From assembly GCA_045545455.1 (NCBI GenBank), contig JAZQAY010000120.1, forward strand, positions 1,195-65,194: 64,000 nucleotides of DNA. Reading direction: 5' to 3'. Shown one piece after another: positions 1 through 64,000 of the stretch (position 1 is its first letter; every line of letters starts with the position of its first letter). Both the position numbers and the translations under genes were made by a program. The notes under the pieces were generated by a model. The model was not told where the DNA came from. It saw only the letters and a list, made by a program, of their open reading frames with translations, and did not search any database. This DNA is from Anaerovoracaceae bacterium. GTDB lineage: Bacteria; Bacillota; Clostridia; Peptostreptococcales; Anaerovoracaceae.

Positions 1-288
1 CACGAGGGTGGTCTTATCTCCGACTCCTCCTGTTGAATGCTTGTCAACTTTGATGCCTTTTATAGAGCTGAGATCCACGGTATCTCCGGAGTATCTCATG
101 GCTGCCGTAAGGGTATATGTCTCCTCTCTTGAGAGACCCCTGAAAAAGATCGCCATGAGAAGCGCTGATACCTGATAATCAGGGATCTCACCCTTCACGT
201 ACCCGTCGATCCACCACTTGATCTCTTCCGCGGTAAGCTCGCCGCCCTCACGTTTTTTATATATGATATCATTCATATTGAAACTCAT
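1..288 (-). CDS. pdp: pyrimidine-nucleoside/thymidine phosphorylase, N-terminal 96 codons (rest lies outside the window)
   Basis: Not in the ORF track because no stop lies in the window. Hand translation from ATG at 288 gives [52 protein letters not shown]...[14 protein letters not shown], i.e. the Pdp/DeoA N-terminal domain plus the HSTGGVGD loop. The start overlaps the deoB stop (ATGA). Confidence 0.75.
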
Positions 289-1457
289 AAGATTATCTCC
301 TTTTTGAATGAAGTGCCGAAGCCGGTGCCCTCAACTCCAAGCAGGTCGCAAACCGTTGCTCCCAGATCAGCAAAGGACGTTCTGATCCCCAGGTCGACCC
401 CCTGCTTGAGCTTCTTTCCGTATGCGATCACGGGAACGTATTCCCTGGTATGATCCGTTCCGGGTGCAGTCGGGTCGTTTCCATGATCTGCGGTGATGAA
501 CAGGACGTCATCATCAGACATGTGTTCAATGATCTCAGGGATGCGGGCGTCGAACCTTTCGATGTTTTCACCGTATCCCTTGGGATCGCGCCTGTGGCCG
601 TACTTGGCATCGAAGTCCACAAGGTTCGTGAAGATGAAGCCTTCGAAATCCTTGTCAAGCGCATCCAGAGTATTGTCCACTCCGTTCATATCGTCCTTAT
701 TATGTACGGATTCTGTCACTCCGGCACCGTTAAATATATCGCTGATCTTACCTACGGCGTAAACGGTCTTCCCGGCTTCCTTTATCTTGTCCAGGATGGT
801 AGGTCCGAAAGGTGTGACAGAATAGTCATGTCTGTCAGAGGTCCTCTCCCTTTCACCCTCATCGTTTATTATATACGGTCTGGCTATGACCCTGCCGCAG
901 GCGAACTCGCCTACCAGCATCTCCCTGGCTACCTCGCAGTAGTGGTAAAGGGTGTCCAGTCCGAATTTATCCACGTTAAGCGCGATCTGGAACACGGAGT
1001 CCGCTGATGTGTACACGATAGGCTTGCCTGTCGCTTCTGATTCATCTCCCAGATCTTCTATGATCTGAGTTCCGGACGCAGGATAATTTCCTATGCACTC
1101 CGTTCCGATGGCTTCTTCATATTTCTCCATGAATTCTCTGGGGAATCCGTTTGGATATGTCTTGAAGGGAACGTCGGTCTTAAGTCCGGCGATCTCCCAG
1201 TGACCGGTGGTGGTGTCCTTTCCCCTGGAAGCTTCAGCCATCTTGCCGAAGCAACCCACCGGTTCCGGTGATGCGAGTCTTCCCTCCATTACTCCCGGGA
1301 TGTTTCCCCAGCCGAGCTTTAACAGGTTAGGGATCTGAATGCCATTATTGAACTCCCAGATATGTCCGAATGTATCGGCTCCCTTGTCTCCATAATCAGC
1401 CGCATCAGGCATCTCGCCGACTCCAAGGCTGTCAGTTACCACGATAAGTACTTTCAT
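285..1457 (-). CDS. deoB: phosphopentomutase
   Basis: 390-aa track ORF starting [19 protein letters not shown], with [10 protein letters not shown]. This is the typical DeoB metal-site pattern. AGGAGG lies upstream. Confidence 0.9.
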
Positions 1458-1467
1458 TTAAAGCCTC

Positions 1468-2223
1468 CTATATCAATCTCAGCGGTCTGGCATCCAGATA
1501 GTCCAGACTTACAAGCTTATACTCTACTCCGTTCAGAACGCCCTTCAGGCCGCGTCTGAACTTTTCCCTTCCGTGGAGGTGACCGTAGACGCAGGTCTTC
1601 ACTCCATATTCGCTCATCAGTTCCGTGAATCCGGATACCTGATGCTTGTCGTTTGTGGGAGGATAATGGAGCACTCCGATGATCTCCTTAGCTCCCTTCT
1701 TCTTTCCATCCTCCAGGGAAGCCCTGAGCCTCAGGAGTTCTCTGGAATATATCTTCTGATCGTGTTCATCGAAGCCCTCGGTGCCCGGGCAGTTCCAGCC
1801 CCTGGTGCCGCAGATGGCCAGGTCCCCGATCATATACGCTTCATTATGTACGAAGTTCATCTCAGGATCCCTGATTATCCTCTTTACCATGTGGCCGGAT
1901 CCGTTGTCCTCTTCGATCTCTTTTCCATAGAGCAGATCCAGTACTCTGTGGGATGTCCACCAGAGGTCGTGGTTGCCCTTGAAGAAGATCTTCGTGCCCG
2001 GAAGGCTCCTGAGCCAGTCCAGGTCGTACTTTGCCTCTTCAATGCCAAGCCCCCAGGAAAGATCTCCTGCGACTATCACGTAGTCATCCTCTCTGATCTC
2101 CTCTGTCCAGTTTTTATACAGCTTTTGCCAGTGATCCTCCCACTCCGGTCCGAATACGTCCATGGGCTTGTCTACCCCCGGCGCAAAGGAAAGGTGGGTG
2201 TCACCTATCGCAAATAATCTCAT
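1468..2223 (-). CDS. metallophosphoesterase family protein
   Basis: 251 aa with the GDTHL / GDLSWG / GNHD / GHLHG motif series of calcineurin-like phosphoesterases. The stop codon is TAG. Confidence 0.7.
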   Translation of the reverse strand: MRLFAIGDTHLSFAPGVDKPMDVFGPEWEDHWQKLYKNWTEEIREDDYVIVAGDLSWGLGIEEAKYDLDWLRSLPGTKIFFKGNHDLWWTSHRVLDLLYGKEIEEDNGSGHMVKRIIRDPEMNFVHNEAYMIGDLAICGTRGWNCPGTEGFDEHDQKIYSRELLRLRASLEDGKKKGAKEIIGVLHYPPTNDKHQVSGFTELMSEYGVKTCVYGHLHGREKFRRGLKGVLNGVEYKLVSLDYLDARPLRLI

Positions 2224-2229
2224 TCTATG

Positions 2230-3348
2230 TCAGTCCTCATCGTTCAGATAGAAAGCTTCCGAAAGGCCCAGCATCTCGTCTGATTCTCTTCCATCCAGAG
2301 CTTCCACTGATCTGAGTTTTCTCTCGATCGCCCTGGTCCTGGTCCCTACCAGTTTATCCAGTTCCTCATCCGCCTGTCTGAGACGGCTCCTGGTCTGCTC
2401 AAGCACCTTGCCGAAGGTGCTGAACTCGGTCTTCACAGCTCCCAGGACTTCCCACACCTCGCTGGTGTGCTTCTGTATGGCCAGCGTCCTGAATCCCATC
2501 TGGAGGCTGTTTAAAAGAGCCGCCATGGTGGTGGGTCCTGCCACGTTCACCTTGTAATCCCTCTGAAGCACCTCCACCATGCCGCGGTTCACCACCTCAG
2601 CGTATAGTCCCTCAAAAGGAAGGAACATTATGGCAAAGTCCGTCGTGTAGGGCGGAGCTATGTATTTATCCCTTATGTCCTTAGCTTCCTGCTTGATGGT
2701 CTGTTCCAGCATCTTCCAGCACTTCTCCGCAAGTTCCCTGTTTCCGCTGTCGTATGCATCTCTAAGCTGAGCATAACGGTCACCCGGGAATTTCGAGTCG
2801 ATGGGAAGATATACCGGTCTCTCACCATCTCCGGGAAGTTTGACGGCGAATTCCACCCTTTCGCGGGAGCCCGGGACTGTGGCTATATCCTCCTCGTACT
2901 GCTCCTTTGAAAGGATCTCGTCAAGGATCGCCCCAAGCTGGACTTCTCCCAGAATCCCTCTGGTCTTAACGTTGGAAAGCACCTTCTTAAGGTCTCCCAC
3001 TCCCTGAGCAAGGCTCTGCATCTCGCCTACGCTTTTATATACCTGCTCCATGGACTGCCGCATATATTCAAGCTTGCGCTCGTTTTCCACCGCCATGGAT
3101 GATATCCTGGCGTTCATGTCCATCAGCCTGGCGTCTACCTTGGCGCCGTTTTCCTGAAGCCTGCTGTCTATCAGGTCGTTGGAGTTTCTGCTCATGTCCA
3201 GATAGGCCTTGGCCATGGCGTTGACCTCACGGTTGAGGCCGCGGTTCGACATGATAAGAAAAACGATCAGCACCAGACTCAAAGCCACTATCGTTGCCAG
3301 GAACAGTATCAGAGTATTCGTATCAAGAGCCGCAATGGTTTCGTTCAT
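2230..3348 (-). CDS. rmuC: DNA recombination protein RmuC
   Basis: 372 aa with an N-terminal TM helix, a coiled-coil region and an RmuC-type C-terminal region (FAIMFLPFEGLYAEVV...). Confidence 0.75.
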   Translation of the reverse strand: MNETIAALDTNTLILFLATIVALSLVLIVFLIMSNRGLNREVNAMAKAYLDMSRNSNDLIDSRLQENGAKVDARLMDMNARISSMAVENERKLEYMRQSMEQVYKSVGEMQSLAQGVGDLKKVLSNVKTRGILGEVQLGAILDEILSKEQYEEDIATVPGSRERVEFAVKLPGDGERPVYLPIDSKFPGDRYAQLRDAYDSGNRELAEKCWKMLEQTIKQEAKDIRDKYIAPPYTTDFAIMFLPFEGLYAEVVNRGMVEVLQRDYKVNVAGPTTMAALLNSLQMGFRTLAIQKHTSEVWEVLGAVKTEFSTFGKVLEQTRSRLRQADEELDKLVGTRTRAIERKLRSVEALDGRESDEMLGLSEAFYLNDED

Positions 3349-3673
3349 ATCTCAATTATACCCTTTTATGTGTGTTTCATATGACGGGAAACTGTTCAGC
3401 CGGTGACCGCCCGAACTTATCCAGCGCCTTCTTTAACTAATATATCATATCACTTTTCAGAGCAAGAATCAACCGGACATTATGTGTATCATCGTCTGAG
3501 CCATACAGCGTTTACCTCAGATGAAAAACGCAATATCCGGGTTATTGGCCTGAAAAGTGACATACTATTTGATCAAATAACTTGTATAAACATGTTATTT
3601 TTGTTAAAATTAAATAACTATACAAAAAATCAGCGTATTCTTTGCTTTTGTTGACAGAAAGAAGGGACTAATC

Positions 3674-5296
3674 ATGATAACCGGAGCAGAAGCTATGGTG
3701 AAATGCCTTGAGGCAGAGGGAATAACCAGAATATTCGGATATCCCGGAGTTGCCATAGCACCATTTTATGAAGGATTGTATAATTCCAGCATCGAGCACA
3801 TCCTCGTGCGTCAGGAACAGGCAGCAGGAAATGCAGCGTCGGGATACGCCAGAGTATCCAGGAAGCCTGCAGTATGCGTCACCACCTCCGGGCCGGGAGC
3901 TACCAATCTCATAACAGCTCTCGCCACCGCCTACGCTGACAGCATTCCCGTCATCGCCATCACCGGTCAGGTATCCTCCGATCTTCTCGGAAAGGACGTC
4001 TTTCAGGAAGCTGACATGACCGGGGCTACTGAATCCTTCACCAAATACCGCTACCTGGTAAAAGACGTGAACGATATTCCAAGGATATTCAAGGAAGCCT
4101 TCTATATCGCAAACACAGGCCGTAAAGGTCCGGTCCTGATCGACGTTCCCATCGACGTGCAGGAGGCGAAGCTCAAGAAGGATTTCAAATATCCGGACAG
4201 CGTCGAGATCCGCGGCTATAAGCCCAACACCAAAGGAAACAAGCAGCAGCTCTCCAAAGTCATCCAGGCCATAAAGCGCGCAAAGAAACCCATCATCTGT
4301 ACCGGAGGAGGAGTCATCCTCGGAAACGGCGAAGATCATATAAGGCGTTTCTGCGAGAAGTTCAACATCCCATGCGTATCCACCATGATGGGTATCGGAG
4401 TGCTTCCCAAGGCTCATCCCCTCTATTTCGGCATGCTCGGAAATAACGGCAAGCCCTACGCCAACAGAGCTATCGCCCTTTCAGATCTCATGATCATCGT
4501 AGGCGCCAGGATCGCTGACAGGACAGTCCCCACTCCCGACAAGCTCGAGAGCCAGGTGAAGATCATACATATCGATATCGATACCGCTGAGATCGGTAAG
4601 AATCTGGGTCCCACCATTCCTTTGGTAGGCGACGTAAGGAACATCTTTGACGAACTGATCAAGGAAGATATCCAGCCCAAGGCTCAGTCATGGATCGACG
4701 AACTGAACGAGATCAAGCACAGCACCGTCGACACCAGAGTGTTCAGCGACAAGCTGGTGAACCCGAACATCCTCGTTCAGAAGCTCGCTGAAAAGATGGA
4801 CGATGACGCGATCTACGTAGCTGACGTCGGACAGAACCAGCTCTGGTCTGCTGACAACTACGTCATGAAGAAAGGCCGCTTCCTTACCACCGGTGGCATG
4901 GGGACCATGGGATATTCCATTCCTGCAGGCATGGGCGCCAAGATGTACGCTCATGACAAGCAGGTGGTGTGCGTCATAGGCGACGGAGCTTTCCAGATGT
5001 CCATGAACGAGCTGGCTACGATCAAGGATCACAGCGTTCCCCTTAAGATACTCATCATCAAGAACCGCTACCTGGGCCTTGTGAGAGAGTATCAGGATAA
5101 GACTTATGACGGTCATCACTCCGGAGTCGAACTCTTCGACTATCCTCACTACGACAAGATAGCCGAAGCCTACGATATGCCCTACTTCCACGCCGGAACC
5201 ACCGGGGAGCTGGACAAGGTACTCGACGGCTTCCTCAAATGCAGCGAAGCCTGTCTCATGGTATGCGACGTAGATTCAAAGGATAATTCCAAGTAA
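3674..5296 (+). CDS. ilvB: acetolactate synthase large subunit
   Basis: 540 aa ThDP enzyme with GGMGTMGYSIPAGMGAK and the GDGAFQM...N ThDP motif. It is followed by the small subunit gene. Confidence 0.9.
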   Translation: MITGAEAMVKCLEAEGITRIFGYPGVAIAPFYEGLYNSSIEHILVRQEQAAGNAASGYARVSRKPAVCVTTSGPGATNLITALATAYADSIPVIAITGQVSSDLLGKDVFQEADMTGATESFTKYRYLVKDVNDIPRIFKEAFYIANTGRKGPVLIDVPIDVQEAKLKKDFKYPDSVEIRGYKPNTKGNKQQLSKVIQAIKRAKKPIICTGGGVILGNGEDHIRRFCEKFNIPCVSTMMGIGVLPKAHPLYFGMLGNNGKPYANRAIALSDLMIIVGARIADRTVPTPDKLESQVKIIHIDIDTAEIGKNLGPTIPLVGDVRNIFDELIKEDIQPKAQSWIDELNEIKHSTVDTRVFSDKLVNPNILVQKLAEKMDDDAIYVADVGQNQLWSADNYVMKKGRFLTTGGMGTMGYSIPAGMGAKMYAHDKQVVCVIGDGAFQMSMNELATIKDHSVPLKILIIKNRYLGLVREYQDKTYDGHHSGVELFDYPHYDKIAEAYDMPYFHAGTTGELDKVLDGFLKCSEACLMVCDVDSKDNSK

Positions 5297-5310
5297 GGAG
5301 GTAACCGGAT

Positions 5311-5784
5311 ATGAAAGGCATTTTTACAGTACTGGTAGAGAATAAGTCCGGTGTGCTTTCACAGATCTCCGGATTGTTCGCAAGGCGCGGTTTCAACATA
5401 GACAGCCTTGCTGTAGGCGAAACAGAGCGCCACGATATCTCATCCATGACCATAGTCTCCACAGGAGATGAGAGGACTATAGATCAGATCGAAAAGCACC
5501 TCAATAAGAAGATCGACGTCATCAAGGTGAGAAGGCTGGACGAAGCCCAGACCATCTCCCTGGAAATGATGCTGATGAAGGTGTCATACAACCCCAATAA
5601 CAGAGCAGCTCTCATCGAGCTCTGCACCATCACCGGAGCCAAGATCATGCACGTTTCACCCAAGCATATAATACTTGAGCTCCACAATACTCCGGATTTC
5701 ATCGAGAACTTCATCGAGCTCGTAAGGACTTACGGCATAGTTGAGATCCAGAGGACCGGCACCATATCGCTGGAAAAAAATTAA
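5311..5784 (+). CDS. ilvN: acetolactate synthase small (regulatory, ACT-domain) subunit
   Basis: 157 aa with LVENKSGVLSQISGLFARRGFNIDSLAVG. AGGAGG SD; sits directly after ilvB. Confidence 0.85.
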   Translation: MKGIFTVLVENKSGVLSQISGLFARRGFNIDSLAVGETERHDISSMTIVSTGDERTIDQIEKHLNKKIDVIKVRRLDEAQTISLEMMLMKVSYNPNNRAALIELCTITGAKIMHVSPKHIILELHNTPDFIENFIELVRTYGIVEIQRTGTISLEKN

Positions 5785-5803
5785 AACAAAGAAGGTAAGT
5801 TAA

Positions 5804-7012
5804 ATGAAATACGATTTCACAAGCATACTCGACAGAAGAGGAATGGACGCCATAGCAGTGGATCCCGGAACAGACCCCTACGGTATCGCACCGAAGGGTA
5901 AGATCCGCGAGGGCTTTGACGTCATACCCATGTGGGTAGCGGACATGAACTTCGCCACCGCTCCGACTATTATCGAGGCCATAACAGAACGTGCGAAACA
6001 TCCCGCTTTCGGATATTTTGCTCCGAGGAAGGAATACTTCGACAGCATCGTGAACTGGCATACGAAGAGAAACGGTGTCAAGGGTCTGGAAGCAAAGCAT
6101 ATAGGCTACCAGAACGGAGTGCTCGGCGGAGTGATCAGCGCTCTTAAAGTTCTTTGCTCCGATGGCGATAACGTGCTTGTGCATGCTCCCACCTATGTAG
6201 GCTTCCTGGAGGAAGTTGGAGCAGTTGGATATAACCTGGTGGGAAGCGAACTTAAAAAGGACGGGAACGGCGTATGGCGCATGGACTACGAGGATATGGA
6301 GGAAAAGATAAAGAGATACCATATCCACACGGCCATCATGTGCTCCCCTCACAATCCTACGGGAAGAGTATGGGAACGCGAAGAACTCGAAAAGGCTTAC
6401 GAGATCTTCAGGAGAAACAACGTTTACGTCGTATCGGATGAGATCTGGTCAGACCTCATACTTGAAGGCTACAGGCACATACCTCTTCAGTCCGTGGACG
6501 AGGACGCAAGAGAGCGCACGGTCGCCATGTATGCTCCATCCAAGACCTTCAATCTGGCAGGACTTCAGGGAAGCTATCACATAATCTATAACGACTATCT
6601 GAGAGACAGAATATCCCGTCAGTCCGCACTTCCGGTATACAATGCCATGAACGTGCTCTCGATGCACGCTCTTATCGGTGCATATAAGCCCGAAGGCGAG
6701 GAATGGCTGGATCAGCTCAGAACAGTTCTCTCTGAGAACGTGGACTTCGCCTGCGATTTCATCCATGAGAATTTCAAAGGCGTGGAAGTCTCTCACCCTC
6801 AGGGAACATACATGCTCCTCCTGGACTGCGGAGAGTGGCTTAAGGATCACGAGAAGACTCTGGACCAGCTTCTTGAGTCCGGCGTGGAAGTGGGCATTCT
6901 CTGGCAGGACGGACGTCAGTTCAACAGGCCTGACTCCATCCGTCTCAATCTGGCGCTTCCCTCCTCAAGAGTGGAGGAAGCATTCAGAAGGATGAAGGAA
7001 TACGTATTCTGA
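5804..7012 (+). CDS. MalY/PatB-type PLP-dependent aminotransferase / C-S lyase
   Basis: 402 aa class I/II aminotransferase fold, with SPHNPTGRVW and SKTFNLAGL (PLP lysine). Confidence 0.75.
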   Translation: MKYDFTSILDRRGMDAIAVDPGTDPYGIAPKGKIREGFDVIPMWVADMNFATAPTIIEAITERAKHPAFGYFAPRKEYFDSIVNWHTKRNGVKGLEAKHIGYQNGVLGGVISALKVLCSDGDNVLVHAPTYVGFLEEVGAVGYNLVGSELKKDGNGVWRMDYEDMEEKIKRYHIHTAIMCSPHNPTGRVWEREELEKAYEIFRRNNVYVVSDEIWSDLILEGYRHIPLQSVDEDARERTVAMYAPSKTFNLAGLQGSYHIIYNDYLRDRISRQSALPVYNAMNVLSMHALIGAYKPEGEEWLDQLRTVLSENVDFACDFIHENFKGVEVSHPQGTYMLLLDCGEWLKDHEKTLDQLLESGVEVGILWQDGRQFNRPDSIRLNLALPSSRVEEAFRRMKEYVF

Positions 7013-7033
7013 AATAAATAGAAGCAAATAAAA

Positions 7034-7069
7034 ACTCCGGTCAGGATATGTCCTGCCGGAGTATTTTTT
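7034..7069. terminator. bidirectional intrinsic terminator between the aminotransferase gene (+) and rplT (-)
   Basis: ACTCCGG(T)CAGGA-TATG-TCCTGCCGGAGT hairpin flanked by an A-run on one side and a T-run on the other. Confidence 0.6.
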
Positions 7070-7077
7070 CGGAACTA

Positions 7078-7434
7078 TTATGCAAGGGCTGCCTTTGCCT
7101 TTTCGCAAAGTGCAGTGAAACCTGCTGCATCGTAGATAGCCATCTCGGAGAGCATCTTACGGTTGATTTCGATACCGCTCTTCTTAAGACCATCCATGAG
7201 TCTGGAATAGCTCATTCCGTTCATTCTTGCTGCAGCGTTGATCCTTGCGATCCACATCTGGCGATACTGTCTCTTCTTAAGCTTTCTTCCTACGTAAGCT
7301 GATCTTAATGATCTCATAACAGCCTGGTTAGCAACCTTGAACTGCTTGGATTTAGCACCGTAGAATCCCTTAGCCTGCTTTAAAACTTTTTTATGTCTCT
7401 TATGGGCATTTAAGCCGCCTTTTACTCTTGCCAT
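7078..7434 (-). CDS. rplT: 50S ribosomal protein L20
   Basis: 118 aa starting [26 protein letters not shown]. Confidence 0.95.
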
Positions 7435-7449
7435 ATTTCTTACCTCCTA

Positions 7450-7650
7450 TTATTTAGCCATTGATCTGAGCATTCTCTTTAAGTCTGCTGATGTTAAAGT
7501 AGTAGCTTTTCTTAAGCCTCTCTTACGCTTAGCAGCTTTCTTGGTAAGAATGTGGCTCTTGTATGCCTTGTTTCTCTTTACTTTGCCGGATCCTGTTAAA
7601 TGTAATCTCTTGCATGCACCTCTGTGGGATTTCATCTTGTTCTTTGCCAT
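7450..7650 (-). CDS. rpmI: 50S ribosomal protein L35
   Basis: 66 aa starting [26 protein letters not shown]. Confidence 0.95.
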
Positions 7651-7743
7651 GATGTGTTTTCCTTTCTATATGAATCGATTCTGTAACTGTTGAAGAATCT
7701 GCCGGTCTGGATGCGATCCGCGCACCCGGCCCTGTCGGCAGAA

Positions 7744-8265
7744 TTACTTATCCTTGTCGGACTTGGGGCTGAGGAACATATTGATGCCTCTTCCCTCGAA
7801 CTTGGGCTTCTTATCGACCACGCAGATATCCGATAATGACTCTGCGAAATCGTTCATCACCTCAATAGCATGGTTGGCGTAATCTCTTTCTCTTCCTCTT
7901 AAGCGAAGGGATACCTTGACACGGTTTCCTTCCTGGAGGAACTTTGACGCGTTCTTTGCCTTAACCTGAATGTCATGTTCTTCGATGAAAGTTGAAAGTC
8001 TTACTTCCTTGACCTCTGTCACCTTCTGTCTCTTCTTGGCGTCCTTTTCCCTCTTCTGGATCTCATAGCGGTACTTGCCGTAGTCCAGGATCTTGCAGAC
8101 CGGGGGATTGGCGTTGGGAGAAACGTTGACCAGATCGAGATTCTTCTCATCGGCAATGCGAAGCGCTTCCTCAATGGGAAGGATCCCCAGCATGTTGCCT
8201 TCATCATCGATAACTCTTACTTCTGCGTCACGAATTTCTTCGTTGATCAATGCTTCCTTGCTAAT
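7744..8265 (-). CDS. infC: translation initiation factor IF-3 (non-AUG ATT start)
   Basis: The track ORF (199 aa) extends through the leader. GGAGGTG (8280-8274) sits 8 nt upstream of the in-frame ATT at 8265. The product (M)SKEALINEEIRDAEVRVIDDEG parallels the Bacillus IF3 N-terminus. Confidence 0.8.
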   Translation of the reverse strand: MSKEALINEEIRDAEVRVIDDEGNMLGILPIEEALRIADEKNLDLVNVSPNANPPVCKILDYGKYRYEIQKREKDAKKRQKVTEVKEVRLSTFIEEHDIQVKAKNASKFLQEGNRVKVSLRLRGRERDYANHAIEVMNDFAESLSDICVVDKKPKFEGRGINMFLSPKSDKDK

Positions 8266-8298
8266 GGTAATTTCACCTCCTGAGTATGTCGTTCCGAC

Positions 8299-8329
8299 AA
8301 AATAAAAGCGGATGTAAAGAAACATCCGC
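8299..8329 (-). terminator. leader (attenuator) terminator upstream of infC
   Basis: Minus strand reads GCGGATGT-TTCTTT-ACATCCGC followed by TTTTATTTT. It lies between the promoter and the infC SD. Confidence 0.5.
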
Positions 8330-8422
8330 GCACACTGACTCACAGTGATAAAGTCTCTATCAACCTGAACGGGACCATTCTCGTCAGGTGAGAAGCGGAT
8401 ACTTCTTCTTCGTTACTGAACT

Positions 8423-8451
8423 AATATAACACTCCGTCCCAGCCGTGTCAA
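8423..8451 (-). promoter_or_regulatory. sigma-A type promoter of the infC-rpmI-rplT operon
   Basis: Minus strand reads TTGACA (8451-8446), a 17-nt spacer, then TATATT (8428-8423). Confidence 0.55.
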
Positions 8452-8517
8452 GGTGTTTTTAGGGTTTTTCAAAAGTATTTTTTGCTGTGTTTTAACATAT
8501 GCAGGATCAAAAAATAA

Positions 8518-8531
8518 GGAACACCTGTTTA
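8518..8531 (+). promoter_or_regulatory. candidate LexA (SOS/Cheo-type) box upstream of lexA
   Basis: GGAACACCTGTTTA is a GAAC-N4-GTTT arrangement about 90 nt upstream of the lexA ATG. Confidence 0.35.
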
Positions 8532-8621
8532 CTTTTTGTTCGGCATATGGTACAATTATTGCGAACAGACGAACATACATACTTTATTTTGATATTTGAT
8601 ATATTTAAAGAGGTGTTTGAC

Positions 8622-9284
8622 ATGCTTAAGCCAAGACAGCAGAAGATCCTTGAATTCATGAAAGAAGAGATCTCCACCAAGGGTTATCCTCCTACGGTGA
8701 GAGAGATATGTTCCGCCATAGGCATCAAATCCACTTCCACCGTCCATAAGGACATCGAGACCTTGGTAAGCGAGGGCTATCTTAAGAAAGACCCATCAAA
8801 GCCCAGAGCTTTAATGGTGGTGGATCCTAAGACCAAGTCCGGTCACGTAGACGCAGCCGGCACTGCACAGGCTGCTGAAGGAGATGTTCTTCCATATAAT
8901 GTGGTGGAAGTTCCCGTTGTAGGCCGCGTTGCAGCAGGCGAACCGATCTTCGCTGAGCAGAACATCGAGGATTCCTTCCCTCTTCCCGACCGCTTCGTTA
9001 ACGGCGGTAACAACTTCATGCTGAGAGTCAAGGGAGAATCCATGATAGAAGCAGGCATCATGGACGGTGACCTGATCCTGGTGCAGGAGACCAGCGAAGC
9101 CAGAAACGGCGAGATCGTGGTCGCCCTCATCGACGGTATAGAGACAGGTGCTACGGTCAAGACCTTCTACAGAAGAAACGGTAAGATCTACCTCACCCCT
9201 GAGAATAAGACCATGGGCCCTATCATCGTGGACGATGCCACGATCGTAGGCAAGGTCAAGGGTGTATTCAGGTATTTCAACTAA
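8622..9284 (+). CDS. lexA: LexA repressor
   Basis: Start moved to the ATG at 8622 (AAAGAGGTG SD). N-terminus MLKPRQQKILEFMKEEISTKGYPPTVREI, with the VAAGEP cleavage region and the GESM / K S24-peptidase motifs. Confidence 0.9.
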   Translation: MLKPRQQKILEFMKEEISTKGYPPTVREICSAIGIKSTSTVHKDIETLVSEGYLKKDPSKPRALMVVDPKTKSGHVDAAGTAQAAEGDVLPYNVVEVPVVGRVAAGEPIFAEQNIEDSFPLPDRFVNGGNNFMLRVKGESMIEAGIMDGDLILVQETSEARNGEIVVALIDGIETGATVKTFYRRNGKIYLTPENKTMGPIIVDDATIVGKVKGVFRYFN

Positions 9285-9295
9285 GTAAGCAAACT

Positions 9296-9322
9296 AAAAA
9301 CGGGCTCGGGCCCGTTTTTTTT
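9296..9322. terminator. bidirectional terminator (lexA on +, end of the pyl operon on -)
   Basis: AAAAACGGGC-TCGG-GCCCGTTTTTTTT. Confidence 0.6.
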
Positions 9323-9326
9323 ATTG

Positions 9327-10298
9327 TCATCCTATGACCAGCGGCACCAGCACAGGCACCGACAGGCACATCAGAAGTCCTATTCCGAAGCTGTAGACCA
9401 CGGTATCTTCTCTGGCAGACCTTTCAACTATGGGCATGCACACGTCCATGGCAGCCACTCCGGGAACTGCGCAGGCCTCCACATAGCCGATCTTCTGGGC
9501 CAGGAAAGGTATTCCTATTATTCCTGCAACTTCCCTTAGTACGTTATGAAGGAAACTTATGGCAGAGGCTACTGGGTATCCGGCCTGAAGTATGACGTTA
9601 GGCGCATATGTATACCAGCCGAAGCCGCAGGATATGGCGATCCCCTCCCTGAGAGTCATTGGAGATACGGCAGCGTATATTACGCCCCCAAGAACGCTTC
9701 CCAGAACTGCCGCTATGGGGAAGATGATTATCCCTGCTCCGGCTTTTTTAATGTTTCTGAAGACGGAGCCGTCCAGTCCTAATGTCAGTCCAACGGTGCC
9801 TATCAGAAGAACGAGGCAGGCTGTGAGGTATGGATCCGACTTTATCATGAACTCATCCTGAACTCCGAGTTTTTTATATATCAGGAAATAACCCACAGAC
9901 ATGCCCAGGGCGACGACGATGCCTATGATGATCGTCGATTTGATCCCTCCTACGTCCGTCTTTGCATCCCTGGCCATTTTCTGATCCTTAGGCACCCTTT
10001 CATCCCCCACGTTTCCGTAGCGGTCCATCTTAAGTATCTTTCTGGAAAGAGTGATCCCCAGCACGCTCATGACTATGGTTATTATCGTAACTATGAGCGA
10101 CTGTATGCCGATGGTCCCCAGGGAATCCACGATCTCCTTGTTGGCACCCATCCTGAGTCCCATCAGAAGGACCAGGAGATAGACCATGATGTTCATGGCG
10201 CTCTCTACCCAGCCCAGTTTTTCTTTTCTGTCGCGGAGCTTCATTCCCACGATATACATGAGTATGAGTGCGCTCCAGCACATTGCAAGTAATTTCAT
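9327..10298 (-). CDS. LysO/YbjE-family (DUF340) membrane exporter
   Basis: 323 aa, multi-TM. The C-terminal half (CGFGWYTYAPNV...FLHNVLREVAGIIGIP...AMDVCMPIV) resembles E. coli LysO as I remember it. It starts 9 nt after the pylB stop. Confidence 0.55.
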   Translation of the reverse strand: MKLLAMCWSALILMYIVGMKLRDRKEKLGWVESAMNIMVYLLVLLMGLRMGANKEIVDSLGTIGIQSLIVTIITIVMSVLGITLSRKILKMDRYGNVGDERVPKDQKMARDAKTDVGGIKSTIIIGIVVALGMSVGYFLIYKKLGVQDEFMIKSDPYLTACLVLLIGTVGLTLGLDGSVFRNIKKAGAGIIIFPIAAVLGSVLGGVIYAAVSPMTLREGIAISCGFGWYTYAPNVILQAGYPVASAISFLHNVLREVAGIIGIPFLAQKIGYVEACAVPGVAAMDVCMPIVERSAREDTVVYSFGIGLLMCLSVPVLVPLVIG

Positions 10299-10307
10299 AC
10301 GCGATTA

Positions 10308-11288
10308 TTATAAAAACTCCTTAAATTCTTCAGTGCCGGCTATTCTCAGTCCCATGGATCTGAGTATCTCAGATGCCTCTTCCACTGTCCTTCCGCCTTC
10401 GTCCACGTCCATTACGGAGTTTGCGACTCCCATAAGGCCTGACTTCGGAGGTATGATGGACGTTATGAGATTGGCTCCCGCATCTATCCTTTCCTTAAGT
10501 CCTGCGATGCCGTCCACGTCAAGGGATGCCGGTATCAGGGCCTTCGGATAGAGGATCCTCATCAGTGCGATTATCTTAAGTTCCTCCATGCGATCCGGAG
10601 TCCTTACGTTCTCCATAGGGCTTCCCGGCTGAGGTACGAAGCTCATGACCCTAACCTGCCTGGCCCCTATCTCACCCATGGTGAGCAGGGAATCCGCCAC
10701 ATCTTCAGGTGTCTCGCCTACCCCTGAGAGTATGCCCTCCTCGATGAACATTCCGCAGTCCCCGGCATGGAGTTTGGCGTGCATCCGTTCGTCGTAGTCC
10801 TGATCCTTTCTTAGTTTCCTGAACAGTTCCCTGTTATGGGTCTCCTGATACAGCGCAAAGATATCCGCGCCGGCATCTTTAAACTTATCTATGATCTCGT
10901 CAGGCACTACTCCCGGGGATATCATCACCGGCGTTCCCATGTCCTTGAGCTTTCTGATTATCCTGAGGACCGTTTCGAACCCTTCCCTGTGGTACAAAGG
11001 ATCCTCGCCCATTGTAAGGTCAATGAGGTTTACCCCGGAATCCACCAAAGCCTTTGAAAGGGCAAGCACCTCTTCCTCGGTCTTCCTGTATCTTCCGATC
11101 TCGTTTGACCTTCTGAAATAGCAGAAGTTGCAGTTGTTTCTGCAGTAAGTCGTGAAATACACGAAGCCGTAGGCGAATATCTTATCTCCCTGGACCTGAC
11201 GTCTTATCGAAGACGCACGTTCAAAAAGAGCCTTTATTTCTTTTTCATCATCGAATTCGAGAATGCGTACTATCTCTTCTTTAGTCAT
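10308..11288 (-). CDS. pylB: methylornithine synthase PylB (radical SAM)
   Basis: 326 aa with the CRNNCNFC cluster motif. DLTMGEDP, ALYQETHNRELFRKLR, VRVMSFVPQPGSPME and LIPASLDVDGIAG match methanogen PylB motifs. Confidence 0.9.
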   Translation of the reverse strand: MTKEEIVRILEFDDEKEIKALFERASSIRRQVQGDKIFAYGFVYFTTYCRNNCNFCYFRRSNEIGRYRKTEEEVLALSKALVDSGVNLIDLTMGEDPLYHREGFETVLRIIRKLKDMGTPVMISPGVVPDEIIDKFKDAGADIFALYQETHNRELFRKLRKDQDYDERMHAKLHAGDCGMFIEEGILSGVGETPEDVADSLLTMGEIGARQVRVMSFVPQPGSPMENVRTPDRMEELKIIALMRILYPKALIPASLDVDGIAGLKERIDAGANLITSIIPPKSGLMGVANSVMDVDEGGRTVEEASEILRSMGLRIAGTEEFKEFL

Positions 11289-11297
11289 TTACAGATC

Positions 11298-11618
11298 CTA
11301 TTTATGCGTAAGGTCTGAACCATACGTGTCAAAGAATGTCTTGGAATACTTGAGAAGTTTCCACTCCGGCACCTTGCACTTAGGGCATGGCTTGACGGCC
11401 CACTTGTTCCTGAGCCAGCGGGCTGCCCTGGAGTTCCTCGAGTTATACACCCTCAGCTCCTGTCCGCAGTGGGTGGTGATGATGGCGTATTTCCCATAGC
11501 TCTCTATCGACTTTATTCCGTGAAGTATCCCGCTCCTCGCAGGCCAGAGCTTCATCTTTTCCAGAAGGATCAGAAGCTCCACGTTCTTCCTGTAATATCT
11601 CTTGGTATCATCAGCCAT
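11298..11618 (-). CDS. pylSn: pyrrolysyl-tRNA synthetase N-terminal tRNA-binding protein PylSn
   Basis: 106 aa. LW.ARSGILHGIK...HCG.EL.V.NSRNSRAARWLRNK...CPKCKV matches the PylS N-domain (LWMSRTGTLHKIK...NNSRSCRTARAFRHHK...CKRCRV). The stop codon is TAG. Confidence 0.85.
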   Translation of the reverse strand: MADDTKRYYRKNVELLILLEKMKLWPARSGILHGIKSIESYGKYAIITTHCGQELRVYNSRNSRAARWLRNKWAVKPCPKCKVPEWKLLKYSKTFFDTYGSDLTHK

Positions 11619-11676
11619 AAGTCTCTCCTTATGATGACAAGCCCCCGGGACTCTCAGACCAAGGGGCTATAATAAG

Positions 11677-11748
11677 TGGCGAGGTGACCGGGAGTCTCAC
11701 CCGGCTATCTGGATTTAGAGTCCAGGCGATCAATACGATCCTCACCCC
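11677..11748 (-). tRNA. pylT: tRNA-Pyl (anticodon CUA), CCA encoded
   Basis: Minus strand folds as GGGGTGA-G-GATC-GTATT-GATC-G-CCTGGA-CTCTAAA-TCCAGA-TAG-CCGGG-TGAGACT-CCCGG-TCACCTC-G-CCA (72 nt). It shows the tRNA-Pyl hallmarks: 1 nt between the acceptor and D stems, a 5-nt D loop without GG, a long anticodon stem, a 3-nt variable loop and no T-psi-C motif. Confidence 0.85.
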
Positions 11749-11756
11749 TCGTATTA

Positions 11757-12590
11757 TCACGGCATGGTCTTGAGTATCTCACCAAGCATCATAGCCGTTC
11801 CGATCTCAAGGTTATCATAAACAGCGGTATTTTGCAACCTTGCTGCAGCTTTTTCGTCCAAAGAAAGGGGCACTCCGGGGCTGGCATAGTAAACCTCTTC
11901 ACCAAGGTACTCCTCTGTGAGCCATCCTCCCTCATTCGTGAAATCAAGAATGAATCTGTAGTTCTTTATCTCTTCATAAGAACCGAGGACATATCTCCCC
12001 GTTTCAAGGGCATTGAAAGCATCCACAGCTTTAGGATCCTTGTCGTACATATCGAAATCGATATCATGGTTTAACAGGATCTGGACTGCCTCTTCACCTA
12101 CCAGACCATTTCCGATCACAAGGACCTTTTCTTCAGATATATCAAAGCCCGCTCTCTTCATCATGGCTCTGAGCACCATGATGTATCCCAATGCAGTTGC
12201 ATAGTTGTTCTCGCCGAAGCTTCCGTTGTCCCTGCTGAAAGCCAGATATCTGGTATCGTCTGCCATGAATATGACGCCTGCATCCATAAGTATCGAACTG
12301 TAGATACCGTCTACGTCCGTCTCCTCCGGAACGCAGGTCCTGAAACCCATGGATCTGATGATTGAGCTTATGCAGTCAGAGAAAGAGCCTATTATTCCCT
12401 CGCCCTGAGTCACAGGAACAGCTGCCACCAGCAGCTCCGATGCGTACCTGTCATATCTTTCCTTCGATATGCCAAAGGTATCCATCACCAGCCCCGCAAG
12501 ATCGAAGCCCGTCCTGAGCTTCAATTCGCTGTTATACTTATCCATGCCGTCCGTCATGTGATCTATCCATTCAGTCTTAAGTCTGGTCAT
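11757..12590 (-). CDS. pylD: pyrrolysine synthase PylD (dehydrogenase)
   Basis: 277 aa with VPVTQGEGIIGSFS, FMADDTRYLAF, a Rossmann motif (VIGNGLVG), ASPGVP and LEIGTAMML, all parallel to methanogen PylD. Confidence 0.85.
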   Translation of the reverse strand: MTRLKTEWIDHMTDGMDKYNSELKLRTGFDLAGLVMDTFGISKERYDRYASELLVAAVPVTQGEGIIGSFSDCISSIIRSMGFRTCVPEETDVDGIYSSILMDAGVIFMADDTRYLAFSRDNGSFGENNYATALGYIMVLRAMMKRAGFDISEEKVLVIGNGLVGEEAVQILLNHDIDFDMYDKDPKAVDAFNALETGRYVLGSYEEIKNYRFILDFTNEGGWLTEEYLGEEVYYASPGVPLSLDEKAAARLQNTAVYDNLEIGTAMMLGEILKTMP

Positions 12591-12603
12591 AACCGACTCC
12601 TTT

Positions 12604-13449
12604 CTATATGTTCAGCGGTTCACCGTCGATAAATGAAAGCGTTCTCCCATACCTCTTGATGGTGCGCCCCTTATCCAGCGCCATGGTGAGCCTCTCTATA
12701 CCGAAACCGATACCCACCCAGGTATCAAACACTCCCCAGTTGGCATCCAGGAAATGGGGTCCATATGAACCTGAGGCCACTTCCATTCCGTTTATCAGTA
12801 TGTCGAACGAGACCTTGCCGTAAACCTCAGAGTCCTCCTGTACGAATTCGTATTCGCCTTCCTTGAGGCCCAGGGCTTCCATGGCGTTAAGCGCAAGCCT
12901 TTCAAGTTCCTGAAGCTGCTCTCCGTCCTTTACGGAAGCCAGTTCCACGAGATTAAGCATGGTGAACTCGTTCAGGTGCTGTGCACCCTGAGATTCCTTC
13001 CTGAAGCAAGACCCCATCTCAAAGATCTTAACGGGCTGTTTGGTGATCCTAAGGAGCTCCCTCATCTCAACGTAGAGATTCGGGGCAAGCATAGGTCTTA
13101 AGCAATGCTTTCCGTCCACCCAAAAGACCTGTTCCAGAAACTGCGATCCCGAGTCTATCCCCATCTTCTTAAGGGAGTCCTTCGATATGATCGTAGGAGT
13201 TATCACCTCGGTGAATCCCTCGTCCATAAGCCACTGGCACATCTTATTCCCCGTTATGCGGTATTTCGTCATGTGGCGGGATCCGAGAAGATCGTAGATA
13301 TCGTTTCTGGCATATCTCGTCAGTTCCTTTTCAAGCTTTCTGAAATGCTCGTTTCTCTCTTCCTTTGTTTCAAACTCCCTGTCCTGCTCCTCTTCAGGGC
13401 AGTTCAGTTCGTTCAGCCTTTCTGACTGTGTAACAGTGTATTTCTCCAT
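12604..13449 (-). CDS. pylSc: pyrrolysyl-tRNA synthetase catalytic subunit PylSc
   Basis: 281 aa with VITPTIISK, FWVDGKHCLRPMLAPNLY, CFRKESQGAQHLNEFTMLNL and GIGFGIERL. These are nearly identical to the Desulfitobacterium PylSc motifs as I remember them. The stop codon is TAG. Confidence 0.9.
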   Translation of the reverse strand: MEKYTVTQSERLNELNCPEEEQDREFETKEERNEHFRKLEKELTRYARNDIYDLLGSRHMTKYRITGNKMCQWLMDEGFTEVITPTIISKDSLKKMGIDSGSQFLEQVFWVDGKHCLRPMLAPNLYVEMRELLRITKQPVKIFEMGSCFRKESQGAQHLNEFTMLNLVELASVKDGEQLQELERLALNAMEALGLKEGEYEFVQEDSEVYGKVSFDILINGMEVASGSYGPHFLDANWGVFDTWVGIGFGIERLTMALDKGRTIKRYGRTLSFIDGEPLNI

Positions 13450-14534
13450 TTCAGCACCTCGTGCTCATCCTTTCCCCAATTGATGAATATTCCCCTGAAA
13501 TCGGACGCAGAGTCCTTATAGTCAGTCATGGTCTCCATGGAGCCCATGAAACATTTTCTGAAAGTGAGAGGCCCGGCATCCCTCATGATGTGCTCGCCCT
13601 CCTGAGTTATGACGCCGTTTGATTTTTTATAGTTCTCATAGGCGCAAAAGATCTTTTCCTGACCCTTTCCCGCAGTGTTCTCATCCCTGAATCCGCCGTA
13701 AAGAGTGACGTCCGTCAGTTCCTTAAGGAGGTTCATGCCAGAAGATTTAAGAACCGCTATGGGCGTCTGGCTGGGTATCCTGGCGTCGATCTCAAGGACC
13801 TTAAGGTCTTCCCCATCGTCGATCACTTCCACGTCCATTATTCCTTTGAGACCGACCAGTTCGGCCAGCCTCACCGCGATATCTGAAAATCTTCTCAGTT
13901 TTTCTTCGGGAAGTCTTACCGGAGAAGTGATCATATAGCAGTCGTATCCCTTGTCCACGTGGACTTCCGTCACGGTATAGGTCCTGTAGTTTCCCGGCCT
14001 TCCTATGACCTCGATGGAGTAAGAGGGTCCCTCCAGATACTCCTGGATGATATCTCCTTCTTTTTTCTCCTTAAGCGCCGCTTCCAGTTCATCCTCAGTA
14101 CATATTTTCTTTACTCCTGTGGATCCGGACCCGTCAGACGGTTTCATAACGTAGGGAAGTTTGCCTTCAGGATAATACCTGGGGCACGGTATACCGTTAT
14201 CCATGAACAGCCTGTCCGACTTTATCTTTGACTTTGTGATCTCATATGCGGCCGGATCGAAAGCGAGAGGCTTATGATACCTTTCTGCAAGTTCGCAGAT
14301 CTTGGCCAGAAGTTCATCGTTTTCGTTTGCAGGAAGTATGATGTCCGCCTCCCTGAAGGCTTCAAGTACGGCGGGGGCCTCATTCACCAGATCTCCCGGT
14401 ACGAACCCGTAAGCCAGCCCTCCCGCCGGAACTTCAGGATCTATATCTATCAGTATGCTTTTCATGCCGCAGGCTCCGGCTAGGTAGCATGCCTCCGTGC
14501 CCTGCAGCCTTCCTCCGATAATACAAATTTTCAT
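13413..14534 (-). CDS. pylC: 3-methylornithine--L-lysine ligase PylC (ATP-grasp)
   Basis: 373 aa with MKICIIGGRLQGTEACYLA and GIMDVEVI...LKVLEIDARIPSQTP. The ATG directly abuts the upstream stop (TAAATG). Confidence 0.9.
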   Translation of the reverse strand: MKICIIGGRLQGTEACYLAGACGMKSILIDIDPEVPAGGLAYGFVPGDLVNEAPAVLEAFREADIILPANENDELLAKICELAERYHKPLAFDPAAYEITKSKIKSDRLFMDNGIPCPRYYPEGKLPYVMKPSDGSGSTGVKKICTEDELEAALKEKKEGDIIQEYLEGPSYSIEVIGRPGNYRTYTVTEVHVDKGYDCYMITSPVRLPEEKLRRFSDIAVRLAELVGLKGIMDVEVIDDGEDLKVLEIDARIPSQTPIAVLKSSGMNLLKELTDVTLYGGFRDENTAGKGQEKIFCAYENYKKSNGVITQEGEHIMRDAGPLTFRKCFMGSMETMTDYKDSASDFRGIFINWGKDEHEVLKWRNTLLHSQKG

Positions 14535-16811
14535 TTAAAACCTCATGGCAAGCATGTATTTTTCCTGGAAGTCAGATCTGGTAGCAAGTTCTACATGTTC
14601 TATCGTTTCCGCAGCTTTTACGGTCTCACCGAAAGCGTCCTCTGAAAGGAGAGCCATGGAAGCACCGATACCTGCCGAGTTTCCGATCGAAAAGATCTTA
14701 TCCCTGTCTATATCGGGAATGAGACCGCAGTTTACGGCGGATTCCTTTCTGATGTATGAACCGAAGGCTCCCGCTATGGATACCTTTGCAAGATCATCTT
14801 TGGACATTCCGAGTTCGCTCATAAGCGTTTCCTCGCCCGCCTTGATGGCTGCCTTGGCAAGCTGGATCTCCCTCACGTCCTTTTGGGTTATCATTATGTC
14901 GTTTCCTTCAGGGTCCTTATACAGGGTGAGATAATATCCCTCTTCATTCTTGCCCACGCTGTCTATGATGGCCTGAGGAACGCCCTTCTTTAAGAGTTTT
15001 TCAGGAGGCAGAAGTTTTCCTGTCTTATCAACAACTCCGGTCCTGACCATCTCGCCTATGGCGTCGATTATACCTGAACCGCAGATGCCTGTGGGTTTAC
15101 AGTCTCCTATTACGCCTATCTTCACGCCCTCCTCCGAAAGGTCCACCCTTTCGATGGCTCCGGATGCCGCACGCATGCCCTGAGCGATCGAGCTTCCCTC
15201 AAATGCGGGTCCCGCAGCAGTTGAACATGTGGCTATCCTGCCGTTTCCGCTGAAGACGATCTCCCCGTTCGTTCCTATATCGATGAAGAGATGTCCCTTA
15301 TCCTTATCCAGGATATCCGTTGCTATAAGGCCTGCGGTAATGTCAGAACCAACATGGCCCGCGATGTTCGGAACAAGCTTGAGCTCTGCGTCATCGGCTC
15401 CCTTAAGGCCGAGTTCTGCAGCCTTCCTGAATACCGGTCCCTCAAACTGAGGTTTGAACGGCGATACAGCCAGACTTCTCGGATCCACCCCGAGAAAAAG
15501 ATGAGACATGGTGGTATTCCCTACCACGACGTACTTTCTGATGGCTGAAAAGTCGTAGGCCGATCCTTCGATGAAGCCCTCCACCGACTTATTGATGCCC
15601 TTTATCACGCTCTTGTGGAGAGCCTCCAGGCCCTTCTCGTTTTCCATGGTGTATTGGATCCTGGAAATGACGTCGGCCCCCCAGGTTCCCTGTGGATTGG
15701 TGAAGGCGTCGATATCCAGCATTTCTCCTGTCTCCAGATCCCAGAGCATAACTACTACGGTGGTCGTTCCTATATCCACGGATACTCCCAGGCACTCACC
15801 CCTGTCAGCCTTAAAGCCTTCAGGAAGCTTCACCAGTTTCTTTTTTCTCTTAGCGGTAGTCTCCACCTCAGGAACCGTTACAGTCATGCCGTCCTCAGGA
15901 GCAACTGCACAGGCAAGTTCATATTTTTCAACACCTATAGCAGTCCTTATCCTCACCCGGCATTTGAGGCAGGTACCCTTGCCTCCGCAGTTGCCGTCGA
16001 TGTTCACACCGACTTTGGAAGCGCACTCAAGGATGGAACCAAGGGCCTTCCCCTTATACTCTATGTTCATGGGCATGAATCTCATTGAGATCGTTTCGCC
16101 CTCTTGTTTTCTTCTCATATTTATCTCGCAGAAGTCACAGCCCTTGGAATTTCCCATGCATCTCATGCAGGCCGGCTCCTTCTCAAGTTCGTGATTCAGC
16201 ACAAAAAACAGTCCGGCACAACTCTTCTGCGGTATCATCATACCGCTGTCCCTGACCTTGACACCTATGGCGCCTGCGTCCAGGATCTTTTCGAATTCTC
16301 TGGTACGGCCTACGAACATGCCGTAATAACCGGGGCCGAACTCCTCGGACAGAATGACGTCCTTACCGGGGAAGCGTTCCTTCATGTCGGGGATCACGTA
16401 GTCCTCCCTCAGGGCTTCAATCCCGGAATCCACGTATGAATTCCCCCAGATATCCGCGAAGAGGAATTCCATGATCTTATCCTCAGACTCAAAGAGACAT
16501 TCTCCCACGGTCATCATGTAGATGTATATTCCCTCCACGTACTCAGGAGGGATCCTGGTGAAATAGTTGCAGTCCAGGACCGCGTCCTCAATGCAGATCT
16601 TACCGTCTCTGAAGGCTTCCGGGCCGACGAACCTCACCACCGATCTGATGTCGATACCTTCTACTCCGCTTTCTCTGGCCTTAAGACCTTCTGCAAGCAT
16701 CCTCTGATGTTTCCTGGAACCTCCCGGCACGATGCCGCAGGTATTGAGAAACCTCTTCTCAGCACCGGCATGCGCCCTCTCTTCACTTATTCTTATTACT
16801 TGATTCAGCAT
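14535..16811 (-). CDS. reductive activator of corrinoid enzymes (RamA/RACE-type: MetH-activation-like domain + 2Fe-2S ferredoxin + ASKHA ATPase)
   Basis: 758 aa with a 2Fe-2S motif (CGGKGTCLKCRV) and ASKHA phosphate motifs (VDIGTTTVV, IDIGTNGEI). The N-terminal ~230 aa resemble the B12-dependent methionine synthase activation domain. Confidence 0.7.
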   Translation of the reverse strand: MLNQVIRISEERAHAGAEKRFLNTCGIVPGGSRKHQRMLAEGLKARESGVEGIDIRSVVRFVGPEAFRDGKICIEDAVLDCNYFTRIPPEYVEGIYIYMMTVGECLFESEDKIMEFLFADIWGNSYVDSGIEALREDYVIPDMKERFPGKDVILSEEFGPGYYGMFVGRTREFEKILDAGAIGVKVRDSGMMIPQKSCAGLFFVLNHELEKEPACMRCMGNSKGCDFCEINMRRKQEGETISMRFMPMNIEYKGKALGSILECASKVGVNIDGNCGGKGTCLKCRVRIRTAIGVEKYELACAVAPEDGMTVTVPEVETTAKRKKKLVKLPEGFKADRGECLGVSVDIGTTTVVVMLWDLETGEMLDIDAFTNPQGTWGADVISRIQYTMENEKGLEALHKSVIKGINKSVEGFIEGSAYDFSAIRKYVVVGNTTMSHLFLGVDPRSLAVSPFKPQFEGPVFRKAAELGLKGADDAELKLVPNIAGHVGSDITAGLIATDILDKDKGHLFIDIGTNGEIVFSGNGRIATCSTAAGPAFEGSSIAQGMRAASGAIERVDLSEEGVKIGVIGDCKPTGICGSGIIDAIGEMVRTGVVDKTGKLLPPEKLLKKGVPQAIIDSVGKNEEGYYLTLYKDPEGNDIMITQKDVREIQLAKAAIKAGEETLMSELGMSKDDLAKVSIAGAFGSYIRKESAVNCGLIPDIDRDKIFSIGNSAGIGASMALLSEDAFGETVKAAETIEHVELATRSDFQEKYMLAMRF

Positions 16812-16836
16812 TTGTTTTTTATGTGTATTATTTAAG

Positions 16837-16961
16837 CAAAAGTATGTGATTCGGATATTCCACAGCGTCGGTACTTAGCGATTGCCAAGCTTTCAGCGCA
16901 GGCAGAGCTTAGTACCGTTACGCGAGGACAAAGTGCAAACGGTCCGAATCACATACTTTTG
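16837..16961. repeat. 125-nt long imperfect inverted repeat (19-bp perfect outer arms)
   Basis: CAAAAGTATGTGATTCGGA (16837-16855) pairs with TCCGAATCACATACTTTTG (16943-16961). The interior is again partly self-complementary (CGGTACTTAGC / GCTTAGTACCG). Confidence 0.7.
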
Positions 16962-16978
16962 ATTACCGGGAATGCACT

Positions 16979-17019
16979 TGAAAAACAAAGGGTGGTCCGT
17001 CTCCTTGACTTACCACCCT
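16979..17019 (-). terminator. intrinsic terminator after mtbB
   Basis: Minus strand reads AGGGTGGT-(15 nt)-ACCACCCT followed by TTGTTTTTC. Confidence 0.6.
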
Positions 17020-17074
17020 GTTGTTATAAAAGTTGGTTTGTTTCTGAATTCAGGTTAGTTCTAAGTCAGTTCTC

Positions 17075-18481
17075 TTATTTCAGTCCTGCCCTCTCCTTGA
17101 ACCTTTCAACGGAGTTGATCTTGATGTCGAGAACTTCAGCTATCCTGAACTTGGCTGCCATGCCGTTGTTTTCTTCTTTGCAAGGCTCTACGTGGCAAAG
17201 TCCAAGTCCCATATCTCTTCTGACATCGGACATTGTTACTACGTCGCATAATTCTGCAACGGTCACACCGAGCTTAGAAGCTACATACTCCTTCGCCTCG
17301 TCGATCTTCATCTTCTTGGCGAGCTGCATTCTGAGTACCAGGTCACCTGCCGTACGTACTCCTCCCATGCCAGCGCAGATAGCATGTGTAGCCTCCTGGC
17401 CCAAAGGATCACCTACGCCTACCTAGAAGCCGTCGATCTTACCCAGCTCGACGAGAGCTTTGTCAGCTCTTGACATTACGTCAACGGGCATGATCTCTAC
17501 CATCGGGATACCGCAAACACCCATACCTACGTCAGCGTGTACGGGGATGTTGGCTACCTTGGTGCAGGCCTGTACGAAAGTGATTACTCTGGCCATGTTC
17601 CATGCAAAGGATTTGTTGCAGTTGGTATTGACTACAAGTCCGAAAATTGAAGCTCCGGCCTGCTCAGCAAGCTTTACCTGATCATGAGGATAAAGGCCTG
17701 CGAGACGCTTGCCGTTGTATTTCAGCTTACCATGCATACCGAGAACGAATTCTCCTGCCATTCCGATCTCAACGGGGAAATCGGGATATTTGGTAGTGAT
17801 GGCTTCACAAGCTCTGAGAGCGGCCAGGAAGTCCGCATCACCTGCTGCTCCGCAGGTGTCAAGGTTCATTCCGTCAGCTCCTACGTCATAAGCCTGATCA
17901 GCTACATAGCAGATGTCCTTGATGGAATATTCAACTGCCTCCTCCTGTGCTTCAAGGGCTTCCTTGATGTGTCCGTCAGGAAGAAGTGTTGCCCAGTTGC
18001 CCGCGGGGCCATCCGGCTTGGTGTAGAATCCAAGGTCGGGCATGCCGCCGAAAAGCAGAGGCATAGTCGTAACGTTAAGGGCCTGCTTGAGAGCTCCCGC
18101 ATCACGCTTGGCAACTCCTTTAGCGGTCTTATAGTTGTAGTCGGTGTTTCCGATATCAACGGAATCGCATCCGAGACATCTCTCGTAGATAAGGGTCTCC
18201 ATTTCCTTAGGGAGAGGCATCTGAGACTTGACGTTGATCTTGTATCCGCCGGAGTCGTTGGTATTTACGATCTCTTTGCCGGGTTCAACGCCGACCACAC
18301 CGCCGGGCATGGTGATGATCTCATAGAGACGTTCGAAGTCTTCTTCGCTCATGGGGTCGATCTTACCGCGCTTGACGGCATCAGCCATGCCTTCACGCAT
18401 GTCTTGTCGGATCTCTTCCTCGGTCATGAAGACGATCGAACCATCACCCATTCGGCTTTGGTATTTCTTTTCTTCTGCCAT
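17075..18481 (-). CDS. mtbB: dimethylamine:corrinoid methyltransferase MtbB, Pyl-containing (in-frame UAG)
   Basis: Track ORFs 17423..18481 and 17075..17404 share one frame. They are separated only by TAG plus six sense codons (VGVGDP). The joined product is 468 aa. ...VELGKIDGF-[UAG]-VGVGDPLG...AGDLVLRM...EAKEYVA parallels methanogen MtbB around its Pyl. Confidence 0.9.
17423..17425 (-). other. in-frame amber (UAG) codon of mtbB, predicted pyrrolysine
   Basis: Plus-strand cta = minus-strand TAG. The reading frame is open on both sides. Confidence 0.85.
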
Positions 18482-18514
18482 ATCAACATTCCTTTCTTAA
18501 GATTTTTATAGAAA

Positions 18515-20002
18515 TTATCTCTTGGACGCTTTGAACTTAGCAAGCTCTTCAGCTTCTCTCTCGCCCTCTTCAACGATGTTGTGGATAGCTCTCTGGATAT
18601 CCTCAGGAAGGGGTTCGGGATGATAATTCTCTAAGATATCGATGGCTTTGGCATGGGCAGCTTCCGTCATGGTCATTGAACCCTTCTTCTCCCAGGTCTC
18701 TCTCTGCGTACGGTCGATATACCTGGTGGTGGAAAGTTCTTTTCTCATGTACTTCAGAGTATGTCTTGTAGCCAGATAGTTGTTGGCAGGACCTACCTCC
18801 TTGATAACGTCCAGTGCCAGTGTATCTTTGTTGACGGGGATACCGTATTCGAGTCTCCTTGACATCCTTGAGATCTCCGCGTCACAAAGCAACTGCTCAT
18901 AGCTCATTGTCATACCCATTTCCATCATTCCCATTCCGTAGATCAGGTTGGAGCCTGCAAGTGCGGGAACGACGTTTGTGATGGTCTTTTCATGTCCTAA
19001 CTGGACATCGAAACATTTGCTGTCCGCCTACGTGCCGCCTACGTTAGTAGGTATTCCGTAATAGTGTCCGATCTGGCCTACCGCAGCTGAACACATGGCG
19101 TGCTCAGGAGCGCCTACCGGAGACTGTGCGGTCTTCATATCCATTATGGTAGTGGATGTACCGTAAAGGATGGGGTTTCCGGGATTCAGAATCTGGGATA
19201 AAGTGATTCCGGAAAGGATCTCAGCATTGGTGCATACCAGCGTTCCTGCCATCGTGGCGGGAGTGGTCGCTCCGCAGAGTCCCATGGAAAGGATGTCGAT
19301 GGGAAGTCCGTACTTGGCTGAAAGCCTTATGATGGATGTCTCATTCTCATTCACTTCCAGAGGGCTGTTGGGGCAGGCACCCATGGTGATGATGGGTCTT
19401 TCTCTCAGCTTATCATATCCGCCCTGGATAAGGGCAGCCATGTCGATGAATCTCTGTGTGTTTTTGATACCTTCAAGGTCGTGAGCGAAGTTCTTGGTAA
19501 GGTTGTTGAGAACTACCTCAGCTTCGTGAAGGGATCTTACCTTCTGGTTTACGTCTCCTGCTGTAACTGCTATGGAGAAGCAGTTGATCTCAGGGATGGC
19601 GTCTACGAATCTTGCTACGTTTCCGAGGTCTTCCTTGGTGGATTCTCTCAGTTCTCCGGTATAGGGGTCAAAGATGAATACGCCTGTTCCGAAGTTCTTG
19701 TAGCATACTTTCTTACCTCCGAGAACGGTATCGTTCTTGGGATCTCTTCCGCAAAGCGTGATCTCTGCGGGAGTGGACTCGATGGCATCATTAACAAGGC
19801 CCTTGGGGAACCTTACTCTGTCATTTTCATAATCAACTTCACAGCCTGCGCCTTCTAATATTTCAAGCGCTTCCTTGCCGTGCATCTGTACGCCGAAGTC
19901 ATGCATGAGATCCAGAGTCGCTTCATGGATGGCATCGAGATCCTCATTGGTCAGAACATGATAACCGAGCATGTCGGTATCGTAAGTAAACTTCTTGCTC
20001 AT
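18515..20002 (-). CDS. mttB: trimethylamine:corrinoid methyltransferase MttB, Pyl-containing (in-frame UAG)
   Basis: Track ORFs 19028..20011 and 18515..18934 are in one frame. Between them lie TAG plus 31 sense codons (ADSKCFDVQLGHEKTITNVVPALAGSNLIYG). The joined product is 495 aa from the ATG at 20002 (AGGAG SD). Confidence 0.9.
19028..19030 (-). other. in-frame amber (UAG) codon of mttB, predicted pyrrolysine
   Basis: Plus-strand cta = minus-strand TAG in the context ...IPTNVGGT-[UAG]-ADSK... Confidence 0.85.
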
Positions 20003-20035
20003 ATGATTCACTCTCCTGTTCAGCTTTTTGGCTGT

Positions 20036-20683
20036 TTAGTTGTTTGCGATCCAGTCCATTATGAAGTTAACTGTATCAGATGCGTCTTCGCAGTACTGGT
20101 CTGCACCGATCTTATCTGCCCAGCGTCCTGTAACAGGAGCTCCGCCTACCATGGTCTTTACCTTGTCACGGATACCTGCTTCCTTGAGTGCTTCCTCGAT
20201 ATCCTTCTGAACTGTCATGGTGGTGGTAAGGAGTGCCGATGAACCAACGAAATCTGCGTTATGCTCGATAGCTGCGTCTACGAAGTTCTGAGCGGGAACT
20301 TCTCTTCCGAGGTCTACTACCTTGACGCCGTTTGTCTTGACAAGTGAAGCAACGATACCTTTTCCGATATCGTGAACGTCGCCTTCAACTGTTCCGATTA
20401 CCAGGGTACCCTTCTGCTGAACGTTGGACATATCCATCTTGCCCTCGATCTCTTCAGATACGGTCTTCATTACTTCGGTTGCAAAAATAAGTTCAGGAAG
20501 GAAGATCTCACCCATACCGAACTGATCTCCGAGTTCCTTCATGCCGGCGCTGTAGCCCTGTGTAAGCAGCTCGACCAGGTCAAGGCCTTCTTCTTCGGCC
20601 TCCTGGAGTGCTTCCATAGCCATATCCTCATCTGCTTCAATGATGGAATCTTTGGCTTTCTCGTAAATTGCTTCTTTAGCCAT
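20036..20683 (-). CDS. mttC: methylamine-type corrinoid (B12-binding) protein
   Basis: Start moved to MAKEAIYEK (GGAGGAAAATTT-ATG). It has the helical cap plus B12-binding Rossmann domain with the DxHxxG motif (GDVHDIGK). Confidence 0.85.
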   Translation of the reverse strand: MAKEAIYEKAKDSIIEADEDMAMEALQEAEEEGLDLVELLTQGYSAGMKELGDQFGMGEIFLPELIFATEVMKTVSEEIEGKMDMSNVQQKGTLVIGTVEGDVHDIGKGIVASLVKTNGVKVVDLGREVPAQNFVDAAIEHNADFVGSSALLTTTMTVQKDIEEALKEAGIRDKVKTMVGGAPVTGRWADKIGADQYCEDASDTVNFIMDWIANN

Positions 20684-21056
20684 AAATTTTCCTCCAAACA
20701 ATAATTTATATGCTTCTTTTCATCCGTGTAGTATTCCTAATATACTACGTTTATTATTATACAACTTTTGTGTCAAGCTTTGTACAGTATAAAAGGCGAT
20801 TAGTTTGCAATAGTTTTTCATTTTGTTGCCATCATGCACGTTTTAGTTATGCATATTTTGTATTAAAAAAACTGTATTCATAACTTATTTGCCAATGCGT
20901 CAAAAATGCCGGGCTTGTGCAAAATAGTTCAGTAAGATAGCAAACTAATTTTGATAATTGTTAAGGAAGAATCTATTGATTTATAGTAAAATATATACGT
21001 AGGTTTATATCGTTATATATCAACTATATTTAACTATAAGAAGAACAGGTGATTTT

Positions 21057-22421
21057 ATGGGTAAAGAATTAATAATCAAAACGTTAAGACACGAAAAGAC
21101 AGACGATATCCCCTGGGTCCCCTTTGCAGGCGTGCACGCCGGAAAGTTAAAGGGCTATACAGCTCAGGAACTTCTCACGGATGAAGACAAGCTTGTGGAA
21201 TCCCTTCTGGAAGTGGATAAGATCTACACTCCTGACGGACTTCCCGTGCTGTTTGACCTCCAGGTAGAGGCAGAGATCCTGGGCTGCGAACTCAAGTGGG
21301 CCAAGGACAATCCGCCTTCAGTAAAATCCCACCCCTGGGAAGGCCCCAACAAGGAGATACCCTGCGACTGCAAGATCCCTACTGAGGAAAGCGGCAGGAT
21401 CCCCATGATCCTGAATGCCATGAGAAGAGTAAAAGCCGAGATCGGTGACAAGACAGCCCTCTATGGACTCATTTGCGGACCCTTCACCCTCGCTTCTCAC
21501 TTGAGAGGAACCGAGATCTTCATGGATATGGTGAGCGATCCGGAGTACACCAAGGCTCTCGTAGGATACTGCGCTAAGGTAGCCATCGAAATGTCCAGAA
21601 TGTACATCGATGCCGGTATGGATGTCATAGCTGTAGTAGACCCTCTGGTATCCCAGATCTCTCCCAAGATGATCAAGAAACTCTTATCAGAGAGCTTCAC
21701 CGCAGTATTCGACTATATCAGATCCCGCGGAGCATACTCCTCCTTCTTCGTATGCGGAAACGCTACCAAGCAGATCGAGGTTATGTGCGAGATGGGACCG
21801 GACGGCATCTCCATCGATGAGAACGTCAACATGCCGAAGGCTAAGGAAGTTACCGACAAGTTCAACATCACTCTCGGAGGAAACATTCCTCTTACCACCA
21901 CCATGCTCTTCGGTAACCAGCAGGACAACATGAAGTGCGTAGTCGACCTTATCGACTCCGTAAGAGAAGTATCCGACGGAAACTTCATCATAAGCCCCGG
22001 CTGCGATATGCCTTATGACACTCCGATCGAGAACACCGTTGCCTGCGCTCAGGCAGTCAAGCACCTCGATTCAACCAGAGAGCTCATCAAGAACTACGAG
22101 ACGGTTGTTGATACCTCAAACGTTGAGATCCCCGATTATGCAAATTCCGACAAGGTCATCGTAGAACTCTTCCTGCTGGATCCCGACCAGTGCGCAGCCT
22201 GCTTCTATATGAGAGCTGCCGTCGAGGATGCTTATGAAGAGATCAAAGACTTTGCTGAGTACAGGGTTTACAAGTACTGCGTAAAGGAAGACATCCCCAG
22301 ATACGTCAAGATGGGCATGACCAACCTTCCTACCATGACCATAAACGGCGAGCAGAGATTCATCTCCATCATTCCTTCCAAGGAAGAGCTGATCTCAGCC
22401 ATCAAGGAATACGTAAAATAA
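21057..22421 (+). CDS. URO-D family methylcobamide methyltransferase (MtbA/MtaA-like MT2) fused to a C-terminal thioredoxin-like domain
   Basis: 454 aa. Residues 1-~350 have the MtaA/CmuA/URO-D pattern (PWVPFAG..., FFVCGN, ISPGCDMP). The last ~90 aa form a Thioredoxin_3-like module with CAAC. Confidence 0.65.
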   Translation: MGKELIIKTLRHEKTDDIPWVPFAGVHAGKLKGYTAQELLTDEDKLVESLLEVDKIYTPDGLPVLFDLQVEAEILGCELKWAKDNPPSVKSHPWEGPNKEIPCDCKIPTEESGRIPMILNAMRRVKAEIGDKTALYGLICGPFTLASHLRGTEIFMDMVSDPEYTKALVGYCAKVAIEMSRMYIDAGMDVIAVVDPLVSQISPKMIKKLLSESFTAVFDYIRSRGAYSSFFVCGNATKQIEVMCEMGPDGISIDENVNMPKAKEVTDKFNITLGGNIPLTTTMLFGNQQDNMKCVVDLIDSVREVSDGNFIISPGCDMPYDTPIENTVACAQAVKHLDSTRELIKNYETVVDTSNVEIPDYANSDKVIVELFLLDPDQCAACFYMRAAVEDAYEEIKDFAEYRVYKYCVKEDIPRYVKMGMTNLPTMTINGEQRFISIIPSKEELISAIKEYVK

Positions 22422-23338
22422 TGATAAAACTCATAATGCTTACCGGATTCTTAGGATCCGGTAAGACTACTTTACTTCAAAAGTTAATAGATGAGTATGC
22501 CGGATCGAGGACCGGCATACTCATCAATGAGTTCGGTGCCGTAAGCGTCGATTCCGATATCATAAGAAGAGACGGTCTTCAGATGACGGAACTGTCCAAC
22601 GGCTCAATTTTTTGCGCCTGCATAAAGGATAAGTTCGTGGATGCCCTTATAGAGCTTTCGGGAAAGGATCTTGACTATCTTTTCATCGAGGCTTCCGGGC
22701 TTGCGGACCCCGCCAACATGAACGATATCCTGGAAGGCATCGCTCCAAGGCTCGAGAGAGGATTTGAATACCTCCACTCTTTCTGCGTGATAGACGGATC
22801 GGGTTTCATGGATCTTCTGGACGTTCTGGAATCCCTGAGGCATCAGGTATCCTTCAGCGATATAGTGATCCTTAACAAGCGCGATCTCATCACTGATGAG
22901 CAGGAAAAAGAGATCTGTTCTGCGGTCCTGGAGCTTAACCCGGAGGCAAATATTATTCCTGCCAGCTACTGTGATATAGACATAAGATCGGCGATGGATT
23001 CTCCTTCCGGTATCCGTAAGGATTCCGAGGAGAGCTCCAACACCTTTGCAGCCCGTCCGGTGACAGTCATTTTAAAGGAAAGGCAGCCCGTAAACCAAGA
23101 AGATCTCATGGACTTCATCAGCGAGATCGCAGGATCCACCTACAGGATCAAGGGCTTTCTGAATACTGATAAGGGCATGATGAAGCTGGATTGCGTGGGA
23201 ACTGAGATATCTGTTGAACCATGGAACGGAGAGATAACCGAGGTCAAGGCTGTCGTCATCTCCTCCGTAGGTATAAGGATAGTTACGGTGGTCACCCAAG
23301 CCATGATGAAATATACGAAAGGAAGCCTTACGCTTTGA
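22421..23338 (+). CDS. CobW/COG0523-family G3E GTPase (metallochaperone-like)
   Basis: 305 aa with a P-loop (GFLGSGKTTLL). The region around the usual CxCC reads NGSIFCAC. NKRD guanine-specificity motif. The start overlaps the upstream stop (TAATG). Confidence 0.7.
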   Translation: MIKLIMLTGFLGSGKTTLLQKLIDEYAGSRTGILINEFGAVSVDSDIIRRDGLQMTELSNGSIFCACIKDKFVDALIELSGKDLDYLFIEASGLADPANMNDILEGIAPRLERGFEYLHSFCVIDGSGFMDLLDVLESLRHQVSFSDIVILNKRDLITDEQEKEICSAVLELNPEANIIPASYCDIDIRSAMDSPSGIRKDSEESSNTFAARPVTVILKERQPVNQEDLMDFISEIAGSTYRIKGFLNTDKGMMKLDCVGTEISVEPWNGEITEVKAVVISSVGIRIVTVVTQAMMKYTKGSLTL

Positions 23339-23343
23339 GCACA

Positions 23344-23718
23344 ATGAACGTTATCTGCTCATGTCAGGGCAGAAATCTGGACAAGTTCATACAGCCCCAT
23401 ATACTTCTGCTCCTCTGTAAAAGACCTATGTACGGCCTGGAGATCATAAACGGACTTGAAAAAATGCCTATGTTCTCCGGTTCCCGTCCCGACCCCACAG
23501 GAGTCTACCGGTATCTTAAGAGGATGGAAGCAGACGGTCAGCTCTCTTCTGAGATGAAGGCAGATATGCCCGGGGAAAAGCCCAGAAAGACTTACAGCAT
23601 CACAGAAGAAGGAAAGAATTGTCTCGCAAGCTGGGCGGTATCCCTGGGGCAATACTCAGTCGATATCATAGGCCTCGTGAGCGAGATCGAAAACGTCCTG
23701 GATAATGAAAGCAAATAA
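23344..23718 (+). CDS. PadR-family transcriptional regulator
   Basis: Start moved to the ATG at 23344. The winged helix LLLLCKRPMYGLEIINGLEKM...GVYRYLKRMEADGQL...KTYSITEEG is the PadR signature. Confidence 0.7.
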   Translation: MNVICSCQGRNLDKFIQPHILLLLCKRPMYGLEIINGLEKMPMFSGSRPDPTGVYRYLKRMEADGQLSSEMKADMPGEKPRKTYSITEEGKNCLASWAVSLGQYSVDIIGLVSEIENVLDNESK

Positions 23719-23754
23719 AAAGACTTACCGTATAAATTTTCGGTAAGTCTTTTT
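23717..23754. terminator. bidirectional terminator
   Basis: AAAAGACTTACCG-(10 nt)-CGGTAAGTCTTTT. Confidence 0.6.
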
Positions 23755-23772
23755 ATGATTTTATGGTAAAGG

Positions 23773-24663
23773 CTATTTTTTACTTCTGATATGCCCTATC
23801 ACAGAACCGGCGGTGAAATAATCGCCGTTTTCTATTTCATGAGTAAGGTAACCATCGCATTCAGCGGTGAACTCTATGACCTTCTTGTCGGCTTCCGCCC
23901 CACATATCGGCTCTCCCCTCTTCACGAAAGATCCCGCAGGTTTTTCCCAGTTTATGTAGCATGTGCTTTCAGCTATATCCACAGGTTCATACTGGCAGGC
24001 ACAGTCCTTTGAAGGATCGGCCTTAGGCATCATCTGTCCCGGAACCGTTATCGGACATCCCTTCTCCGTATTTCTCAAATGCCTCTCAAAGAACGGGCAG
24101 TTCATTCCAAGACACTCCTTGTTCTCTTTGGAATATTTACAGACAAGGTCTTCCTTGAACTTTATGTTAAGGCCCAGCTTTTCATTGATATACGGGATGG
24201 CTTCCCAAAGCGAAAGATAGCAGGTACGCTTACAGCATCTTGGACCGCCATAGCTAGCGATCCTTATCAGGCAATGTCCCGTAAGCTCATTTGCCCATTT
24301 CCAGTTCTCAATTGAAAGCGGTGAAGCGCTGGTATATACCGACAGGAATATTCCGGCTCCTACGGATGATCCGCAGTTGCCCATGTTGCCACAGACTCCT
24401 CCGGGCACTTCCTTGGCTCTCGCTTCCGCCAGATCCAGCCATTCCCTGAGTTTATCCTCTTTATAATACTTTTCCATAGCAGCCATGGTAAGAAGCGTTG
24501 CCGGCACTATGAAATGATGGTAAGGGCAATGGATGATCACTCCCTCCAGATCCATCAGCTCATTTATCATCTCGTCCGCTCTTGATACAGATCTTTCCTT
24601 CAGGATATCAACGCAGCGATCCTTTATTCTGTCGTATACTTCCTGTTTCAGTTCAAATGCCAT
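23773..24663 (-). CDS. Cys-rich protein of unknown function with C-terminal lipoyl/biotinyl-like domain
   Basis: About 296 aa from the ATG at 24663 (GGAGG SD), with about 20 Cys. The C-terminus GEPICGAEADKKVIEFTAECDGYL...GSVIGHI fits the E-x-DK lipoyl-attachment beta-barrel pattern. The stop codon is TAG. Confidence 0.45.
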   Translation of the reverse strand: MAFELKQEVYDRIKDRCVDILKERSVSRADEMINELMDLEGVIIHCPYHHFIVPATLLTMAAMEKYYKEDKLREWLDLAEARAKEVPGGVCGNMGNCGSSVGAGIFLSVYTSASPLSIENWKWANELTGHCLIRIASYGGPRCCKRTCYLSLWEAIPYINEKLGLNIKFKEDLVCKYSKENKECLGMNCPFFERHLRNTEKGCPITVPGQMMPKADPSKDCACQYEPVDIAESTCYINWEKPAGSFVKRGEPICGAEADKKVIEFTAECDGYLTHEIENGDYFTAGSVIGHIRSKK

Positions 24664-24731
24664 ACGCACCTCCGGGTCAGCTATTAGACTTTGTCTAATA
24701 GAATATTACCACATTTCCCGGTCCATATCAA

Positions 24732-24763
24732 GAAAAAACACATGACCGGCTTTAATAAGCCGG
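24732..24763 (-). terminator. weak terminator-like hairpin after the activase gene
   Basis: CCGGCTT-ATTA-AAGCCGG on the minus strand. The T-run starts 7 nt after the stem. Confidence 0.35.
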
Positions 24764-24806
24764 CCATATGCTTGTCTTTATATAACTTTACAGAGAATAA
24801 TTCGCT

Positions 24807-25748
24807 TTATTTTCTTGCCTGTTTTCCCAGGACCTCGCATTTCATGCCAAGGCTCTCGAAGTAAGCCTTTATCTCCTCCACCCTGTCGTCAGCGGGAGGT
24901 TCGAAAGTCTCAGGAGTCTTGCCAACGTTTCTGGTCTTTGATACTCCCAGCGTGTGGTAAGGAAGGAGGAAAACGTCCTCGAGTCCCAGCTCCCTGTACA
25001 GTTCTCCGGATCTCTTTATGATATCCTCCGTATCGTTCACTCCCTTGATAAGGGGCATCCTCATCATGATCTTAGGAAGCACTTCGGGATCCTTCGCAAG
25101 GGTCCGCAGATTGTTCAGGATGATCTCATTGGAGTGACCTGTGTAAGCCTTATGTACCTCATCATCGATAGCCTTCATGTCGAAGAGAATGTTGGTGACA
25201 GCGGGCTTCTTAGCCATGGCATAGAGTCTTTCTCCGTCTCCATAACCTGAAGTATCGAGACAAACACCTATGCCCTCCTCTTCAGCCAGCTCTATGAGAG
25301 CATCGCAAAAGTCAGGCTGTGCCAGCATCTCACCTCCCGAAAGAGTCATGCCTCCGCCTGTGTGGTCATAGAATCCCTTATCCTGCTTCACGTACTTCAT
25401 TACCTCTTCAGGCGTCATCTCCTCGGCCACAGGATCCAGAGAATTGGCATAGCATACTTCCGTGCACTTCATGCACATGTCGCACTTCTCACGGTCTATG
25501 TCGATCTTTCCCTTTTCGTCAACGAAGATAGCGTTCTGAGGACATTCCTTGATACAGTAGCCGCACTTGATGCAGCTGTTGGGAAGTCTGATGATCTCCT
25601 GTCCGAAATCTATCATCTCAGGATTGTGGCACCACCTGCAGTTAAGAGGACAGCCCTTGAGGAAGACCGTCGTCCTGATACCGGGACCGTCTTCAGTACT
25701 GAACTTCTGCAGCGACCCCACAAGAGCCGTTAACTTCTTATCACTCAT
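24807..25748 (-). CDS. glycyl-radical enzyme activating enzyme (radical SAM)
   Basis: 313 aa with CPLNCRWCHNPE plus two ferredoxin-type clusters (CIKCGYCIKECP, CDMCMKCTEVC). Confidence 0.85.
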   Translation of the reverse strand: MSDKKLTALVGSLQKFSTEDGPGIRTTVFLKGCPLNCRWCHNPEMIDFGQEIIRLPNSCIKCGYCIKECPQNAIFVDEKGKIDIDREKCDMCMKCTEVCYANSLDPVAEEMTPEEVMKYVKQDKGFYDHTGGGMTLSGGEMLAQPDFCDALIELAEEEGIGVCLDTSGYGDGERLYAMAKKPAVTNILFDMKAIDDEVHKAYTGHSNEIILNNLRTLAKDPEVLPKIMMRMPLIKGVNDTEDIIKRSGELYRELGLEDVFLLPYHTLGVSKTRNVGKTPETFEPPADDRVEEIKAYFESLGMKCEVLGKQARK

Positions 25749-25789
25749 TTACATACACTCCTTAAATGGGCATAATAAGTCAAATCACC

Positions 25790-26081
25790 GGCAGCCTGTA
25801 TATATTTGCGGTTTCCGCAGAAGTGCTGGATCAGCCTGCGCAGAAACGAAGCTGAGCGGCCAGATGTCCGAAACTGTCTGAGCTATCTGTCAAATCAGTA
25901 GGTGCTGTGTGAAGAGAGAGGCACTGCATGCTCACATGCGAGTGCATCTCTATGAACAGAGCAGCGAACGCAGTTCGCGCTGATTTGACAGATTGGCGAG
26001 TTTTTCGGGCTCTCCGCAAAGCAAGTTTCGAGCAGTCTCTGATCCAAACGACGAGGACTTAGCAAATATATACAGACTGCC
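25790..26081. repeat. 292-nt nested imperfect inverted repeat (rod-like hairpin) between the GRE and its activase
   Basis: The outer arms GGCAGCCTGTATATATTTGC / GCAAATATATACAGACTGCC match at 19 of 20 positions. GGATCAG/CTGATCC follows inward. An inner perfect 14-bp pair is ATCTGTCAAATCAG (25885-25898) / CTGATTTGACAGAT (25980-25993). There are apical sub-hairpins. Confidence 0.7.
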
Positions 26082-26099
26082 AGTCAATTTTAAGCTATA

Positions 26100-28493
26100 T
26101 TATGCGGTCTCTTCCTCTTCCAGATGAGCTGTTCTGTAGATGATGGCTTCCTGAGCGCTTTCATCGAGCTCTGTGAAGTAAGCCATGTATCCCGCTACAC
26201 GGACCATGAGTCCCTTGTAGTTTTCGGGATTCTTCTGAGCGTCTCTTAAAGTCTTGGTATCTACAACGTTGATCTGGATGTGCTCTCCGCCGTGATCGAA
26301 GAAGGTCTTGATAACACCTTCGATGATGTTGAGTCCCTTTTCACCTTCAACGCCCTTAGGATCGAATCTCAGGTTGAAGAGTGCTCCGTCGTGGAATGCA
26401 TCCTGTCCCATGGAAGCTACTGAAAGAACTGTAGCTGTAGGACCGTTCACGTCTCTTCCCATCATAGGAGAAGCGTTGTCGCAGAGAGGTTCTCCGGCAA
26501 GTCTTCCGTCGGGAAGCGCTCCGGTCACCTGTCCGTGTGAAACGTTTACAGTCTGTGAGTGGACGTTGAATGAGTACCAGCCGCCTCTTGCATCATGCCA
26601 TGTCTGTACGTTGTCTGCGATGAAGTGCATCATCTCTCTGTAGATGGCATCTACGTGCTCGTTATCGTTACCGAACTTGGGGGCCTTGTTCATGAGAAGC
26701 TGTCTGAGTCTCTCATATCCAACGAAGTTAGCGTCACAGGCCTTGATGAGCTCGTCCATGGTGCAGTCTTTATCTTCGAATACGCACTTCTCTACAGCTG
26801 CAATGGAGTCAGCCAGGTTGGCAGCTCCTGTGATGTAGAGACCGGCTGTGGAGTACTTGGCTCCGCCGTGCTGTACGGACTTGCCGGACTCTACGCATCC
26901 CTTGGTGACCATGGATGCGAAGATGACGGGATATCTGTTCATATGGATGGACTGCATGAGATTGTAGCCTATCCTGATCAGGTCATAGTGATGAAGGATC
27001 TGCTTCTTGAGAGCATCCTTGAATTCCTCGATATCCTTGAACTCTCTGGGATCTCCGGTCTGAAGTCCCATGAGTTTTCCTGTTGAAGGATCCACGCCGT
27101 TATGGAGTACGAATTCCAGCATCTTACCCATGTTGACGTAACCTGCATCGGGGGAACCGTCTGTGGATCCGCCTCCGGGACCGGGCTGGATGCATCCTAC
27201 GATGGTCCAGTCTCTGGCTTCCTCGATGGAGCAGCCCTTGCCGAGTGCCATCTTCATGGCAGCGTTATCGTTGAAGAATCCGGGGTTGGCCTGGCCGTCC
27301 TGGATCATCTCGCAGCCCTTCTTGATGAGGTCTTCGGGAGTTCCTTCCCAGACTCTGACAGCCATAACGGGCTGAGTTGTCTTAAGACGGTTTGCAACTT
27401 CAAGGCACATGTATGAGAGTTCGTTGGTTGCATCTCCGCCTTCGGGCTTCTGTCCGCCTACCACCAGGATCTCCCACATGGGATATCCGGCAAATGACGT
27501 AGCGTACCAGTTGTCTCTTACTTCATATACTTCGCAGGATTTGAGATACAGACAAGCCAGAAGTTCGAATGCTTCCTCTTCCGTGATATTCTTCTCGTCA
27601 ACTACGTCCTTCTTGTAGTAGGGCCACATGTACTGGTCGAATCTTCCGTAGCCGTTTGCAGTGGTGCATACTTCGATGTGGAAGAATACGTGAACGAACC
27701 AGATCATCTGAAGCGCCTGCCAGAAGGTCTGAGGGGGATTCTCGGGAACTACTCTGCAGTTAGCTGCTATCTGGAGGAGTTCAGCCTTTCTCTTCTCGTC
27801 TGTGCATTCTGCTGCCTGACGCTCTGCCTCTTCAGCCATTCTGTGTGCATAGGTGATAAGTCCGCCGCACTGGATGATGCAGGCCTTCCAGTAGTCGATC
27901 TTAGCCTGGTCTTCCATTGACTGAGGAACAAGGTTATCGATGTTTCTCTGGCACTCGTCCATATATCCCCTGATACCTACGGTGAGGATCTTCTCATGGT
28001 CGCAGGTGGTCTCACCGGATACACCATTTGTAAGTCCGACTGTGATGATATCATCCTTCATGCACTCTCTGATGTGAGGAGGGAAAGCTGTTGCGGCGAT
28101 GTCTTCCATTGCCTTGCCATCCCAGTACTTAAGAGTCTCAAGGATCTTCTCCCTGTCTTCAGGAGTGATGTCATAAGGGTCCTTGGATCTGGTAGTGAAT
28201 TCGTCGATATCGGAAATGTACCATGAGCTGGACTGGAATTCAGGATAGAGGTTAGCTCCTCTGTATCTGTCAGTAGCTGTACCTACGACCAGTTCGTCCT
28301 CCATGATCAGAGTCGTCATGTGTTCCATGACATAGTTGCAAACCTTTGCTCTGAAGATGGGAACTGCATCTCCTGCAAACTGCTTGTATGCTTCCGTTGC
28401 CAGAACGATACGCTCTGCTGTGATGGCAGGTCTGGTGTTCCAGAGTTTTTCTCTCATTCTGGTAAGTCTTTCGTTCAAATAAATGTCTTTCAT
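26100..28493 (-). CDS. glycyl radical enzyme (PFL-like fold), substrate unknown
   Basis: 797 aa with the glycyl radical motif RVAGY (G768). The Cys loop is TIVGCIQPG (C434), 334 residues upstream of G768, which is the eliminase-type spacing. Confidence 0.9.
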   Translation of the reverse strand: MKDIYLNERLTRMREKLWNTRPAITAERIVLATEAYKQFAGDAVPIFRAKVCNYVMEHMTTLIMEDELVVGTATDRYRGANLYPEFQSSSWYISDIDEFTTRSKDPYDITPEDREKILETLKYWDGKAMEDIAATAFPPHIRECMKDDIITVGLTNGVSGETTCDHEKILTVGIRGYMDECQRNIDNLVPQSMEDQAKIDYWKACIIQCGGLITYAHRMAEEAERQAAECTDEKRKAELLQIAANCRVVPENPPQTFWQALQMIWFVHVFFHIEVCTTANGYGRFDQYMWPYYKKDVVDEKNITEEEAFELLACLYLKSCEVYEVRDNWYATSFAGYPMWEILVVGGQKPEGGDATNELSYMCLEVANRLKTTQPVMAVRVWEGTPEDLIKKGCEMIQDGQANPGFFNDNAAMKMALGKGCSIEEARDWTIVGCIQPGPGGGSTDGSPDAGYVNMGKMLEFVLHNGVDPSTGKLMGLQTGDPREFKDIEEFKDALKKQILHHYDLIRIGYNLMQSIHMNRYPVIFASMVTKGCVESGKSVQHGGAKYSTAGLYITGAANLADSIAAVEKCVFEDKDCTMDELIKACDANFVGYERLRQLLMNKAPKFGNDNEHVDAIYREMMHFIADNVQTWHDARGGWYSFNVHSQTVNVSHGQVTGALPDGRLAGEPLCDNASPMMGRDVNGPTATVLSVASMGQDAFHDGALFNLRFDPKGVEGEKGLNIIEGVIKTFFDHGGEHIQINVVDTKTLRDAQKNPENYKGLMVRVAGYMAYFTELDESAQEAIIYRTAHLEEEETA

Positions 28494-28519
28494 ATTTTCC
28501 TCCGTAAAAACTTGGGGGG

Positions 28520-29278
28520 TTAGCCTAACATCATACCGCCGTCGATAAGCAGGTTGGTGGAGTTTACATAGCTTGCATCATCTGTGCAGAGCCAGTATAC
28601 GCCGTTTGCCATTTCCATGGGCTGTGCAGTTCTTCCCATGGGCCCGAGGGTGATGGAAGCGTGGCCGCCTGTGATCTGGTTGTAATCATCAAGTGACTGT
28701 CTGAGCATGTTGGTGTCTACCCAGCCGGGTGATACAGAATTGCATCTGATACCGAACTCAGCATATTCGTTTGCAACGTTCTTGGTCATACCGATGACCG
28801 CCCACTTGCTGGAGCCGTAACCGATCTCCCAGGTGTAGCCTGTCATACCGGAAACTGAACCGAAGTTTACGATGGCTCCCTTCTTCTGTTCCACCATCTG
28901 AGGAAGAGTATACTTCATCATGAGGAAGGTTCCGTAAACGTTGATCTCATATATCTTCTTGAAGTTTTCGAAGGTATAATCGATTGTCGGAGCATACTTG
29001 CCGCAGATGCCTGCCGTATTTACCAGTGCATCGATCCTGCCGCAGTCCTCAACGATTTTGGCGATGGTTGCCTTTACTTCCTCTTCGGAAGAAACATCAA
29101 GTGTATAGAAGGCAACTTTATCATCAGGGAATCCCATCTCTTCCTTTGCCTTCTGAAGCGGTGCCTCAACTATATCAAGCATGCATGCAAAGTATCCGTT
29201 ATCAAGGAATTTCTTTACTACGTTCTTTCCAATGCCGCCGCCGGCTCCTGTAACAACTACTACCTTCTCAGTTTTCAT
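28520..29278 (-). CDS. short-chain dehydrogenase/reductase (SDR)
   Basis: Start at MKTEKVVVVTGAGGGIGK (GGAGGT SD). Has the TGxxxGIG and YGSSK catalytic motifs. Confidence 0.85.
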   Translation of the reverse strand: MKTEKVVVVTGAGGGIGKNVVKKFLDNGYFACMLDIVEAPLQKAKEEMGFPDDKVAFYTLDVSSEEEVKATIAKIVEDCGRIDALVNTAGICGKYAPTIDYTFENFKKIYEINVYGTFLMMKYTLPQMVEQKKGAIVNFGSVSGMTGYTWEIGYGSSKWAVIGMTKNVANEYAEFGIRCNSVSPGWVDTNMLRQSLDDYNQITGGHASITLGPMGRTAQPMEMANGVYWLCTDDASYVNSTNLLIDGGMMLG

Positions 29279-29327
29279 TTGACTACCTCCGTAATTGTAT
29301 CTAAGAATCATTACTAACTATCCATGC

Positions 29328-29349
29328 AGATATCAGCGCGCTGATATCT
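29328..29349. promoter_or_regulatory. 22-bp perfect palindrome upstream of the SDR-GRE operon
   Basis: AGATATCAGCG|CGCTGATATCT, about 50 nt upstream of the SDR start, in the divergent region shared with the AraC gene. Confidence 0.5.
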
Positions 29350-29518
29350 ATTATTATTGTAATTTAGAGGCGATTTTACCGCAACAATTAAGTTGCTCTA
29401 AAAATCGATTTTTTTGCTTAGAAACTCTAAAAAGGTATTTTAATAAATACCCATTTTGGAGTATAATAAACACATGGACATAAAGAAAGCAAAATAATCA
29501 TTGAAAAAGGAAAAAAGT

Positions 29519-31381
29519 ATGCTTTTCGAAAAGATAACATATCAGGATGATTTTCCCATCAACATAACCATAGCAAACATAAAAGAGTATCCCATACACT
29601 ACCATCAGGATACGGAGTTCGTTCTGGTGCTCAGGGGTGAGATAGCTCTTAAAAACGGCTACTGCACATATCTGCTCCATGAAGGCGATATCTTCACCAA
29701 TTCCGGTCATGAAGTACATAGCCTCATGTCCACAGGAGAGGATAACATCGTAGCCGTAATACAGCTGAGCACCCACTATTTTTCACAGTACTTCCCGAAC
29801 CTGACCAAGGCCTGCTACAGGACCTATACCAACAAGGGGCATACCCAGAAGCATGATACTCTGAGGGAGAAGCTTCTGGAGATACTTCTTCAGTATTCCA
29901 CCAAGGGTTTCAACTACAGATCCGAGTGCACCTACATGATGGTGGACGTCATCAAATACGTGGATAAGTACTTCAATCTTTTTGCTTTTGATAACGACGT
30001 GGTCGTAAACTTCGAATCATCGAATCAGATAACAATCGACCGTATAAGCAGGATAATAAGCTACATATACGAATTCCATTCAGAGCAGATCACCCTGAAC
30101 GATCTGGCAGATATGGAGCATCTTTCAACCTTCTATCTCAGCCACATCATCAAGGACTATACCGGAATGAACTTCAGGGAGTTCCTCTGCTTCGCAAGAG
30201 TCGAATGGTCCGAGATAGATCTTTTGGAAACCAATAAAAAGATATCCAGGATAGCCCGGGACGTTGGCTTTTCAACAACGTCGTACTACGAAAAATACTT
30301 CAAAAAATGGTTCGGCACGGATCCTCAGACCTATCGGGAAGAGCACATGCCCATGGTAATGAGCGATATCAAAAAAGGCGAGCTCATAATGCTGAACCCC
30401 AATGAATCGGTCTCAGTGATAAGGCAGGCACTTTCAAGGCTTAATTCTCAGACTCCCAGTAACGTTCACGTGAACGCCCTTAAGCTGGAACTGAACGTTA
30501 ATACCGAAGCGCCCATGATCTCCTCCATAGATCATTATCTGGAAGTCCTGATTACCCTGAACGATTTCAGAGTGCTTGGCTATTCCATCTTTGGCATCCT
30601 TCAGGAACTCAATCCCAGGAAAGTCACAGTGCTCACTGAGCCCGAGGATTCCCTTTCCGATATAAACAGGATAAAGATCCTGCTCACTTCCGCAGGATTC
30701 GAGGTGGGTCTCAACGAGAACCCAAGGTCGAACCATATGGCTCACTACGGGTACGACTCCATAGCCTATCCCATCTTCCTTTTCAACAGGATAATCAATT
30801 CCAAGGAGTCCTGGGTGAAATTCAGATTAAGAGACCCCGACAACAACAGGAACAACGATATCATCAAGGGGTACCCCGCCGCCGTCACGTCAGAGGGAAT
30901 AAAAAAGCCGGCCTTTTATGCATACCAGGCCCTGAGCAATATTTCCGGTGAGATCATCTACTGGGGAAAGCAATACTGTGTCATCCGCTCTTACCGCGCA
31001 TCTGAACCGTACTTTATAGTGATCTGCTACAACTTCAATGAGCAGATCTACAATCTCTGCCTTAAGGAATCAACGCCGCAGAACGTGAAAGACGTGATAA
31101 ACGACTTCAAGGATGAAATAGATATCTCCATGAATATGACCATCGACCAGGGTATGTATAACATAATGAAATATTCCCTGGATAAGAGCAACGGCATATT
31201 CTCGTATCTGTCCACGCTTAATTTCCCTTCAGAGCTGACCGTGCTTCACAGGCTGCCTTCAGCCTTCTCCACACAGCCGGATCTGGACGTATACACGGAA
31301 GACGTAAGAGCTACATTCAATATCAACTTCTCGATAAAGGGAGCAGGAATACAGCTGGCTATAATCTCACCCAAGGAGTAA
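29519..31381 (+). CDS. AraC-family regulator (N-terminal cupin, central HTH, ~330-aa uncharacterised C-terminal extension)
   Basis: Cupin segment PIHYHQDTEFVLVLRGE and AraC HTH IARDVGFSTTSYYEKYFKKWFGTDPQTYR. Start taken at the ATG at 29519 (the track starts at a TTG at 29501). Confidence 0.7.
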   Translation: MLFEKITYQDDFPINITIANIKEYPIHYHQDTEFVLVLRGEIALKNGYCTYLLHEGDIFTNSGHEVHSLMSTGEDNIVAVIQLSTHYFSQYFPNLTKACYRTYTNKGHTQKHDTLREKLLEILLQYSTKGFNYRSECTYMMVDVIKYVDKYFNLFAFDNDVVVNFESSNQITIDRISRIISYIYEFHSEQITLNDLADMEHLSTFYLSHIIKDYTGMNFREFLCFARVEWSEIDLLETNKKISRIARDVGFSTTSYYEKYFKKWFGTDPQTYREEHMPMVMSDIKKGELIMLNPNESVSVIRQALSRLNSQTPSNVHVNALKLELNVNTEAPMISSIDHYLEVLITLNDFRVLGYSIFGILQELNPRKVTVLTEPEDSLSDINRIKILLTSAGFEVGLNENPRSNHMAHYGYDSIAYPIFLFNRIINSKESWVKFRLRDPDNNRNNDIIKGYPAAVTSEGIKKPAFYAYQALSNISGEIIYWGKQYCVIRSYRASEPYFIVICYNFNEQIYNLCLKESTPQNVKDVINDFKDEIDISMNMTIDQGMYNIMKYSLDKSNGIFSYLSTLNFPSELTVLHRLPSAFSTQPDLDVYTEDVRATFNINFSIKGAGIQLAIISPKE

Positions 31382-31384
31382 AAC

Positions 31385-32305
31385 GTGAAAGAAATCAAAC
31401 ACAGCCGCGAACTCATATCCGTCTTAGGCCTGACCCTGGCTGCGATGTTCTGGGGGATAAGCTATCCCCTCACCAAGTTCGTTGAAGACGTACCGACATT
31501 CTACATAATATCACTGCGCTTCATCCTTGCAGCGGTCGTGCTTGCAGTGTGTTTCTTCAGACATTTCAGAAACTTCAATTTTGACACGCTTAAATATTCA
31601 TTCATACTGAGTTTCATACTCACCGCGATGTACATCTTCAACATCGTGGGAGTGAAGTATACGACTTCCGTCAAGGCTTCATTCTTCACCACGCTGAGTT
31701 TCCTCGTTTGCCCTGTGATAAATCTCATCCTTTACAAGATGAAGATACAGAAGTTCATCGGGATAAGCGCCCTGATCTGCCTGGCAGGGACCTGTATGCT
31801 CTGCTATACTCCGGATATGGGTAAACTTGTTATAAACTTCGGTGACATACTCTGTGCCCTCGCTTCCATCGCAGGCGCCATCAACATCATATACATGGAA
31901 AAGATGTCTCACAAAGAGAATATAGATAATACTCTCTTCACCATCTTCCTCATGGCATTTATCGCGATATGGGGCACGGTCATCGCCCTTGTAAGAGGTG
32001 AATTCGCTTACCACTCCATGGTAACAGGAGGACAGATGACGGCCATCGTGCTCATGGGACTGTTCTCGAGCGCGGGAGCGTTCATACTTCAGATACATTG
32101 CGAGAAGCATGTGCCTTCCAACAGGGTCGGCATAATCTTTTCCCTTGAACCGGCATCCGGCTGCATCCTCTCAGTCCTTCTTATACATGAGACCATGTCC
32201 CTCATAGGCTGGATGGGAGCTTTAGTGATAATGATATCCATATTGTATATGGAATTTGCAAATAACAGACAACAGGCAAGACTTAATACGGAAGGCGTGA
32301 ATTGA
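31385..32305 (+). CDS. EamA/DMT-family transporter
   Basis: 306 aa, about 10 TM, with two EamA repeats. GTG start. Confidence 0.7.
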   Translation: MKEIKHSRELISVLGLTLAAMFWGISYPLTKFVEDVPTFYIISLRFILAAVVLAVCFFRHFRNFNFDTLKYSFILSFILTAMYIFNIVGVKYTTSVKASFFTTLSFLVCPVINLILYKMKIQKFIGISALICLAGTCMLCYTPDMGKLVINFGDILCALASIAGAINIIYMEKMSHKENIDNTLFTIFLMAFIAIWGTVIALVRGEFAYHSMVTGGQMTAIVLMGLFSSAGAFILQIHCEKHVPSNRVGIIFSLEPASGCILSVLLIHETMSLIGWMGALVIMISILYMEFANNRQQARLNTEGVN

Positions 32306-32306
32306 A

Positions 32307-32840
32307 ATGGACAGAAATTACACCGTAACAAGATTTGAAACAGACATACCTGTAGATGAGCTGATAAAAGACTACTTTGATTACAATAAGACCCATGAAC
32401 TCTGCAAGGCCTGCTCAGGATATGCAGGCACCTGGGCCTGCCCTCCCTTCGATTTCGAACCGGAGGATTTTCTGAGGCAGTTCTCAGTCTTTCACCTGAT
32501 CGTGGACCGCATCGATAACTCGGGTGCAGCAAACGTCGACGAAGCTCAGGACAGGCTCTTCACAGAAAAGGACCGCTACGATGCTGAGCTTCTGGAACTT
32601 GAAAAGAACACTCCCGGAAGCTACGGTATGGCCGCTCAGGAGTGCGTTCAGTGCAAAAAATGCGCCCGCCTTTCGGGTCACCCCTGCGTGCACCCCGATA
32701 AGATGCGCTACAGTCTGGAGTCCATAGGAGCCTTCCCCGTCAAACTGGTGCACGACAAGTTCGGCTTCGATATCCTATGGTCAGATGGAGAATCCATACC
32801 CGAGTACTACCTGCTGGTAGCAGGCTTACTGAAGAAATAA
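32307..32840 (+). CDS. DUF2284-like predicted metal-binding protein
   Basis: 177 aa with the Cys clusters CKACSGYAGTWACPP and CVQCKKCARLSGHPC. Confidence 0.45.
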   Translation: MDRNYTVTRFETDIPVDELIKDYFDYNKTHELCKACSGYAGTWACPPFDFEPEDFLRQFSVFHLIVDRIDNSGAANVDEAQDRLFTEKDRYDAELLELEKNTPGSYGMAAQECVQCKKCARLSGHPCVHPDKMRYSLESIGAFPVKLVHDKFGFDILWSDGESIPEYYLLVAGLLKK

Positions 32841-32870
32841 AAAGAGCAGTTGAACTGCTCTTTATTTTTT
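32841..32870. terminator. terminator hairpin
   Basis: AAAGAGCAG-TTGAA-CTGCTCTTT followed by ATTTTTT. Confidence 0.5.
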
Positions 32871-33371
32871 CTTATCCTTTTGTTTTTTCTCGGCCTTCTT
32901 GCGCTGCATGGCATAAGCCATCTTGGCTTTTCTTTCCTCTTCTGCCCTTGCAGCCTCTTCCTCGGTGAAATCTTCCACACGGATGTTCGGATTCATGCGT
33001 TTGATGAAATCCATCACGTCCTGCACTTCGGATTTCCTGAATACGAAGCCTCTGATGGTCACGTCTTTCGCGATCTCCAGGAGCACGTTCGGCTTGGCCT
33101 TGGTGTAATCAGGACGGACTATGGTGATGACGTCCCAGGTCCAGGTGTACGGTATCCTGATGCCGAAAAGGTTATATACTATGTGAACTCCTTTTTTATC
33201 AATTATGTGTTCCTTGGTGTAGAACACCGCGGTCAGCATGACGACCGCCATGATCATATAGAGATAGTTTCTCATCTGATATGACAGGAAAAGTATTATA
33301 CCGGTCACTACTACCAGTATTATCTTTCTTTCAGGAGTCCTTGTCTTAACTATTCCTTTATACTGTTCCAT
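32862..33371 (-). CDS. hypothetical membrane protein with Lys/Glu-rich tail
   Basis: 169 aa with two N-terminal TM helices. No family recognised. Confidence 0.4.
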   Translation of the reverse strand: MEQYKGIVKTRTPERKIILVVVTGIILFLSYQMRNYLYMIMAVVMLTAVFYTKEHIIDKKGVHIVYNLFGIRIPYTWTWDVITIVRPDYTKAKPNVLLEIAKDVTIRGFVFRKSEVQDVMDFIKRMNPNIRVEDFTEEEAARAEEERKAKMAYAMQRKKAEKKQKDKKK

Positions 33372-33390
33372 TTCAAATACCCTGATAAAC

Positions 33391-33430
33391 TAAAGATAAA
33401 ATGCATACCCGGTGATCTCCGGGTATGCAT
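33391..33430 (-). terminator. terminator after the NhaC-type transporter gene
   Basis: ATGCATACCCGG-(6 nt)-CCGGGTATGCAT followed by TTTTATCTTT on the minus strand. Confidence 0.55.
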
Positions 33431-33473
33431 TTATTATACAAGATATTATGCAAATTATCAACTTCTAAGAAGA

Positions 33474-35006
33474 TTATTCGCCGATGTTCTTGTAGGTTCC
33501 GTTAGCTCTAAGTTCTGCCAGTCTTTCCATTGCATGAGCATGTGCTTCCTCAGGTGCAGCGGGTACGGGACCCTGCTTTACCTTTCCGCCGAAGATGCCG
33601 GTGTGTGAACCATCAGCATAGATGATGTTTCCGCCCCAGGCAGCTGTAGCGATGGAAACGATAGGGCTCAGGATGTTAGCAAATGCGAAAGGCAGATAGC
33701 TCAGTGTGGGAACTCCCATGATGCCTGAGTGATATACACCGCAGGTGGACCAGGGTACCAGAGGGCTGAACAGCGTTCCGCCGTCCTCCTGGCATCTTGA
33801 CAGGAAGTTCCTTGCAAGACCCATATCGTCGACCTTCTCCTTATACATTGATGAAGGAATGATCATGCCGAGATACTGGTCGCACATGGTAAGGATTACG
33901 AACATAGCGGAGCATACGATGGCAACACACATATGGAAAGGTGTCTTGATGTTCTTGATCAGTCCGCCGAGGAGTGACTCGATGCAGCCGACTCTTGCAT
34001 ACATACCGCCCATTGCGATGGCGATGAGCGCCATGTTGATGGTCCAGAGCATGGAGTCCATTCCTCCTCTGGTCATCAGAGCATCAGCAAGTTCGTTACC
34101 AGTTTCTGTTGCATATCCGTAGTGAGTCATTCCGATGCAGTCAGCAAAGCTTGCACCCTGGAAGATAACTGCGAACAGGCAGCCTACTGCAGCAGCGAGA
34201 AGTACGCCGGGAACAGCAGGGATCTTGAATACTGCGATGCCGATGATGAAGAGTACAGGGATGAGAAGCACAGGGCTCATGTAGTTGTAGTTGCCCTGGA
34301 TAGCATCGGATACACCCTGAACGAGTTCAGGATCATATTCACCTACATTGCCTGCAAGTGAGATCACGCAGTAGATAAGGAAAGCAATGAGGAATGTAGG
34401 ACCTGTGGTTCCTACGAGCGCTCTTACGTGGTCGAAAAGACCTGTCTGAGCGGATGCAGGTGAAAGGTTTGTGGTATCTGACAGAGGTGAGAACTTATCA
34501 CCTGTGCAGGCTCCGGAAAGAACAGCACCTGCGATGAGACCGGGATTGACTCCCATGGTTGCTCCGATGGTAAGGAATGCGATACCCAGAGTAGCTGTGG
34601 TGGTGTATGATGAACCAAGCGCAGTAGCTACGATCAGGCAAAGCAGACATACCGTAGGAAGGAAGATCTTGGGAGTGAATAATTTCAGTCCGTAGAATAC
34701 GAGTGCGGGGATCGTACCGCATGCTTCGAAGGATCCGACTAAGCATCCTACGAATAACAGGATGTACATAGCTTCCAGTGACTGTGCCATGGCGTCATAT
34801 CCTGCAGCAAGAACTTCCTTGATGGGGACCTTGCAGAGGAAACCGATGAAACCGATAACGCAGGCTGCGATAAGCACGTACATATGAGGATCCTGTCCCC
34901 ATCCAAGACGGCTGTTTGCAAGCATCAGCCCTAACAGCACGACGATAGGAAGGGCGGCCTCGATCTTACTGGGGAGACGTTCCCCGGCTTTTCTGGTTTC
35001 AGCCAT
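33474..35006 (-). CDS. NhaC-family (Na+/H+ antiporter-like) transporter
   Basis: 510 aa, multi-TM. It is paralogous to 37532..38995 (shared ...GDK.SP.SDTTNL.P..A... and ...LSRC.ED..TL.SPL.PW..CG... blocks). Confidence 0.7.
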   Translation of the reverse strand: MAETRKAGERLPSKIEAALPIVVLLGLMLANSRLGWGQDPHMYVLIAACVIGFIGFLCKVPIKEVLAAGYDAMAQSLEAMYILLFVGCLVGSFEACGTIPALVFYGLKLFTPKIFLPTVCLLCLIVATALGSSYTTTATLGIAFLTIGATMGVNPGLIAGAVLSGACTGDKFSPLSDTTNLSPASAQTGLFDHVRALVGTTGPTFLIAFLIYCVISLAGNVGEYDPELVQGVSDAIQGNYNYMSPVLLIPVLFIIGIAVFKIPAVPGVLLAAAVGCLFAVIFQGASFADCIGMTHYGYATETGNELADALMTRGGMDSMLWTINMALIAIAMGGMYARVGCIESLLGGLIKNIKTPFHMCVAIVCSAMFVILTMCDQYLGMIIPSSMYKEKVDDMGLARNFLSRCQEDGGTLFSPLVPWSTCGVYHSGIMGVPTLSYLPFAFANILSPIVSIATAAWGGNIIYADGSHTGIFGGKVKQGPVPAAPEEAHAHAMERLAELRANGTYKNIGE

Positions 35007-35267
35007 AATAAACCTCCTAAAACGTTAATAAAGATAATTCCTTACGAGTGTCTATCCAAAATAATAATATAAACACTCAGATGCGTATAATAACACCTGA
35101 CTATATTTTAACATCCTGTGTTTGCAGTTTCATAATCCGATTGCGTTTTTTATTGATTAGATTGCTTTATATGGGATTAATTGTTAAAAATATTTATAAG
35201 ATTTTGAAAAGTATATCGATTATATTGCTGTTTTTATTGATTTGATTGTTTTGTCCATTTTAGCAAT

Positions 35268-35298
35268 AAAAAACCTTTTCTTTATTCTTAAGAAAAGG
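35268..35298 (-). terminator. terminator after corrinoid protein gene 2
   Basis: CCTTTTCTT-(7 nt)-AAGAAAAGG followed by TTTTTT on the minus strand. Confidence 0.55.
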
Positions 35299-35352
35299 TC
35301 TGTCATCATTATACATTCGATGAATAATATGGACTTTACATTTACATATCCT

Positions 35353-36024
35353 TTACTTCTTTTTTGATATCAGTTCGAGAGCCTTGGATACGGCGTCTCT
35401 GGCGGAATCCGAATAGCCGTCGGCTCCGATCTTCTCAGCCCAGCGCTGTGTCACAGGAGCTCCTCCCACCATGGTGATATAGTGCTCCCTGTCTCCGGTG
35501 TCTCTCAGATATTTCTCAAGTTTCTTCTGCTCCTGGATGGTGGTCGTAAGGAGTGCGCTGGTGCCTATGATATCAACGTTGAATTCCTTTGCAGCTGCAG
35601 CGATAGCCTCCACGGGAACCTCACACCCGAGATCTATCACCTCGAATCCTGCGCTCCTTAAGAATGCCGCCACGATACTCTTTCCGATGTCGTGTATATC
35701 TCCTGCCACTGTCGCCAGAAGTACCCTGCACTTATCTGAAGAGACCGCTCCTGCCTTCCCTGTCAGATCAAGCAGTCCGAAGGTCTCCTCTGTCACACTC
35801 TTCATTATCTCCGTGGCATAGATGAGTTCGGCTATGGATATCTTCTTTTTATCGAAGCTGTCCGCCACCGCTTCATTTCCTGCTCCGAATCCGTTCAGAA
35901 GAAGGTCCATCAGATCGGCTCCTTCATCCTTTGCTCTCTTCACGAGTTCAAGGGCCAGATCCTCGTCACCCTCTATTATGGAATTCTTTGCTTCTGAATA
36001 TAGTTTTTCGAATCTGTCTTCCAT
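35353..36024 (-). CDS. corrinoid (B12-binding) protein, second copy
   Basis: 223 aa with GDIHDIGK (DxHxxG). Same architecture as 20036..20683. Confidence 0.85.
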   Translation of the reverse strand: MEDRFEKLYSEAKNSIIEGDEDLALELVKRAKDEGADLMDLLLNGFGAGNEAVADSFDKKKISIAELIYATEIMKSVTEETFGLLDLTGKAGAVSSDKCRVLLATVAGDIHDIGKSIVAAFLRSAGFEVIDLGCEVPVEAIAAAAKEFNVDIIGTSALLTTTIQEQKKLEKYLRDTGDREHYITMVGGAPVTQRWAEKIGADGYSDSARDAVSKALELISKKK

Positions 36025-36153
36025 AAGCTGCTCCGATAGTGATCCTGAATGCTTATGCTTATTTTAACATATGTTGCAATTTTTTGTATAAATTTTTTTA
36101 ATAATCATGGTATAATCAATCTAAAGTGTACTCGTATTGTTTAAGGTATCAAA

Positions 36154-37431
36154 ATGAGCAGATCTGATCTAAGAGGACAATTCATTTCAGAAGAGGTATA
36201 CGATCATCTCGATGCTTCTCTCAAGGCCTTCTCAAGCCTTACAGGGGTACCTGTGACCTTTTTCTCTAAAAAAGGAGAGATCATGGATGAGTACGCCCCG
36301 GAGAAGAAAGTCTGCCAGCTGTTCCGGGTCTATTCCCATAAGAACAGCAAGTGCAGGAGTCTTCTCTCGTTTGCGGGAGATTTCTCATCAGGTCTTGGTG
36401 AGCCTTACGTCTTTCTTTGCAGCGCCGGTCTGTCCAACATCGCCGTTCCTCTGGTCACAGAAGGAAACGCCAACGGTTTTTTCATTGCCGGTCCCTTTAT
36501 CCTGAAAAAACTCAGGAATACCAATCTCAGAAACTTTGTCAGGATGAACGGCATGGACGAAACCGAGACCGACATGATCCTGAGCTTCACTGAAGGTATG
36601 CCGGTGCTCTCTCCGGACGAAGTCTCACACCTCTCCCTTCTCTTCTATAACAGCATCATATCCGCTCTTGGGGTGCCCGGAGACTACAAGGGACCCAGGA
36701 AGCTTTATGAGGAACAGATACTGAACAGCGCCAGGATCAGGAAGTCAAAAAAAGAAAAGAAAGATATATCCTTCCCTTATGACCTTGAAAAACAGCTTTC
36801 TGAAGCCATGATCCGCGGAAACTCCGAAAAGTCTGAAGAACTCATGCTTCAGATCATGGATCACCTTTCCATCGTCTGTCTGGGAGATCTTGACGAGATA
36901 AAGACCATGGCCCTATGGGTCACCGCCACCATTATCAAGTCTCTTTCCGATGAGACCAGGATGCAGTTCGGTGAGTTCATGGACGTGGATCTGGACATCA
37001 TAAACAGGATAAACGATGCAGAGTCGCAGGAGGAACTGACCGGAACCTTCAGTTCCATACTTGAGCACCTGACCAAGAACATGGTATCCTCCGTATACTC
37101 AGGTTCATCGTCCCTTGTCGCTCAGGGGCTGAGAATGATCAACAGTTCATTTACCGGGAAGATCACACTGTCCGATGTTGCTTCCGGTCTTCACGTCAAT
37201 CCCACGTATTTTTCTTCACTCTTCAGTCAGGAAATGGGAAAGACCTTCAGCGACTACATCATGGAACTCAGGATCTCTAAAGCCGAAGACCTTCTAAAAA
37301 ACACAGGACTCAGCATACTGGATGCAGCAACAGCGTCTGGTTTCGAGGACCAGAGCTATTTCACCAAGGTCTTCAGGAAACATACGGGACTGACCCCCGG
37401 AAAGTACCGCAAACAGTTTTCTGAACAATAA
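36154..37431 (+). CDS. PocR-sensor / AraC-HTH transcriptional regulator
   Basis: 425 aa with an N-terminal PocR-like domain (LTGVPVTFFSKKGEIM...FLCSAGLSNIAVPL...GFFIAGPF). The C-terminal AraC HTH reads ASGFEDQSYFTKVFRKHTGLTPGKYR. Confidence 0.7.
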   Translation: MSRSDLRGQFISEEVYDHLDASLKAFSSLTGVPVTFFSKKGEIMDEYAPEKKVCQLFRVYSHKNSKCRSLLSFAGDFSSGLGEPYVFLCSAGLSNIAVPLVTEGNANGFFIAGPFILKKLRNTNLRNFVRMNGMDETETDMILSFTEGMPVLSPDEVSHLSLLFYNSIISALGVPGDYKGPRKLYEEQILNSARIRKSKKEKKDISFPYDLEKQLSEAMIRGNSEKSEELMLQIMDHLSIVCLGDLDEIKTMALWVTATIIKSLSDETRMQFGEFMDVDLDIINRINDAESQEELTGTFSSILEHLTKNMVSSVYSGSSSLVAQGLRMINSSFTGKITLSDVASGLHVNPTYFSSLFSQEMGKTFSDYIMELRISKAEDLLKNTGLSILDAATASGFEDQSYFTKVFRKHTGLTPGKYRKQFSEQ

Positions 37432-37443
37432 AACATATACAGC

Positions 37444-37474
37444 AAAAGGGAGCAGGCCGGCCTGCTCCCTTTTT
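37444..37474. terminator. bidirectional terminator
   Basis: AAAAGGGAGCAGGCC|GGCCTGCTCCCTTTTT. Confidence 0.6.
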
Positions 37475-37531
37475 AATTACGAAAGTTTAACTATTATGCA
37501 GTTTGGTTTATCAGATCTGATGTCCTTTCAG

Positions 37532-38995
37532 TCATGCTTCAAGTTCTTTTCTCATAGCTTCCTGTTCTGCAGCTCTTGCCTCAAGCATCTTCTCGTATTC
37601 CTCATCCGTCATCTTTTCCATGGTGAATCCGGTGAAACCGTAGATGATGGATACTATCGGATTGATGTAGTTAAGGACCGCATACTTGGCATATGCCTGT
37701 GTAGGCTGTCCGAGGAAGCCTGTCATCGTAGCACCGCATACGTTCCAGGGGATCAGCGGTGATGTGAGAGTAGCGGAGTCTTCCAGACATCTGGAGAGGT
37801 TCTTCGCCTTCAGTTTCCTGTCTTCGTAAGCCTGTCTGTACATTCTGCCGGGCAGGATGATAGCCAGGTACTGGTCTGCGGTAAGCAGATTCATGAAGAT
37901 GCAGGTGCAGATAGTAACGAGTACCAGAAGTCCTGTTGTCTTGGCAACCTTCAGGATACCTTCCACTATCTGTCCGAGCATTCCTGTTACTTCCAGAACT
38001 CCGGCGAATGACATGGAGCAGAGTACGATGGATACCGTCCACAGCATGCCATCGAATCCGCCGCCACCGACTACGTCGGCTACGGTGTAATCATCCGAAA
38101 GAGGGATGTCTGCAGAAATGGATTCATATCCATAGTGCATTATGCTGAAGAAATCGCCGAAGCTGATTCCCTGAACTACTCCCATGCAGAAAAGACCCAT
38201 GATAACGCTGGCAAAGAGCGCGGGAAGTGCGGGAACCTTGAGTATTACGGCGATCAGAAGGATAACTACGGGGAGCATCAGAAGCGGGCTCACTACGAAC
38301 TCGTTCTGGATTGCTGTCTGAAGGGTGTCCTTCATTTCCATCTGAACGTCACCGCTTGCAGCAGCTCCTCTTCCCAGAATGAAGAAGACTATGAGAGCGA
38401 TGATGTAGGAAGGTGTTACCGTATATACCATGTGGCGTACATGCTCGAATACGTTGGATCCTGCAACTCCGGGTGCCAGGTTGGTGGTATCGGACATGGG
38501 GGACATCTTGTCTCCGAAATATGATCCGGATACTACAGCTCCGGCTGTCATGGCGGGATCAACACCAAGTCCGATGGAGATACCGATCATAGCTACACCG
38601 ATGGTACCGGCTGTGGTATAGGATGAACCGATTACCAGGGATACGATGGAGCAGAGCAGACATGCAGTTACGAGGAAGATCGAAGGATTGAGGATATTCA
38701 GTCCATAGTAGATCATTGAAGGAATGATTCCGCCAGCCTTCCATGTGGATACCAGCATACCTACTGTAAGGAGGATCAGGTTAGCCTGCATGGAACGGTT
38801 GATACCCGCGATCATACCCTTTTCCATTACGTTCCACTTCCAGCCGTTCAGGGCGGCAACGATGCAAACCAATGCTGATGACAGGATCAAAGGCATATGG
38901 GCTTCACCGTATGACAGGAAGATGGAGTACATGATGATTCCCAGTGTGAATACTACGCAGATAAGGATCTGCCACATCGGAATTTTTTTACCCAT
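37532..38995 (-). CDS. NhaC-family transporter (second copy)
   Basis: 487 aa, multi-TM, paralogue of 33474..35006. It lies directly downstream of the non-Pyl MttB-family gene. Confidence 0.7.
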   Translation of the reverse strand: MGKKIPMWQILICVVFTLGIIMYSIFLSYGEAHMPLILSSALVCIVAALNGWKWNVMEKGMIAGINRSMQANLILLTVGMLVSTWKAGGIIPSMIYYGLNILNPSIFLVTACLLCSIVSLVIGSSYTTAGTIGVAMIGISIGLGVDPAMTAGAVVSGSYFGDKMSPMSDTTNLAPGVAGSNVFEHVRHMVYTVTPSYIIALIVFFILGRGAAASGDVQMEMKDTLQTAIQNEFVVSPLLMLPVVILLIAVILKVPALPALFASVIMGLFCMGVVQGISFGDFFSIMHYGYESISADIPLSDDYTVADVVGGGGFDGMLWTVSIVLCSMSFAGVLEVTGMLGQIVEGILKVAKTTGLLVLVTICTCIFMNLLTADQYLAIILPGRMYRQAYEDRKLKAKNLSRCLEDSATLTSPLIPWNVCGATMTGFLGQPTQAYAKYAVLNYINPIVSIIYGFTGFTMEKMTDEEYEKMLEARAAEQEAMRKELEA

Positions 38996-39116
38996 AATTA
39001 GCTTAGTACGGGATTAGACCTGTACGTCTCCTTTCTGAAATAAAACGAATAATAACGAATAATAAAACCACACTTTCGTAATGTATTTATTAAGGAATTA
39101 CCTTTAATAAACTTAA

Positions 39117-40616
39117 TTAAGCTTCATCATATTTTCTGATGAGGTCCCGGGCGACATCTTCGGAAAGCCCTGCATCACCGCACACTTCTATGAAGGCCTT
39201 ATCCAGCGCTGCTCTCTGCTCTTCCGTGATTGGGCAGACAGCCTTGTCCCTGAGGCTGTTCACGTAGTCTCTGGCCCTGTCCATAATGTCGGGGGAACCT
39301 TCCTTTTCCCAGATGGCTCTCTCCTCATAATTGAAGGTGATGTTCGAGTAGTTCTGTTCCTTCCTGTAATTCTTAAGGGTATGTTTCTTTCCCATGAAGT
39401 TTCCTGCGGGACCCACCTCTATAAGGAGATCTCCTGCCAGAGCCTCATCATCGAATCTCATTCCCTTCTCCAGGAATTTCAGCGTTCCTATGAAGTCGTT
39501 ATCTATAACAAGCTTCTCTATGCTCATCTCTGCGATGACGTTCAGCCCGCCTGCTCCGGATACGTTGTCGAATCCCGCTTCCAGAGCCATCAGCCCGGAT
39601 CTGGCTGTCTCTGAACCCGCCTGGTAATCCACGATCTTTCCGTCGGACATGGCAGCATAGGTGTGGATCGGAAGTCCGTAGTACTTACCCATCTGGGCAT
39701 AGCCCGCTGTAATCATGCTGCACTCCATGGACTCCATGGGAGTATACATGGTATGCATATTGAATATACAGGGAGCTCCGCCGTACACAGTAGGGAATCC
39801 CGGCTTCATGACCTGGATGAGCACCAGACCTGAAAGCATTTCCACGGTATGTTCGAGAAGCGCTCCTGCCAGGGTTACAGGGCCTGTAGCACCTGCTATT
39901 TGTGCGGATATCATCTCGATAGGTATATCGTACTTCACGCAGTCAACCATGTTCCTGGCTCCGATACCGGACCATTTGAAGGGCGACGTGATACAGATGT
40001 CAAAGATAGTATATGGTTTGGTTCTTACAGCCTCCTCAGAACCCAGTACGGCTTTAAGAAGCTTGAATGTCCTGGGTACGCCTTCAACGTCGGTGGATCC
40101 TCCTATGATGGGCTTTATGGAGTTCTGCATCTCGGTGTAGTAGAGATACTGGGAACCCAGTTCTCCCGGGGCCTCCTCACACACTACAGATGATGATACG
40201 AAATCTATATGCGGAAGGCTCTGAGCCACCTTGGTGAGAAGTTTCAGATCTCTGACAGCGGAAAGCCTGACTGTCTTTCCGTCCGACTCCAGGATGTTCG
40301 ACGAACTGGAACCCGGGTTGAATCTGGTCTTTCCATCCCCAAAGGTGCAGTAGTGATCGCCGTTTCTGTCATACAGTTCAAATGTCTCCGGTGCGGACTC
40401 GATGCATTTATTTACAAGTTCAGGAGGAAAGTATACTTTTTTAGTTTCTTCATCGACCCTGCAGCCTGCATTCCTAAGTATGTCCCTGGCTTCAGGATAA
40501 TCGAAGATTATGCCCATGTTTTCTAGAACTCTCAGCGCTTCCTGATGGACCTTCTTCACCTGATCCTCAGTCAGCACCTTTATTCCCGGGCTGTTGTCAA
40601 AGACAAATTTGCTCAT
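39117..40616 (-). CDS. MttB-superfamily methyltransferase without pyrrolysine (quaternary-amine type)
   Basis: 499 aa uninterrupted ORF. It is collinear with the mttB product (VHQEALRVLENMG.., GATGPVTLAGAL..). By my by-eye alignment the Pyl position reads ..HTYAA-M-SDGK.. Confidence 0.8.
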   Translation of the reverse strand: MSKFVFDNSPGIKVLTEDQVKKVHQEALRVLENMGIIFDYPEARDILRNAGCRVDEETKKVYFPPELVNKCIESAPETFELYDRNGDHYCTFGDGKTRFNPGSSSSNILESDGKTVRLSAVRDLKLLTKVAQSLPHIDFVSSSVVCEEAPGELGSQYLYYTEMQNSIKPIIGGSTDVEGVPRTFKLLKAVLGSEEAVRTKPYTIFDICITSPFKWSGIGARNMVDCVKYDIPIEMISAQIAGATGPVTLAGALLEHTVEMLSGLVLIQVMKPGFPTVYGGAPCIFNMHTMYTPMESMECSMITAGYAQMGKYYGLPIHTYAAMSDGKIVDYQAGSETARSGLMALEAGFDNVSGAGGLNVIAEMSIEKLVIDNDFIGTLKFLEKGMRFDDEALAGDLLIEVGPAGNFMGKKHTLKNYRKEQNYSNITFNYEERAIWEKEGSPDIMDRARDYVNSLRDKAVCPITEEQRAALDKAFIEVCGDAGLSEDVARDLIRKYDEA

Positions 40617-40725
40617 AATAATACCTCCGTTTTCTGATTTAATAATATAATGAAACGGTCAGTTACTTCTTTGTCTAATTTTGGCTTTTATATAACTATC
40701 TTTAGCCATCCCTAAAAATCGCAAT

Positions 40726-40758
40726 AAAAAGCCGTATGAACCAAATGAGTCATACGGC
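40726..40758 (-). terminator. terminator after the C_GCAxxG_C_C gene
   Basis: GCCGTATGA-(10 nt)-TCATACGGC followed by TTTTT on the minus strand. Confidence 0.55.
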
Positions 40759-40780
40759 ATGATCTTAAATTGTCATTTAA

Positions 40781-41317
40781 CTATTTTTTGATCGGTTTAA
40801 GTGTCCCGTCAACGATCATTCTTGCAACTATCTCAGTGCAGAATGAGACCGCCGTAGCGCAGTGGTGAGTACCGAAGTGCTCCATGTATCCCTGGTCTCC
40901 CTCAGGAGTCTTCCAGTCATAAGCTTCACCCATGTTGTGAGCAAGCACGTCTCTGCAGAGGATGCTGCCATATTCCTTCTTGAAAGTCTCTACCACGTCT
41001 CTGACCATTGCATGGCATTCCTCGTAGTTTCCTCCGAGATCGCTTATGGGTCTTCCCTTTGACATGGAGATGGTCCATGCAGCTCCGAGAAGAGCTCCGC
41101 AGGTACCGTCGAGGCAGCAGCCGCAGCCGCCGGCAAGTCCGAAGCAGCCCCTCAGCATATCCTCGGTGATCCCGAAATCAGGGAAAGCTCTGTAGATGCC
41201 GTGAAGTGTGCTCTGGATACAGTTTCCGTAAAGGGTCTCAGTGGAGTATCCTACGTTTTTAGCCTTAACAACCAAAGCTTCCTTAGCTTCAGGTGTGAGT
41301 TTGGAATAATCAGTCAT
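40781..41317 (-). CDS. C_GCAxxG_C_C family protein
   Basis: 178 aa with the signature GGCGCCLDGTCGALLGA. The stop codon is TAG. Confidence 0.7.
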   Translation of the reverse strand: MTDYSKLTPEAKEALVVKAKNVGYSTETLYGNCIQSTLHGIYRAFPDFGITEDMLRGCFGLAGGCGCCLDGTCGALLGAAWTISMSKGRPISDLGGNYEECHAMVRDVVETFKKEYGSILCRDVLAHNMGEAYDWKTPEGDQGYMEHFGTHHCATAVSFCTEIVARMIVDGTLKPIKK

Positions 41318-41338
41318 TTTTTCTCTCCTTATATCCTT

Positions 41339-43039
41339 TTACTTGAAGTTGTATTTATCCACTATGGGCTCTCTTCCCATGGTCTTGTCGTTGAAATATT
41401 CGTAAAGGCTGATGCCCAGGAACGATCCCTGGATGTTCACTACGTTGTCGAAGCCTCTGCCCTTCAGTGCGCAGCAGCAGTAGTAGGATCTCTGCGAAGA
41501 TCTGCAGTGGAGGTATACCGGCTTGTCGGTGGGTATCTCATCCAGTCTCTGGCGGATCTCGCTCTGAGGGATGTTATGCGCTCCCCTGATGTGTCCTGCG
41601 GCAAACTCACCCGGTTCTCTCACGTCGATGATATATGCTCCGGACTCCACCAGCTCTCTTACGTCCTTAAGGTGTACCTGCCTGATATCACCGTTAAGTA
41701 CGTTAAGTCCCACGAGTGCTGCAAAGTTTACGACGTCCTTGGCTGTGGAGAACAGAGGTGCATAGCAGAGCTCCAGCTCCTTCAGGTCTTCAAGGGTAGC
41801 TCCCATGGTGATCATGGCGGCTATTACGTCGACTCTCTTGTCAGCTTCACCCTTACCTATGGCCTGGGCCCCAAGGATCCTTCCTGTGGGTTTCTCAAAT
41901 ATGAGTTTGAATGCCATATAGTGAGCGTTAGGCATGATGCCTACCTTGTCGTTCGGGAAGATAATTACGTAATCGTAATCCATGCCTTCCTTCTCACAGG
42001 TCTTCTCATTGAGTCCCGTGGCAGCAGCGTTCAGTCCGAACACCCTGATGCAGGATGAACCGATGAACCCCTTCATGTGGTTCTCTCTTCCGTACATGTG
42101 GTCTGCAGCGGCCCTTGCCTGTCTCTGGGCAGGTCCTGCCATAGCCAGCCTTCCGGGTTTGCCCGTGAAGAAATTCGGCTGCTCAATAGCGTCTCCAACG
42201 GCGTAGATATCGGGATCCGAAGTCTGCATATTGTGATTTACCTTGATACCGCCTGTAACACCGATCTCAAGTCCTGCAGCCTTGGCCAGGTCTGTCTCCG
42301 GCTTGACACCGATAGCGACCACGACGTTGTCTGCTTCGATCTCGAAGGTCTCTCCGTCCTTCTCAACCACTATGCTGCCCGCTTTGATCTCCTTCAGCAT
42401 CGTGCTGAGATAGAGCTTGACTCCGTTATCGTCCATCTCCTTATGGAGCATCTGGACCATATCGTAGTCATAAGGCTGAAGGATCTGATCCAGTCCTTCC
42501 ACAAGGGTCACTTCCTGACCTGCTTTAGCAAGGTTCTCAGCTACTTCTATACCTACGAAGCCTCCGCCGATAACGGCAGTTTTCTTTCCGGCGTTAAGCA
42601 TGATGGCGTTCTTGATGTTCACAACGTCATTGACCGTCCTTACGGAGAATACGTTGTCTCCGTCTATGCCTTTGATCGATGCCGGCATGATAGGACTTGC
42701 TCCGGGACTCAGCACCAGCTTGTCGTAGCTTTCTTCATACTCCGTTCCCTGAGCCAGATCCTTTACTTTGATTTTTTTGTTCTCGCGGTCGATGGCGACA
42801 ACTTCGTTCTTTACCCTTACTTCGATGTCATGACTCTTCTTGAAGCTGCCGGGGGTCATCATGATGAGGGACCTGTCATCGACCACGGTGCCTCCAAGAT
42901 AATACGGTAAGGAACAGTTGGAATAGGAGACGTAATCTCCTCTGTCAAATACTATAACTTCGGCGGAAGGATCGAGTCTTCTTACACGGGCAGCTGCTGA
43001 TGCGCCGCCGGCTACTCCGCCTACAACTAATAATCTCAT
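41339..43039 (-). CDS. CoA-disulfide reductase-type FAD oxidoreductase with C-terminal rhodanese domain
   Basis: 566 aa with VVGGVAGGASAA, the single redox Cys in SYSNCSLPYY, and the rhodanese loop HCRSSQRS. Confidence 0.8.
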   Translation of the reverse strand: MRLLVVGGVAGGASAAARVRRLDPSAEVIVFDRGDYVSYSNCSLPYYLGGTVVDDRSLIMMTPGSFKKSHDIEVRVKNEVVAIDRENKKIKVKDLAQGTEYEESYDKLVLSPGASPIMPASIKGIDGDNVFSVRTVNDVVNIKNAIMLNAGKKTAVIGGGFVGIEVAENLAKAGQEVTLVEGLDQILQPYDYDMVQMLHKEMDDNGVKLYLSTMLKEIKAGSIVVEKDGETFEIEADNVVVAIGVKPETDLAKAAGLEIGVTGGIKVNHNMQTSDPDIYAVGDAIEQPNFFTGKPGRLAMAGPAQRQARAAADHMYGRENHMKGFIGSSCIRVFGLNAAATGLNEKTCEKEGMDYDYVIIFPNDKVGIMPNAHYMAFKLIFEKPTGRILGAQAIGKGEADKRVDVIAAMITMGATLEDLKELELCYAPLFSTAKDVVNFAALVGLNVLNGDIRQVHLKDVRELVESGAYIIDVREPGEFAAGHIRGAHNIPQSEIRQRLDEIPTDKPVYLHCRSSQRSYYCCCALKGRGFDNVVNIQGSFLGISLYEYFNDKTMGREPIVDKYNFK

Positions 43040-43140
43040 GGCTATCCTCCTTAGGATCTTCTCATACTTAGTTTTATTTTAACAAAATAATCATAATTAT
43101 TCAACTCTACCGAAATGCCAAAAAATCTCATTTTCTTGCT

Positions 43141-43172
43141 AAAAGACCCCCTCCGGCATATCCCGGAGGGGG
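43141..43172 (-). terminator. terminator after the YitT-family gene
   Basis: CCCCCTCCGG-(6 nt)-CCGGAGGGGG followed by TCTTTT on the minus strand. Confidence 0.6.
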
Positions 43173-43192
43173 TTCTCAGTAAAATGTATCGA

Positions 43193-44161
43193 TTATTCTT
43201 CCTTTCGATCAGCAGATATGGCTTCTTCGATCATCTTCTTTTCCTGCAGGGTCTCAGTAAGGTTTGTATCTTCGAAACCCTCGCCTATTATCTCGTTGGC
43301 AGATACCAGGACGATAAAAGCCGTGGGATCCAGCTGCTGGACTATGGACTTGAGCACGTGGGTCTCGCTGGGCTTGACGACAGCCATCAGGATGTCCTTT
43401 TCACTGTTGGAATACTTACCCACTCCCTTGAATTCCGTAACGCCTCGTCCCATGCTGAACATGATGGCATCCGCTATCTCCTGCTGATTCTTATCGCAGA
43501 ATATGAGAAACATCTGAGCGCGGTTGAATCCTTTATTCATGAGATCGGTCACCACTGAACATACTCCGATGGCGAGGATCGCGTAGATCGCAGCTCCTAT
43601 GTCCTTGAAAGCTATGGCTGCCACGATAACTATAGTACCATCGATCATCATCTGGAGAGTCCCGATGGAAAGCGTCCTGAATCTGGTTATCAGAACCTTG
43701 CCCAGGAGGTCCGTGCCGCCCGAAGACATGTGAGCTTTTATTGCCATTGATGCTCCAAGTCCGTAGAATATCCCGCCGCAGACCACAGCCACAAGCTTAT
43801 CGTCCGTTATGGTGGGAAGGAAGGACAGCAGGTCAACTATGATGGAATAAACCGCCGTCGTAGCCATGGCCATCAGCGTATAGGACGCCCCTTTCACCTT
43901 CCAGGCTGCGATGACCACAGGTATGGACATGATGAACACGGCCGCGCCGATAGGGATCGGCACGAAGGAGTTTATTACCGTTGCTATCCCGGCGAATCCT
44001 CCTGCGGCAATCTTATTTCCCACGTAGAACAGGTTGAGAGCCATGGCATAAAAAACGTCTGCTATGAGAAGATACAATATCTGCTCCTTGGTTATACCTG
44101 CTCTTTCCAGAATTCTTTTCTTTTCGGTCGGCTCCTTTGAAGTCATAATATCTCCATTCAT
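43193..44161 (-). CDS. YitT-family membrane protein (DUF2179 C-terminal domain)
   Basis: 322 aa with the ...NKIAAGGFAGIA... YitT motif. An alternative start at 44146 has a better SD. Confidence 0.7.
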   Translation of the reverse strand: MNGDIMTSKEPTEKKRILERAGITKEQILYLLIADVFYAMALNLFYVGNKIAAGGFAGIATVINSFVPIPIGAAVFIMSIPVVIAAWKVKGASYTLMAMATTAVYSIIVDLLSFLPTITDDKLVAVVCGGIFYGLGASMAIKAHMSSGGTDLLGKVLITRFRTLSIGTLQMMIDGTIVIVAAIAFKDIGAAIYAILAIGVCSVVTDLMNKGFNRAQMFLIFCDKNQQEIADAIMFSMGRGVTEFKGVGKYSNSEKDILMAVVKPSETHVLKSIVQQLDPTAFIVLVSANEIIGEGFEDTNLTETLQEKKMIEEAISADRKEE

Positions 44162-44162
44162 G

Positions 44163-44699
44163 TCAGTTCTCTACCAGCTGCACTCCATCGGTGCCATCGA
44201 CGGATGCGATCCTGACATTGACACGCTCTTCGTGCGAAGTCGGTACGTTCTTACCGACGTAGTCAGCTCTGATGGGTATCTCCCTGTGTCCCCTGTCCAC
44301 AAGGACCGCAAGCTGGATAGTCCTGGCCCGGCCAAGGGACGAGCAGGCATCCAGAGCCGCTCTGGTGGTGCGTCCGGTGTATACGACGTCATCCACAAGG
44401 ATGACCTTTTTCCCTTCTATATCCACTCCGGGGTCCTGTGCCACCTCCATGGGATCCACCTTCCTACGGTCATCAAAGGCCCTTACGTCCAGTTTTCCCA
44501 CAGGTACTGCTGCACCCTCGATATCCAGGATATTCTTCGCGATCTCTTCGGCCAAAGGCACTCCGCGGCTTACTATTCCGAGAAGCACCAGATCATCCGC
44601 ACCGGAATTTCTCTCCAGTATCTCGTGGGACATGCGCTTGATGGCACGCCTCATCTGATCACCGTTCATGATCTCAGCTTTTATTTTCATTTTGGTCAC
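44163..44699 (-). CDS. pyrR: bifunctional pyr operon regulator / uracil phosphoribosyltransferase PyrR
   Basis: 178 aa with the PRPP motif VILVDDVVYTGRTTRAAL. Confidence 0.9.
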   Translation of the reverse strand: MTKMKIKAEIMNGDQMRRAIKRMSHEILERNSGADDLVLLGIVSRGVPLAEEIAKNILDIEGAAVPVGKLDVRAFDDRRKVDPMEVAQDPGVDIEGKKVILVDDVVYTGRTTRAALDACSSLGRARTIQLAVLVDRGHREIPIRADYVGKNVPTSHEERVNVRIASVDGTDGVQLVEN

Positions 44700-44714
44700 C
44701 TCTTTAAAAGGGGA

Positions 44715-46079
44715 TCAATACTTTCCGAGCGACGATGCCAGCGTCTCGTCCGGCTGCTCTCCGAAGGCCTGGTCCCTTCCGGGAAGGATGGCGTTCAGCA
44801 CGATACCTACGATGGAAGCGACTGCAAGTCCGGAAAGGTTCACGCTCATGGAGCCGATCATGAAGCTTACTGCCCCTGCATCAGAGAAGTTGATTCCGAG
44901 AGCGAGACCGATTATGAGGGCTGCGATTATGATATTTCTTGACTGCTGGAAATCAGTCTTGTTTTCAACCATGTTTCTGATACCGATGGCGGAGATCATA
45001 CCATAAAGGATGATGGATACGCCGCCAATGGTGGCTGCAGGCATGATCTCGATAACTGCAGCGAACTTGGGGCAGAATGAAAGAACCATTGCATAGCAGG
45101 CTGCAAGTCTTACCACGAAGGGGTCATACACCTTGGTAAGAGCGAGAACTCCGGTGTTCTCACCATACGTGGTGTTTGCAGGAGCTCCGAAGAGTGAAGC
45201 GATGGCAGTTCCGATACCGTCTCCGATAAGGGTCTTGTGAAGACCGGGATCCTCGATGAAGTTCTTTCCTACGGTCCCGCCGATAGCGGAGATGTCTCCA
45301 ACGTGCTCCATCATGGTCGCGAAGGAGATGGGAACGATGGTGATGATAGCCGTGAGGAGCAGGCCTGCATCCATGCTGCCTTCGGTGAAGATCGAAAGAC
45401 CTGTGTTTTCCCAGATGACCGGAAGTCCGATCCAGGGAGCATCTGCTACCGCTGAGAAATCAACGTTTCCGGTAACTGCTGCAACTGCGTATGAAACGAT
45501 AACACCGAGAAGGATGGGAACGATCTTGATCATGCCCTTGCCCCAGATATTGCAGATGATGACCACCAGGATGGCAACCAGTGCGATGGGCCAGTTGGTG
45601 GAACAGTTGTTGATGGCAGAAGGTGCCAGGATAAGGCCGATGGCCAGGATGATGGGTCCTGTGACTACAGGAGGGAAAAATCTCATTACCCTCTTGGAAC
45701 CGAAGGCCTTGCAGATCAGGGCGAGCACGAAGTATACAAGTCCTGCGCAGGCAACGCCGATGCATGCGTAATTAAGTGAAACTCTGTCGGAATAACCCAT
45801 AGCCACTCCGGCAGCCTTGACTGCGGCATATCCTCCGAGGAATGCGAAGGATGATCCTAAAAATACGGGAACCTTGAAATTCGTCACCACGTGCATGAAC
45901 AGCGTGGCAAGTCCTGCGAATAAAAGAGTTGTTGATACGCTTAAACCTGTGATGATGGGGACCAGTACCGTTGCGCCGAACATTGCGAACATGTGCTGAA
46001 GTCCCAGAATGGCCACCTTGCTGTATCCCAGTTCTTTTCTGGCATCGTAGATGGCTGTCTGATTCTGTGTTTTACCCAT
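44715..46079 (-). CDS. pyrP: NCS2-family uracil permease
   Basis: 454 aa, about 12 TM, with NCS2 motifs (..GENTGVLALT..). It is preceded by a PyrR-type attenuator. Confidence 0.75.
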   Translation of the reverse strand: MGKTQNQTAIYDARKELGYSKVAILGLQHMFAMFGATVLVPIITGLSVSTTLLFAGLATLFMHVVTNFKVPVFLGSSFAFLGGYAAVKAAGVAMGYSDRVSLNYACIGVACAGLVYFVLALICKAFGSKRVMRFFPPVVTGPIILAIGLILAPSAINNCSTNWPIALVAILVVIICNIWGKGMIKIVPILLGVIVSYAVAAVTGNVDFSAVADAPWIGLPVIWENTGLSIFTEGSMDAGLLLTAIITIVPISFATMMEHVGDISAIGGTVGKNFIEDPGLHKTLIGDGIGTAIASLFGAPANTTYGENTGVLALTKVYDPFVVRLAACYAMVLSFCPKFAAVIEIMPAATIGGVSIILYGMISAIGIRNMVENKTDFQQSRNIIIAALIIGLALGINFSDAGAVSFMIGSMSVNLSGLAVASIVGIVLNAILPGRDQAFGEQPDETLASSLGKY

Positions 46080-46148
46080 GATTTCCTCCTTATGATCAAA
46101 GGTGATAAGTTCTCAAAACATCCGCCTGGCATGGGGACCCTAAGCATC

Positions 46149-46174
46149 AAAAAAGACCTGCCCCGCGGCAAGTC
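46149..46174 (-). terminator. attenuator terminator in the pyrP leader
   Basis: Minus strand reads GACTTGCC-GCGG-GGCAGGTC followed by TTTTTT, about 70 nt upstream of the pyrP ATG. Confidence 0.55.
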
Positions 46175-46207
46175 AAGTTATAGCATATCCGTCACCCTAT
46201 GTTAGAT

Positions 46208-46230
46208 CTTGCCGGTATCTCTGTACCGAT
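46208..46230 (-). promoter_or_regulatory. candidate PyrR binding loop
   Basis: Minus strand reads AUCGGUACAGAGAUACCGGCAAG. This resembles the ..CCAGAGAGG..GCAAG PyrR binding-loop consensus. Confidence 0.45.
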
Positions 46231-46254
46231 TTAAAGATGTTTTTTCCAAGTCCT

Positions 46255-46284
46255 AATATACTATATTTTCATCTCTTCAGTCAA
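46255..46284 (-). promoter_or_regulatory. sigma-A type promoter for pyrP-pyrR
   Basis: Minus strand reads TTGACT (46284-46279), an 18-nt spacer, then TATATT (46260-46255). Confidence 0.5.
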
Positions 46285-46285
46285 C

Positions 46286-46315
46286 AAAAAACTGCGCCAT
46301 CCAACGCAGTTTTTT
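46286..46315 (-). terminator. terminator after the repeat-protein gene
   Basis: ACTGCG-(8 nt)-CGCAGT followed by TTTTTT on the minus strand. Confidence 0.5.
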
Positions 46316-46424
46316 GCTTTTTATATTTAAGAGAAAATAGGGTCATTATAATTATCTTATCTTTATTATCTTTATTAACTTTCTTATCTATTAAGGCTGA
46401 CCCGGAAGTTCTCTAAATACCGGT

Positions 46425-47168
46425 TTATCTGGGCATTGCCCAATCCTGATACTCGTAATCCTTGGAAGCTCCGAAGATCTCCTTCATCTTCTTCTTGGCA
46501 GCGTTTACGATCTCCTCAGTCGTGAACTTCTGATTGTTGTCATATGCATAAGCCTTCATACCTGTGACAGCCATCTTAAGAGCATCCTCAGGCTTGAATC
46601 CGCCGAGGTCAAGGGTTGCTGTTACTGACTCGAATGCATATTCAAGGAAGTCCTCATGTGTAGTCTCCTTGGGAGCGTTTACGGAATCTGCTCTGTGCTC
46701 TTTATCGAAGTCAGCGTTGGCAACGTCGAGCTCCTTCATCTTCTTTGCTACGAAAGCCTTGACTTCTTCTTCGGAGAAATTCTGGGCGTTAGTCTGGGAA
46801 TAAGCCATCATTCCGGTCACTGCCATCTTGGCTGCGTCCTCGGGCTTGAATCCGCCGAGATCGAGAGTTGATGTAACGGAGTCAAAAGCATATCCGAGGA
46901 TATCTTCATGTGTTGTCTCTTTAGGAGCGTTTACGGAATCTGCTCTGTGCTTGGAATCGAAATCAGCATCAGCAACTGCAAGTCCCTTAAGGCCCGCTTC
47001 TGCTCTTGCTTCGATCTCTTCATCTGTGAACTCGAAATCGTTCTTCTTAAGGAAAGCTTTCATTCCGGTAATAACGATCTTCTTGGCATCATCGTGACCA
47101 AAAGCTCCTACGTCGATGGTATCAACTGCTGTTTCAAAAGCGAAATCAAGGTATTTCTTCATATCCAT
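46425..47168 (-). CDS. acidic protein built of three ~84-aa tandem repeats, function unknown
   Basis: Start moved to MDMKKYL (GGAGGG SD). The repeat unit is ..(E/G)YAF(E/D)SVT.TLDLGGFKPEDA.KMAVTGM.AY......F..EE.......KMKEL.VANADFD.EHRADSVNAPKETTHED. A 28-nt stretch is repeated exactly 252 nt apart (46672 and 46924). Confidence 0.6.
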   Translation of the reverse strand: MDMKKYLDFAFETAVDTIDVGAFGHDDAKKIVITGMKAFLKKNDFEFTDEEIEARAEAGLKGLAVADADFDSKHRADSVNAPKETTHEDILGYAFDSVTSTLDLGGFKPEDAAKMAVTGMMAYSQTNAQNFSEEEVKAFVAKKMKELDVANADFDKEHRADSVNAPKETTHEDFLEYAFESVTATLDLGGFKPEDALKMAVTGMKAYAYDNNQKFTTEEIVNAAKKKMKEIFGASKDYEYQDWAMPR

Positions 47169-47231
47169 TTTTCTTTCCCTCCACATTTATATAAGTTTAT
47201 TTTTAATTCATTCGGTTTACGCCGATATATA

Positions 47232-47248
47232 AAGCATCAGGCGTGCCA
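47232..47248 (-). promoter_or_regulatory. sigma-54 (-24/-12) promoter
   Basis: Minus strand reads TTGGCACG-CCTG-ATGCTT, which is GG-N10-GC with one mismatch to TGGCACG-N4-TTGCW. It lies about 65 nt upstream of the repeat-protein ATG. Confidence 0.65.
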
Positions 47249-47376
47249 AACTCCTGAAAATGTGCAAAAAAATTTAAAAAATATTAAAAAACCGCCTTTT
47301 GGGTAAAAAAACAGGCTTCGGACAGGGTATGCAGCCTCCCGAAGCCATCTCATCATTATAGTATTTTGAAAAATTT

Positions 47377-47392
47377 GATTCATAATTGAATC
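47377..47392. promoter_or_regulatory. candidate enhancer (UAS) palindrome
   Basis: GATTCA-TAAT-TGAATC is a perfect palindrome about 130 bp upstream of the -24 element. A further TGAATCA/TGAGTCA half-site pair lies at 47406-47424. Confidence 0.4.
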
Positions 47393-47434
47393 GTTAAAAG
47401 TATATTTGAATCATTTTTGAGTCAGAACGTCACA

Positions 47435-49522
47435 TCACAATCCATATTTCAGTTTTTTTCTGGCTAAGGTTGACTGAGACATGCCTAAAAACTCCGCAGC
47501 AGCCCTGGTAGTGCCCTCTTTTTTCAGGGCAAAGGCTATCAGCCGCTTCTCCTGTTGACTCATTATTGAATCAAAGTTAAGATCCTTCTCCCTGCTGAAC
47601 TCATTTTTTACGTCCACCACCACGTCATCGAACACGCTTTCATTCAGCATGCTGTTCACATCATCTCCGTCTATCACGTCGCTTCTTTCAGTGATGTACA
47701 GTCTATGTACCGTATTCTCAAGTTCCCTTACGTTTCCGGGCCAGTGATAAGCCATCAGTTCCTTATACGCGTCCGGGGAAAACGTTTTCTTTATTCCGTA
47801 TTTTCTGCTGTAATTCTCGAGGAAAGTGTCCGCCAGACAGACTATGTCCTCTGTCCTTGCCCTCAGCGGAGGCACGTTGATCTGACAGATGTTCAGCCTG
47901 TAATAGAGGTCTTCTCTGAACTTCCCCTCATCGACCAGTTTTTTCAGAGGCACGTTGTTGGCCACTATCACCCTGACGTTCACGTGTATGGGTTCAGTCC
48001 CTCCGATCCTGTAGAAAGTGTTCTCCTGAAGCACTCTTAAGAGCTTGGCCTGCATATCCAGTGGCAGGCTCCCTATCTCATCCAGGAACAGCGTTCCGTT
48101 GTTGGCCAGGGCGAAGTACCCATCCTTTCCCTCGGTTGAGGCCCCTGTGAAGGATCCCTTCTCGTAGCCGAAAAATTCGCTTTCAGCCAGGTTTTCCTGT
48201 ATGGTGGCACAGTTGATCTTGATGGCGGGTTTCTCCCTTCTGAGGGAATTCTGCTGGATCAGATCGAAGACTCTTTCCTTACCTGAACCTGTCTCACCCT
48301 GGATAATGACGTTTGCGTCATAACGGGCGATATTCAGGATCTCCTCCACCATCTGTCCGGTAAGCGGTGATTCGTATATGAAGTTATCTATGTTCTTTGC
48401 GGCTTTCTTGGTGCGTTCTCCCATGGAAGCCTCAAGGACGGGTGCCCCTTTTGAAGGCGTTCTCTTTTTATACAGTGCGTCCAGCCTTTCCAGACACTCT
48501 GAGGAATACTCCACCAGCTCCTTGGAGAACTCAAAGGTCGTATCCTTGAATCCGTCCAGAGCATAGAAGAAGACTTCCTTTCCCATGGAATCCGCTGCCA
48601 GCATGCTCTGGTTGTATCTGTTGCTCATGCTTATGAAACAGATCTCCCCCTTGTTTCTGGTTATCAGAGCCGTAAAGCTGTCGCAGCCTGCGATATTCTC
48701 AAGATTTATGGTGCAGTCGAACAGCCTGCCGTTCTCCCCTTTTATCACCTCAAGCCCTGCTTCATATGGGCTTGAAAGGTTCACGCCTATGATACGGTCT
48801 GCGGAACTTCCGAACACTTCCTTAAGGTCGTCCTCCATACCTTCATAGAGATAAGCCTTATCCATTATGAAGGTTACTCTGCAGTCTCCGAACCAGGTCT
48901 TCTTAACAAGATTCGAATAAAGCACTGCCTCCAGAAGGTTGCTTCCCACCACTGCCACGTTTCTTGATCTGTGGGTCATGAGTTCGTACTGGATCCCCTC
49001 GAAATTGCCCTCTTCGTCGATGGCTCTCAGGAGATGTGGTACGTTTATCATGCTGTCATCTATCCTGTAGAGGTTAGTGGTCTCAAAGCAGATCACGTAA
49101 CCCTTTACTTTGGCCTGGCTGTAGTTGAAATCAATATCCGTTATCTCCTCAAGATACATGGGAAGCGCTGCAAGAGGACATGCACCTACTACTCTGTCGC
49201 CTTCCCTGAGTCCCCTGGAATCCAGGTCCACGTTCTTGCCGCAGGCTTCTATCACGCCTGAAAATACACCGCTTGACTCGGTATAGGGATTGTGGAACTT
49301 GCCTCTTTCATTCACGATCTTCATGATACGGGCTCTTGTCTCTGCCTTATCGTAGCCGGAGATCGACGCGATCTGATCCATGTTGTCCCTCTCGAAATCG
49401 ATGTACTCCAAAGACACCCGGATCTCATCGGGCCGGATCTTTTTTGAATTATCCAGTTTCCATGCCGCTACAGGTATGGAGCCCTTAGGCTCCAGCACTC
49501 TGTTCTTCCCGAAATCTTTCAT
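47435..49522 (-). CDS. sigma-54-dependent transcriptional activator with N-terminal dehydrogenase-like sensor domain
   Basis: 695 aa. The central AAA+ domain has GETGSGKE, ESEFFGYEKGSFTGA (a GAFTGA variant) and LFLDEIG, with a C-terminal Fis-type HTH. The N-terminal ~330 aa resemble L-erythro-3,5-diaminohexanoate dehydrogenase (from memory). Confidence 0.8.
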   Translation of the reverse strand: MKDFGKNRVLEPKGSIPVAAWKLDNSKKIRPDEIRVSLEYIDFERDNMDQIASISGYDKAETRARIMKIVNERGKFHNPYTESSGVFSGVIEACGKNVDLDSRGLREGDRVVGACPLAALPMYLEEITDIDFNYSQAKVKGYVICFETTNLYRIDDSMINVPHLLRAIDEEGNFEGIQYELMTHRSRNVAVVGSNLLEAVLYSNLVKKTWFGDCRVTFIMDKAYLYEGMEDDLKEVFGSSADRIIGVNLSSPYEAGLEVIKGENGRLFDCTINLENIAGCDSFTALITRNKGEICFISMSNRYNQSMLAADSMGKEVFFYALDGFKDTTFEFSKELVEYSSECLERLDALYKKRTPSKGAPVLEASMGERTKKAAKNIDNFIYESPLTGQMVEEILNIARYDANVIIQGETGSGKERVFDLIQQNSLRREKPAIKINCATIQENLAESEFFGYEKGSFTGASTEGKDGYFALANNGTLFLDEIGSLPLDMQAKLLRVLQENTFYRIGGTEPIHVNVRVIVANNVPLKKLVDEGKFREDLYYRLNICQINVPPLRARTEDIVCLADTFLENYSRKYGIKKTFSPDAYKELMAYHWPGNVRELENTVHRLYITERSDVIDGDDVNSMLNESVFDDVVVDVKNEFSREKDLNFDSIMSQQEKRLIAFALKKEGTTRAAAEFLGMSQSTLARKKLKYGL

Positions 49523-49538
49523 TTGGGATCTCCGTCAT

Positions 49539-49991
49539 CTACCATATGGCCACCACGCCTGCCGTGGCCAGGCTCACTATCACTCCTGCGATGAGTACTC
49601 CGAGCACTATGGCCGGGATGGCTCTCTTCAGCTGCATGTCAAGCATAGCTGCAACCAGCGCGCCCGTCCAGGCTCCTGTTCCCGGAAGAGGTATGGCTAC
49701 CAGAGCCACCAGCCCCCAGAATTCATATTTCAGAACGCTGTCCTTCTTTCTGTCCGCTTTGTCCTTGAATTTCTTTACTATCTTTTTCAGGAACTCACTC
49801 TTCTGCTCCATCCAGTGAAAAACCCTTCTGACAAAGATCAATACGAAAGGTACGGGTACCAGGTTCCCTATCACAGAAACTATCGCTGCGGTCAGGAGCG
49901 GCAGCCCCGCTGCCACGCCGGCAGGTATAGCTCCTCTCAGTTCAACTACGGGAGCCATCGCTATCAGGAAAGTATAAATTATCGCCTTCAA
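49539..49991 (-). CDS. small multidrug-export-like (COG2426) membrane protein
   Basis: 150 aa, 4 TM, with the APVVELRGAIP motif. The stop codon is TAG. Confidence 0.55.
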   Translation of the reverse strand: MKAIIYTFLIAMAPVVELRGAIPAGVAAGLPLLTAAIVSVIGNLVPVPFVLIFVRRVFHWMEQKSEFLKKIVKKFKDKADRKKDSVLKYEFWGLVALVAIPLPGTGAWTGALVAAMLDMQLKRAIPAIVLGVLIAGVIVSLATAGVVAIW

Positions 49992-50036
49992 ATCCCTTTA
50001 CTCCTTATTACAAAAAATATTTCATATCACCCGGTC

Positions 50037-51254
50037 TCAGAAACCCATCGAGACCGGTGACACTATCACGCTTTTGACGGAATAATCTATTCCAGTCCTC
50101 TGCCTTCCCACAATGAAGTTCTTGTCCACACGTCTCTGGACTATGGAGCAGTTCTCCTTAGTGGTATTGACCAGAAGCACAAGGTACTGCCCCTTGCCGT
50201 ACTTAGCCACCGTATCACTGTGTCGGACGGAATGTACTATAGCATCCATCAGCCTGTCGGACAGTTCATCCAGTTTGGGCCCGTCCTTCATGGGGTTGCC
50301 TTTGCTGTCCACCACAGTGCACAGCATGATGAATATCCTGTCTTCCTGTCTGTCCATGGTCCTGGACAGTATCCTGTACACCTCCTGGAATACCGGATAG
50401 GAGCAGTAGTATCCTCCCCTCTTTTCGGGAAGTTTTTCTATGAGTTTATCCTGTATATCGTCCAGACTGTCGTGCTGATGTATGAGGCTGGCGGTAAGTC
50501 TGTTTGCCAGCTCCCTTACGTATGATGAGGTTCTCTCACCGAATTCCTGAACGTACAGGTCGATGGTGTCCTCGCAAAGCGACTGCGCGTCCTCGTATCT
50601 TCCCATTGCTGCCAGCGCCTCCACTATGAGCACTTCCCAGTCAGCAAACGGGTCGACGGATACCGCATAGTCGCCCAGGCTTTTAAGCTGCTTGTAATCC
50701 TTGATCTCTCTTATGAGATCAGCTGCCATGTTTACACACTCGTGAAACAGCGTCCTGAACTTTCTGGCTTCCTGCATGGCCCAGGGGCTGTTGTTGATGT
50801 TCTCCAGAAAGCTCCGCCTGTAGATGTGCACTGCACCCAGCAGCAGCTGAAGTTTCCTGTCCTGATCCGTTTCAGCGAGGGCTTCCTCGTGCATCCTCTG
50901 CATCTCATCCGTATCCAGGACGACCTCTATCTCAGGGGTCCAGTAATAGACTCCCCTGGATGCATCGATGTAGTTCACGTCCGGAAGGCCGGATGCCTTA
51001 AGACGTTTCTTTGCATTATATATTATGTTCCTTATAGCGTGCTGAACGTCGTCGATCTCCCTGTCCTCGAAGAGTATATCCTTCAGCTGGCTGCGGTTGG
51101 CGCCGCTTTTACCTGCATAGAGCACAGCTTCCATAAGTCCGCAGAACTGTGACCCCGACTGCCTGCCATCCACCAGTTCCTTACCGTCGAAAACTATAGA
51201 GAAGCCATCCAGCATCTTAACGTTCAAAACAGCTTTTTCAATGATCTTGCCCAT
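50037..51254 (-). CDS. SARP/BTAD-type regulator with C-terminal degenerate GGDEF-like domain
   Basis: 405 aa with an N-terminal winged helix plus a helical BTAD-like region. In the C-terminal ~130 aa the GGDEF position reads AKYGKGQYLVLL. Confidence 0.45.
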   Translation of the reverse strand: MGKIIEKAVLNVKMLDGFSIVFDGKELVDGRQSGSQFCGLMEAVLYAGKSGANRSQLKDILFEDREIDDVQHAIRNIIYNAKKRLKASGLPDVNYIDASRGVYYWTPEIEVVLDTDEMQRMHEEALAETDQDRKLQLLLGAVHIYRRSFLENINNSPWAMQEARKFRTLFHECVNMAADLIREIKDYKQLKSLGDYAVSVDPFADWEVLIVEALAAMGRYEDAQSLCEDTIDLYVQEFGERTSSYVRELANRLTASLIHQHDSLDDIQDKLIEKLPEKRGGYYCSYPVFQEVYRILSRTMDRQEDRIFIMLCTVVDSKGNPMKDGPKLDELSDRLMDAIVHSVRHSDTVAKYGKGQYLVLLVNTTKENCSIVQRRVDKNFIVGRQRTGIDYSVKSVIVSPVSMGF

Positions 51255-51278
51255 AAATCTGACTCCCGCCTTAAGCCC

Positions 51279-52334
51279 TTATCCGAGACGTTTCACCATA
51301 TTTTCGTAGTTTACACAGGAAAGAAGCGCAGTGTCTCTGGTTATCCTTCCTTCTTTATAAAGTTCCAGAAGATTGCCGTCCATGGTGCACATACCGTCCT
51401 GCGCACCTGCCTGCATGACGGATTCAAGCTGGTGAAGTTTGTTCTCTCTGATCATATTCTGTACAGCTACAGTTGACTTCATTACTTCAAATACCGGTAT
51501 AAGACCGCCGTCCACCGCAGGCACAAGCTGCTGACAAACTATTCCCTTCAGTATCTGTGCAAGCTGTATCTTGACCTGCTGCTGCTGATTGGCCGGGAAC
51601 ACGTCCAGTATCCTGTTTATGGTATTTGCCGCCCCGCTGGTGTGAAGGGTACTTAAGAGGAGCACTCCCGTCTCAGCCGCCGTCATGGCTGAAGAGATGG
51701 TGTCGTAGTCCCTCATCTCACCGAGAAGGATGACGTCAGGGCTTTCTCTTAAAGCCGATCTCAGCGATTCCAGATATCCCGGTGTGTCTATTGAGATCTC
51801 CCTCTGGGTCACTATGGCCTTATCATGCCTGTGGATATATTCTATGGGGTCCTCCATGGTGATCACGTGGCAGTCCCTGGACTTGTTGATCCTGTCGATC
51901 ATACAGGCCAGTGTGGTGGATTTACCGGTGCCGGCAGATCCCGTTATGAGCACCAGGCCCTTTTTGTTGTCCGCCATGGAAAGGACGTTTTCGGGTATGC
52001 CCAGATCCTTAGGATCAGGAATACCGAATCTAATGACCCTGATGACCGCAGCCAGCGAACCGCGCTGTCTGAAAACGTTCACCCTGAAACGCCCCATACC
52101 TGAGATGGTTATACTGAAATCATCATCGGCTCCCCTTTCAAGATTTGTCTTTTCGCGGCCGCCGATCCTGTAGATATCATCAACAAGTACCCTTATATCA
52201 TCCGGTAAGAGCCTTTCCATATCAAGCCTCTCCTGATGTCCGTTGCATTTGAACGTGATGGGAAGGCCGGCTATGATAAATATATCCGCAGCCTCCGCTT
52301 TCATTGCTTTTTCAAGTATTTCAGTTATTCCCAT
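51279..52334 (-). CDS. pilT: PilT-family type IV filament ATPase
   Basis: Start moved to MGITEILEK (AAGGAG SD). Has Walker A (GSAGTGKST), GEMRD and the PilT-type VQNMIRENK motif. Length is 351 aa. Confidence 0.75.
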   Translation of the reverse strand: MGITEILEKAMKAEAADIFIIAGLPITFKCNGHQERLDMERLLPDDIRVLVDDIYRIGGREKTNLERGADDDFSITISGMGRFRVNVFRQRGSLAAVIRVIRFGIPDPKDLGIPENVLSMADNKKGLVLITGSAGTGKSTTLACMIDRINKSRDCHVITMEDPIEYIHRHDKAIVTQREISIDTPGYLESLRSALRESPDVILLGEMRDYDTISSAMTAAETGVLLLSTLHTSGAANTINRILDVFPANQQQQVKIQLAQILKGIVCQQLVPAVDGGLIPVFEVMKSTVAVQNMIRENKLHQLESVMQAGAQDGMCTMDGNLLELYKEGRITRDTALLSCVNYENMVKRLG

Positions 52335-52345
52335 ATCGTTCTCCT

Positions 52346-52750
52346 TTAATCGTTTCCTGACCACAAGTTGCCTATCCTGGTATCCTGTACCCAGTCGTGC
52401 TCGTATTTCCACGATATTATTTCGTAGTCTCCGGACCCGTCAGTCCTTATTCCTATCCTGAGATTGAGATCTCCCTCTTTAAGGTCGGCAAAATACTCCC
52501 TGCCGTCCGTATCTGACACGCTGAATCCGGCCGGGACACCGCCTGAAGAAATGACCGCATCTGCTGATTCAAGCAGTTCCTGTCCTTTTATCTCCAGCGC
52601 GTACCTTTCAGATACCGTATCCGCATACTTCTCAGCAAGCCTCATATCCGCTCCGGCGGTAGTGTATGAAAGTATCGACATAATGGTGAGGCAGATGCTT
52701 ATCACCGTAAGAAGCAGCGCCAGAGGTCCGAGTTTAGGTGTATGGTTCAT
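52346..52750 (-). CDS. pilin-like small membrane-anchored protein 4 (non-canonical)
   Basis: 134 aa with one N-terminal hydrophobic helix followed by a beta-rich domain. ATGA overlap with the upstream gene. Confidence 0.4.
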   Translation of the reverse strand: MNHTPKLGPLALLLTVISICLTIMSILSYTTAGADMRLAEKYADTVSERYALEIKGQELLESADAVISSGGVPAGFSVSDTDGREYFADLKEGDLNLRIGIRTDGSGDYEIISWKYEHDWVQDTRIGNLWSGND

Positions 52751-53199
52751 GACCTCACCTCCTTCAGATATACAGCCGTATCCAGCGAATAGACCGGTTC
52801 ATCAGATCCGTCGAGTCTCACGCTCACCTTGTTTCTTACAAGGCCTTCGCCGTCCCCTCCTTCAGGTTCCCAGCTTATCTCAAGTATGTATTTACCGTCC
52901 TTATCCGGCGAAAGATCTTCATCGTATCTCGCTTCCACCTTAAAAACGTCGCCTTCAACTATCCTGGCGTTGTCCTCTTCGTTAAGCCATCCGTATAGTT
53001 CGTCACCGTCGGAAGAAGCTGAAGCCATCTCGCAGGCGTTCTGTGCCAAAGTGACCGAACCTGTCAGAGCTTCGGCTTCACCGCTCTTGACTATGCCTGC
53101 ACCGAATAAGTTGGTGAGTACCAGAATGATGCAGATAAAGACGGCGATCAGAAGCAGGGCCTCTAAATAGAAGGCTGTGATGTGGTTTCTGCTCTTCAT
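52747..53199 (-). CDS. pilin-like small membrane-anchored protein 3 (non-canonical)
   Basis: 150 aa starting MKSRNHITAFYLEALLLIAVF, with a Glu in the hydrophobic helix but no G-F-T-L-x-E motif. ATGA overlaps on both sides. Confidence 0.4.
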   Translation of the reverse strand: MKSRNHITAFYLEALLLIAVFICIILVLTNLFGAGIVKSGEAEALTGSVTLAQNACEMASASSDGDELYGWLNEEDNARIVEGDVFKVEARYDEDLSPDKDGKYILEISWEPEGGDGEGLVRNKVSVRLDGSDEPVYSLDTAVYLKEVRS

Positions 53200-53663
53200 G
53201 CTCCATCACCCTCCCCGCTTCTTATCCTGACGAAGACGCTGCCCTCGTCCGTATAGACCCTCAGCACGTCCTTTTCAGGCATTTCTATCTCGAAAATATC
53301 CGTTTCTCCTATGACCTGCGCGTTAGCAGGATCCGGTGCGGAATTCTCCTTTCCGAACTCTTCCAGCACTTTTCCGTTATCGCTGTATATCTTAAGCGCA
53401 TAACCCGTGCTGCCGTCGGATATCACAAGCATCGGTCCTGAAGACGAATCCGTGACCCTGACGGACCCTTCAGTGTCGTTATCCTTTATACTTGTCTGTA
53501 TATATGCCAGCACAGCCCTTTCGTCCCTGTTGTCGTTTCTGATCCCTACAGTTCCCTGATAGACCTTCGCCCCGAAGACCACAAGCATGAAGAAGCCGGC
53601 CAGGAAAAGCCCGACTATGGCTATGGTGTACAGGCTCATGTGGTTTCTGTTTCCATTTTTCAT
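53196..53663 (-). CDS. pilin-like small membrane-anchored protein 2 (non-canonical)
   Basis: 155 aa starting MKNGNRNHMSLYTIAIVGLFLAGFF. It shares the RNH(M/I)(S/T) N-terminal motif with protein 3. Confidence 0.4.
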   Translation of the reverse strand: MKNGNRNHMSLYTIAIVGLFLAGFFMLVVFGAKVYQGTVGIRNDNRDERAVLAYIQTSIKDNDTEGSVRVTDSSSGPMLVISDGSTGYALKIYSDNGKVLEEFGKENSAPDPANAQVIGETDIFEIEMPEKDVLRVYTDEGSVFVRIRSGEGDGA

Positions 53664-53995
53664 GATCCCGCCTCCTCTCCGTGATGTCTCGGAGTCACTA
53701 TGACTGTGGGAGGCATGTTGGAAGCAAATACGTCATAGGTGACGTAGAAATCCTCCGTGTTTATCTGAAGGCCGTAGTTGTTCTCCAGATACTCCAGATC
53801 AGGCGGATAAACGCCCTCCACCGCATAACATTGTAGCGCTTCCCTTTCAACGGTCTGCTGTATCGCCAGAGCGCTCTCATCTCCTATGTCCCTTCCTGAA
53901 TCCCTGAAGATCCAGAAAACAAGGAGAACGAGCAGTATCAGGATCAGAGCTGCCAGGATCTTTATTGAATTTTTGCTCCTGATATCAGAATACAT
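53660..53995 (-). CDS. pilin-like small membrane-anchored protein 1 (non-canonical)
   Basis: 111 aa with an N-terminal TM helix followed by ...ALQCYAVEGVYPPDLEYLENNYGL... Confidence 0.4.
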   Translation of the reverse strand: MYSDIRSKNSIKILAALILILLVLLVFWIFRDSGRDIGDESALAIQQTVEREALQCYAVEGVYPPDLEYLENNYGLQINTEDFYVTYDVFASNMPPTVIVTPRHHGEEAGS

Positions 53996-54012
53996 CTGAA
54001 TTCTCCTTTAGA

Positions 54013-55059
54013 TCATCCTATGGAATTCATCATACCTATCAATGGGAGCATGACGCTTAAGAGCGACAGTCCCACAGTGATCATCAGCACACCTGAAAGC
54101 AGCGGGTCCACTATACCCACCAGTCTGTCCACCTGACTCGTACAGTTCTCTTCCAGAAGTTCTGTCAGCCTTTCAAGTATGGACTCCATATTACCGCTTC
54201 TTTCTCCGGCCAGGAACATCCTGCCGTAGACGGGTTCAAACAGTTCCTGGTCATATGCTGCCTGAGCTATGCTGTGGCCTTCCTCCATTTCAGCCATGCA
54301 TTTCTCAAGTTTAGCTTCTATGCTCTTGCAGTCAGTCATGGGAACGCTCTCCTGTACTGCCTTATCCTGCATCTCACCGCTTGCGATGAAAGTGCTTAAG
54401 GCAGAGGTGAACCTGTACATCCCCATGCTCTCCAGGATAGACCTTGTTATGGGGATCCTGTTAAGCAGTTTCTCCACCGGTCCGCGCTTCCCGTTCTTCC
54501 ACATAACGTATCCTATGATCAGCACGCAGGCTATGATCACCATGGCTATGAGTGCGATCCAGCAAAATACGTATGCCCACCTTATGTAGCTGTATGAGGA
54601 TGCAGCCAGACTTCCTGTCAGGCTGTTATATACGTCTGTAAAGGAAGGCAGCACCATGGTGAGCATCGCCAGAAGGACCACGATTATAAGCACCAGCATG
54701 GCTGCAGGATAGGTCACCGCATTCCTGATCTTTTCGGATATGGTCTTCTGTTCCTTGTAGTACTTTGAAAGCCTGAAAAGTATGCCCTCGAGTTTTCCGG
54801 AATTAACGCCGGCCTCAACCATCTGGCAGGCATATTCCGGAAAGATGCCGGCTTCCCTCATGGCCTTGCCGAGGCTCATTCCCATATCGACCTGTTCCTT
54901 CATTATATCCAGACCGGAAGCGAGTACGCCTCCGCTGTTTCTGCTGTCACTCTGAAGAAGCCCTATAGCTTCATCCGTCTGTATTCCGGAGCGCATCATC
55001 ATGGCCATGCTTTCAAAGAAAGCGCTGACACCCAGATAGTCAAGCTTTTTATTGTTCAT
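54013..55059 (-). CDS. GspF/PilC-family platform protein
   Basis: Start moved to MNNKKLDYL (GGAAGGAG SD). It has two T2SSF repeats (..MVEAGVNSGKLEGILFRL.. and ..FLAGERSGNMESILERL..) and 3 TM segments. Confidence 0.75.
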   Translation of the reverse strand: MNNKKLDYLGVSAFFESMAMMMRSGIQTDEAIGLLQSDSRNSGGVLASGLDIMKEQVDMGMSLGKAMREAGIFPEYACQMVEAGVNSGKLEGILFRLSKYYKEQKTISEKIRNAVTYPAAMLVLIIVVLLAMLTMVLPSFTDVYNSLTGSLAASSYSYIRWAYVFCWIALIAMVIIACVLIIGYVMWKNGKRGPVEKLLNRIPITRSILESMGMYRFTSALSTFIASGEMQDKAVQESVPMTDCKSIEAKLEKCMAEMEEGHSIAQAAYDQELFEPVYGRMFLAGERSGNMESILERLTELLEENCTSQVDRLVGIVDPLLSGVLMITVGLSLLSVMLPLIGMMNSIG

Positions 55060-55075
55060 TTTAAAGCTCCTTCCC

Positions 55076-56056
55076 TTAGTAATAATATACGTCTGCGTAG
55101 TTCTCACCGTTACCGATGAAAGAACTGTCCGCACCGTTTGCCGAAAACGTCACGTCCATACGGTTCCAGGTGTTCCCCGTGACCTCATACTTCACCGTGA
55201 CCCATCCTGTCTCTTCCGTATAGAACATGTTCCAGGCATGATAGATGTCGTTTGGCGACACGTATCCGAATACCATCTTTACAGGTATCCCCTGACTTCT
55301 CATCATGGCTGCTGCCAGAGCCGCATAGTCGATGCATATCCCTTTTCCGGTCTTAAGTGTCTCATCGGGATCCGGCAGATATCCTGACTGGATGTTTTCT
55401 GCCTTCGGATGATCGTATTTTACCTTCTTGCAGATATAATCGAATATCGACGATACGACTCCCAGGGCATCTTCTTCCTTTGATGCCAGTTCCTGAGCCT
55501 TTACGACGCAGTCCGATCCGGTATTGTAGTTCACGTAATCACTGGGGCGCAGGAATGGCTGGAATTCGTCATCCAGTACAGCTTCCCCGTCTATGGAGTA
55601 CATGCAGGCATATTTAGTACCTTCTATATTCTCCATGACCCTGAAGGTATACACGCCATTACCGCTCTGAACGGGAAAGATAGAAGGCGTCCCGTCTGAG
55701 CTGAGATCATAGTTGTACGTCGTGTCTCCCTTTATGACCTGGAATTTCAGCCTTTTTTCAGAAGTAGCCGAGGCACCGACGTAACCCTTGGAAAGGGATG
55801 ATATGTCTATATACGCCTGGCCGTCCGTGTAGGAAGCTTCCCCGTTAAAAACGGAGTCGTTGAACTCAGGCGCGACATATGGCACGAAGCTTTCTTCAGC
55901 GCTTTCCTGAGTCTCCTCCTGAGACTGATCTTCCTGGTCCTGTGATCCCGGAACTCCCTGAGAGTCACCGCAGCCGGTGAAACTCAGCATTATCAAAAGC
56001 ATGCACAGGAGCAAAACTGTAAGCCGGCCTGCGCATCGTTTTATCTTTTGATACAT
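55076..56056 (-). CDS. transglutaminase-like lipoprotein
   Basis: 326 aa with a lipobox (LSFTGC) and an acidic low-complexity linker. The transglutaminase core reads GKGICIDYAAL...HAWN...RMD (Cys-His-Asp). Confidence 0.7.
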   Translation of the reverse strand: MYQKIKRCAGRLTVLLLCMLLIMLSFTGCGDSQGVPGSQDQEDQSQEETQESAEESFVPYVAPEFNDSVFNGEASYTDGQAYIDISSLSKGYVGASATSEKRLKFQVIKGDTTYNYDLSSDGTPSIFPVQSGNGVYTFRVMENIEGTKYACMYSIDGEAVLDDEFQPFLRPSDYVNYNTGSDCVVKAQELASKEEDALGVVSSIFDYICKKVKYDHPKAENIQSGYLPDPDETLKTGKGICIDYAALAAAMMRSQGIPVKMVFGYVSPNDIYHAWNMFYTEETGWVTVKYEVTGNTWNRMDVTFSANGADSSFIGNGENYADVYYY

Positions 56057-56104
56057 TTCAGTTTCCTTGGTTTCTGTTTATATTATTTCGGTTATTATCA
56101 TCAT

Positions 56105-56494
56105 TTACCCGGCGAAGCTTTTAAGCTCATCGTATTTCCCGAGTATGCGGCCCATCAGCTCGCTGTAGTCCGTTTCTGTCCTGGCTCTGAGAAGTTCTGT
56201 GATCTCGCATAATGGTTCGTATAAGGGATCAAGAGAAAGGTTCCCCGTAGTTCCCTTAAGCGCGTGTGCTGCCTCAAAAGCCTGATCCAGGTCGTTATTT
56301 TCGATGGCTGCCCTGAGTTTTTCCACGTTGGCATCCTCAACAGCCATGCATACCAGACGAAGATAAAAATCCTCTTTATTCATGCATCTTTCAAGACCTT
56401 TATCTGTATCTGCACCAAAAGTCCTGAGAGCTTCCATTGTGATCATATCCTGTACCTCCCCGTCATATCCTGAATAATTTCCGTCATTTACCAT
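56105..56494 (-). CDS. Hpt (histidine phosphotransfer) domain protein
   Basis: 129 aa with the HALKGTTGNLSL motif. Coordinates are taken from the ORF track. Confidence 0.6.
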   Translation of the reverse strand: MVNDGNYSGYDGEVQDMITMEALRTFGADTDKGLERCMNKEDFYLRLVCMAVEDANVEKLRAAIENNDLDQAFEAAHALKGTTGNLSLDPLYEPLCEITELLRARTETDYSELMGRILGKYDELKSFAG

Positions 56495-57833
56495 AAAAGC
56501 CGAAGCTGTCTCTTCCCGCTTCCTTTACGTCATATAAGGCGCTGTCGGCGTTCCTGTACAGTTCCTCTCCATCTGAAGCGTCCTCGGAGAAAGCGATCCC
56601 CATACTCAGTGTGAATCCCGGTATTCCATCCTTGTCGTCTCTTACAGCAGATCTTATCTTACCGGCTTTGAATGAGATAAGATCCGTCATGGATTTATTG
56701 GCATTGACCATAAATACCGCGAACTCATCTCCTCCTATCCTGCAGACGTAGTCGTCAGATCTGAAGGTCCCGAGAAGGGTATCCGCCAGGCGTTTAAGCA
56801 CCTTGTCACCCATCTCATGTCCGTAGTTATCGTTAAACGTCTTGAAATGATCCAGATCTATGAGTATGAGTGCGGAATCTCCGTCGCCCATGGCATCCTT
56901 CACGTCCTCAAACACACCGCGGTTGAACAATCCTGTCAGCGGGTCGTGGTTGGCCTCGTATGATAGCTGTTCCTGATAGTTCTTTGTTTTTTCAAAGATA
57001 TGGTTATATGTCCTGGCAAGGTACTGCATCTCATATGAGCCTTCCTCTGGTATCAGCTGGTTGTCCCTTATGAAGCTGACGCTCTTCCGGAGCGGTTGTA
57101 TTATCAGCCTGCTGATCAGGATAACTATGGCCAGCACTATTATCACCAGGAAAATAATGAGAACGTATTGCCTGTTGATAGCTCGTGAAAGTCTCTCTGA
57201 ATTCTGGCTGCTTTCAGCTGACAATTCGCCGAGAAGTGACTCAAGGCAGGCGGTTACCTCTCTTTCGATGGCAGCTTTCTTGTCCTGATATGCTTCACCG
57301 AATACCAGTTCTCTCGCCCTGTCTATCTTATCATCGGGAGAAAGAGCCAGCATTTCGTCCGTGAGTTCCTGTTCCTGGATCTCACGCGGCGCCTGGGAGA
57401 TATCTCCTCCATGGGCAAGCATCACCAGTTTCATGGCTATATATTCTGTCTCCATCAGTTCATTGGACTCCTTCAGCGCCCGCTCAAGTGCTGAATACGC
57501 TTCGGTTCCTCCGAAGTATTCTCCCATTTCCTCAAGCGCCCTGTCTCTCCTTCTGGTATGCCTTGACTCATTGAAATAGTTTGTCATATCATCGGGATTC
57601 CCGGTAACGACATAGCTTCGTACCTGGAGCGTGAGGTAGTCCGATCCTTCCTGCATGGTGTCCGCGCTGTTCTGGCACATCAAAAACCTGTCCATAGATT
57701 CCTGCATCGAATTATATGACGTTCTTGTCTCGAACAGTGCAAACAGAAGGACTATGGAAAGTGTTATCGCCATCAGGAGCATGGCAATGTTCAGCGGCTG
57801 AAGACGGATGTTTCTTTTTTCTTTTCCGATCAT
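56484..57833 (-). CDS. membrane-anchored diguanylate cyclase (GGDEF)
   Basis: 449 aa with two TM segments flanking a helical sensor region. The C-terminal domain reads ...DLDHFKTFNDNYGH..GD..L...RIGGDEFAVFM. Confidence 0.85.
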   Translation of the reverse strand: MIGKEKRNIRLQPLNIAMLLMAITLSIVLLFALFETRTSYNSMQESMDRFLMCQNSADTMQEGSDYLTLQVRSYVVTGNPDDMTNYFNESRHTRRRDRALEEMGEYFGGTEAYSALERALKESNELMETEYIAMKLVMLAHGGDISQAPREIQEQELTDEMLALSPDDKIDRARELVFGEAYQDKKAAIEREVTACLESLLGELSAESSQNSERLSRAINRQYVLIIFLVIIVLAIVILISRLIIQPLRKSVSFIRDNQLIPEEGSYEMQYLARTYNHIFEKTKNYQEQLSYEANHDPLTGLFNRGVFEDVKDAMGDGDSALILIDLDHFKTFNDNYGHEMGDKVLKRLADTLLGTFRSDDYVCRIGGDEFAVFMVNANKSMTDLISFKAGKIRSAVRDDKDGIPGFTLSMGIAFSEDASDGEELYRNADSALYDVKEAGRDSFGFYGK

Positions 57834-57943
57834 TGTATTACCTGCTGTATTCCATCTGATTCAGGTCGCAATTATACTTAATATCAATTATATATTTTTT
57901 TTGCAAAAAACACAATAATTTTGTCACAGGTTGTGACGATTTA

Positions 57944-57976
57944 AAATAAAAAAGAACCCCTGAAGATCAGGGGGTC
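57944..57976 (-). terminator. terminator after ppdK
   Basis: ACCCCCTGA-TCT-TCAGGGGT followed by TCTTTTTTATTTT on the minus strand. Confidence 0.6.
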
Positions 57977-58000
57977 TTTTAAGATCAGATAAACCTGATA

Positions 58001-60628
58001 TTATCTGTTTTTAATGGCGGCCTGTGCTGCTGCGAGTCTTGCGATGGGAACTCTGAAAGGTGAACATGAAACGTATGTCAGTCCTACCCTGTGACAGAAA
58101 TCTATGCTCTTGGGATCTCCGCCGTGCTCTCCGCAGATGCCCAGCTTGATATTGGGTCTCGCCTGCTTGCCCAGTTTAACTGCCATCTCCACGAGTTTTC
58201 CGACTCCGTTCTCATCGATGGTCTTGAAGGGATCCTCTTCGTAGATGCCTTTATCCACGTAGAACTCAAGGAGCTTACCTGTGTCATCTCTGGAGAATCC
58301 GAGAGCCATCTGAGTAAGGTCATTGGTACCGAATGAGAAGAATTCCGCCTCTTTGGCTATTTCGTCTGCAGTAAGGGCAGCCCTGGGAATCTCGATCATG
58401 GTTCCTACCATATACTTCATGTCGATCTCCGCTTCGCTTATCATCCTGTCTGCAGTCTCAACGACCTTCTCCTTAACGAAGCTGAGCTCTCTGGCCTCAC
58501 CAACGAGAGGTATCATGATCTCAGGAACGATATTGTATCCGCATTCCTTCTTTACTTCGATCGCGGCGCCGATTATCGCCTCTGTCTGCATCACTGCGAT
58601 CTCGGGATAAAGAACTGCAAGTCTGCAGCCTCTGGTTCCGAGCATAGGGTTCAGTTCATGGAGTTCGTCCACCGTTCCCTGAAGCCTCTCATAGGAAACT
58701 CCCATGGTTTTCGAAAGTTCCCTGATCTCATCCTCAGTCTGAGGAAGGAATTCGTGGAGAGGAGGATCGAGCAGTCTGATGGTCATAGGCATCTCGCCCA
58801 GCGCCTTATACATCTCCTTGAAGTCTCCCTGCTGGAAAGGCCTGATTATATCAAGGGCAGCCTTTCTCTCTTCAGGAGTCTCCGCTACTATCATCCTTCT
58901 GATAGCAGGGATCCTCTCTTCCTCAAAGAACATGTGCTCAGTCCTGCAGAGACCGATTCCTTCACAGCCGAATTCGACGGCCTGTCTGGCATCTCTGGGA
59001 TTGTCAGCATTGGCTCTGACCTTCAGTGTCCTGATCTCGTCAGCCCATCCCATGAGGGTCGCAAAATCACCTGAAACGTCAGGTTCTACAGTCTTTATAG
59101 CCTCACCATAAACGAAACCTGTGGATCCGTCTATGGATATCACGTCTCCTTCTTTGAAGGAAGCTCCTGAATCGAAATCTACCGTCTTCGTCTCTTCATC
59201 CACTCTGGCTTCAGAGCAGCCTGCAACGCAGCACTTGCCCATTCCTCTGGCAACTACTGCCGCATGTGAAGTCATGCCTCCCCTTGCTGTAAGTATTCCC
59301 TCTGCGGCAACCATTCCTGCAAGGTCCTCAGGTGATGTCTCCGCTCTCACGAGAATGACTTTCTCACCCTTACCGGCAGCTTCAGCAGCCTCCTCTGCCG
59401 AGAAAAATATGTGACCGCAGGCTGCACCGGGTGATGCAGGAAGTCCCTTTGCTATCTCTTTGGCAGCTTTCAATTCATCAGCATCGAACATAGGATGGAG
59501 CAGCTGATCTATCTGCTGGGGCTCAAGCCTTGTTACGGCTGTAGCCTTGTCAATGAGACCTTCTCCCACCATGTCGACGGCGATCTTAACAGCCGCCTGC
59601 GCGGTACGTTTGCCGCTTCTTGTCTGCAGCATATAGAGTTTGCCGTCTTCAACCGTAAACTCCATATCCTGTGTGTCTTTGTAGTGCTTTTCGAGGAGAT
59701 TTGCGATCCTTACGAAGTCGCTGTAGGCTTCAGGGAAAGCTTTCTCCATTTCTTCGATATTGAGCGGAGTTCTGACTCCGGCTACTACGTCCTCGCCCTG
59801 AGCGTTGACCAGGAATTCTCCGAATATCCTGTTCTCACCATTCGAAGGGCTTCTTGTGAAAGCAACTCCCGTGCCTGAGTTGTTTCCCATATTTCCGAAT
59901 ACCATGGACTGCACGTTGACGGCTGTTCCCAGCTTGCCCGAGATGCCGTTCAGCTTCCTGTAAAGTATAGCCCTTTCGTTCATCCATGATCTGAACACTG
60001 CCTTTACAGCTTCTATAAGCTGTTCTCTTGGATCCTGGGGGAAGTCTTTTCCTGTCTCAGTCTTTACAAGTTCTTTGTATCCTCTGATAACTTCCTCAAG
60101 GTCTTCAGCAGTGAGTTCGACGTCGAATTTAACTCCCTTTTTCTTCTTCTGTCCGTCAAATATCTTATCGAACTTTTCCTTTGGTATTTCCTGGACCACA
60201 TCTCCGAACATCTGGATGAACCTTCTGTAGCTATCCATTGCGAATCTGCGGTTTTCTGTACGTTTGACAAGACCTTCCACTGAATCATCGTTAAGTCCGA
60301 GGTTCAGTATCGTGTCCATCATTCCGGGCATGGAAATAACTGCTCCGGAGCGTACGGAAACAAGGAGAGGGTTTTCTGCTGATCCAAACCTCTTTCCCGT
60401 TACCTGCTCAAGTTCCGCGAGTTTTTCGTATATGGCATCCACGACTTCCTGCGTGATCTTCCTGCCATCTTCGTAGTACTTGTTACAAGCTTCAGTAGTG
60501 ATGGTGAATCCGAAGGGAACAGGGAGCCCGATCCTTGTCATTTCTGCAAGGTTGGCGCCCTTTCCGCCAAGCAGAGACTTCATCTCCTTAGATCCTTCAT
60601 TGAAGGAGTACACTATTTTGTTTTCCAT
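58001..60628 (-). CDS. ppdK: pyruvate, phosphate dikinase
   Basis: About 875 aa from the ATG at 60628 (the track starts at a GTG at 60652). Contains LGGKGANLAEM, the phospho-His region GGMTSHAAVVARG and GLCRTEHMF. Confidence 0.9.
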   Translation of the reverse strand: MENKIVYSFNEGSKEMKSLLGGKGANLAEMTRIGLPVPFGFTITTEACNKYYEDGRKITQEVVDAIYEKLAELEQVTGKRFGSAENPLLVSVRSGAVISMPGMMDTILNLGLNDDSVEGLVKRTENRRFAMDSYRRFIQMFGDVVQEIPKEKFDKIFDGQKKKKGVKFDVELTAEDLEEVIRGYKELVKTETGKDFPQDPREQLIEAVKAVFRSWMNERAILYRKLNGISGKLGTAVNVQSMVFGNMGNNSGTGVAFTRSPSNGENRIFGEFLVNAQGEDVVAGVRTPLNIEEMEKAFPEAYSDFVRIANLLEKHYKDTQDMEFTVEDGKLYMLQTRSGKRTAQAAVKIAVDMVGEGLIDKATAVTRLEPQQIDQLLHPMFDADELKAAKEIAKGLPASPGAACGHIFFSAEEAAEAAGKGEKVILVRAETSPEDLAGMVAAEGILTARGGMTSHAAVVARGMGKCCVAGCSEARVDEETKTVDFDSGASFKEGDVISIDGSTGFVYGEAIKTVEPDVSGDFATLMGWADEIRTLKVRANADNPRDARQAVEFGCEGIGLCRTEHMFFEEERIPAIRRMIVAETPEERKAALDIIRPFQQGDFKEMYKALGEMPMTIRLLDPPLHEFLPQTEDEIRELSKTMGVSYERLQGTVDELHELNPMLGTRGCRLAVLYPEIAVMQTEAIIGAAIEVKKECGYNIVPEIMIPLVGEARELSFVKEKVVETADRMISEAEIDMKYMVGTMIEIPRAALTADEIAKEAEFFSFGTNDLTQMALGFSRDDTGKLLEFYVDKGIYEEDPFKTIDENGVGKLVEMAVKLGKQARPNIKLGICGEHGGDPKSIDFCHRVGLTYVSCSPFRVPIARLAAAQAAIKNR

Positions 60629-60667
60629 TCTTTTCCTTTCTGCGTTTTTCACGCCAAAGAAGGCCTG

Positions 60668-62071
60668 TTAAAATACCAGCCTTTCTTCAATGTAATTGCG
60701 CACCTCTGATACAGGGATTCTGACTTGTTCCATGGTGTCTCGGTCGCGGACTGTTACACAGCCGTCGGCCTCAGTATCAAAGTCAACACAAATGCAGAAT
60801 GGTGTTCCAATCTCGTCCTCTCTTCTATATCTCTTTCCGATTGAACCGGCTGCATCATAGTCGACCATAAAGTACTTGGACAGTTCTTCATGTATCGGCT
60901 CTGCTATAGGTGATAACTTTTTAGCTAACGGGAGTACTGCAGCCTTGAAAGGAGCAAGTGCGGGGTGAAGCTTCAGCACGGTCCTCACGTCCTCCTTGCC
61001 GTCTTCTGAGGTCAGCACCTCCTCGTTATATGCATCTATCAGGAATGCGAGGCTTACACGGCCTGCACCCAGTGATGGCTCGATTACATAGGGCACGTAC
61101 TTCTGTCCGTTTTCTGAGTTGACGTAGCTCAGATCCTGGCCTGAAGTGTTGATATGCTGAGTAAGGTCGAAATCCGTCCTGTCAGCTATGCCCCATAATT
61201 CTCCCCAGCCCCACGGGAATGTGTATTCGATGTCCGTGGTGCCCTTGGAATAGTGGGAGAGTTCCTCAGGAGAATGATCCCTCATTCTCAGGTGATCCTT
61301 GTCCATGCCAAGGCTCATGAGGAAATTCCAGCAGTAGTCCTTCCAGTATGAGAACCACTCCAGATCTGTTCCGGGCTCGCAGAAGAATTCAAGTTCCATC
61401 TGCTCGAATTCCCTGGTTCTGAAAATGAAATTGCCGGGAGTGATCTCATTTCTGAATGACTTGCCTATCTGTGCGATACCGAAGGGTATCTTCTTTCTGG
61501 CTGAACGCTGAACGTTTCTGAAGTTTACGAAGATCCCCTGAGCCGTCTCGGGTCTGAGATAGATCTCAGCCTTGGAATCCTCAGTAACTCCCTGGAAAGT
61601 CTTGAACATGAGATTGAACTGACGGATACCGGTGAAATCGGACTTGCCGCAGTCAGGACAGCAGATGTTGTTTTCCTTGATGTAGTTCTCAAGTTCTTCA
61701 TTTGACCAGCCGTCCACAACCATGTCCTTGATCCCATGCTCAGCGTTCCAGTCCTCGATCAGTTTATCCGCTCTGAACCTGGATTTGCAGGCTCTGCAGT
61801 CGATCAGAGGGTCTGAAAAGCCTCCAACATGACCTGAAGCCACCCATGTCTGTGGGTTCATGAGGATCGCAGCGTCGAGGCCCACGTTGTATTTTGACTC
61901 CTGAACGAACTTCCTCCACCATGCCTTTTTAACGTTGTTGAGGAATTCCACGCCAAGAGGACCGTAGTCCCATGTGTTTGCAAGTCCGCCGTAGATCTCT
62001 GATCCGGGGAATATAAATCCTCTGTTCTTGCATAATGCTACGATTTTTTCCATTGTAACTTCATTGCTCAT
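60668..62071 (-). CDS. glyQS: glycine--tRNA ligase (single-chain, alpha2 type)
   Basis: 467 aa with [27 protein letters not shown] and GKRYRR.DE.GTP. Confidence 0.9.
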
Positions 62072-62101
62072 ATTGTCAGCCTTCCTTTACGATATATTTG
62101 A

Positions 62102-62875
62102 TTACTTGTTGAGTTCCTGGTTGATATCTTCGTCCTCGATCTCGATCTCGATCTCGAAGTCGTCTTCTCCTGCTACCTTATCTTTGATGTTGTTGAATGC
62201 CTCTGTGCCTGCTTCCTTAGCCTTCTCATAATATTCAGGAGCTCTGTCCTTGATATTGTTGAAAGCTTCAGTTCCGGCTTCTTTTGCCTTCTCAACGTAG
62301 TCAGGAGCCTTTTCCTTAAAGTTGTTGAATACGTCCTGCGATGCGTCCTTTACCTTTTCGACGTAGTCAGGAGCCTTTTCCTTAAGATCATCTACGACTG
62401 AGCCGCCTCTTTCCTTGATCTCATCAACTACTACGCTTCCTTTTTCTTTAACGGTATTGGCTACGTTCTCCACCTTTTCGGAAACGTCTATAACCTTTCC
62501 GTCGTCTGTTGTGAGTTCCACCTTGCATTTGAAGCCAAAAGCAGCGATGGCAGCAGCAACCACCCCCCAGGGAGCAAGAACAGCGCCTACGATGCCAACG
62601 TTAACGGGAATGTTAACGATCGGCTCATCTCCCCTTTTAACGCTTATCTTGGAGATATTACCCTTGTTGACCAGTTCCTTGACCTTGGCCATGGTAGTCT
62701 TAACGTATTCGCCTGTCTTTCCGGCCTTACCTGTGTCGATGTTCTCTTCGATGGCGATTATAGCGTCCACAACGCTTCCGTCACATGCTTCGAGAGCATC
62801 TTTTGCTTCCCTGTAGGATACGCCCGTTCTGTCTTTAACTAATTCGATTTTTTCGAGAGTAATTTCCATTTTCAA
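62102..62875 (-). CDS. UBA/TS-N + DUF4342-like protein with a repeat-rich acidic tail
   Basis: 257 aa with an N-terminal VSYREAKDALEACDGSVVDAIIAIEE segment. A hydrophobic beta segment follows, then three KEKAPDYVEKxKEAGTEAFNNxK repeats. Confidence 0.55.
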   Translation of the reverse strand: MKMEITLEKIELVKDRTGVSYREAKDALEACDGSVVDAIIAIEENIDTGKAGKTGEYVKTTMAKVKELVNKGNISKISVKRGDEPIVNIPVNVGIVGAVLAPWGVVAAAIAAFGFKCKVELTTDDGKVIDVSEKVENVANTVKEKGSVVVDEIKERGGSVVDDLKEKAPDYVEKVKDASQDVFNNFKEKAPDYVEKAKEAGTEAFNNIKDRAPEYYEKAKEAGTEAFNNIKDKVAGEDDFEIEIEIEDEDINQELNK

Positions 62876-62891
62876 ATCCTCCTCTTTAGTG

Positions 62892-63644
62892 TTAAATATT
62901 TACAAATTCGCTTTTCAGATCTGATATATCCAGATGATAGGCCATATAGCCTTTAAGTATCTCCATGAGGCTGTCCGACACCCGGTCTTCCAGCGCCAGT
63001 TTCTCAAACCGTGAGAACGGTTCCTTCTTAAAGTAACTCAGGATATTAATTATATCAAAATCTATCTGATAAATCAACGATTTATCCCCATTAAGTTCAC
63101 CTGCGCATTCCCGGCAGATTATGCCTCCGTCTTCTATGCTGAAACGGGAAGCACGGCTGTTTCCCCTGGGCCTTCCGCAGCATGCACAGTAATCCAGTTC
63201 CGGCATGGTTCCCGTGGAGTCCAGAGCCTTTACTATGTAAGCCAGTATGAGGGTGTCGGTTTTTCTATTCCTCTTTTCGATGGCCTCCATGAATCCCGCA
63301 AGATCGCCGAAAAGCTTAGGCTGAGGGTCCTCCTCCATCAGGATCTTATCAGTAAGTTCAAGAACGTATGAAGCCGCCATATACTTATCCAGATCTTCGC
63401 CGATATCATAATAGCTCTTTATGACTCTGCCGCTGTTCAGGTTGTATACTTCTCTGCCCTTGAACAATTCGTATTCTCCGTAGGTAAAGGGTCTGGTGGC
63501 TAAGGCTGACTTATTCTTCCCTGAACCTGTAAGATTGGTACCCACCGAGATCTTGCCGAATTTTCTTGAGAACATAACGAGCATAGTCCGTCCGCTTACC
63601 GTCTTTATCTGTTTTAAAATGATCCCTTCAGTATCTGTGACCAT
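62892..63644 (-). CDS. recO: DNA repair protein RecO
   Basis: 250 aa with an OB-fold N-terminus and a zinc motif (CACCG...CREC). Typical era-recO-glyQS neighbourhood. Confidence 0.85.
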   Translation of the reverse strand: MVTDTEGIILKQIKTVSGRTMLVMFSRKFGKISVGTNLTGSGKNKSALATRPFTYGEYELFKGREVYNLNSGRVIKSYYDIGEDLDKYMAASYVLELTDKILMEEDPQPKLFGDLAGFMEAIEKRNRKTDTLILAYIVKALDSTGTMPELDYCACCGRPRGNSRASRFSIEDGGIICRECAGELNGDKSLIYQIDFDIINILSYFKKEPFSRFEKLALEDRVSDSLMEILKGYMAYHLDISDLKSEFVNI

Positions 63645-63650
63645 GTTCGC

Positions 63651-64000
63651 TCAGTTCTTCTCCTTGTATCCGAAGTTTGAAAGTGCAAAATCAGAATCCC
63701 TCCAGTTTTCCTTCACCTTGACCCAGAGTTCAAGCATGACCTTCATTCCCAGAAGTCCCTGGATCTCTTCTCTTGCAGACTTTCCTATACCTTTGATCTT
63801 CTTTCCTTCCTTGCCTATGATGATGGCCTTATGCGACTTTCTCTCACAGTAGATCACAGCCCCTATCCGGGCGAGGTCATTCCCGTTCTTATCCTTTTCG
63901 ACTTTGAAACTCTCTATCTCCACAGCAGCACCGTGGGGCACTTCCTCTTTAAGGTAAAGGAGCAGTTTTTCCCTTATTATTTCGCTTACGATGAATCTCT
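63651..64000 (-). CDS. era: GTPase Era, C-terminal KH domain (N-terminus outside the window)
   Basis: ...IYCERKSHKAIIIGKEGKKIKGIGKSAREEIQ..LELWVKVKENWRD. The frame stays open to the window edge. Confidence 0.85.
   Translation of the reverse strand, partial: RFIVSEIIREKLLLYLKEEVPHGAAVEIESFKVEKDKNGNDLARIGAVIYCERKSHKAIIIGKEGKKIKGIGKSAREEIQGLLGMKVMLELWVKVKENWRDSDFALSNFGYKEKN

Follow-up and report, generated by a model that had tools for sequence, protein, structure and literature searches.

The locus examined here, on the minus strand at positions 9327-16811 of the window (the whole 64,000-nt stretch of DNA analysed), carries every gene needed to synthesise and decode pyrrolysine, the 22nd amino acid. 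The set is genuine, and it is an ordinary representative of a system already known. The locus is very probably a functional, chromosomally native Pyl operon from a relative of Anaerovoracaceae among the rumen or gut Clostridia, with a derived variant of the clade order. A RACo-type activase, pylC, pylSc, pylD, tRNA-Pyl(CUA), pylSn, pylB and a LysO-family permease follow one another in that order, and the complete Pyl gene set that the original prediction had placed on this strand was recovered, with the open reading frames and the tRNA at their predicted positions. The features of the region are:

20036-20701, minus strand: cognate corrinoid protein (MttC/MtbC-like), opening gene of the methyltransferase operon that lies upstream; TIGR02370 222.6 bits (cut-off 215.3)
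18515-20011, minus strand: mttB, trimethylamine methyltransferase; one in-frame TAG at 19028-19030, TIGR02369 4.2e-118 upstream of the TAG
17075-18481, minus strand: mtbB, dimethylamine methyltransferase; one in-frame TAG at 17423-17425, TIGR02368 3.3e-96 upstream of the TAG
16981-17018, minus strand: terminator-like hairpin after mtbB, GGGTGGT-N15-ACCACCC then TTTGTTTTT
16833-16965, minus strand: MITE-like insertion, about 150 nt long and bordered by 23-nt terminal inverted repeats, separating the hairpin from the RACo start
14535-16811, minus strand: RACo-type (ASKHA) corrinoid reductive activase, 758 aa, first gene of the unit
13413-14534, minus strand: pylC, 3-methylornithine--L-lysine ligase (ATP-grasp); TIGR03909 342.9 bits (cut-off 248.3)
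12604-13449, minus strand: pylSc, catalytic (large) subunit of pyrrolysyl-tRNA synthetase (PylRS); TIGR02367 259.4 bits (cut-off 178.15)
11757-12590, minus strand: pylD, 3-methylornithyl-N6-L-lysine dehydrogenase; TIGR03911 166.4 bits (cut-off 150.05), Pfam PylD_N 9e-29
11677-11748, minus strand: pylT, tRNA-Pyl, anticodon CUA, 72 nt with CCA encoded; from ARAGORN and an alignment of 50 pylT
11298-11618, minus strand: pylSn, small tRNA-binding subunit of PylRS, 106 aa; TIGR03912 121.2 bits (cut-off 51.15)
10308-11288, minus strand: pylB, radical-SAM methylornithine synthase, 326 aa; TIGR03910 444.9 bits (cut-off 348.2)
9327-10298, minus strand: LysO-family (PF03956) membrane protein, 323 aa, last gene of the unit; Pfam Lys_export 1e-51
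9296-9319, both strands: bidirectional intrinsic terminator common to the cassette and lexA, with a 10-bp stem and T-runs on both strands
8499-9284, plus strand: lexA, convergent with the cassette

All five Pyl proteins exceed their NCBIfam equivalog cut-offs, and generic radical-SAM, ATP-grasp and class II aaRS models give them far lower scores. In the NCBIfam profile search, the second-best family for PylC reached only 61 bits, generic aaRS models gave PylSc at most 38 bits, and the runner-up family for PylB was HydE, with 132.8 bits; the PylB translation also displays the CxxxCxxC motif as CRNNCNFC. The activase is a fusion of an N-terminal domain of ~235 aa, a 2Fe-2S-like segment and RACo middle and C-terminal domains, matching Pfam RACo_C_ter (1.1e-78) and Raco_middle (1.9e-51), and it reaches neither of two NCBIfam equivalogs, AcsV (374 bits, cut-off 800) and RamA (TIGR04270, 141 bits, cut-off 500). 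Over the N-terminal 240 aa, the activase and a separate ORF of another locus (L015:4874-5716) share 56% identity. A faint Met_synt_B12 match (E 0.044) was also observed in the activase, and no NCBIfam match was found for the LysO-like protein.

The tight packing that had been described was borne out, with non-coding sequence amounting to ~97 nt of 7485 and spacers of 0-13 nt throughout, except for one of 58 nt between the tRNA and the start of pylSn, which the original prediction had left out. The ORF-to-ORF junction lengths that it gave agree with the sequence: the pylC start codon directly abuts the RACo stop codon (TAAATG, 0 nt), pylC and pylSc overlap by 37 nt, and gaps of 13, 9 and 9 nt separate pylSc from pylD, pylSn from pylB and pylB from the LysO-like gene, respectively. 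The pylC/pylSc overlap is kept in L001, L002, L003, L017 and L034, and the pylSc start codon is supported by the conservation of residue M1 and of the N-terminus in the alignment. Both pylSc and pylSn end in TAG, the latter being followed two codons on by an in-frame TAA that abuts the pylB ATG. Shine-Dalgarno sequences precede pylSc, pylD and pylSn; in the cassette sequence, no clear one was found for RACo, pylB or lysO.

The tRNA gene sits within the operon, and its 5' end determines the distance to the pylD stop. ARAGORN calls tRNA-Pyl(cta) at 11677-11750, which would leave a gap of 6 nt; however, when 50 related pylT genes are aligned, conservation and acceptor-stem covariation start at G11748, and therefore the tRNA spans 11677-11748 and the 8-nt gap first proposed was upheld. 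The sequence itself shows the hallmarks of tRNA-Pyl: the variable loop has 3 nt, the T-loop TGAGACT lacks TTC, the D-loop lacks GG and the anticodon stem is long. On the other side, this stem has a C-A mismatch at its top in the window's sub-clade. The Rfam general tRNA model does not match pylT.

Pyrrolysine-requiring methylamine enzymes adjoin the cassette. These are mtbB and mttB, which lie directly upstream and are the cassette's clients. Read-through translation gives ...GKIDGF*VGVGDP... for mtbB and ...NVGGT*ADSK... for mttB, and the TAG regions match Rfam PYLIS_2 (42.1 bits versus a gathering score of 36) and PYLIS_3 (73.3 bits versus 38), respectively. The relatives share the flanking genes, with mttB-mtbB on one side and lexA-infC-rpmI-rplT on the other. 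This context bears on the reading of the locus as a decaying or recently transferred island that no longer supports Pyl decoding, to which hardly any credence can be given. L002 and L034 are otherwise identical but lack pylB, which does indicate that the lineage tolerates rearrangement or loss here, and a MITE-like element has inserted at the operon head. However, all seven cassette ORFs are intact, the five Pyl proteins exceed their equivalog cut-offs, the client genes retain their in-frame TAG codons, G+C is flat across the region (0.47-0.52) and the flanking synteny is conserved among relatives.

The gene order had been described as differing from both canonical orders. The orders reported in the literature are pylTSBCD in archaea and pylTScBCDSn or pylSnScBCD in bacteria (Borrel et al. 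2014, PMC3941956), and the difference from these stands. The Desulfitobacterium hafniense (pylTScBCDSn) and pylSnScBCD types share with the window the six same elements, the split of PylSn and PylSc and the link to the mttB family; in D. hafniense-type clusters, however, pylT leads and pylB-pylC-pylD are contiguous, whereas in the window pylC and pylD are separated by pylSc, pylD and pylSn by pylT, and pylB is the last of the pyl genes. In Methanosarcina, pylTSBCD provides the same biosynthetic and decoding functions, serves the UAG codons of mtmB, mtbB and mttB and likewise needs a corrinoid activase, but PylS is a single fused protein, the T-S-B-C-D order is contiguous, and the activase, RamA, has a different architecture (the window protein falls below the TIGR04270 cut-off). 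A precedent for pylB being separate from the other pyl genes is found in 'Ca. Methanomethylophilus alvus', where it lies ~0.7 Mb from pylTSCD (PMC3941956); this system, unlike the window, is archaeal, lacks PylSn and has pylB at a distance rather than moved within the same operon.

The uniqueness implied by the original prediction did not survive a synteny comparison of 88 loci, 80 of which are genome loci, the best 80 of 202 PylSc-encoding species. Many sequenced genomes were found to show largely the same arrangement. The exact RACo-C-Sc-D-T-Sn-B-LysO order recurs with the same flanking genes in six loci (L001, L017, L081, L082, L085 and L086) and in four truncated ones (L083, L084, L087 and L088), carried by two GTDB species representatives, at least four long metagenome contigs and four truncated contigs, one of them an NCBI MAG. 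In these loci PylSc is 89-98% identical, L084 being without pylSc and not measurable. Additionally, RACo with the interleaved core pylC-pylSc-pylD-pylT-pylSn is the commonest arrangement in Anaerovoracaceae-like Clostridia and among the 80 retrieved genome loci (best 80 of 202 species), in roughly half of which the core stands behind RACo; dozens of publicly available Clostridia genomes from gut and rumen have it, and its carriers include the cultured Emergencia timonensis, a complete Ihubacter genome, Senimuribacter and many MAGs. Thus, although no description of the window order was found in the literature searched and the order is unlike those published, a uniquely scrambled operon with interleaved biosynthetic and decoding genes, representing a new organisational type absent from sequenced genomes, is extremely improbable; this candidate was largely refuted by the recurrence of the exact order in relatives. 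The window order departs only in small ways from this arrangement, which public Clostridia genomes already contain.

A Pyl-type mttB has been noted in Emergencia and Anaerovoracaceae (PMC10653893). Like the window, E. timonensis, Ihubacter, Senimuribacter and other Anaerovoracaceae have RACo first, the pylC-pylSc-pylD-pylT-pylSn core, a split PylRS and a LysO-family gene last, with identities to the window of 64-69% for PylSc, 74-75% for PylB and 82-83% for PylSn. In the Emergencia type, however, pylB is upstream of pylC, as in most relatives, spacers are larger (e.g., 170-240 nt between pylC and pylSc), and the RACo N-terminal domain (~235 aa in the window activase) is encoded by a separate gene, as in E. 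timonensis, whose cassette also carries a cobW GTPase gene in the pylT-pylSn interval and padR in the pylSn-lysO interval. The order R-B-C-Sc-D-T-Sn(-L) accounts for 26 of the 88 loci (PylSc 52-69% identical), including two with duplicated RACo; in L003 (PylSc 72%) pylB is placed after lysO, and in other clade members pylT is at the cassette head (R-T-B-C-Sc-D-Sn). As judged from sequence comparison, the main difference from the relatives is the place of pylB, which appears to have moved from a site ahead of pylC to one behind pylSn, and the window cassette, more compact than theirs, appears to have lost the inserted cobW and padR genes. The identity of PylB to the Emergencia type (74-75%) is in step with that of PylSc (67-69%), which speaks for a move of pylB inside the lineage and against its acquisition from a foreign source.

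Both terminators of the original prediction are real, at 16981-17018 and 9296-9319, the former being found by reading the sequence, as the terminator scanner skipped it for its loop of more than 8 nt; inside the cassette, no terminator-like site with a convincing T-tract was found. A caveat attaches to the notion of an operon bounded by the two hairpins: an independent promoter after the upstream one is doubtful, given that the RACo start lies so close to the hairpin in most close relatives. In L001, L002, L017 and L085, which lack the MITE-like insertion, just 10-25 nt lie between the T-tract and the RACo ATG. L034 (two sites) and L009 hold partial copies of the insertion, and it is not part of the ancestral operon. 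Together with the hairpin (16812-17030), it folds at -83.1 kcal/mol (z = -7.5). The insertion could supply a promoter in the window; the promoter scan gave no sigma-70-like match within it.

These features make it possible, at a tentative level, that the cassette is the distal part of a long mttC-mttB-mtbB-RACo-pyl-lysO transcript, with the post-mtbB hairpin acting as a partial or regulated attenuator that would keep the Pyl machinery below the methyltransferase level. The short T-tract-to-ATG distance in the four relatives leaves no room for a promoter, the promoter scan found no promoter-like site at 16812-17075 on the minus strand, and in the alignment of close relatives the hairpin is almost invariant, as are, nearly, the 94 nt past the mtbB stop, loop included, while neighbouring sequence varies. 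On the other hand, the hairpin with its T-tract looks like a textbook, competent intrinsic terminator, a promoter could sit in the conserved 55 nt upstream of it, insertions at this place in the window, L034 and L081 may alter regulation, and the stem never varies, so that covariation gives no information.

A division into two or more transcription units, e.g., RACo-pylC-pylSc-pylD followed by pylT-pylSn-pylB-lysO from an internal promoter in the pylD 3' end, is unlikely. The promoter-like GTGAGA-18-GATAAT at 11782-11753 ends 5 nt ahead of the tRNA, tRNA genes often have their own promoters, and pylT heads the cassette in other clade members; however, the match scores just 9/12, such matches are not enriched over shuffled sequence (13 found versus 11.4 expected), and the -10-like hexamer is not kept in L001 (GAAAGA), L017 or L034.

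Under the preferred reading of a functional, native operon, the eight elements would most likely form one transcript ending at 9296-9319. RNA polymerase probably reaches them, at least in part, by reading through the conserved post-mtbB hairpin. RNase P and 3' processing would cut out the tRNA, leaving RACo-pylC-pylSc-pylD and pylSn-pylB-lysO mRNA halves. From L-lysine, the radical-SAM enzyme PylB makes (3R)-3-methyl-D-ornithine, which PylC joins to a second lysine, and PylD oxidises the ligated product, leading to cyclisation to pyrrolysine. The tRNA-Pyl(CUA) would be charged by the split PylRS, formed by PylSc and the tRNA-binding PylSn, and would read the one in-frame UAG that each of the neighbouring mttB and mtbB mRNAs contains, while the RACo-type activase at the unit head would keep the corrinoid protein as Co(I). 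The common order of the clade, RACo-pylB-pylC-pylSc-pylD-pylT-(cobW)-pylSn-(padR)-lysO, may have been the starting one, as judged from a biased sample (the best 80 of 202 PylSc-encoding species); in the window lineage, pylB would have shifted 3' of pylSn, cobW and padR would have been lost from the cassette and the spacers would have shrunk. Membrane transport of lysine or of an amino acid of the Pyl pathway is the probable task of the LysO-family permease, although this role is a guess. A LysO homologue adjoins the pyl cassette in 24 of the 80 related genome loci, all within the sub-clade in which PylSc is at least 59% identical.

The identities and order of the genes in this pyrrolysine (Pyl) cassette, as originally annotated, were confirmed by open reading frames, tRNA detection and profile scores. 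The features, beginning at the activase end, are as follows:

14535-16811, minus strand, RACo-type corrinoid activase (RACo), 758 aa
13413-14534, minus strand, pylC
12604-13449, minus strand, pylSc
11757-12590, minus strand, pylD
11677-11748, minus strand, pylT, tRNA-Pyl(CUA), delimited by ARAGORN and an alignment of 50 related pylT genes
11298-11618, minus strand, pylSn
10308-11288, minus strand, pylB
9327-10298, minus strand, LysO-family membrane protein gene
9296-9319, bidirectional terminator downstream of the cassette

The roles of PylB, PylC, PylD, PylS and pylT are established and provide the basis for the biochemistry of the cassette. When the five proteins were searched with Pyl-specific NCBIfam models, all of them scored above the equivalog cut-offs, with generic families far lower. 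PylB reached 444.9 bits with TIGR03910 (cut-off 348.2), its next best model being HydE with 132.8 bits, and PylC reached 342.9 bits with TIGR03909 (cut-off 248.3), the next family scoring 61.3 bits. PylD matched TIGR03911 with 166.4 bits (cut-off 150.05) and the Pfam PylD_N domain at 9e-29, PylSc matched the PylRS catalytic domain model TIGR02367 with 259.4 bits (cut-off 178.15; best non-Pyl model 38 bits), and PylSn matched the tRNA-binding domain model TIGR03912 with 121.2 bits (cut-off 51.15). Since the Pyl-specific scores greatly exceeded those of generic models, the first objection foreseen for the original prediction, a better fit of these proteins to generic families, does not apply. 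The cassette is predicted, from its sequence, to support Pyl synthesis and insertion at UAG.

The tight packing described for the operon was likewise read on the sequence. The RACo stop codon runs straight into the start of pylC (TAAATG), pylC and pylSc overlap by 37 nt, and spacers of 13, 9 and 9 nt separate pylSc from pylD, pylSn from pylB, and pylB from the LysO-like gene, respectively; the 58-nt spacer between pylT and pylSn was missing from the original list. Altogether, about 97 of the 7485 nt of the cassette are non-coding. In the case of pylT, ARAGORN placed tRNA-Pyl(cta) at 11677-11750 with two acceptor-stem mismatches. In the alignment of 50 related genes, conservation and acceptor-stem covariation begin at G11748, as in the stem pairs GGGGTGA/TCACCTC, GGGGTGC/GCACCTC and GGGGAAC/GTTCCTC, and therefore the gene spans 11677-11748 with an encoded CCA, which upholds the 8-nt gap after pylD. 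The hallmarks of tRNA-Pyl are present, including the CUA anticodon, a 3-nt variable loop, a TGAGACT T-loop without TTC and a small D-loop without GG, and the general tRNA model of Rfam gave no match to this gene. A C-A mismatch tops the anticodon stem (CCTGGA/TCCAGA) in the window and in four related loci (L001, L002, L017 and L034); the same stem forms six Watson-Crick pairs in locus L003 and in Emergencia-type tRNAs.

The order of the genes had been proposed to differ from known schemes, and this held only against the published ones. Pyl genes have been described as pylTSBCD in archaea and as pylTScBCDSn or pylSnScBCD in bacteria (Borrel et al. 2014, PMC3941956). In the canonical bacterial order, pylB, pylC and pylD follow one another without interruption and pylT and/or pylS occupy the ends, whereas the window presents C-Sc-D-T-Sn-B. 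No published description of this order was found in a search to which many subscription-journal papers were inaccessible. However, the same order is already found many times in public assemblies. A survey considering one genome per GTDB species recovered PylSc relatives in 202 species, of which the best 80 loci were retrieved and mapped by tblastn for seven proteins and by ARAGORN and nhmmer for pylT. The exact order RACo-C-Sc-D-T-Sn-B-LysO was verified in the rumen MAG RUG12614 (L001, PylSc 98% identical to that of the window) and in a goat MAG (L017, 89%), both GTDB species representatives, as well as in four metagenome contigs (L081, L082, L085 and L086). The truncated contigs L083, L084, L087 and L088, the last from NCBI assembly GCA_024684715.1, join this set, and all contigs long enough to judge are flanked by mttB-mtbB and, at the opposite end, by lexA-infC-rpmI-rplT.

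The commonest order class in the survey was RACo-B-C-Sc-D-T-Sn with or without LysO, observed in 26 loci (two with duplicated RACo) whose PylSc is 52-69% identical to that of the window; it takes in Emergencia timonensis SN18, a complete Ihubacter genome and Senimuribacter. Consequently, the presence of pylSc inside pylC/pylD and of pylT inside pylD/pylSn is the norm in Anaerovoracaceae. Based on these public genomes, an Anaerovoracaceae-type operon can be defined, in which RACo comes first, C-Sc-D-T-Sn forms the core and a LysO-family gene comes last. The window shares all these traits; it differs in pylB, which lies directly upstream of pylC in this operon type and after pylSn in the window, so that its order is one gene relocation away from the common order of the clade. 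Further orders were observed in the wider clade, namely R-Sc-D-T-B-C-Sn, R-T-B-C-Sc-D-Sn, R-Sc-Sn-D-T-B-C and R-B-C-Sc-D-Sn-T (R, RACo), and at least eight orders of the six pyl elements exist among loci L001-L088 of this one family-level clade. The movement of pylB-pylC and pylSc-pylD as blocks is usual, and RACo almost always leads, directly upstream. Pyl gene order is fluid in the wider clade of the window, and the two textbook bacterial orders under-describe its actual variety.

The displaced pylB could have been acquired from elsewhere or moved within the lineage. The window PylB shares 74-75% identity with its Emergencia-type counterpart, a divergence in step with that of PylSc (67-69%) and PylSn (82-83%), which indicates a relocation of pylB inside the lineage, as judged from sequence identities. 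In L003 (PylSc 72%), pylB is located after lysO. In two close relatives, L002 (5826-5852; PylSc 89%) and L034 (12154-12175; PylSc 95%), lysO directly follows pylSn in an otherwise identical cassette, and pylB was not found in the 7.8 kb and 20.8 kb of sequence examined, respectively; in these genomes, the gene is either elsewhere or lost.

The accessory genes also set the window apart from E. timonensis. The activase belongs to the wider RACo/ASKHA family, with the Pfam RACo middle and C-terminal domains, and it scored below the cut-offs of both RamA TIGR04270 (141 bits versus 500) and AcsV (374 bits versus 800). In the window and its clade, this activase is a gene fusion. Its N-terminal ~235 aa share 56% identity with the product of an independent ORF of E. 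timonensis (L015, 4874-5716, in the region 4874-7530), which lies just before RACo and overlaps the RACo start. This fused N-terminal domain matched no Pfam family beyond a faint MetH activation domain hit (E 0.044) and finishes in the Cys-rich motif CMRCMGNSKGCDFC. In E. timonensis and loci like it, pylT and pylSn are separated by a gene for a CobW-family GTPase (L015, 11852-12802), and pylSn and lysO by one for a PadR regulator (L015, 13146-13520); both are absent from the window cassette. The sole cobW-like gene of the window (22421-23338, opposite strand) adjoins the gene of a fusion protein (21057-22421) that joins an MtaA/CmuA-type methyltransferase to a thioredoxin-like domain. The pylB move, the missing cobW and padR genes and the RACo fusion therefore suggest that the window order represents a derived and more compact version of the arrangement typical of the family.

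The last gene of the cassette matched Pfam PF03956 (Lys_export) with 175.6 bits (gathering score, 23.8), which places it, by its domain, in the LysO (YbjE) lysine exporter family as a putative transporter. A LysO-family gene is linked to the pyl cassette in 24 of the 80 retrieved loci, and it was kept beside pylSn, despite other rearrangements, in every long-enough locus with PylSc identity of about 59% or more; among the same loci, it was not detected beside more distant cassettes. No link between LysO and pyrrolysine was found in the literature searched.

Directly upstream of the cassette, on the same strand, are a corrinoid protein gene, mttB and mtbB, the two methyltransferase genes containing exactly one in-frame TAG each, located within an Rfam PYLIS match. 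Downstream, the terminator at 9296-9319 is followed by a convergent lexA and then by infC with an L20 leader. Horizontal acquisition of the cassette was considered and rejected, as G+C is flat over the region, with no compositional break, and relatives retain the same neighbouring genes. The cassette is native, lying beside the genes that it would serve.

It is likely that the whole cassette would be transcribed as a single transcript, because its spacers are short or absent, Shine-Dalgarno sequences precede pylSc, pylD and pylSn, no terminator was found within the cassette and no conserved promoter precedes pylT. A promoter of its own for pylT was discarded, since the weak –10-like GATAAT is not retained in L001, L017 and L034. 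Removal of the internal tRNA from a single transcript of this kind would leave two separate pieces. The operon had been described as bounded by two terminators; the downstream one stands, and the upstream edge is less clear. The 94 nt located 3′ of the mtbB stop (16981-17074, minus strand) are nearly invariant among close relatives and include the hairpin GGGTGGT-N15-ACCACCC, with AAGGAG in its loop, and the RACo ATG lies only 10-25 nt past the T-tract of this hairpin in L001, L002, L017 and L085. This short distance and the near-invariance suggest that transcription may enter the cassette from the methyltransferase operon by read-through, and that the hairpin, instead of simply terminating transcription, may attenuate it in a regulated manner or allow read-through.

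In the window, the mtbB hairpin and the RACo start are separated by a ~150-nt insertion bounded by 23-nt terminal inverted repeats (16833-16965, minus strand), and the segment 16812-17030, which comprises both this insertion and the terminator hairpin, has a folding energy of -83 kcal/mol (z = -7.5). A riboswitch or leader at 16820-16985 was considered; however, the element is missing in most close relatives, including L001, L002, L017 and L085, with partial copies in L034 (two sites) and L009 (one site), and an Rfam search returned nothing even at E up to 1. Owing to this patchy presence and the partial copies, the insertion looks like a small, MITE-like mobile element.

TAG is the stop codon of about 6 of the ~55 window genes, including pylSc (12604-12606) and pylSn (11298-11300), the latter with an in-frame TAA two codons further on, abutting the pylB ATG. 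An autoregulatory device based on these stops was rejected, since over the 80 related loci the TAG share was 36% for pylSc and 26% for pylSn, similar to the 19-39% of the other cassette genes (23-26% for pylB, pylC and pylD), and the TAG stops are not kept even among the closest relatives.

A broader reading, which we regard as rather improbable, is that the extended Pyl operon of this clade comprises two undescribed components, a LysO-family permease and the nearly invariant hairpin between mtbB and RACo. The permease, attached to pylSn through several rearrangements, may be a dedicated transporter of lysine, pyrrolysine or 3-methylornithine, and it may serve in precursor supply or in the removal of free Pyl or intermediates. 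The hairpin, in turn, may be a regulated attenuator that makes expression of the UAG-decoding genes depend on transcription of the methyltransferase genes that contain UAG, which, if true, would be one way to curb genome-wide amber read-through where TAG is an ordinary stop.

The window cassette leaves the understanding of pyrrolysine biology unchanged and adds a well-supported lineage of rumen or gut Clostridia with predicted Pyl decoding and a putative capacity for trimethylamine (TMA) and DMA demethylation. The cassette is compact, at 7.5 kb, and encodes the CCA of its tRNA; it could conveniently provide, on one fragment, a split PylRS/tRNA pair of bacterial origin and the biosynthetic genes. 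The window also carries a glycyl-radical enzyme and its activase (24807-28493, minus strand), some 6 kb away from the methylamine genes; the enzyme falls in the TIGR01774 subfamily (680 bits) and scored below the equivalog cut-offs of CutC and HypD, and its pairing with methylamine genes is of interest because Anaerovoracaceae relatives have been reported as both TMA makers and TMA consumers.

Follow-up and report, generated by a model that had tools for sequence, protein, structure and literature searches.

A pyrrolysine tRNA gene between pylD and pylSn in the pyl gene string of a rumen-type Clostridia bacterium

Results

A complete set of pyrrolysine genes on one strand

The window, meaning the whole stretch of 64,000 nucleotides that was analysed, carries pyrrolysine genes in the order ramA-pylC-pylSc-pylD-pylT-pylSn-pylB-lysO (Table 1). 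From ramA to lysO the genes lie on one strand, spaced at -37 to +13 nt from one another. The exception is the surroundings of pylT, where 8 nt separate the pylD stop codon (TGA, 11759-11757) from the tRNA gene and 58 nt separate the tRNA gene from the pylSn start codon (ATG, 11618-11616). The earlier note had given exactly these distances, and had placed the tRNA gene between pylD and pylSn-pylB, where we find it in a tightly packed string of genes on the same strand. All five Pyl protein genes exceeded the NCBIfam equivalog cut-offs; the NCBIfam AcsV and RamA matches of the RACo/RamA-like gene stayed below theirs. Most related loci carry the LysO-family gene at this position too.

Table 1 Features of the pyl locus in the window, from upstream to downstream along the minus strand.
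Feature	Position	Strand	Evidence and remarks
Corrinoid protein, mttC-like	20036..20701	minus	Pfam B12-binding, B12-binding_2
mttB, trimethylamine methyltransferase	18515..20011	minus	translation; Pfam MTTB; Rfam RF02510 PYLIS_3, 73.3 bits
mtbB-type dimethylamine methyltransferase	17075..18481	minus	translation; Pfam Dimeth_Pyl; Rfam RF02509 PYLIS_2, 42.1 bits
RACo/RamA-like corrinoid reductive activase	14535..16811	minus	Pfam RACo_C_ter, Raco_middle; abuts pylC
pylC, 3-methylornithine--L-lysine ligase	13413..14534	minus	NCBIfam TIGR03909, 342.9 bits (cut-off 248.3)
pylSc, catalytic PylRS subunit	12604..13449	minus	NCBIfam TIGR02367, 259.4 bits (cut-off 178.15); stop codon TAG
pylD, 3-methylornithyl-N6-L-lysine dehydrogenase	11757..12590	minus	NCBIfam TIGR03911, 166.4 bits (cut-off 150.05); Pfam PylD_N
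5' leader of pylT	11749..11756	minus	8 nt, from the pylD stop to pylT +1; context AUAAUACGA; A at -1
pylT, tRNA-Pyl(CUA) gene	11677..11748	minus	72 nt, CCA encoded, discriminator G; ARAGORN and covariance models
GC-rich hairpin AGCCCCU...GGGGGCU	11640..11668	minus	follows pylT, precedes the pylSn ribosome-binding site; weak U tail UGUCAUCAU
Shine-Dalgarno sequence AAGGAGAG of pylSn	11623..11630	minus	9 nt after the hairpin, 4 nt before ATG; conserved across the clade
pylSn, small tRNA-binding subunit of split PylRS	11298..11618	minus	NCBIfam TIGR03912, 121.2 bits (cut-off 51.15)
pylB, methylornithine synthase, radical SAM	10308..11288	minus	NCBIfam TIGR03910, 444.9 bits (cut-off 348.2)
LysO-family (lysine exporter-like) membrane protein	9327..10298	minus	Pfam PF03956; last gene of the string
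Bidirectional intrinsic terminator, end of the gene string	9296..9319	.	terminator scan; 10-bp stem, T runs on both strands

The linkage expected for tRNAPyl was found: pylS and pylBCD accompany pylT, and nearby lie mttB and mtbB, each with a single in-frame TAG (19030-19028 and 17425-17423, respectively). The canonical order, with pylT first and directly upstream of pylSc, was not. Eight of 52 long window ORFs end in TAG, as do 15-35% of the pyl genes across loci. A conserved TAG stop on pylSc was considered as a feedback element and ruled out, since pyl-gene stop codons vary freely among relatives. A 123-nt palindrome upstream of ramA that folds strongly (z = -8.1) was likewise rejected as a regulatory leader of the operon, being absent in the related loci L001, L003 and L004; it behaves like an inserted repeat.

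Structure and identity of the tRNA

The 72-nt element is a genuine pylT, the gene for the tRNA that decodes the stop codon UAG as pyrrolysine, the 22nd amino acid. Read along the minus strand from its 5' end (11748) to its 3' end (11677), it comprises a 7-bp acceptor stem (GGGGUGA paired with UCACCUC) containing G2:U71; one nucleotide (G) before a 4-bp D stem (GAUC/GAUC) with a 5-nt D loop (GUAUU) lacking GG; a further G; a 6-bp anticodon stem (CCUGGA/UCCAGA) enclosing the loop CU-CUA-AA, in which U33 and A37 flank CUA; a variable loop of 3 nt (UAG); a T stem (CCGGG/CCCGG) with a T loop (UGAGACU) lacking T-psi-C; and, after the acceptor stem, discriminator G and CCA. The anticodon loop is invariant in 12 sequences of the lineage. 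The tRNA-Pyl(CUA) proposed in the earlier note is confirmed at its coordinates, with the strand, which had been left unstated, now assigned, and every detail that it gave of the cloverleaf is present; it had omitted a C·A mismatch as the top pair of the anticodon stem, characteristic of the window's clade. This mismatch is the sole deviation from the compact atypical cloverleaf of tRNAPyl, as its features are listed in PMC3941956. The layout has an energy of -27.8 kcal/mol, as against a minimum free energy of -28.5 kcal/mol.

ARAGORN, a check that had been suggested beforehand, called a tRNA-Pyl(cta) at 11677-11750(-), forcing it into a canonical drawing with 2 extra 5' nucleotides. This 74-nt drawing, which contains mismatches, was dropped for the 72-nt tRNAPyl layout, because the latter aligns without gaps with tRNAPyl of M. 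mazei (49/72 identity, same architecture; reference sequence from PMC12274524) and is backed by covariation. G1:C72 and G73 occur here and do not vary within the lineage, and the T stem contains G:C pairs; G1:C72, the discriminator G73 and a T-stem G:C pair are PylRS identity elements according to Ambrogelly 2007, as cited in PMC9499178. All features of the list taken from PMC9499178 (G1:C72, G73, U33 and A37) were found in the window pylT. Charging with pyrrolysine and decoding of UAG are the predicted functions of this tRNA.

A covariance model trained on 14 pylT genes from clades other than the window's, the canonically placed ones of Sporomusa and Desulfosporosinus among them (model R2), matched pylT with 88.4 bits (E 4.7e-21), the only hit in 64 kb; a second model (R1) scored the gene at 98 bits. 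The leading pylT genes of Sporomusa and Desulfosporosinus in turn reached 86-89 bits with a model built from the window's lineage. Across relatives the cloverleaf is 99% paired, with 8 (alignment A2) and 11 (alignment A4) pairs changed on both sides compared with 1-3 in slid controls, and compensatory changes were found in the acceptor, anticodon and T stems. The R2 score and the covariation together place the cloverleaf beyond chance. Folding energy was not significant for pylT (z = -1.7; 9/200 shuffles fold equally well).

The generic tRNA model of Rfam (RF00005) gave no match at the gathering score in the window and none at E<=10 in 11400-12000. This fits a tRNAPyl that lacks the D-loop and T-loop elements conserved in canonical tRNAs and reflects a limit of the model; the miss was set aside as an argument against pylT, given the high scores of the family-specific models. 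The earlier note had named a covariance-model score below threshold as grounds for refuting the gene, a test that would misfire with the generic Rfam model and that needs a tRNAPyl-specific one.

Position of pylT among related loci

A scan of a genome collection with two PylD peptide patterns yielded 34 loci. The exact PylD sequence of the window has no match in public assemblies, so that the organism was placed through its relatives; the best PylD match shares 93% identity, and among named genomes the rumen metagenome-assembled genome RUG12614 is the closest. In 33 of 35 related species genomes pylT is the next gene after pylD, as it is in 11/11 metagenome contigs and two further layouts of the operon. 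Each of the 35 related loci contains one pylT, which ARAGORN missed in six. Since pylT trails pylD in so many of these genomes, its internal position is typical of the wider lineage of the window, comprising gut and rumen Clostridia, and no one-off anomaly.

The statement that pylT usually leads the cassette thus holds in part. It agrees with the published summary of bacterial orders, which gives only pylTScBCDSn or pylSnScBCD (PMC3941956), and with the pylT-first order in Sporomusa sp. KB1 (L046) and Desulfosporosinus sp. PR (L047), but it does not apply to the window's lineage. No description of a pylD-pylT-pylSn order was found in the literature searched. Adjacency of pylT and pylSn recurs in at least four layouts, namely in the window's clade, in L017-19, L029 and L034, in Lentihominibacter (L050), where the two form a free-standing pair, and in L053, where pylT precedes pylSn. 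In L052 pylT is the last gene of its operon. Overall, at least five different placements of pylT occur across bacterial lineages.

The canonical cassette pylT-pylSc-pylB-pylC-pylD-pylSn (Desulfitobacterium hafniense type; L046, L047) has the same six components as the window, including a split PylRS (pylSc and pylSn) and a tRNAPyl of the same 72-nt architecture, and is also linked to genes for methylamine methyltransferase and corrinoid protein. It differs in that pylT leads, whereas the window reads pylC-pylSc-pylD-pylT-pylSn-pylB, with pylB moved to the end. A second relative is the Anaerovoracaceae-type cluster ramA-pylB-pylC-pylSc-pylD-pylT-(cobW-like GTPase)-pylSn-lysO, found in Emergencia timonensis, Ihubacter sp. 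and about 30 species genomes; E. timonensis SN18 and Ihubacter sp. rT4E-8 share the pylD-pylT junction. Here, too, pylT stands immediately 3' of pylD, tightly and on the same strand, with pylSn and a LysO-like gene downstream, and the tRNAs of this type and of the window's clade share a mean column identity of 91% (12-sequence alignment) and an invariant G2:U71. In contrast to the window, pylB is first rather than last, a gene for a CobW-family GTPase usually separates pylT from pylSn, and the anticodon stem is fully paired.

In archaea PylRS is encoded by one fused gene, and pylT comes first in an uninterrupted cluster (PMC3941956, PMC9499178). The archaeal pylTSBCD cluster of Methanosarcina resembles the window in the length and cloverleaf of the tRNA and in that the N-terminal tRNA-binding domain of PylRS is encoded directly after pylT; this domain is the start of pylS in archaea and pylSn in the window, and the transcription and processing machinery differs in being archaeal.

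Sequences flanking pylT

The consensus of the pylT leader over 41 distinct junctions is A(-4) Y(-3) R(-2) U(-1); 38 of them have U at -1, and the window alone has A at this position. The leading pylT genes of Sporomusa and Desulfosporosinus carry the identical motif. On the other side of the tRNA, each of the three positions after CCA is U in 31-33 of the 41 junctions. The spacer between pylD and pylT is at most 13 nt long in 30/43 loci (minimum 4 nt), and in 13 loci the next ORF starts 15-29 nt after pylT. In spacing and in the lack of conserved promoters (see below) these loci resemble mixed tRNA-mRNA operons, only partly cleanly in the window's clade, where a U-poor hairpin follows pylT.

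This hairpin folds in all eight distinct spacers of the rumen clade, and the 60-nt spacers that bear it fold at -19 to -31 kcal/mol. Its outer stem is nearly invariant and its inner stem changes in sequence with pairing kept; double changes occur at 2 pairs only (8 sequences), too few to prove a selected structure. The GC hairpin is absent after pylT in the Anaerovoracaceae-type loci and is thus specific to the rumen clade. Such a stable, GC-rich hairpin raises the unlikely alternative that it is an efficient terminator (11668-11640), so that pylT would end a ramA-pylC-Sc-D-pylT unit, termination would set the 3' end of pylT, and pylSn-pylB-lysO would depend on rare read-through or on an unrecognised promoter. 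It is like the canonical terminators, hairpin plus U-run, that follow pylT in the homologous contigs L036 and L037 and, more weakly, in L041, where unrelated DNA precedes pylSn; this likeness and the L052 operon that ends in pylT speak for the alternative, and transcription may largely stop at the hairpin. However, its tail UGUCAUCAU is poor in U and the terminator scan of the window did not call it; the 9 nt that separate it from the pylSn Shine-Dalgarno sequence leave no room for a downstream promoter; and pylSn and pylB are needed in the same pathway and must be expressed with the rest. Moreover, the Anaerovoracaceae-type loci have no such hairpin, and their next ORF begins 15-29 nt after CCA.

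No promoter is conserved around pylT, and in 19 of the 41 junctions the relevant range contains no -10-like hexamer. Within 60 nt the best promoter score was 7.2, compared with 6.7 (of 12) at control positions, for a simple consensus that may not be that of this lineage. A sigma70-like GTGAGA-18-GATAAT in the window (11782-11753; 9/12 match) ends 4 nt before G1. It suggests a clearly improbable alternative in which a promoter in the 3' end of pylD produces a nearly leaderless pylT transcript and also drives pylSn-pylB-lysO, a pylT-pylSn-pylB sub-operon having been fused behind pylC-Sc-D. Matches of at least 8/12 are somewhat enriched at junctions (12%, as against 2.5% of control positions), the free-standing pylT-pylSn pair of L050 and the order in L053 imply that a module of this kind with its own promoter exists elsewhere, and the A at -1 in the window, together with this site, leaves a small chance of a promoter specific to the window. 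Nevertheless, we do not take the site for a conserved promoter, since it is missing from the closest relatives, including the 90%-identical L001, which reads GCGAGA...GAAAGA in its place. A -10 hexamer 4 nt from the start would furthermore be too close for a normal promoter, and the strong conservation of U(-1) implies a leader that is present and recognised, which a leaderless transcript would not need. As a promoter of pylSn, a TATTAT right after CCA was discarded for want of a -35 partner and of conservation in L001-L004. Sigma54 elements were not found near the pyl and mtt genes, matches in the window being at or below chance, in contrast to Sporomusa and Desulfosporosinus, where a sigma54-type -24/-12 element precedes pylT.

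Finally, it is barely conceivable that the element is a decayed or chance tRNA-like sequence with the real pylT elsewhere in the genome, as the missing Rfam match, the unexceptional folding energy and the single C·A pair might suggest, in view of scores of 88-98 bits with tRNAPyl-specific models, compensatory substitutions that keep every stem across lineages, the complete identity features, the intact dependent genes with in-frame UAG, and the finding that it is the sole pylT in every related locus.

Discussion

Probable expression of pylT from a shared message

The comparative data are best explained if pylT has no signals of its own, is co-transcribed on the ramA-to-lysO message and is released by processing, supplying the tRNA for the UAG codons of mttB and mtbB, a reading that we regard as quite likely. 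Excision from a polycistronic mRNA, as anticipated in the earlier note, is what we infer from the tiny spacers, the U at -1, the U-rich trailer and the want of a conserved promoter or terminator. One long minus-strand message would span ramA-pylC-pylSc-pylD-pylT-pylSn-pylB-lysO and may continue from the mtt and mtb genes; a conserved terminator-like hairpin upstream of ramA makes any 5' end assigned to the message tentative. RNase P would cut at G1, 8 nt past the pylD stop codon, and an endonuclease, 3' exonucleases or both would trim the U-rich trailer to the encoded CCA. Excision of pylT would leave two pieces of the message, pylC-Sc-D and pylSn-pylB-lysO, with the GC hairpin then near the new 5' end of the second. 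The hairpin would most likely either protect this distal 5' end or, as a leaky terminator, determine how strongly the proximal genes are expressed relative to the distal ones.

The released tRNA would serve mttB and mtbB, a few kb upstream, in a split-PylRS system, and tRNAPyl would be made only while the methylamine/pyl operon is on, which would suit a host that uses TAG as an ordinary stop. Condition-dependent pyl expression is documented in Acetohalobium arabaticum (PMC11467909).

A very doubtful variant, drawn by analogy, is that unexcised tRNAPyl in the message is a regulatory device, bound by PylSn or PylSn-PylSc with feedback on the translation or processing of pylSn(-pylB). To our knowledge, binding of tRNAPyl is the only known function of PylSn. 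The folded tRNAPyl lies 15-58 nt upstream of the pylSn start, an arrangement that can be likened to the synthetase/tRNA-mimic operators of thrS. An RNase P cut 4-8 nt past the pylD stop would strip the pylC-Sc-D mRNA of 3' protection, and shielding of the distal mRNA would fall to the clade-specific hairpin. If this variant were true, the recurrent adjacency of pylT and pylSn would be selected and no relic of the archaeal pylT-pylS order.

Comparison with other tRNA-mRNA transcripts

Mixed tRNA-mRNA operons are known from E. coli, for example thrU-tyrU-glyT-thrT-tufB, metY-nusA-infB and secG-leuU. In such bacterial operons, as in the processing route proposed here for pylT, the tRNA is co-transcribed and freed by RNase P and by 3' trimming to the encoded CCA, and the mRNA is severed. 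They differ from the window in carrying tRNAs with housekeeping roles, mostly placed at an end of the operon, whereas pylT encodes a recoding tRNA in the middle of an operon, as few as 4-8 nt from the upstream stop codon and among the genes for its own amino acid and synthetase. A further parallel is the tRNA punctuation of mitochondria, in which tRNAs between ORFs are the cleavage sites that separate the mRNAs of polycistronic transcripts; that is a genome-wide strategy of an organelle, in contrast to a single tRNA in one bacterial operon, where cleavage need not be required for mRNA function. Processing of polycistronic tRNA transcripts by RNase P is the subject of PMC2190699.

Implications

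The window pylT is a real and ordinary gene, and it reveals no new kind of molecule or mechanism. It completes the pyrrolysine set of an uncultured rumen-type Clostridia bacterium, consisting of the tRNA, a split synthetase, the biosynthesis genes and UAG-containing methyltransferases for trimethylamine and dimethylamine. The survey adds that in many Clostridia of gut and rumen, the cultured Emergencia timonensis among them, pylT stands behind pylD and a few nucleotides from the adjoining ORFs. For regulation, the arrangement is relevant to the question of how amber suppression stays conditional where TAG is still a stop codon. For engineering, it offers a natural case of a suppressor tRNA that would be expressed inside an mRNA operon. 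For annotation, pylT is a gene readily overlooked, by the generic Rfam tRNA model and, in some related loci, by ARAGORN.

pylT is a tRNAPyl gene

On the minus strand, pylT reads GGGGUGAGGAUCGUAUUGAUCGCCUGGACUCUAAAUCCAGAUAGCCGGGUGAGACUCCCGGUCACCUCGCCA and divides exactly into the cloverleaf described in the earlier note: a 7-bp acceptor stem that includes G2:U71, 1 nt, a 4-bp D stem with the 5-nt D loop GUAUU, 1 nt, a 6-position anticodon stem with the loop CU-CUA-AA, a 3-nt variable loop, a 5-bp T stem with the T loop UGAGACU, discriminator G and an encoded CCA. Absent from that description were the strand and the sole irregularity, a C·A mismatch at the top of the anticodon stem, which is common to every member of the window clade and Watson-Crick in almost all other lineages sampled. 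The cloverleaf energy is −27.8 kcal/mol, compared with a minimum free energy (MFE) of −28.5. In a gapless alignment with M. mazei tRNAPyl, whose sequence was rebuilt from primers in PMC12274524, 49 of 72 positions are identical and the architecture is equal.

ARAGORN, a check proposed in the earlier note, called tRNA-Pyl(cta) at this site and no other tRNA in the 64 kb, although its drawing imposes the canonical layout, with mismatches and two extra 5' nt. Taken by itself, the folding energy does not stand out (z = −1.7), and the generic Rfam tRNA family gave no match to pylT even at E ≤ 10, so that the proposed refutation by a covariance model below threshold would have misfired with this stock model. 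Specific models bore the assignment out. Model R1, made from 12 distinct pylT sequences of the window's lineage, found exactly one match per source in 35 sources (90-104 bits; window, 98 bits). Because R1 includes the window's own sequence, a second model, R2, drew its 14 pylT genes exclusively from other clades, including those of Sporomusa sp. KB1 and Desulfosporosinus sp. PR in canonical position; its single match in the window is 11748→11677 (88.4 bits, E 4.7e-21). The cloverleaf was 99% paired on both alignments, with both partners changed in 8 and 11 pairs (1-3 in controls with slid 3' partners), and the observed covariation was reached in none of 500 shuffles. Every testable defining feature of tRNAPyl is present in pylT; the departures are from the generic Rfam model and the textbook gene order. 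ARAGORN missed pylT in six of the 35 related loci (L015, L019, L021, L022, L030 and L032), all recovered at full length by the covariance model (91-99 bits); a share of such genes will therefore escape routine annotation.

pylT trails pylD as a rule in this lineage

All five Pyl proteins of the window exceeded NCBIfam equivalog cut-offs. The DNA comes from an uncultured rumen-type member of the Clostridia; PylD has its best match at 93% identity, and among named genomes 'uncultured Clostridiales RUG12614' comes closest (90%). Intergene gaps from ramA to lysO range from −37 to +13 nt and are larger only around pylT, where the 8 nt from the pylD stop and the 58 nt to the pylSn start reported previously proved exact.

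Features of the pyl locus and its surroundings (window coordinates)
Feature	Position	Strand	Remark
mttC-like corrinoid protein	20701-20036	minus	
mttB	20011-18515	minus	one in-frame TAG; PYLIS_3, 73 bits
mtbB	18481-17075	minus	one in-frame TAG; PYLIS_2, 42 bits
Stretch holding the palindrome	16805-17035		231 nt
Terminator-like hairpin	16981-17017	minus	directly after mtbB; GGGUGGU-15 nt-ACCACCC, then UUUGUUUUU
Near-perfect palindrome	16838-16960	minus	~123 nt, between mtbB and RamA-like gene; arms begin AAAAGTATGTGATTCGG / CCGAATCACATACTTTT
RACo/RamA-like activase (ramA)	16811-14535	minus	
pylC, pylSc, pylD, pylT, pylSn, pylB	between activase and LysO-family gene	minus	in that order
pylSc stop	12604-12606		TAG
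pylD stop	11759-11757		TGA
pylT base −1	11749		A
pylT	11748→11677	minus	
C·A mismatch in pylT	11707 + 11725		tRNA positions 23 + 41
GC-rich hairpin	11668-11640		AGCCCCU…GGGGGCU
Possible hairpin at pylSn start	11614-11635	minus	CAUCAUAAGGAGAGACUUAUGGCUGAUG
pylSn start	11618-11616		ATG
LysO-family membrane protein (lysO)	10298-9327	minus	PF03956, lysine exporter-like
Bidirectional terminator	9319-9296		end of string
lexA	8499-9284	plus	
L20 leader with infC downstream	8294-8416 and 7744-8343	minus	RF00558, 67.5 bits

A PylD-based scan with one genome per species yielded 34 loci and, with the window, 35 sources. Each carries exactly one pylT, located directly after pylD in 33 of them. The window and four rumen relatives share the order ramA-pylC-pylSc-pylD-pylT-pylSn-(pylB)-lysO, while about 28 Anaerovoracaceae-type genomes, among them the cultured Emergencia timonensis SN18 and the complete genome of Ihubacter sp. 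rT4E-8, have ramA-pylB-pylC-pylSc-pylD-pylT-(cobW-like GTPase)-pylSn-lysO. The two most distant sources, L030 and L032, show ramA-pylT-pylB-pylC-pylSc-pylD-pylSn. On metagenome contigs with the same tRNA, pylT followed pylD in 11 of 11.

Sampling of more distant PylD proteins added further layouts: T-Sc-B-C-D-Sn in Sporomusa sp. KB1 (L046), T-Sc-x-B-C-D-Sn in Desulfosporosinus sp. PR (L047), T-Sn-Sc-B-C-D (L053), ramA-T-B-C-Sc-D-Sn in a Eubacteriaceae MAG (L051), ramA-Sc-corrinoid-Sn-D-T-B-C with T 7 nt after pylD (L049), …C-D-T with T at the operon end (L052) and, in Lentihominibacter (L050), C-Sc-D plus, at a distance of 5.5 kb, a detached T-Sn pair. Bacterial pyl order has been described as 'generally pylTScBCDSn or pylSnScBCD' (PMC3941956) and as 'more variable, but compact' (PMC11467909). 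The claim that pylT usually leads the cassette agrees with this literature, but in this part of Clostridia a trailing pylT prevails, and the earlier note overstated the rarity of an internal pylT. We found no description of the pylD-pylT-pylSn order in the literature; it is a gene-order variant typical of the lineage, present in dozens of public genomes, apparently undescribed, and no new mechanism.

Accessory genes also recur. Most Anaerovoracaceae (L005-L033; e.g. L010 11018-11938) carry a CobW/COG0523-family GTPase gene between pylT and pylSn, often starting 15-29 nt past the pylT CCA, and in Emergencia timonensis a PadR-family regulator gene follows pylSn. In the rumen clade and in Anaerovoracaceae alike, the pyl cluster closes with a conserved LysO-family gene, which holds this position in most of L001-L034. 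Its product could transport lysine, pyrrolysine or methylornithine; we know of no described role for it in Pyl biology. pylB lies between pylSn and the LysO-like gene in the window, L001, L004, L036, L040 and L043. In L002, L003, L037 and L044 the LysO-like gene directly follows pylSn and pylB is absent from the cluster and the flanks examined, so that it must be elsewhere or lost. The L20 leader, of ordinary Firmicute type, and lexA are unrelated to pylT.

Proposed co-transcription and processing of pylT

The upstream stop codon lies within 13 nt of pylT in 30 of 43 loci (minimum 4), and in 13 loci only 15-29 nt separate CCA from the next start codon, with a Shine-Dalgarno sequence a few nt past CCA. 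Neither a separate promoter nor a separate terminator fits into spacers this short. In 19 of the 41 distinct junctions, a σ70-type scan for a start at the tRNA 5' end (G1) turned up no acceptable −10, and the best promoter score within 60 nt upstream was 7.2 of 12, compared with 6.7 at control positions. The window does carry a 9/12 σ70-like site, GTGAGA-18-GATAAT, but its −10 is only 4 nt from G1 and the site is missing in a 90%-identical relative. Upstream of the leading pylT of Sporomusa sp. KB1 (L046 ~5600-5653) and Desulfosporosinus sp. PR (L047 ~4205-4263), by ~25-40 nt, lies a σ54-type −24/−12 element, TGGCA-N6-TTGCA, with σ54-activator genes nearby, which suggests σ54 control of the canonical cassette; no counterpart was found near the window's pyl genes.

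The pylT leader follows a conserved pattern, A(−4) Y(−3) R(−2) U(−1), which leading pylT genes share, and each of the three bases past CCA (+1 to +3) is U in 31-33 of the 41 junctions. A leader under selection is a leader that exists. Bacterial RNase P prefers U at −1. This base is U in 38 of the 41 junctions, C in two and A in the window, and if RNase P is sensitive to U(−1), the window precursor would be a slightly poorer substrate. In the model we propose, one long transcript would span the string, RNase P would cut at G1 and the 3' end would be trimmed back to the encoded CCA, thereby severing the message between pylD and pylSn. The suggested excision from a polycistronic mRNA thus gains comparative support from spacers, promoter scans, leader and trailer, from which we infer the processing. 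Mixed tRNA-mRNA operons have long been known in bacteria (tufB, metY-nusA-infB, secG-leuU); the pylT arrangement would function like these, and recalls mitochondrial tRNA punctuation.

TAG remains a normal stop codon: of the 52 long ORFs in the window, 8 (pylSc among them) close with it, as do 15-35% of pyl genes across loci. Coupling of tRNAPyl synthesis to the methylamine operon would limit unwanted read-through, matching the condition-dependent pyl expression of Acetohalobium arabaticum (PMC11467909). Read-through of the window's pylSc stop, a TAG not conserved among relatives, would append 8 codons. In L032, L037, L051 and L053 a TAG-ended pylSc is in frame with pylD and Pyl read-through would yield a PylSc-PylD fusion, an arrangement that may be due to chance.

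Hairpins around pylT and upstream of ramA

A GC-rich hairpin confined to the window clade lies 8 nt past CCA and is followed, after 9 nt, by the pylSn Shine-Dalgarno. Each of the 8 distinct spacers folds into it, with a nearly invariant outer stem, a variable inner stem and double changes in only 2 aligned pairs. The hairpin may be a leaky terminator that tunes the proximal:distal expression ratio, may be a protective 5' structure of the pylSn-pylB-lysO fragment after excision, or may be both. At the same place, L036, L037 and L041 have canonical or near-canonical terminators, and in L036 and L037 unrelated DNA lies between pylT and pylSn; the GC-rich hairpin itself has a tail poor in U and went uncalled in the terminator scan. 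Full termination is unlikely, since no promoter would fit ahead of pylSn. The recurrence of pylT-pylSn adjacency in four layouts hints that the unprocessed tRNA could be a PylSn binding site directly upstream of pylSn, giving feedback control, but a relic of the archaeal pylT-pylS order explains it equally well and we consider such feedback quite improbable.

In a second, possible small hairpin the pylSn start-codon region pairs with upstream CAU/AAG, with the Shine-Dalgarno in the loop. Its conservation in 6-7 of 8 spacers, without compensatory changes, may reflect only the RBS and coding sequence.

The stretch upstream of ramA that holds the palindrome folds strongly (MFE −83.9 kcal/mol, z = −8.1 vs shuffles). 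The palindrome occurs in the window and in part in L002; it was rejected as a conserved leader, being absent from L001, L003 and L004. It looks like an inserted MITE- or REP-like repeat; the window has no second copy. The GGGUGGU/ACCACCC hairpin, missed by the consensus terminator scan because its loop is long, is conserved in L001, L003 and L004, only ~25-30 nt before the ramA start, and is a possible transcription attenuator separating the abundant methyltransferase genes from the ramA-pyl genes.

Follow-up and report, generated by a model that had tools for sequence, protein, structure and literature searches.

We found that mtbB, on the 64,000-nucleotide stretch of DNA analysed here (the window) from a rumen member of the Anaerovoracaceae (Bacillota), is very probably a single gene for a 468-residue dimethylamine:corrinoid methyltransferase whose codon 353, a UAG, is decoded as pyrrolysine (Pyl), the 22nd amino acid. 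The frame runs on the reverse strand from 18481 to 17075 and comprises 468 codons including the UAG, followed by a TAA at 17077..17075. It contains exactly one internal stop, the TAG at 17425..17423, and the residues on either side read ...ELGKIDGF and VGVGDPLGQ.... The ORF list cuts this frame into a 352-aa piece (17423..18481) and a 109-aa piece with a TTG start (17075..17404). A preliminary description of the window had proposed that these two ORFs share a frame, are interrupted only by this TAG between KIDGF and VGVGDPLG, and form one 468-codon gene; our analysis confirmed each of these points, with an unbroken PF09505 domain and a conserved TAG column. The predicted tryptic peptide across the UAG is IDGF-O-VGVGDPLGQEATHAICAGMGGVR. 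The features discussed below are collected in the table.

Table. Features of the mtbB region in window coordinates, with the evidence for each assignment.
Feature	Position	Strand	Evidence
mtbB, [dimethylamine--corrinoid protein] Co-methyltransferase	17075..18481	-	sequence, PF09505, TIGR02368
In-frame UAG, codon 353, predicted pyrrolysine codon	17423..17425	-	alignment to archaeal mtbB, PYLIS_2, related loci
C-terminal part of mtbB (115 codons), made only if the UAG is read through	17078..17422	-	pN/pS, archaeal identity
Rfam PYLIS_2 (RF02509) match	17326..17425	-	42.1 bits vs gathering score 36, model positions 1-100
Terminator-like (intrinsic) hairpin and U-run, ~50 nt past the mtbB stop	16981..17025	-	folding -22 kcal/mol, z = -5.2, then UUUGUUUUU
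mttB, trimethylamine methyltransferase, in-frame UAG 19030..19028	18515..20002	-	TIGR02369 626.7 bits vs cut-off 525
Methyltransferase-cognate corrinoid protein (MttC/MtbC-like)	20036..20701	-	TIGR02370 222.6 bits vs cut-off 215.3; both B12-binding domains
MtaA/CmuA-family (URO-D fold) methylcorrinoid methyltransferase, candidate MT2	21057..22421	+	TIGR01463, NF004889 ~148 bits, below cut-offs
RACo/RamA-like corrinoid reductive activase, 758 aa	14535..16811	-	PF14574, PF17651; AcsV and RamA models below cut-offs
pylC	13413..14534	-	TIGR03909 342.9 bits vs cut-off 248.3
pylSc, catalytic subunit of split PylRS	12604..13449	-	TIGR02367 259.4 bits vs cut-off 178
pylD	11757..12590	-	TIGR03911 166.4 bits vs cut-off 150
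pylT, tRNA-Pyl, anticodon CUA	11677..11750	-	ARAGORN; 5.3 kb from mtbB 3' end
pylSn, tRNA-binding small subunit of PylRS	11298..11618	-	TIGR03912 121.2 bits vs cut-off 51; 106 aa
pylB	10308..11288	-	TIGR03910 444.9 bits vs cut-off 348

When the whole frame was translated, PF09505 matched as a single domain straight across the TAG (570.6 bits, residues 6-463 against profile positions 2-462/463), and the protein passed the NCBIfam equivalog model TIGR02368 (439.6 bits vs a cut-off of 369.1). The window gene is a full-length member of the MtbB family, encoded as one gene. The expectation that standard gene callers would truncate mtbB was borne out by the databases, where homologues are deposited mostly as N- and C-terminal pieces: of those listed, nearly all were N-terminal fragments of 351-352 aa or C-terminal fragments of 84-115 aa, and the best 120 listed from two large protein searches consisted only of such fragments, all bacterial. 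A scan of viral contigs and a tblastn search of plasmids gave no MtbB match, and a sequence search of the PDB returned no solved MtbB structure. An AlphaFold2 model was of moderate overall confidence (pLDDT 70, pTM 0.80) and least confident at about residues 354-376, and Foldseek matched it to generic TIM barrels only (E-values of 2e-3 or worse, TM 0.2-0.3). The model is consistent with a barrel and carries no information on the active site or Pyl353.

A shared frame is weak evidence alone because adjacent genes in the same frame also give long extensions: after 8 of the 54 long ORFs in the window the frame stays open for more than 180 further codons, the next gene sharing it by chance. We therefore dropped an open extension after the stop as a chance control for mtbB, since such neighbours mimic the signal. 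What rises above chance for mtbB is that there is no spacer, that one Pfam domain runs straight across the TAG and that the TAG is kept in all TAG-type relatives examined. Of 90 related loci, 88 have TAG at the aligned position, 80 of the 88 coming from GTDB species-representative genomes, and each TAG-type locus gave one in-frame HSP across the site. All 80 representative loci kept from the genome scan have TAG at the Pyl column, and all belong to Bacillota. In five divergent representatives of 50% clusters (41-46% identity), the last residue is in every case the one that aligns with F352.

We then compared the site with archaeal mtbB, taking as reference a Methanomassiliicoccales gene and the Rfam consensus. 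A Ca. Methanomethylophilaceae mtbB of 467 codons contains just one in-frame TAG, at codon 355, and codon 353 of the window gene aligned with it, the two proteins being 42.7% identical overall and 50.5% identical after the TAG. The Rfam model PYLIS_2, which covers 100 nt from the mtbB UAG onward, aligned without gaps over positions 1-100, with position 1 at the TAG. These two alignments place the UAG at the Pyl position of the family, which in Methanosarcina MtbB we take to be residue 356.

The PYLIS_2 match also raises the question of whether a cis-acting, SECIS-like RNA structure in the 100 nt past the UAG programs read-through, which we consider very unlikely. The match over 17425..17326 scores above the gathering score, and on an alignment of 83 sequences 64.8% of cells were paired, compared with 29-43% in slid controls. 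However, cmscan flagged numerous pairs of the main helix as non-canonical; helix 1 was 56% paired, with two of its pairs formed in 0/83 homologues; the number of pairs with compensatory changes equalled the shuffled expectation; the minimum free energy of the region did not improve on that of shuffles (z = 0.02); and the consensus from RNAalifold was no more than 4 bp (-1.8 kcal/mol). In the literature, mtbB has no such element, and even mtmB can do without PYLIS (PMC2933860, PMC12626013). We attribute the match to homology of the coding sequence; an RNA structure is not supported, and decoding at the mtbB UAG probably proceeds without a dedicated recoding signal.

A complete pyl cassette, in the order pylC, pylSc, pylD, pylT, pylSn and pylB, lies 0.3-6.8 kb downstream of mtbB on the same strand. 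The preliminary description had put pylT and pylS 5 kb away; the distance held for pylT, but pylS is not a single gene: it is split, with pylSc 3.6 kb off and pylSn further downstream. Of 60 related loci, 13 have a tRNA-Pyl gene downstream of mtbB. PylB, PylC and PylD would convert two lysines to pyrrolysine, which the split PylRS (PylSc with PylSn) would charge onto tRNA-Pyl (CUA); delivery of the charged tRNA to the UAG would fall to the ordinary elongation factor, and there the tRNA would compete with release factor 1. TAG is a genuine stop for ~4-5 of the ~50 genes in the window, among them pylSc, whose 281-aa product ends where the TIGR02367 profile ends. Because TAG still terminates genes here, decoding is expected to work by competition and some 352-aa truncated MtbB should be made.

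Could the UAG instead be read as a canonical amino acid, either by near-cognate suppression or by a genome-wide reassignment such as TAG=Gln? One database cluster (P0001) does show Q at the Pyl position, and we considered this full-length homologue as a non-Pyl MtbB; we rejected it, since its contig DNA has TAG and the Q is a translation-table artefact. Moreover, mtbB shares its gene cluster with the complete pyl cassette, tRNA-Pyl(CUA) included, true non-Pyl paralogues carry a sense codon at this position (TTG for Leu in L005; Trp in P0253), and genome-wide reassignment is excluded because genes here still end in TAG. We regard a canonical residue as slightly less probable still than a programmed RNA signal.

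To the codons beyond the UAG we applied a measure of selection. With synonymous sites saturated, the median pN/pS across 90 loci was 0.23 for the 115 codons after the TAG and 0.25 for the 352 before it. Frameshifts were found in 0 of the 90 loci, and the 88 loci at 55-99% identity contained no extra stops. The xGxGD motif right after the TAG ranks among the most conserved residues of mtbB. Purifying selection acts equally on the codons before and after the TAG. These observations bear on the reading in which the TAG is a true stop, so that mtbB is a truncated gene or pseudogene making a 352-aa fragment only, with 115 codons decaying behind it. TAG does end other window genes such as pylSc, and annotation by standard callers agrees with a stop; yet the matching pN/pS values, the intact frame and a column that is invariantly TAG, never TAA or TGA, in the 88 TAG-type loci make a true stop scarcely credible.

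Just as implausible is a split enzyme, in which the N-terminal 352 aa and a re-initiated C-terminal piece of ~84-109 aa assemble without read-through: the Shine-Dalgarno-like AGGTGAT ahead of the TTG at 17404 and the many C-terminal ORFs called separately in databases speak for it, but the string is merely the G-D-P codons, neither it nor the TTG (Leu) is conserved (homologues have CTC, CTG, GTA, ATC and others), the starts chosen by callers vary (giving 84, 97, 107, 109, 113 or 115 aa), and the invariant G-x-G-D directly past the TAG would stay untranslated. The homologue alignment contains no conserved start codon in the segment after the TAG.

A read-through MtbB would stand among other methylamine genes. 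The adjoining mttB has its own in-frame UAG, and an Rfam PYLIS_3 match of 73.3 bits starts at that codon. A single corrinoid protein gene adjoins the two methyltransferase genes; its product falls under the MtbC equivalog cut-off (217 vs 350). The candidate MT2 gene is divergently transcribed, and PF01208 is recorded for it on a contig of the same species. No mtmB was found within the window. The order corrinoid-mttB-mtbB-RACo-pyl is repeated among relatives. A simple scanner, which allows loops of 3-8 nt only and no internal loops, overlooked the terminator-like hairpin past mtbB, probably since the 3-bp helix at the apex falls short of the scanner's stem criteria. Two further neighbours were considered and rejected: a LysO-like exporter beside pylB as a conserved neighbour (adjacent in 1 of 75 loci), and a nearby glycyl radical enzyme as a choline TMA-lyase (CutC score 537 vs a cut-off of 1050).

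Drawing on knowledge of the Methanosarcina enzymes, we infer the insertion of Pyl at codon 353, the substrate specificity of MtbB and the methyl acceptor. Full-length MtbB would rely on Pyl353 to activate dimethylamine and would methylate, in its Co(I) state, the corrinoid protein whose gene lies two positions upstream; the UAG-containing MttB, encoded by the adjoining upstream gene, would do likewise with trimethylamine. The RACo/RamA-like protein would bring oxidised corrinoid back to its reduced state, and the MtaA-family MT2 would transfer the methyl group to an acceptor that is presumably tetrahydrofolate. The pyl genes directly downstream of two UAG genes could couple the supply of Pyl to methylamine induction.

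Overall, our analyses support the interpretation given in the preliminary description. Pyl-type mtbB in bacteria and its truncated annotation are published, established biology, and surveys already note that truncation at Pyl codons conceals such genes (PMC7593587, PMC10653893). The window offers no new mechanism but one more well-supported bacterial example, in a corrinoid-mttB-mtbB-activase-pyl island that is widespread in Anaerovoracaceae and related Bacillota. In practice, the annotation of mtbB should give a single Pyl protein of 468 residues and not fragments or a pseudogene, and the neighbouring mttB should be treated likewise; correct calls would serve inventories of methylamine genes in the rumen and gut, where methane precursors and TMA/TMAO are at issue. 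Methanomassiliicoccales methanogens carry homologous Pyl enzymes. Tentatively, and with somewhat more doubt than confidence, we suggest that this rumen bacterium and dozens of related gut and digester Bacillota with the island form an active trimethylamine/dimethylamine sink that passes methyl groups to tetrahydrofolate and competes directly with Methanomassiliicoccales.

Among related systems, the non-Pyl MtbB paralogues (P0019/L005 and P0253) belong to the same Pfam family and align with the window gene colinearly over their full length. At the Pyl column, however, they have a sense codon (P0019/L005 at 55% identity; P0253 at 34%), and P0019/L005 is isolated, with neither corrinoid nor pyl genes beside it and outside a methylamine cluster. 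The window mtbB is not of this type.

In Methanosarcina MtbB, Pyl at the UAG position was shown by mass spectrometry (PMC2933860), and MtbB1/2/3 of M. barkeri are Pyl-containing dimethylamine methyltransferases according to Paul et al. 2000, whose work PMC2933860 and PMC9842639 summarise. The window gene resembles M. barkeri MtbB in family (PF09505/TIGR02368), in length, in carrying one in-frame UAG at roughly three-quarters of its length, and in having a cognate corrinoid protein and an activase as partners. The PYLIS_2 consensus O-IGVGDPMG...AAGDLVARM aligns without gaps to O-VGVGDPLG...TAGDLVLRM of the window; a count by hand gives 18 identical residues in 32. The two differ in that the window host is bacterial with a split PylRS (pylSn and pylSc), that its activase is RACo/AcsV-like whereas that of M. 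barkeri is the archaeal RamA, and that the final acceptor is presumably tetrahydrofolate here and coenzyme M in M. barkeri. In the mtbB loci of Ca. Methanomethylophilaceae (Methanomassiliicoccales; L091/L092), mtbB adjoins a gene for a corrinoid protein and an mttB that contains a TAG, as here. However, the order in these archaeal methanogens is mtbC-mtbB-mttB-mttC rather than corrinoid-mttB-mtbB, and the 9-kb locus holds no pyl genes, unlike the window.

Parallels are also found in bacteria, from which Pyl-type mtbB genes have been reported (PMC6778437, PMC10653893). Pyl methylamine methyltransferases are described in Acetohalobium arabaticum, in Bilophila wadsworthia (MttB), in a DCMF Peptococcaceae bacterium and in gut Anaerovoracaceae of MAGICdb, and control in these systems is thought to act via induced expression of the pyl genes (PMC3941956, PMC7593587, PMC6778437, PMC10653893). 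Bilophila lacks mtbB (PMC7593587), whereas the window has mttB and mtbB side by side, with the pyl cassette directly downstream of them. Within the cassette, the order pylC-Sc-D-T-Sn-B also differs from the typical Gram-positive pylT-Sc-B-C-D-Sn (PMC2933860). Like these bacterial systems, the window combines a split PylRS with UAG-containing methyltransferase genes of the kind that are routinely truncated, and with TAG kept as a stop elsewhere.

We examined the frame first. The mechanical ORF list divides mtbB into two ORFs, 17423..18481 (352 aa) and 17075..17404 (109 aa, TTG start), which, as the preliminary description held, share one frame with the TAG between them, flanked on the minus-strand reading by KIDGF and VGVGDPLG. 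Frame sharing alone is without significance, since 8 of the 54 long ORFs of the window have more than 180 open codons beyond their stop, the next gene there chancing to be in frame. What matters is the zero spacer together with homology that is continuous over the TAG. With a placeholder residue at the TAG, the 468-residue product gave a single-domain match to Pfam PF09505 (Dimeth_Pyl; residues 6-463 to profile 2-462/463, 570.6 bits) and passed the TIGR02368 equivalog, [dimethylamine--corrinoid protein] Co-methyltransferase (439.6 bits versus a cut-off of 369.1). A search of the PDB found no solved structure for the PF09505/MtbB family. An AlphaFold2 model of MtbB (pLDDT 70, pTM 0.80) has a beta/alpha repeat over residues 143-316, and its Foldseek matches are all weakly scoring, generic TIM barrels, so that the predicted structure adds little.

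The proposal that the UAG is a genuine pyrrolysine (Pyl, O) codon is supported. Four independent lines place it at the Pyl position of the family. First, the Rfam PYLIS_2 model (100 nt), whose first position is the mtbB UAG, matched 17425..17326 ungapped over model positions 1-100 (42.1 bits; gathering score 36), and the window peptide opposite its translated consensus is O-VGVGDPLGQEATHAICAGMGGVRTAGDLVLRM. Second, the representatives of clusters at 50% identity were searched exhaustively, and the divergent homologues recovered (41-46% identity, 353-356 aa) all read ...DG[FLV]-stop, with the last residue opposite F352. Third, one of these clusters is from a Candidatus Methanomethylophilaceae archaeon, a member of a methylotrophic methanogen family; its mtbB DNA (loci L091 and L092) has 467 codons with one TAG at codon 355, aligned exactly to window codon 353, is 42.7% identical to the window gene overall and 50.5% past the TAG, and has as neighbors a gene for a corrinoid protein and an mttB interrupted by TAG. 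Fourth, a scan of GTDB species-representative genomes gave at least 365 stretches encoding relatives, from which 80 loci were kept and joined by ten from an exact protein look-up; a single in-frame tblastn HSP covered the site in 90/90 of these loci, and the aligned codon was TAG in 88. The Pyl residue of M. barkeri MtbB1 we take to be 356. By profile match, position of the UAG, selection on the frame past it and presence of the pyl genes, the window mtbB is a member of the family.

We then asked how the sequence downstream of the TAG is maintained. A split mtbB made by internal restart is not a conserved arrangement: the TTG (Leu) start picked by the ORF finder is CTC, CTG, GTA, ATC and others in homologues, and the called starts of database C-terminal fragments scatter, yielding 84, 97, 107, 109, 113 or 115 aa. 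A decaying pseudogene remnant is excluded by Nei-Gojobori counts of the window against each of the 90 loci, which put the median pN/pS at 0.25 before the TAG (codons 1-352) and 0.23 after it (codons 354-468), with near-saturated synonymous sites on both sides, and by the nucleotide alignment of the next 100 nt, in which third-position wobble is strict and the G-x-G-D codons directly after the TAG are invariant. The terminal stop of mtbB is itself TAG in 12 of the 90 loci. A metagenome-derived contig (GCA_004196295.1; L093:636-2048 and 2072-3472) carries a tandem mtbB pair, each copy with a TAG at the Pyl column and another as terminal stop.

A PYLIS-type recoding element in mtbB was unsupported. 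Folding of the 100 nt past the UAG was no more favorable than that of shuffled controls (z = 0.02); over 83 distinct homologues, the PYLIS_2 main helix was only 56% paired, two of its pairs formed in no sequence, and compensatory changes were as frequent as shuffling predicts; and the RNAalifold consensus had 4 bp at -1.8 kcal/mol. Given these failed structure tests, the PYLIS_2 match reflects conservation of the coding sequence. The absence of a supported element agrees with the literature, in which PYLIS is unseen in mtbB, even mtmB can do without it, and the standard elongation factor delivers charged tRNA-Pyl (PMC2933860). TAG also ends ∼4-5 of ∼50 genes in the window, with back-up stops 3-22 codons further on. 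One of these genes is pylSc: its protein and the TIGR02367 profile end together, showing that TAG is a true stop there, and a TAA would halt readthrough after 8 more residues. TAG thus carries both meanings inside one gene cluster. In M. acetivorans, UAG is demonstrably stop as well as Pyl, and pyl expression is matched to demand (PMC12626013). Most likely, Pyl-tRNA-Pyl and RF1 would be in plain competition at the UAG, with the outcome set by the expression strength of the adjacent pyl genes.

Coordinates of mtbB and the neighboring methylamine and pyl genes
Feature	Position	Strand	Remarks
methyltransferase-cognate corrinoid protein	20701..20036	-	upstream of mtbB
mttB, trimethylamine methyltransferase	20002..18515	-	in-frame TAG 19030..19028; upstream of mtbB
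mtbB	18481..17075	-	ATG, 352 sense codons, TAG 17425..17423, 115 sense codons, TAA 17077..17075
RACo/RamA-like corrinoid activase	16811..14535	-	3' of mtbB
pylC	14534..13413	-	above NCBIfam equivalog cut-off
pylSc	13449..12604	-	above NCBIfam equivalog cut-off; stop TAG 12606..12604
pylD	12590..11757	-	above NCBIfam equivalog cut-off
tRNA-Pyl (pylT)	11750..11677	-	anticodon CUA; ARAGORN
pylSn	11618..11298	-	above NCBIfam equivalog cut-off
pylB	11288..10308	-	above NCBIfam equivalog cut-off

Like mtbB, mttB is a single gene broken by an in-frame TAG: it passed TIGR02369 (626.7 bits versus 525), and a 73-bit Rfam PYLIS_3 match begins at its TAG. These two are the only long TAG-interrupted frames within the window, which has no mtmB. 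A strong hairpin (-22 kcal/mol, z = -5.2) with UUUGUUUUU after it lies ∼50 nt past the mtbB stop, so that corrinoid-mttB-mtbB and RACo-pyl are probably two successive transcription units. Transcribed divergently are a methyltransferase of the MtaA/CmuA family and a CobW-like GTPase. Many relatives share the order corrinoid-mttB-mtbB-(RACo)-pyl. Within 6 kb, we found the corrinoid gene in 65, mttB in 53, RACo in 37 and pylSc in 33 of 75 loci, and tRNA-Pyl lay at most 6 kb downstream in 13 of the 60 loci scanned.

The pyl cassette (10308..14534, minus strand) runs pylC-pylSc-pylD-pylT-pylSn-pylB, with the tRNA gene mid-cassette and a 37 nt pylSc/pylC overlap; orders in relatives vary (B-C-Sc; Sc-Sn-D-B-C; Sc-D-B). 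The window pylT is 74 nt long in the ARAGORN call, its anticodon at position 33, versus 72 nt and 31 in 11 of 12 calls in related loci, so that its true 5' end is probably 11748; the Rfam tRNA model at its gathering threshold did not report pylT. The activase (758 aa) matched the AcsV and RamA models, both below cut-offs, and its first ∼340 residues lack a Pfam match, yet contain a Cys-rich CxxGxCxxC-type motif. Immediately 3' of pylB lies a LysO-family (lysine exporter) membrane protein gene (9327..10298, minus strand); a functional pairing is tempting, as Pyl is made from two lysines, but the adjacency is kept in only 1 of 75 loci. The methylamine cluster has a further neighbor at 5.6 kb, kept in same-species contigs: a glycyl radical enzyme of the PFL2/glycerol dehydratase family (797 aa), with its activase (24807..28493, minus strand). 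The enzyme scored far too low to pass as a choline TMA-lyase (537 versus an equivalog cut-off of 1050) or a hydroxyproline dehydratase (596 versus 1100).

The expectation that gene callers truncate mtbB was borne out: 118 of the best 120 database homologues are N-terminal pieces, 321-378 aa long and in most cases 351-352 aa. Same-species contigs have mtbB called as 352 aa + 84 aa and mttB as 324 aa + 139 aa. One 468-aa cluster (P0001; L001:1640-3046) has Q at the Pyl site. We rejected it as a non-Pyl Gln variant because the DNA of its contigs has TAG there, and the Q stems from a translation table reading TAG as Gln. Q occurs at this position in some Logan and ENA protein predictions (P0001 and the homologue P0121), and such predictions can pass for non-Pyl variants. 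The truncation of Pyl genes is already in print (PMC7593587, PMC10653893).

Among genomes, rumen MAGs that carry the label uncultured Clostridiales come closest (RUG12614, 99%; RUG12385, 97%), then Anaerovoracaceae MAGs, with Emergencia, Ihubacter, Lentihominibacter and Sinanaerobacter next (68-88%). An Rfam L20 leader, a Firmicutes-type ribosomal-protein autoregulatory element, was found at 8294..8416 (minus strand, 67.5 bits) upstream of infC (7744..8343). The split PylRS and this leader agree with a Bacillota host, and the window mtbB is bacterial, not methanogen. The two exceptions in the 90-locus set, L005 and L006, have TTG (Leu) at the site and are genuinely a different paralogue. Their protein, P0019 (L005:8001-9401, L006:2826-4226; 466 aa, 55% identity), stands alone without corrinoid or pyl neighbors in the Clostridia MAG Soudan_22, which also has a TAG-type copy (L057). 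Another homologue, P0253 (463 aa, 34% identity), has Trp at the Pyl column. P0019 and P0253 are non-Pyl members of the MtbB family, and may parallel the non-Pyl MttB superfamily.

The record of an in-frame UAG in mtbB goes back to 2000, and mass spectrometry has confirmed that Methanosarcina has Pyl there (PMC2933860, PMC9842639). As late as 2014, Methanosarcinales were described as almost the only carriers of mtbB (PMC3941956); a later report placed bacterial Pyl-type mtbB genes in a Peptococcaceae genome (PMC6778437). Curation in a survey covering 200,000 gut genomes took in mtbB, and that survey notes a novel genus of Anaerovoracaceae in which TMA production and TMA utilisation are both encoded (PMC10653893). 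Overall, the window mtbB is of an already known kind, and the call is correct and well supported. It differs from the archetype only in context: the host is a bacterium whose PylRS is split, there is one adjacent corrinoid protein for two methyltransferases, and the cassette is rearranged, pylC-Sc-D-T-Sn-B, which also differs from the typical Gram-positive order, pylT-Sc-B-C-D-Sn (PMC2933860).
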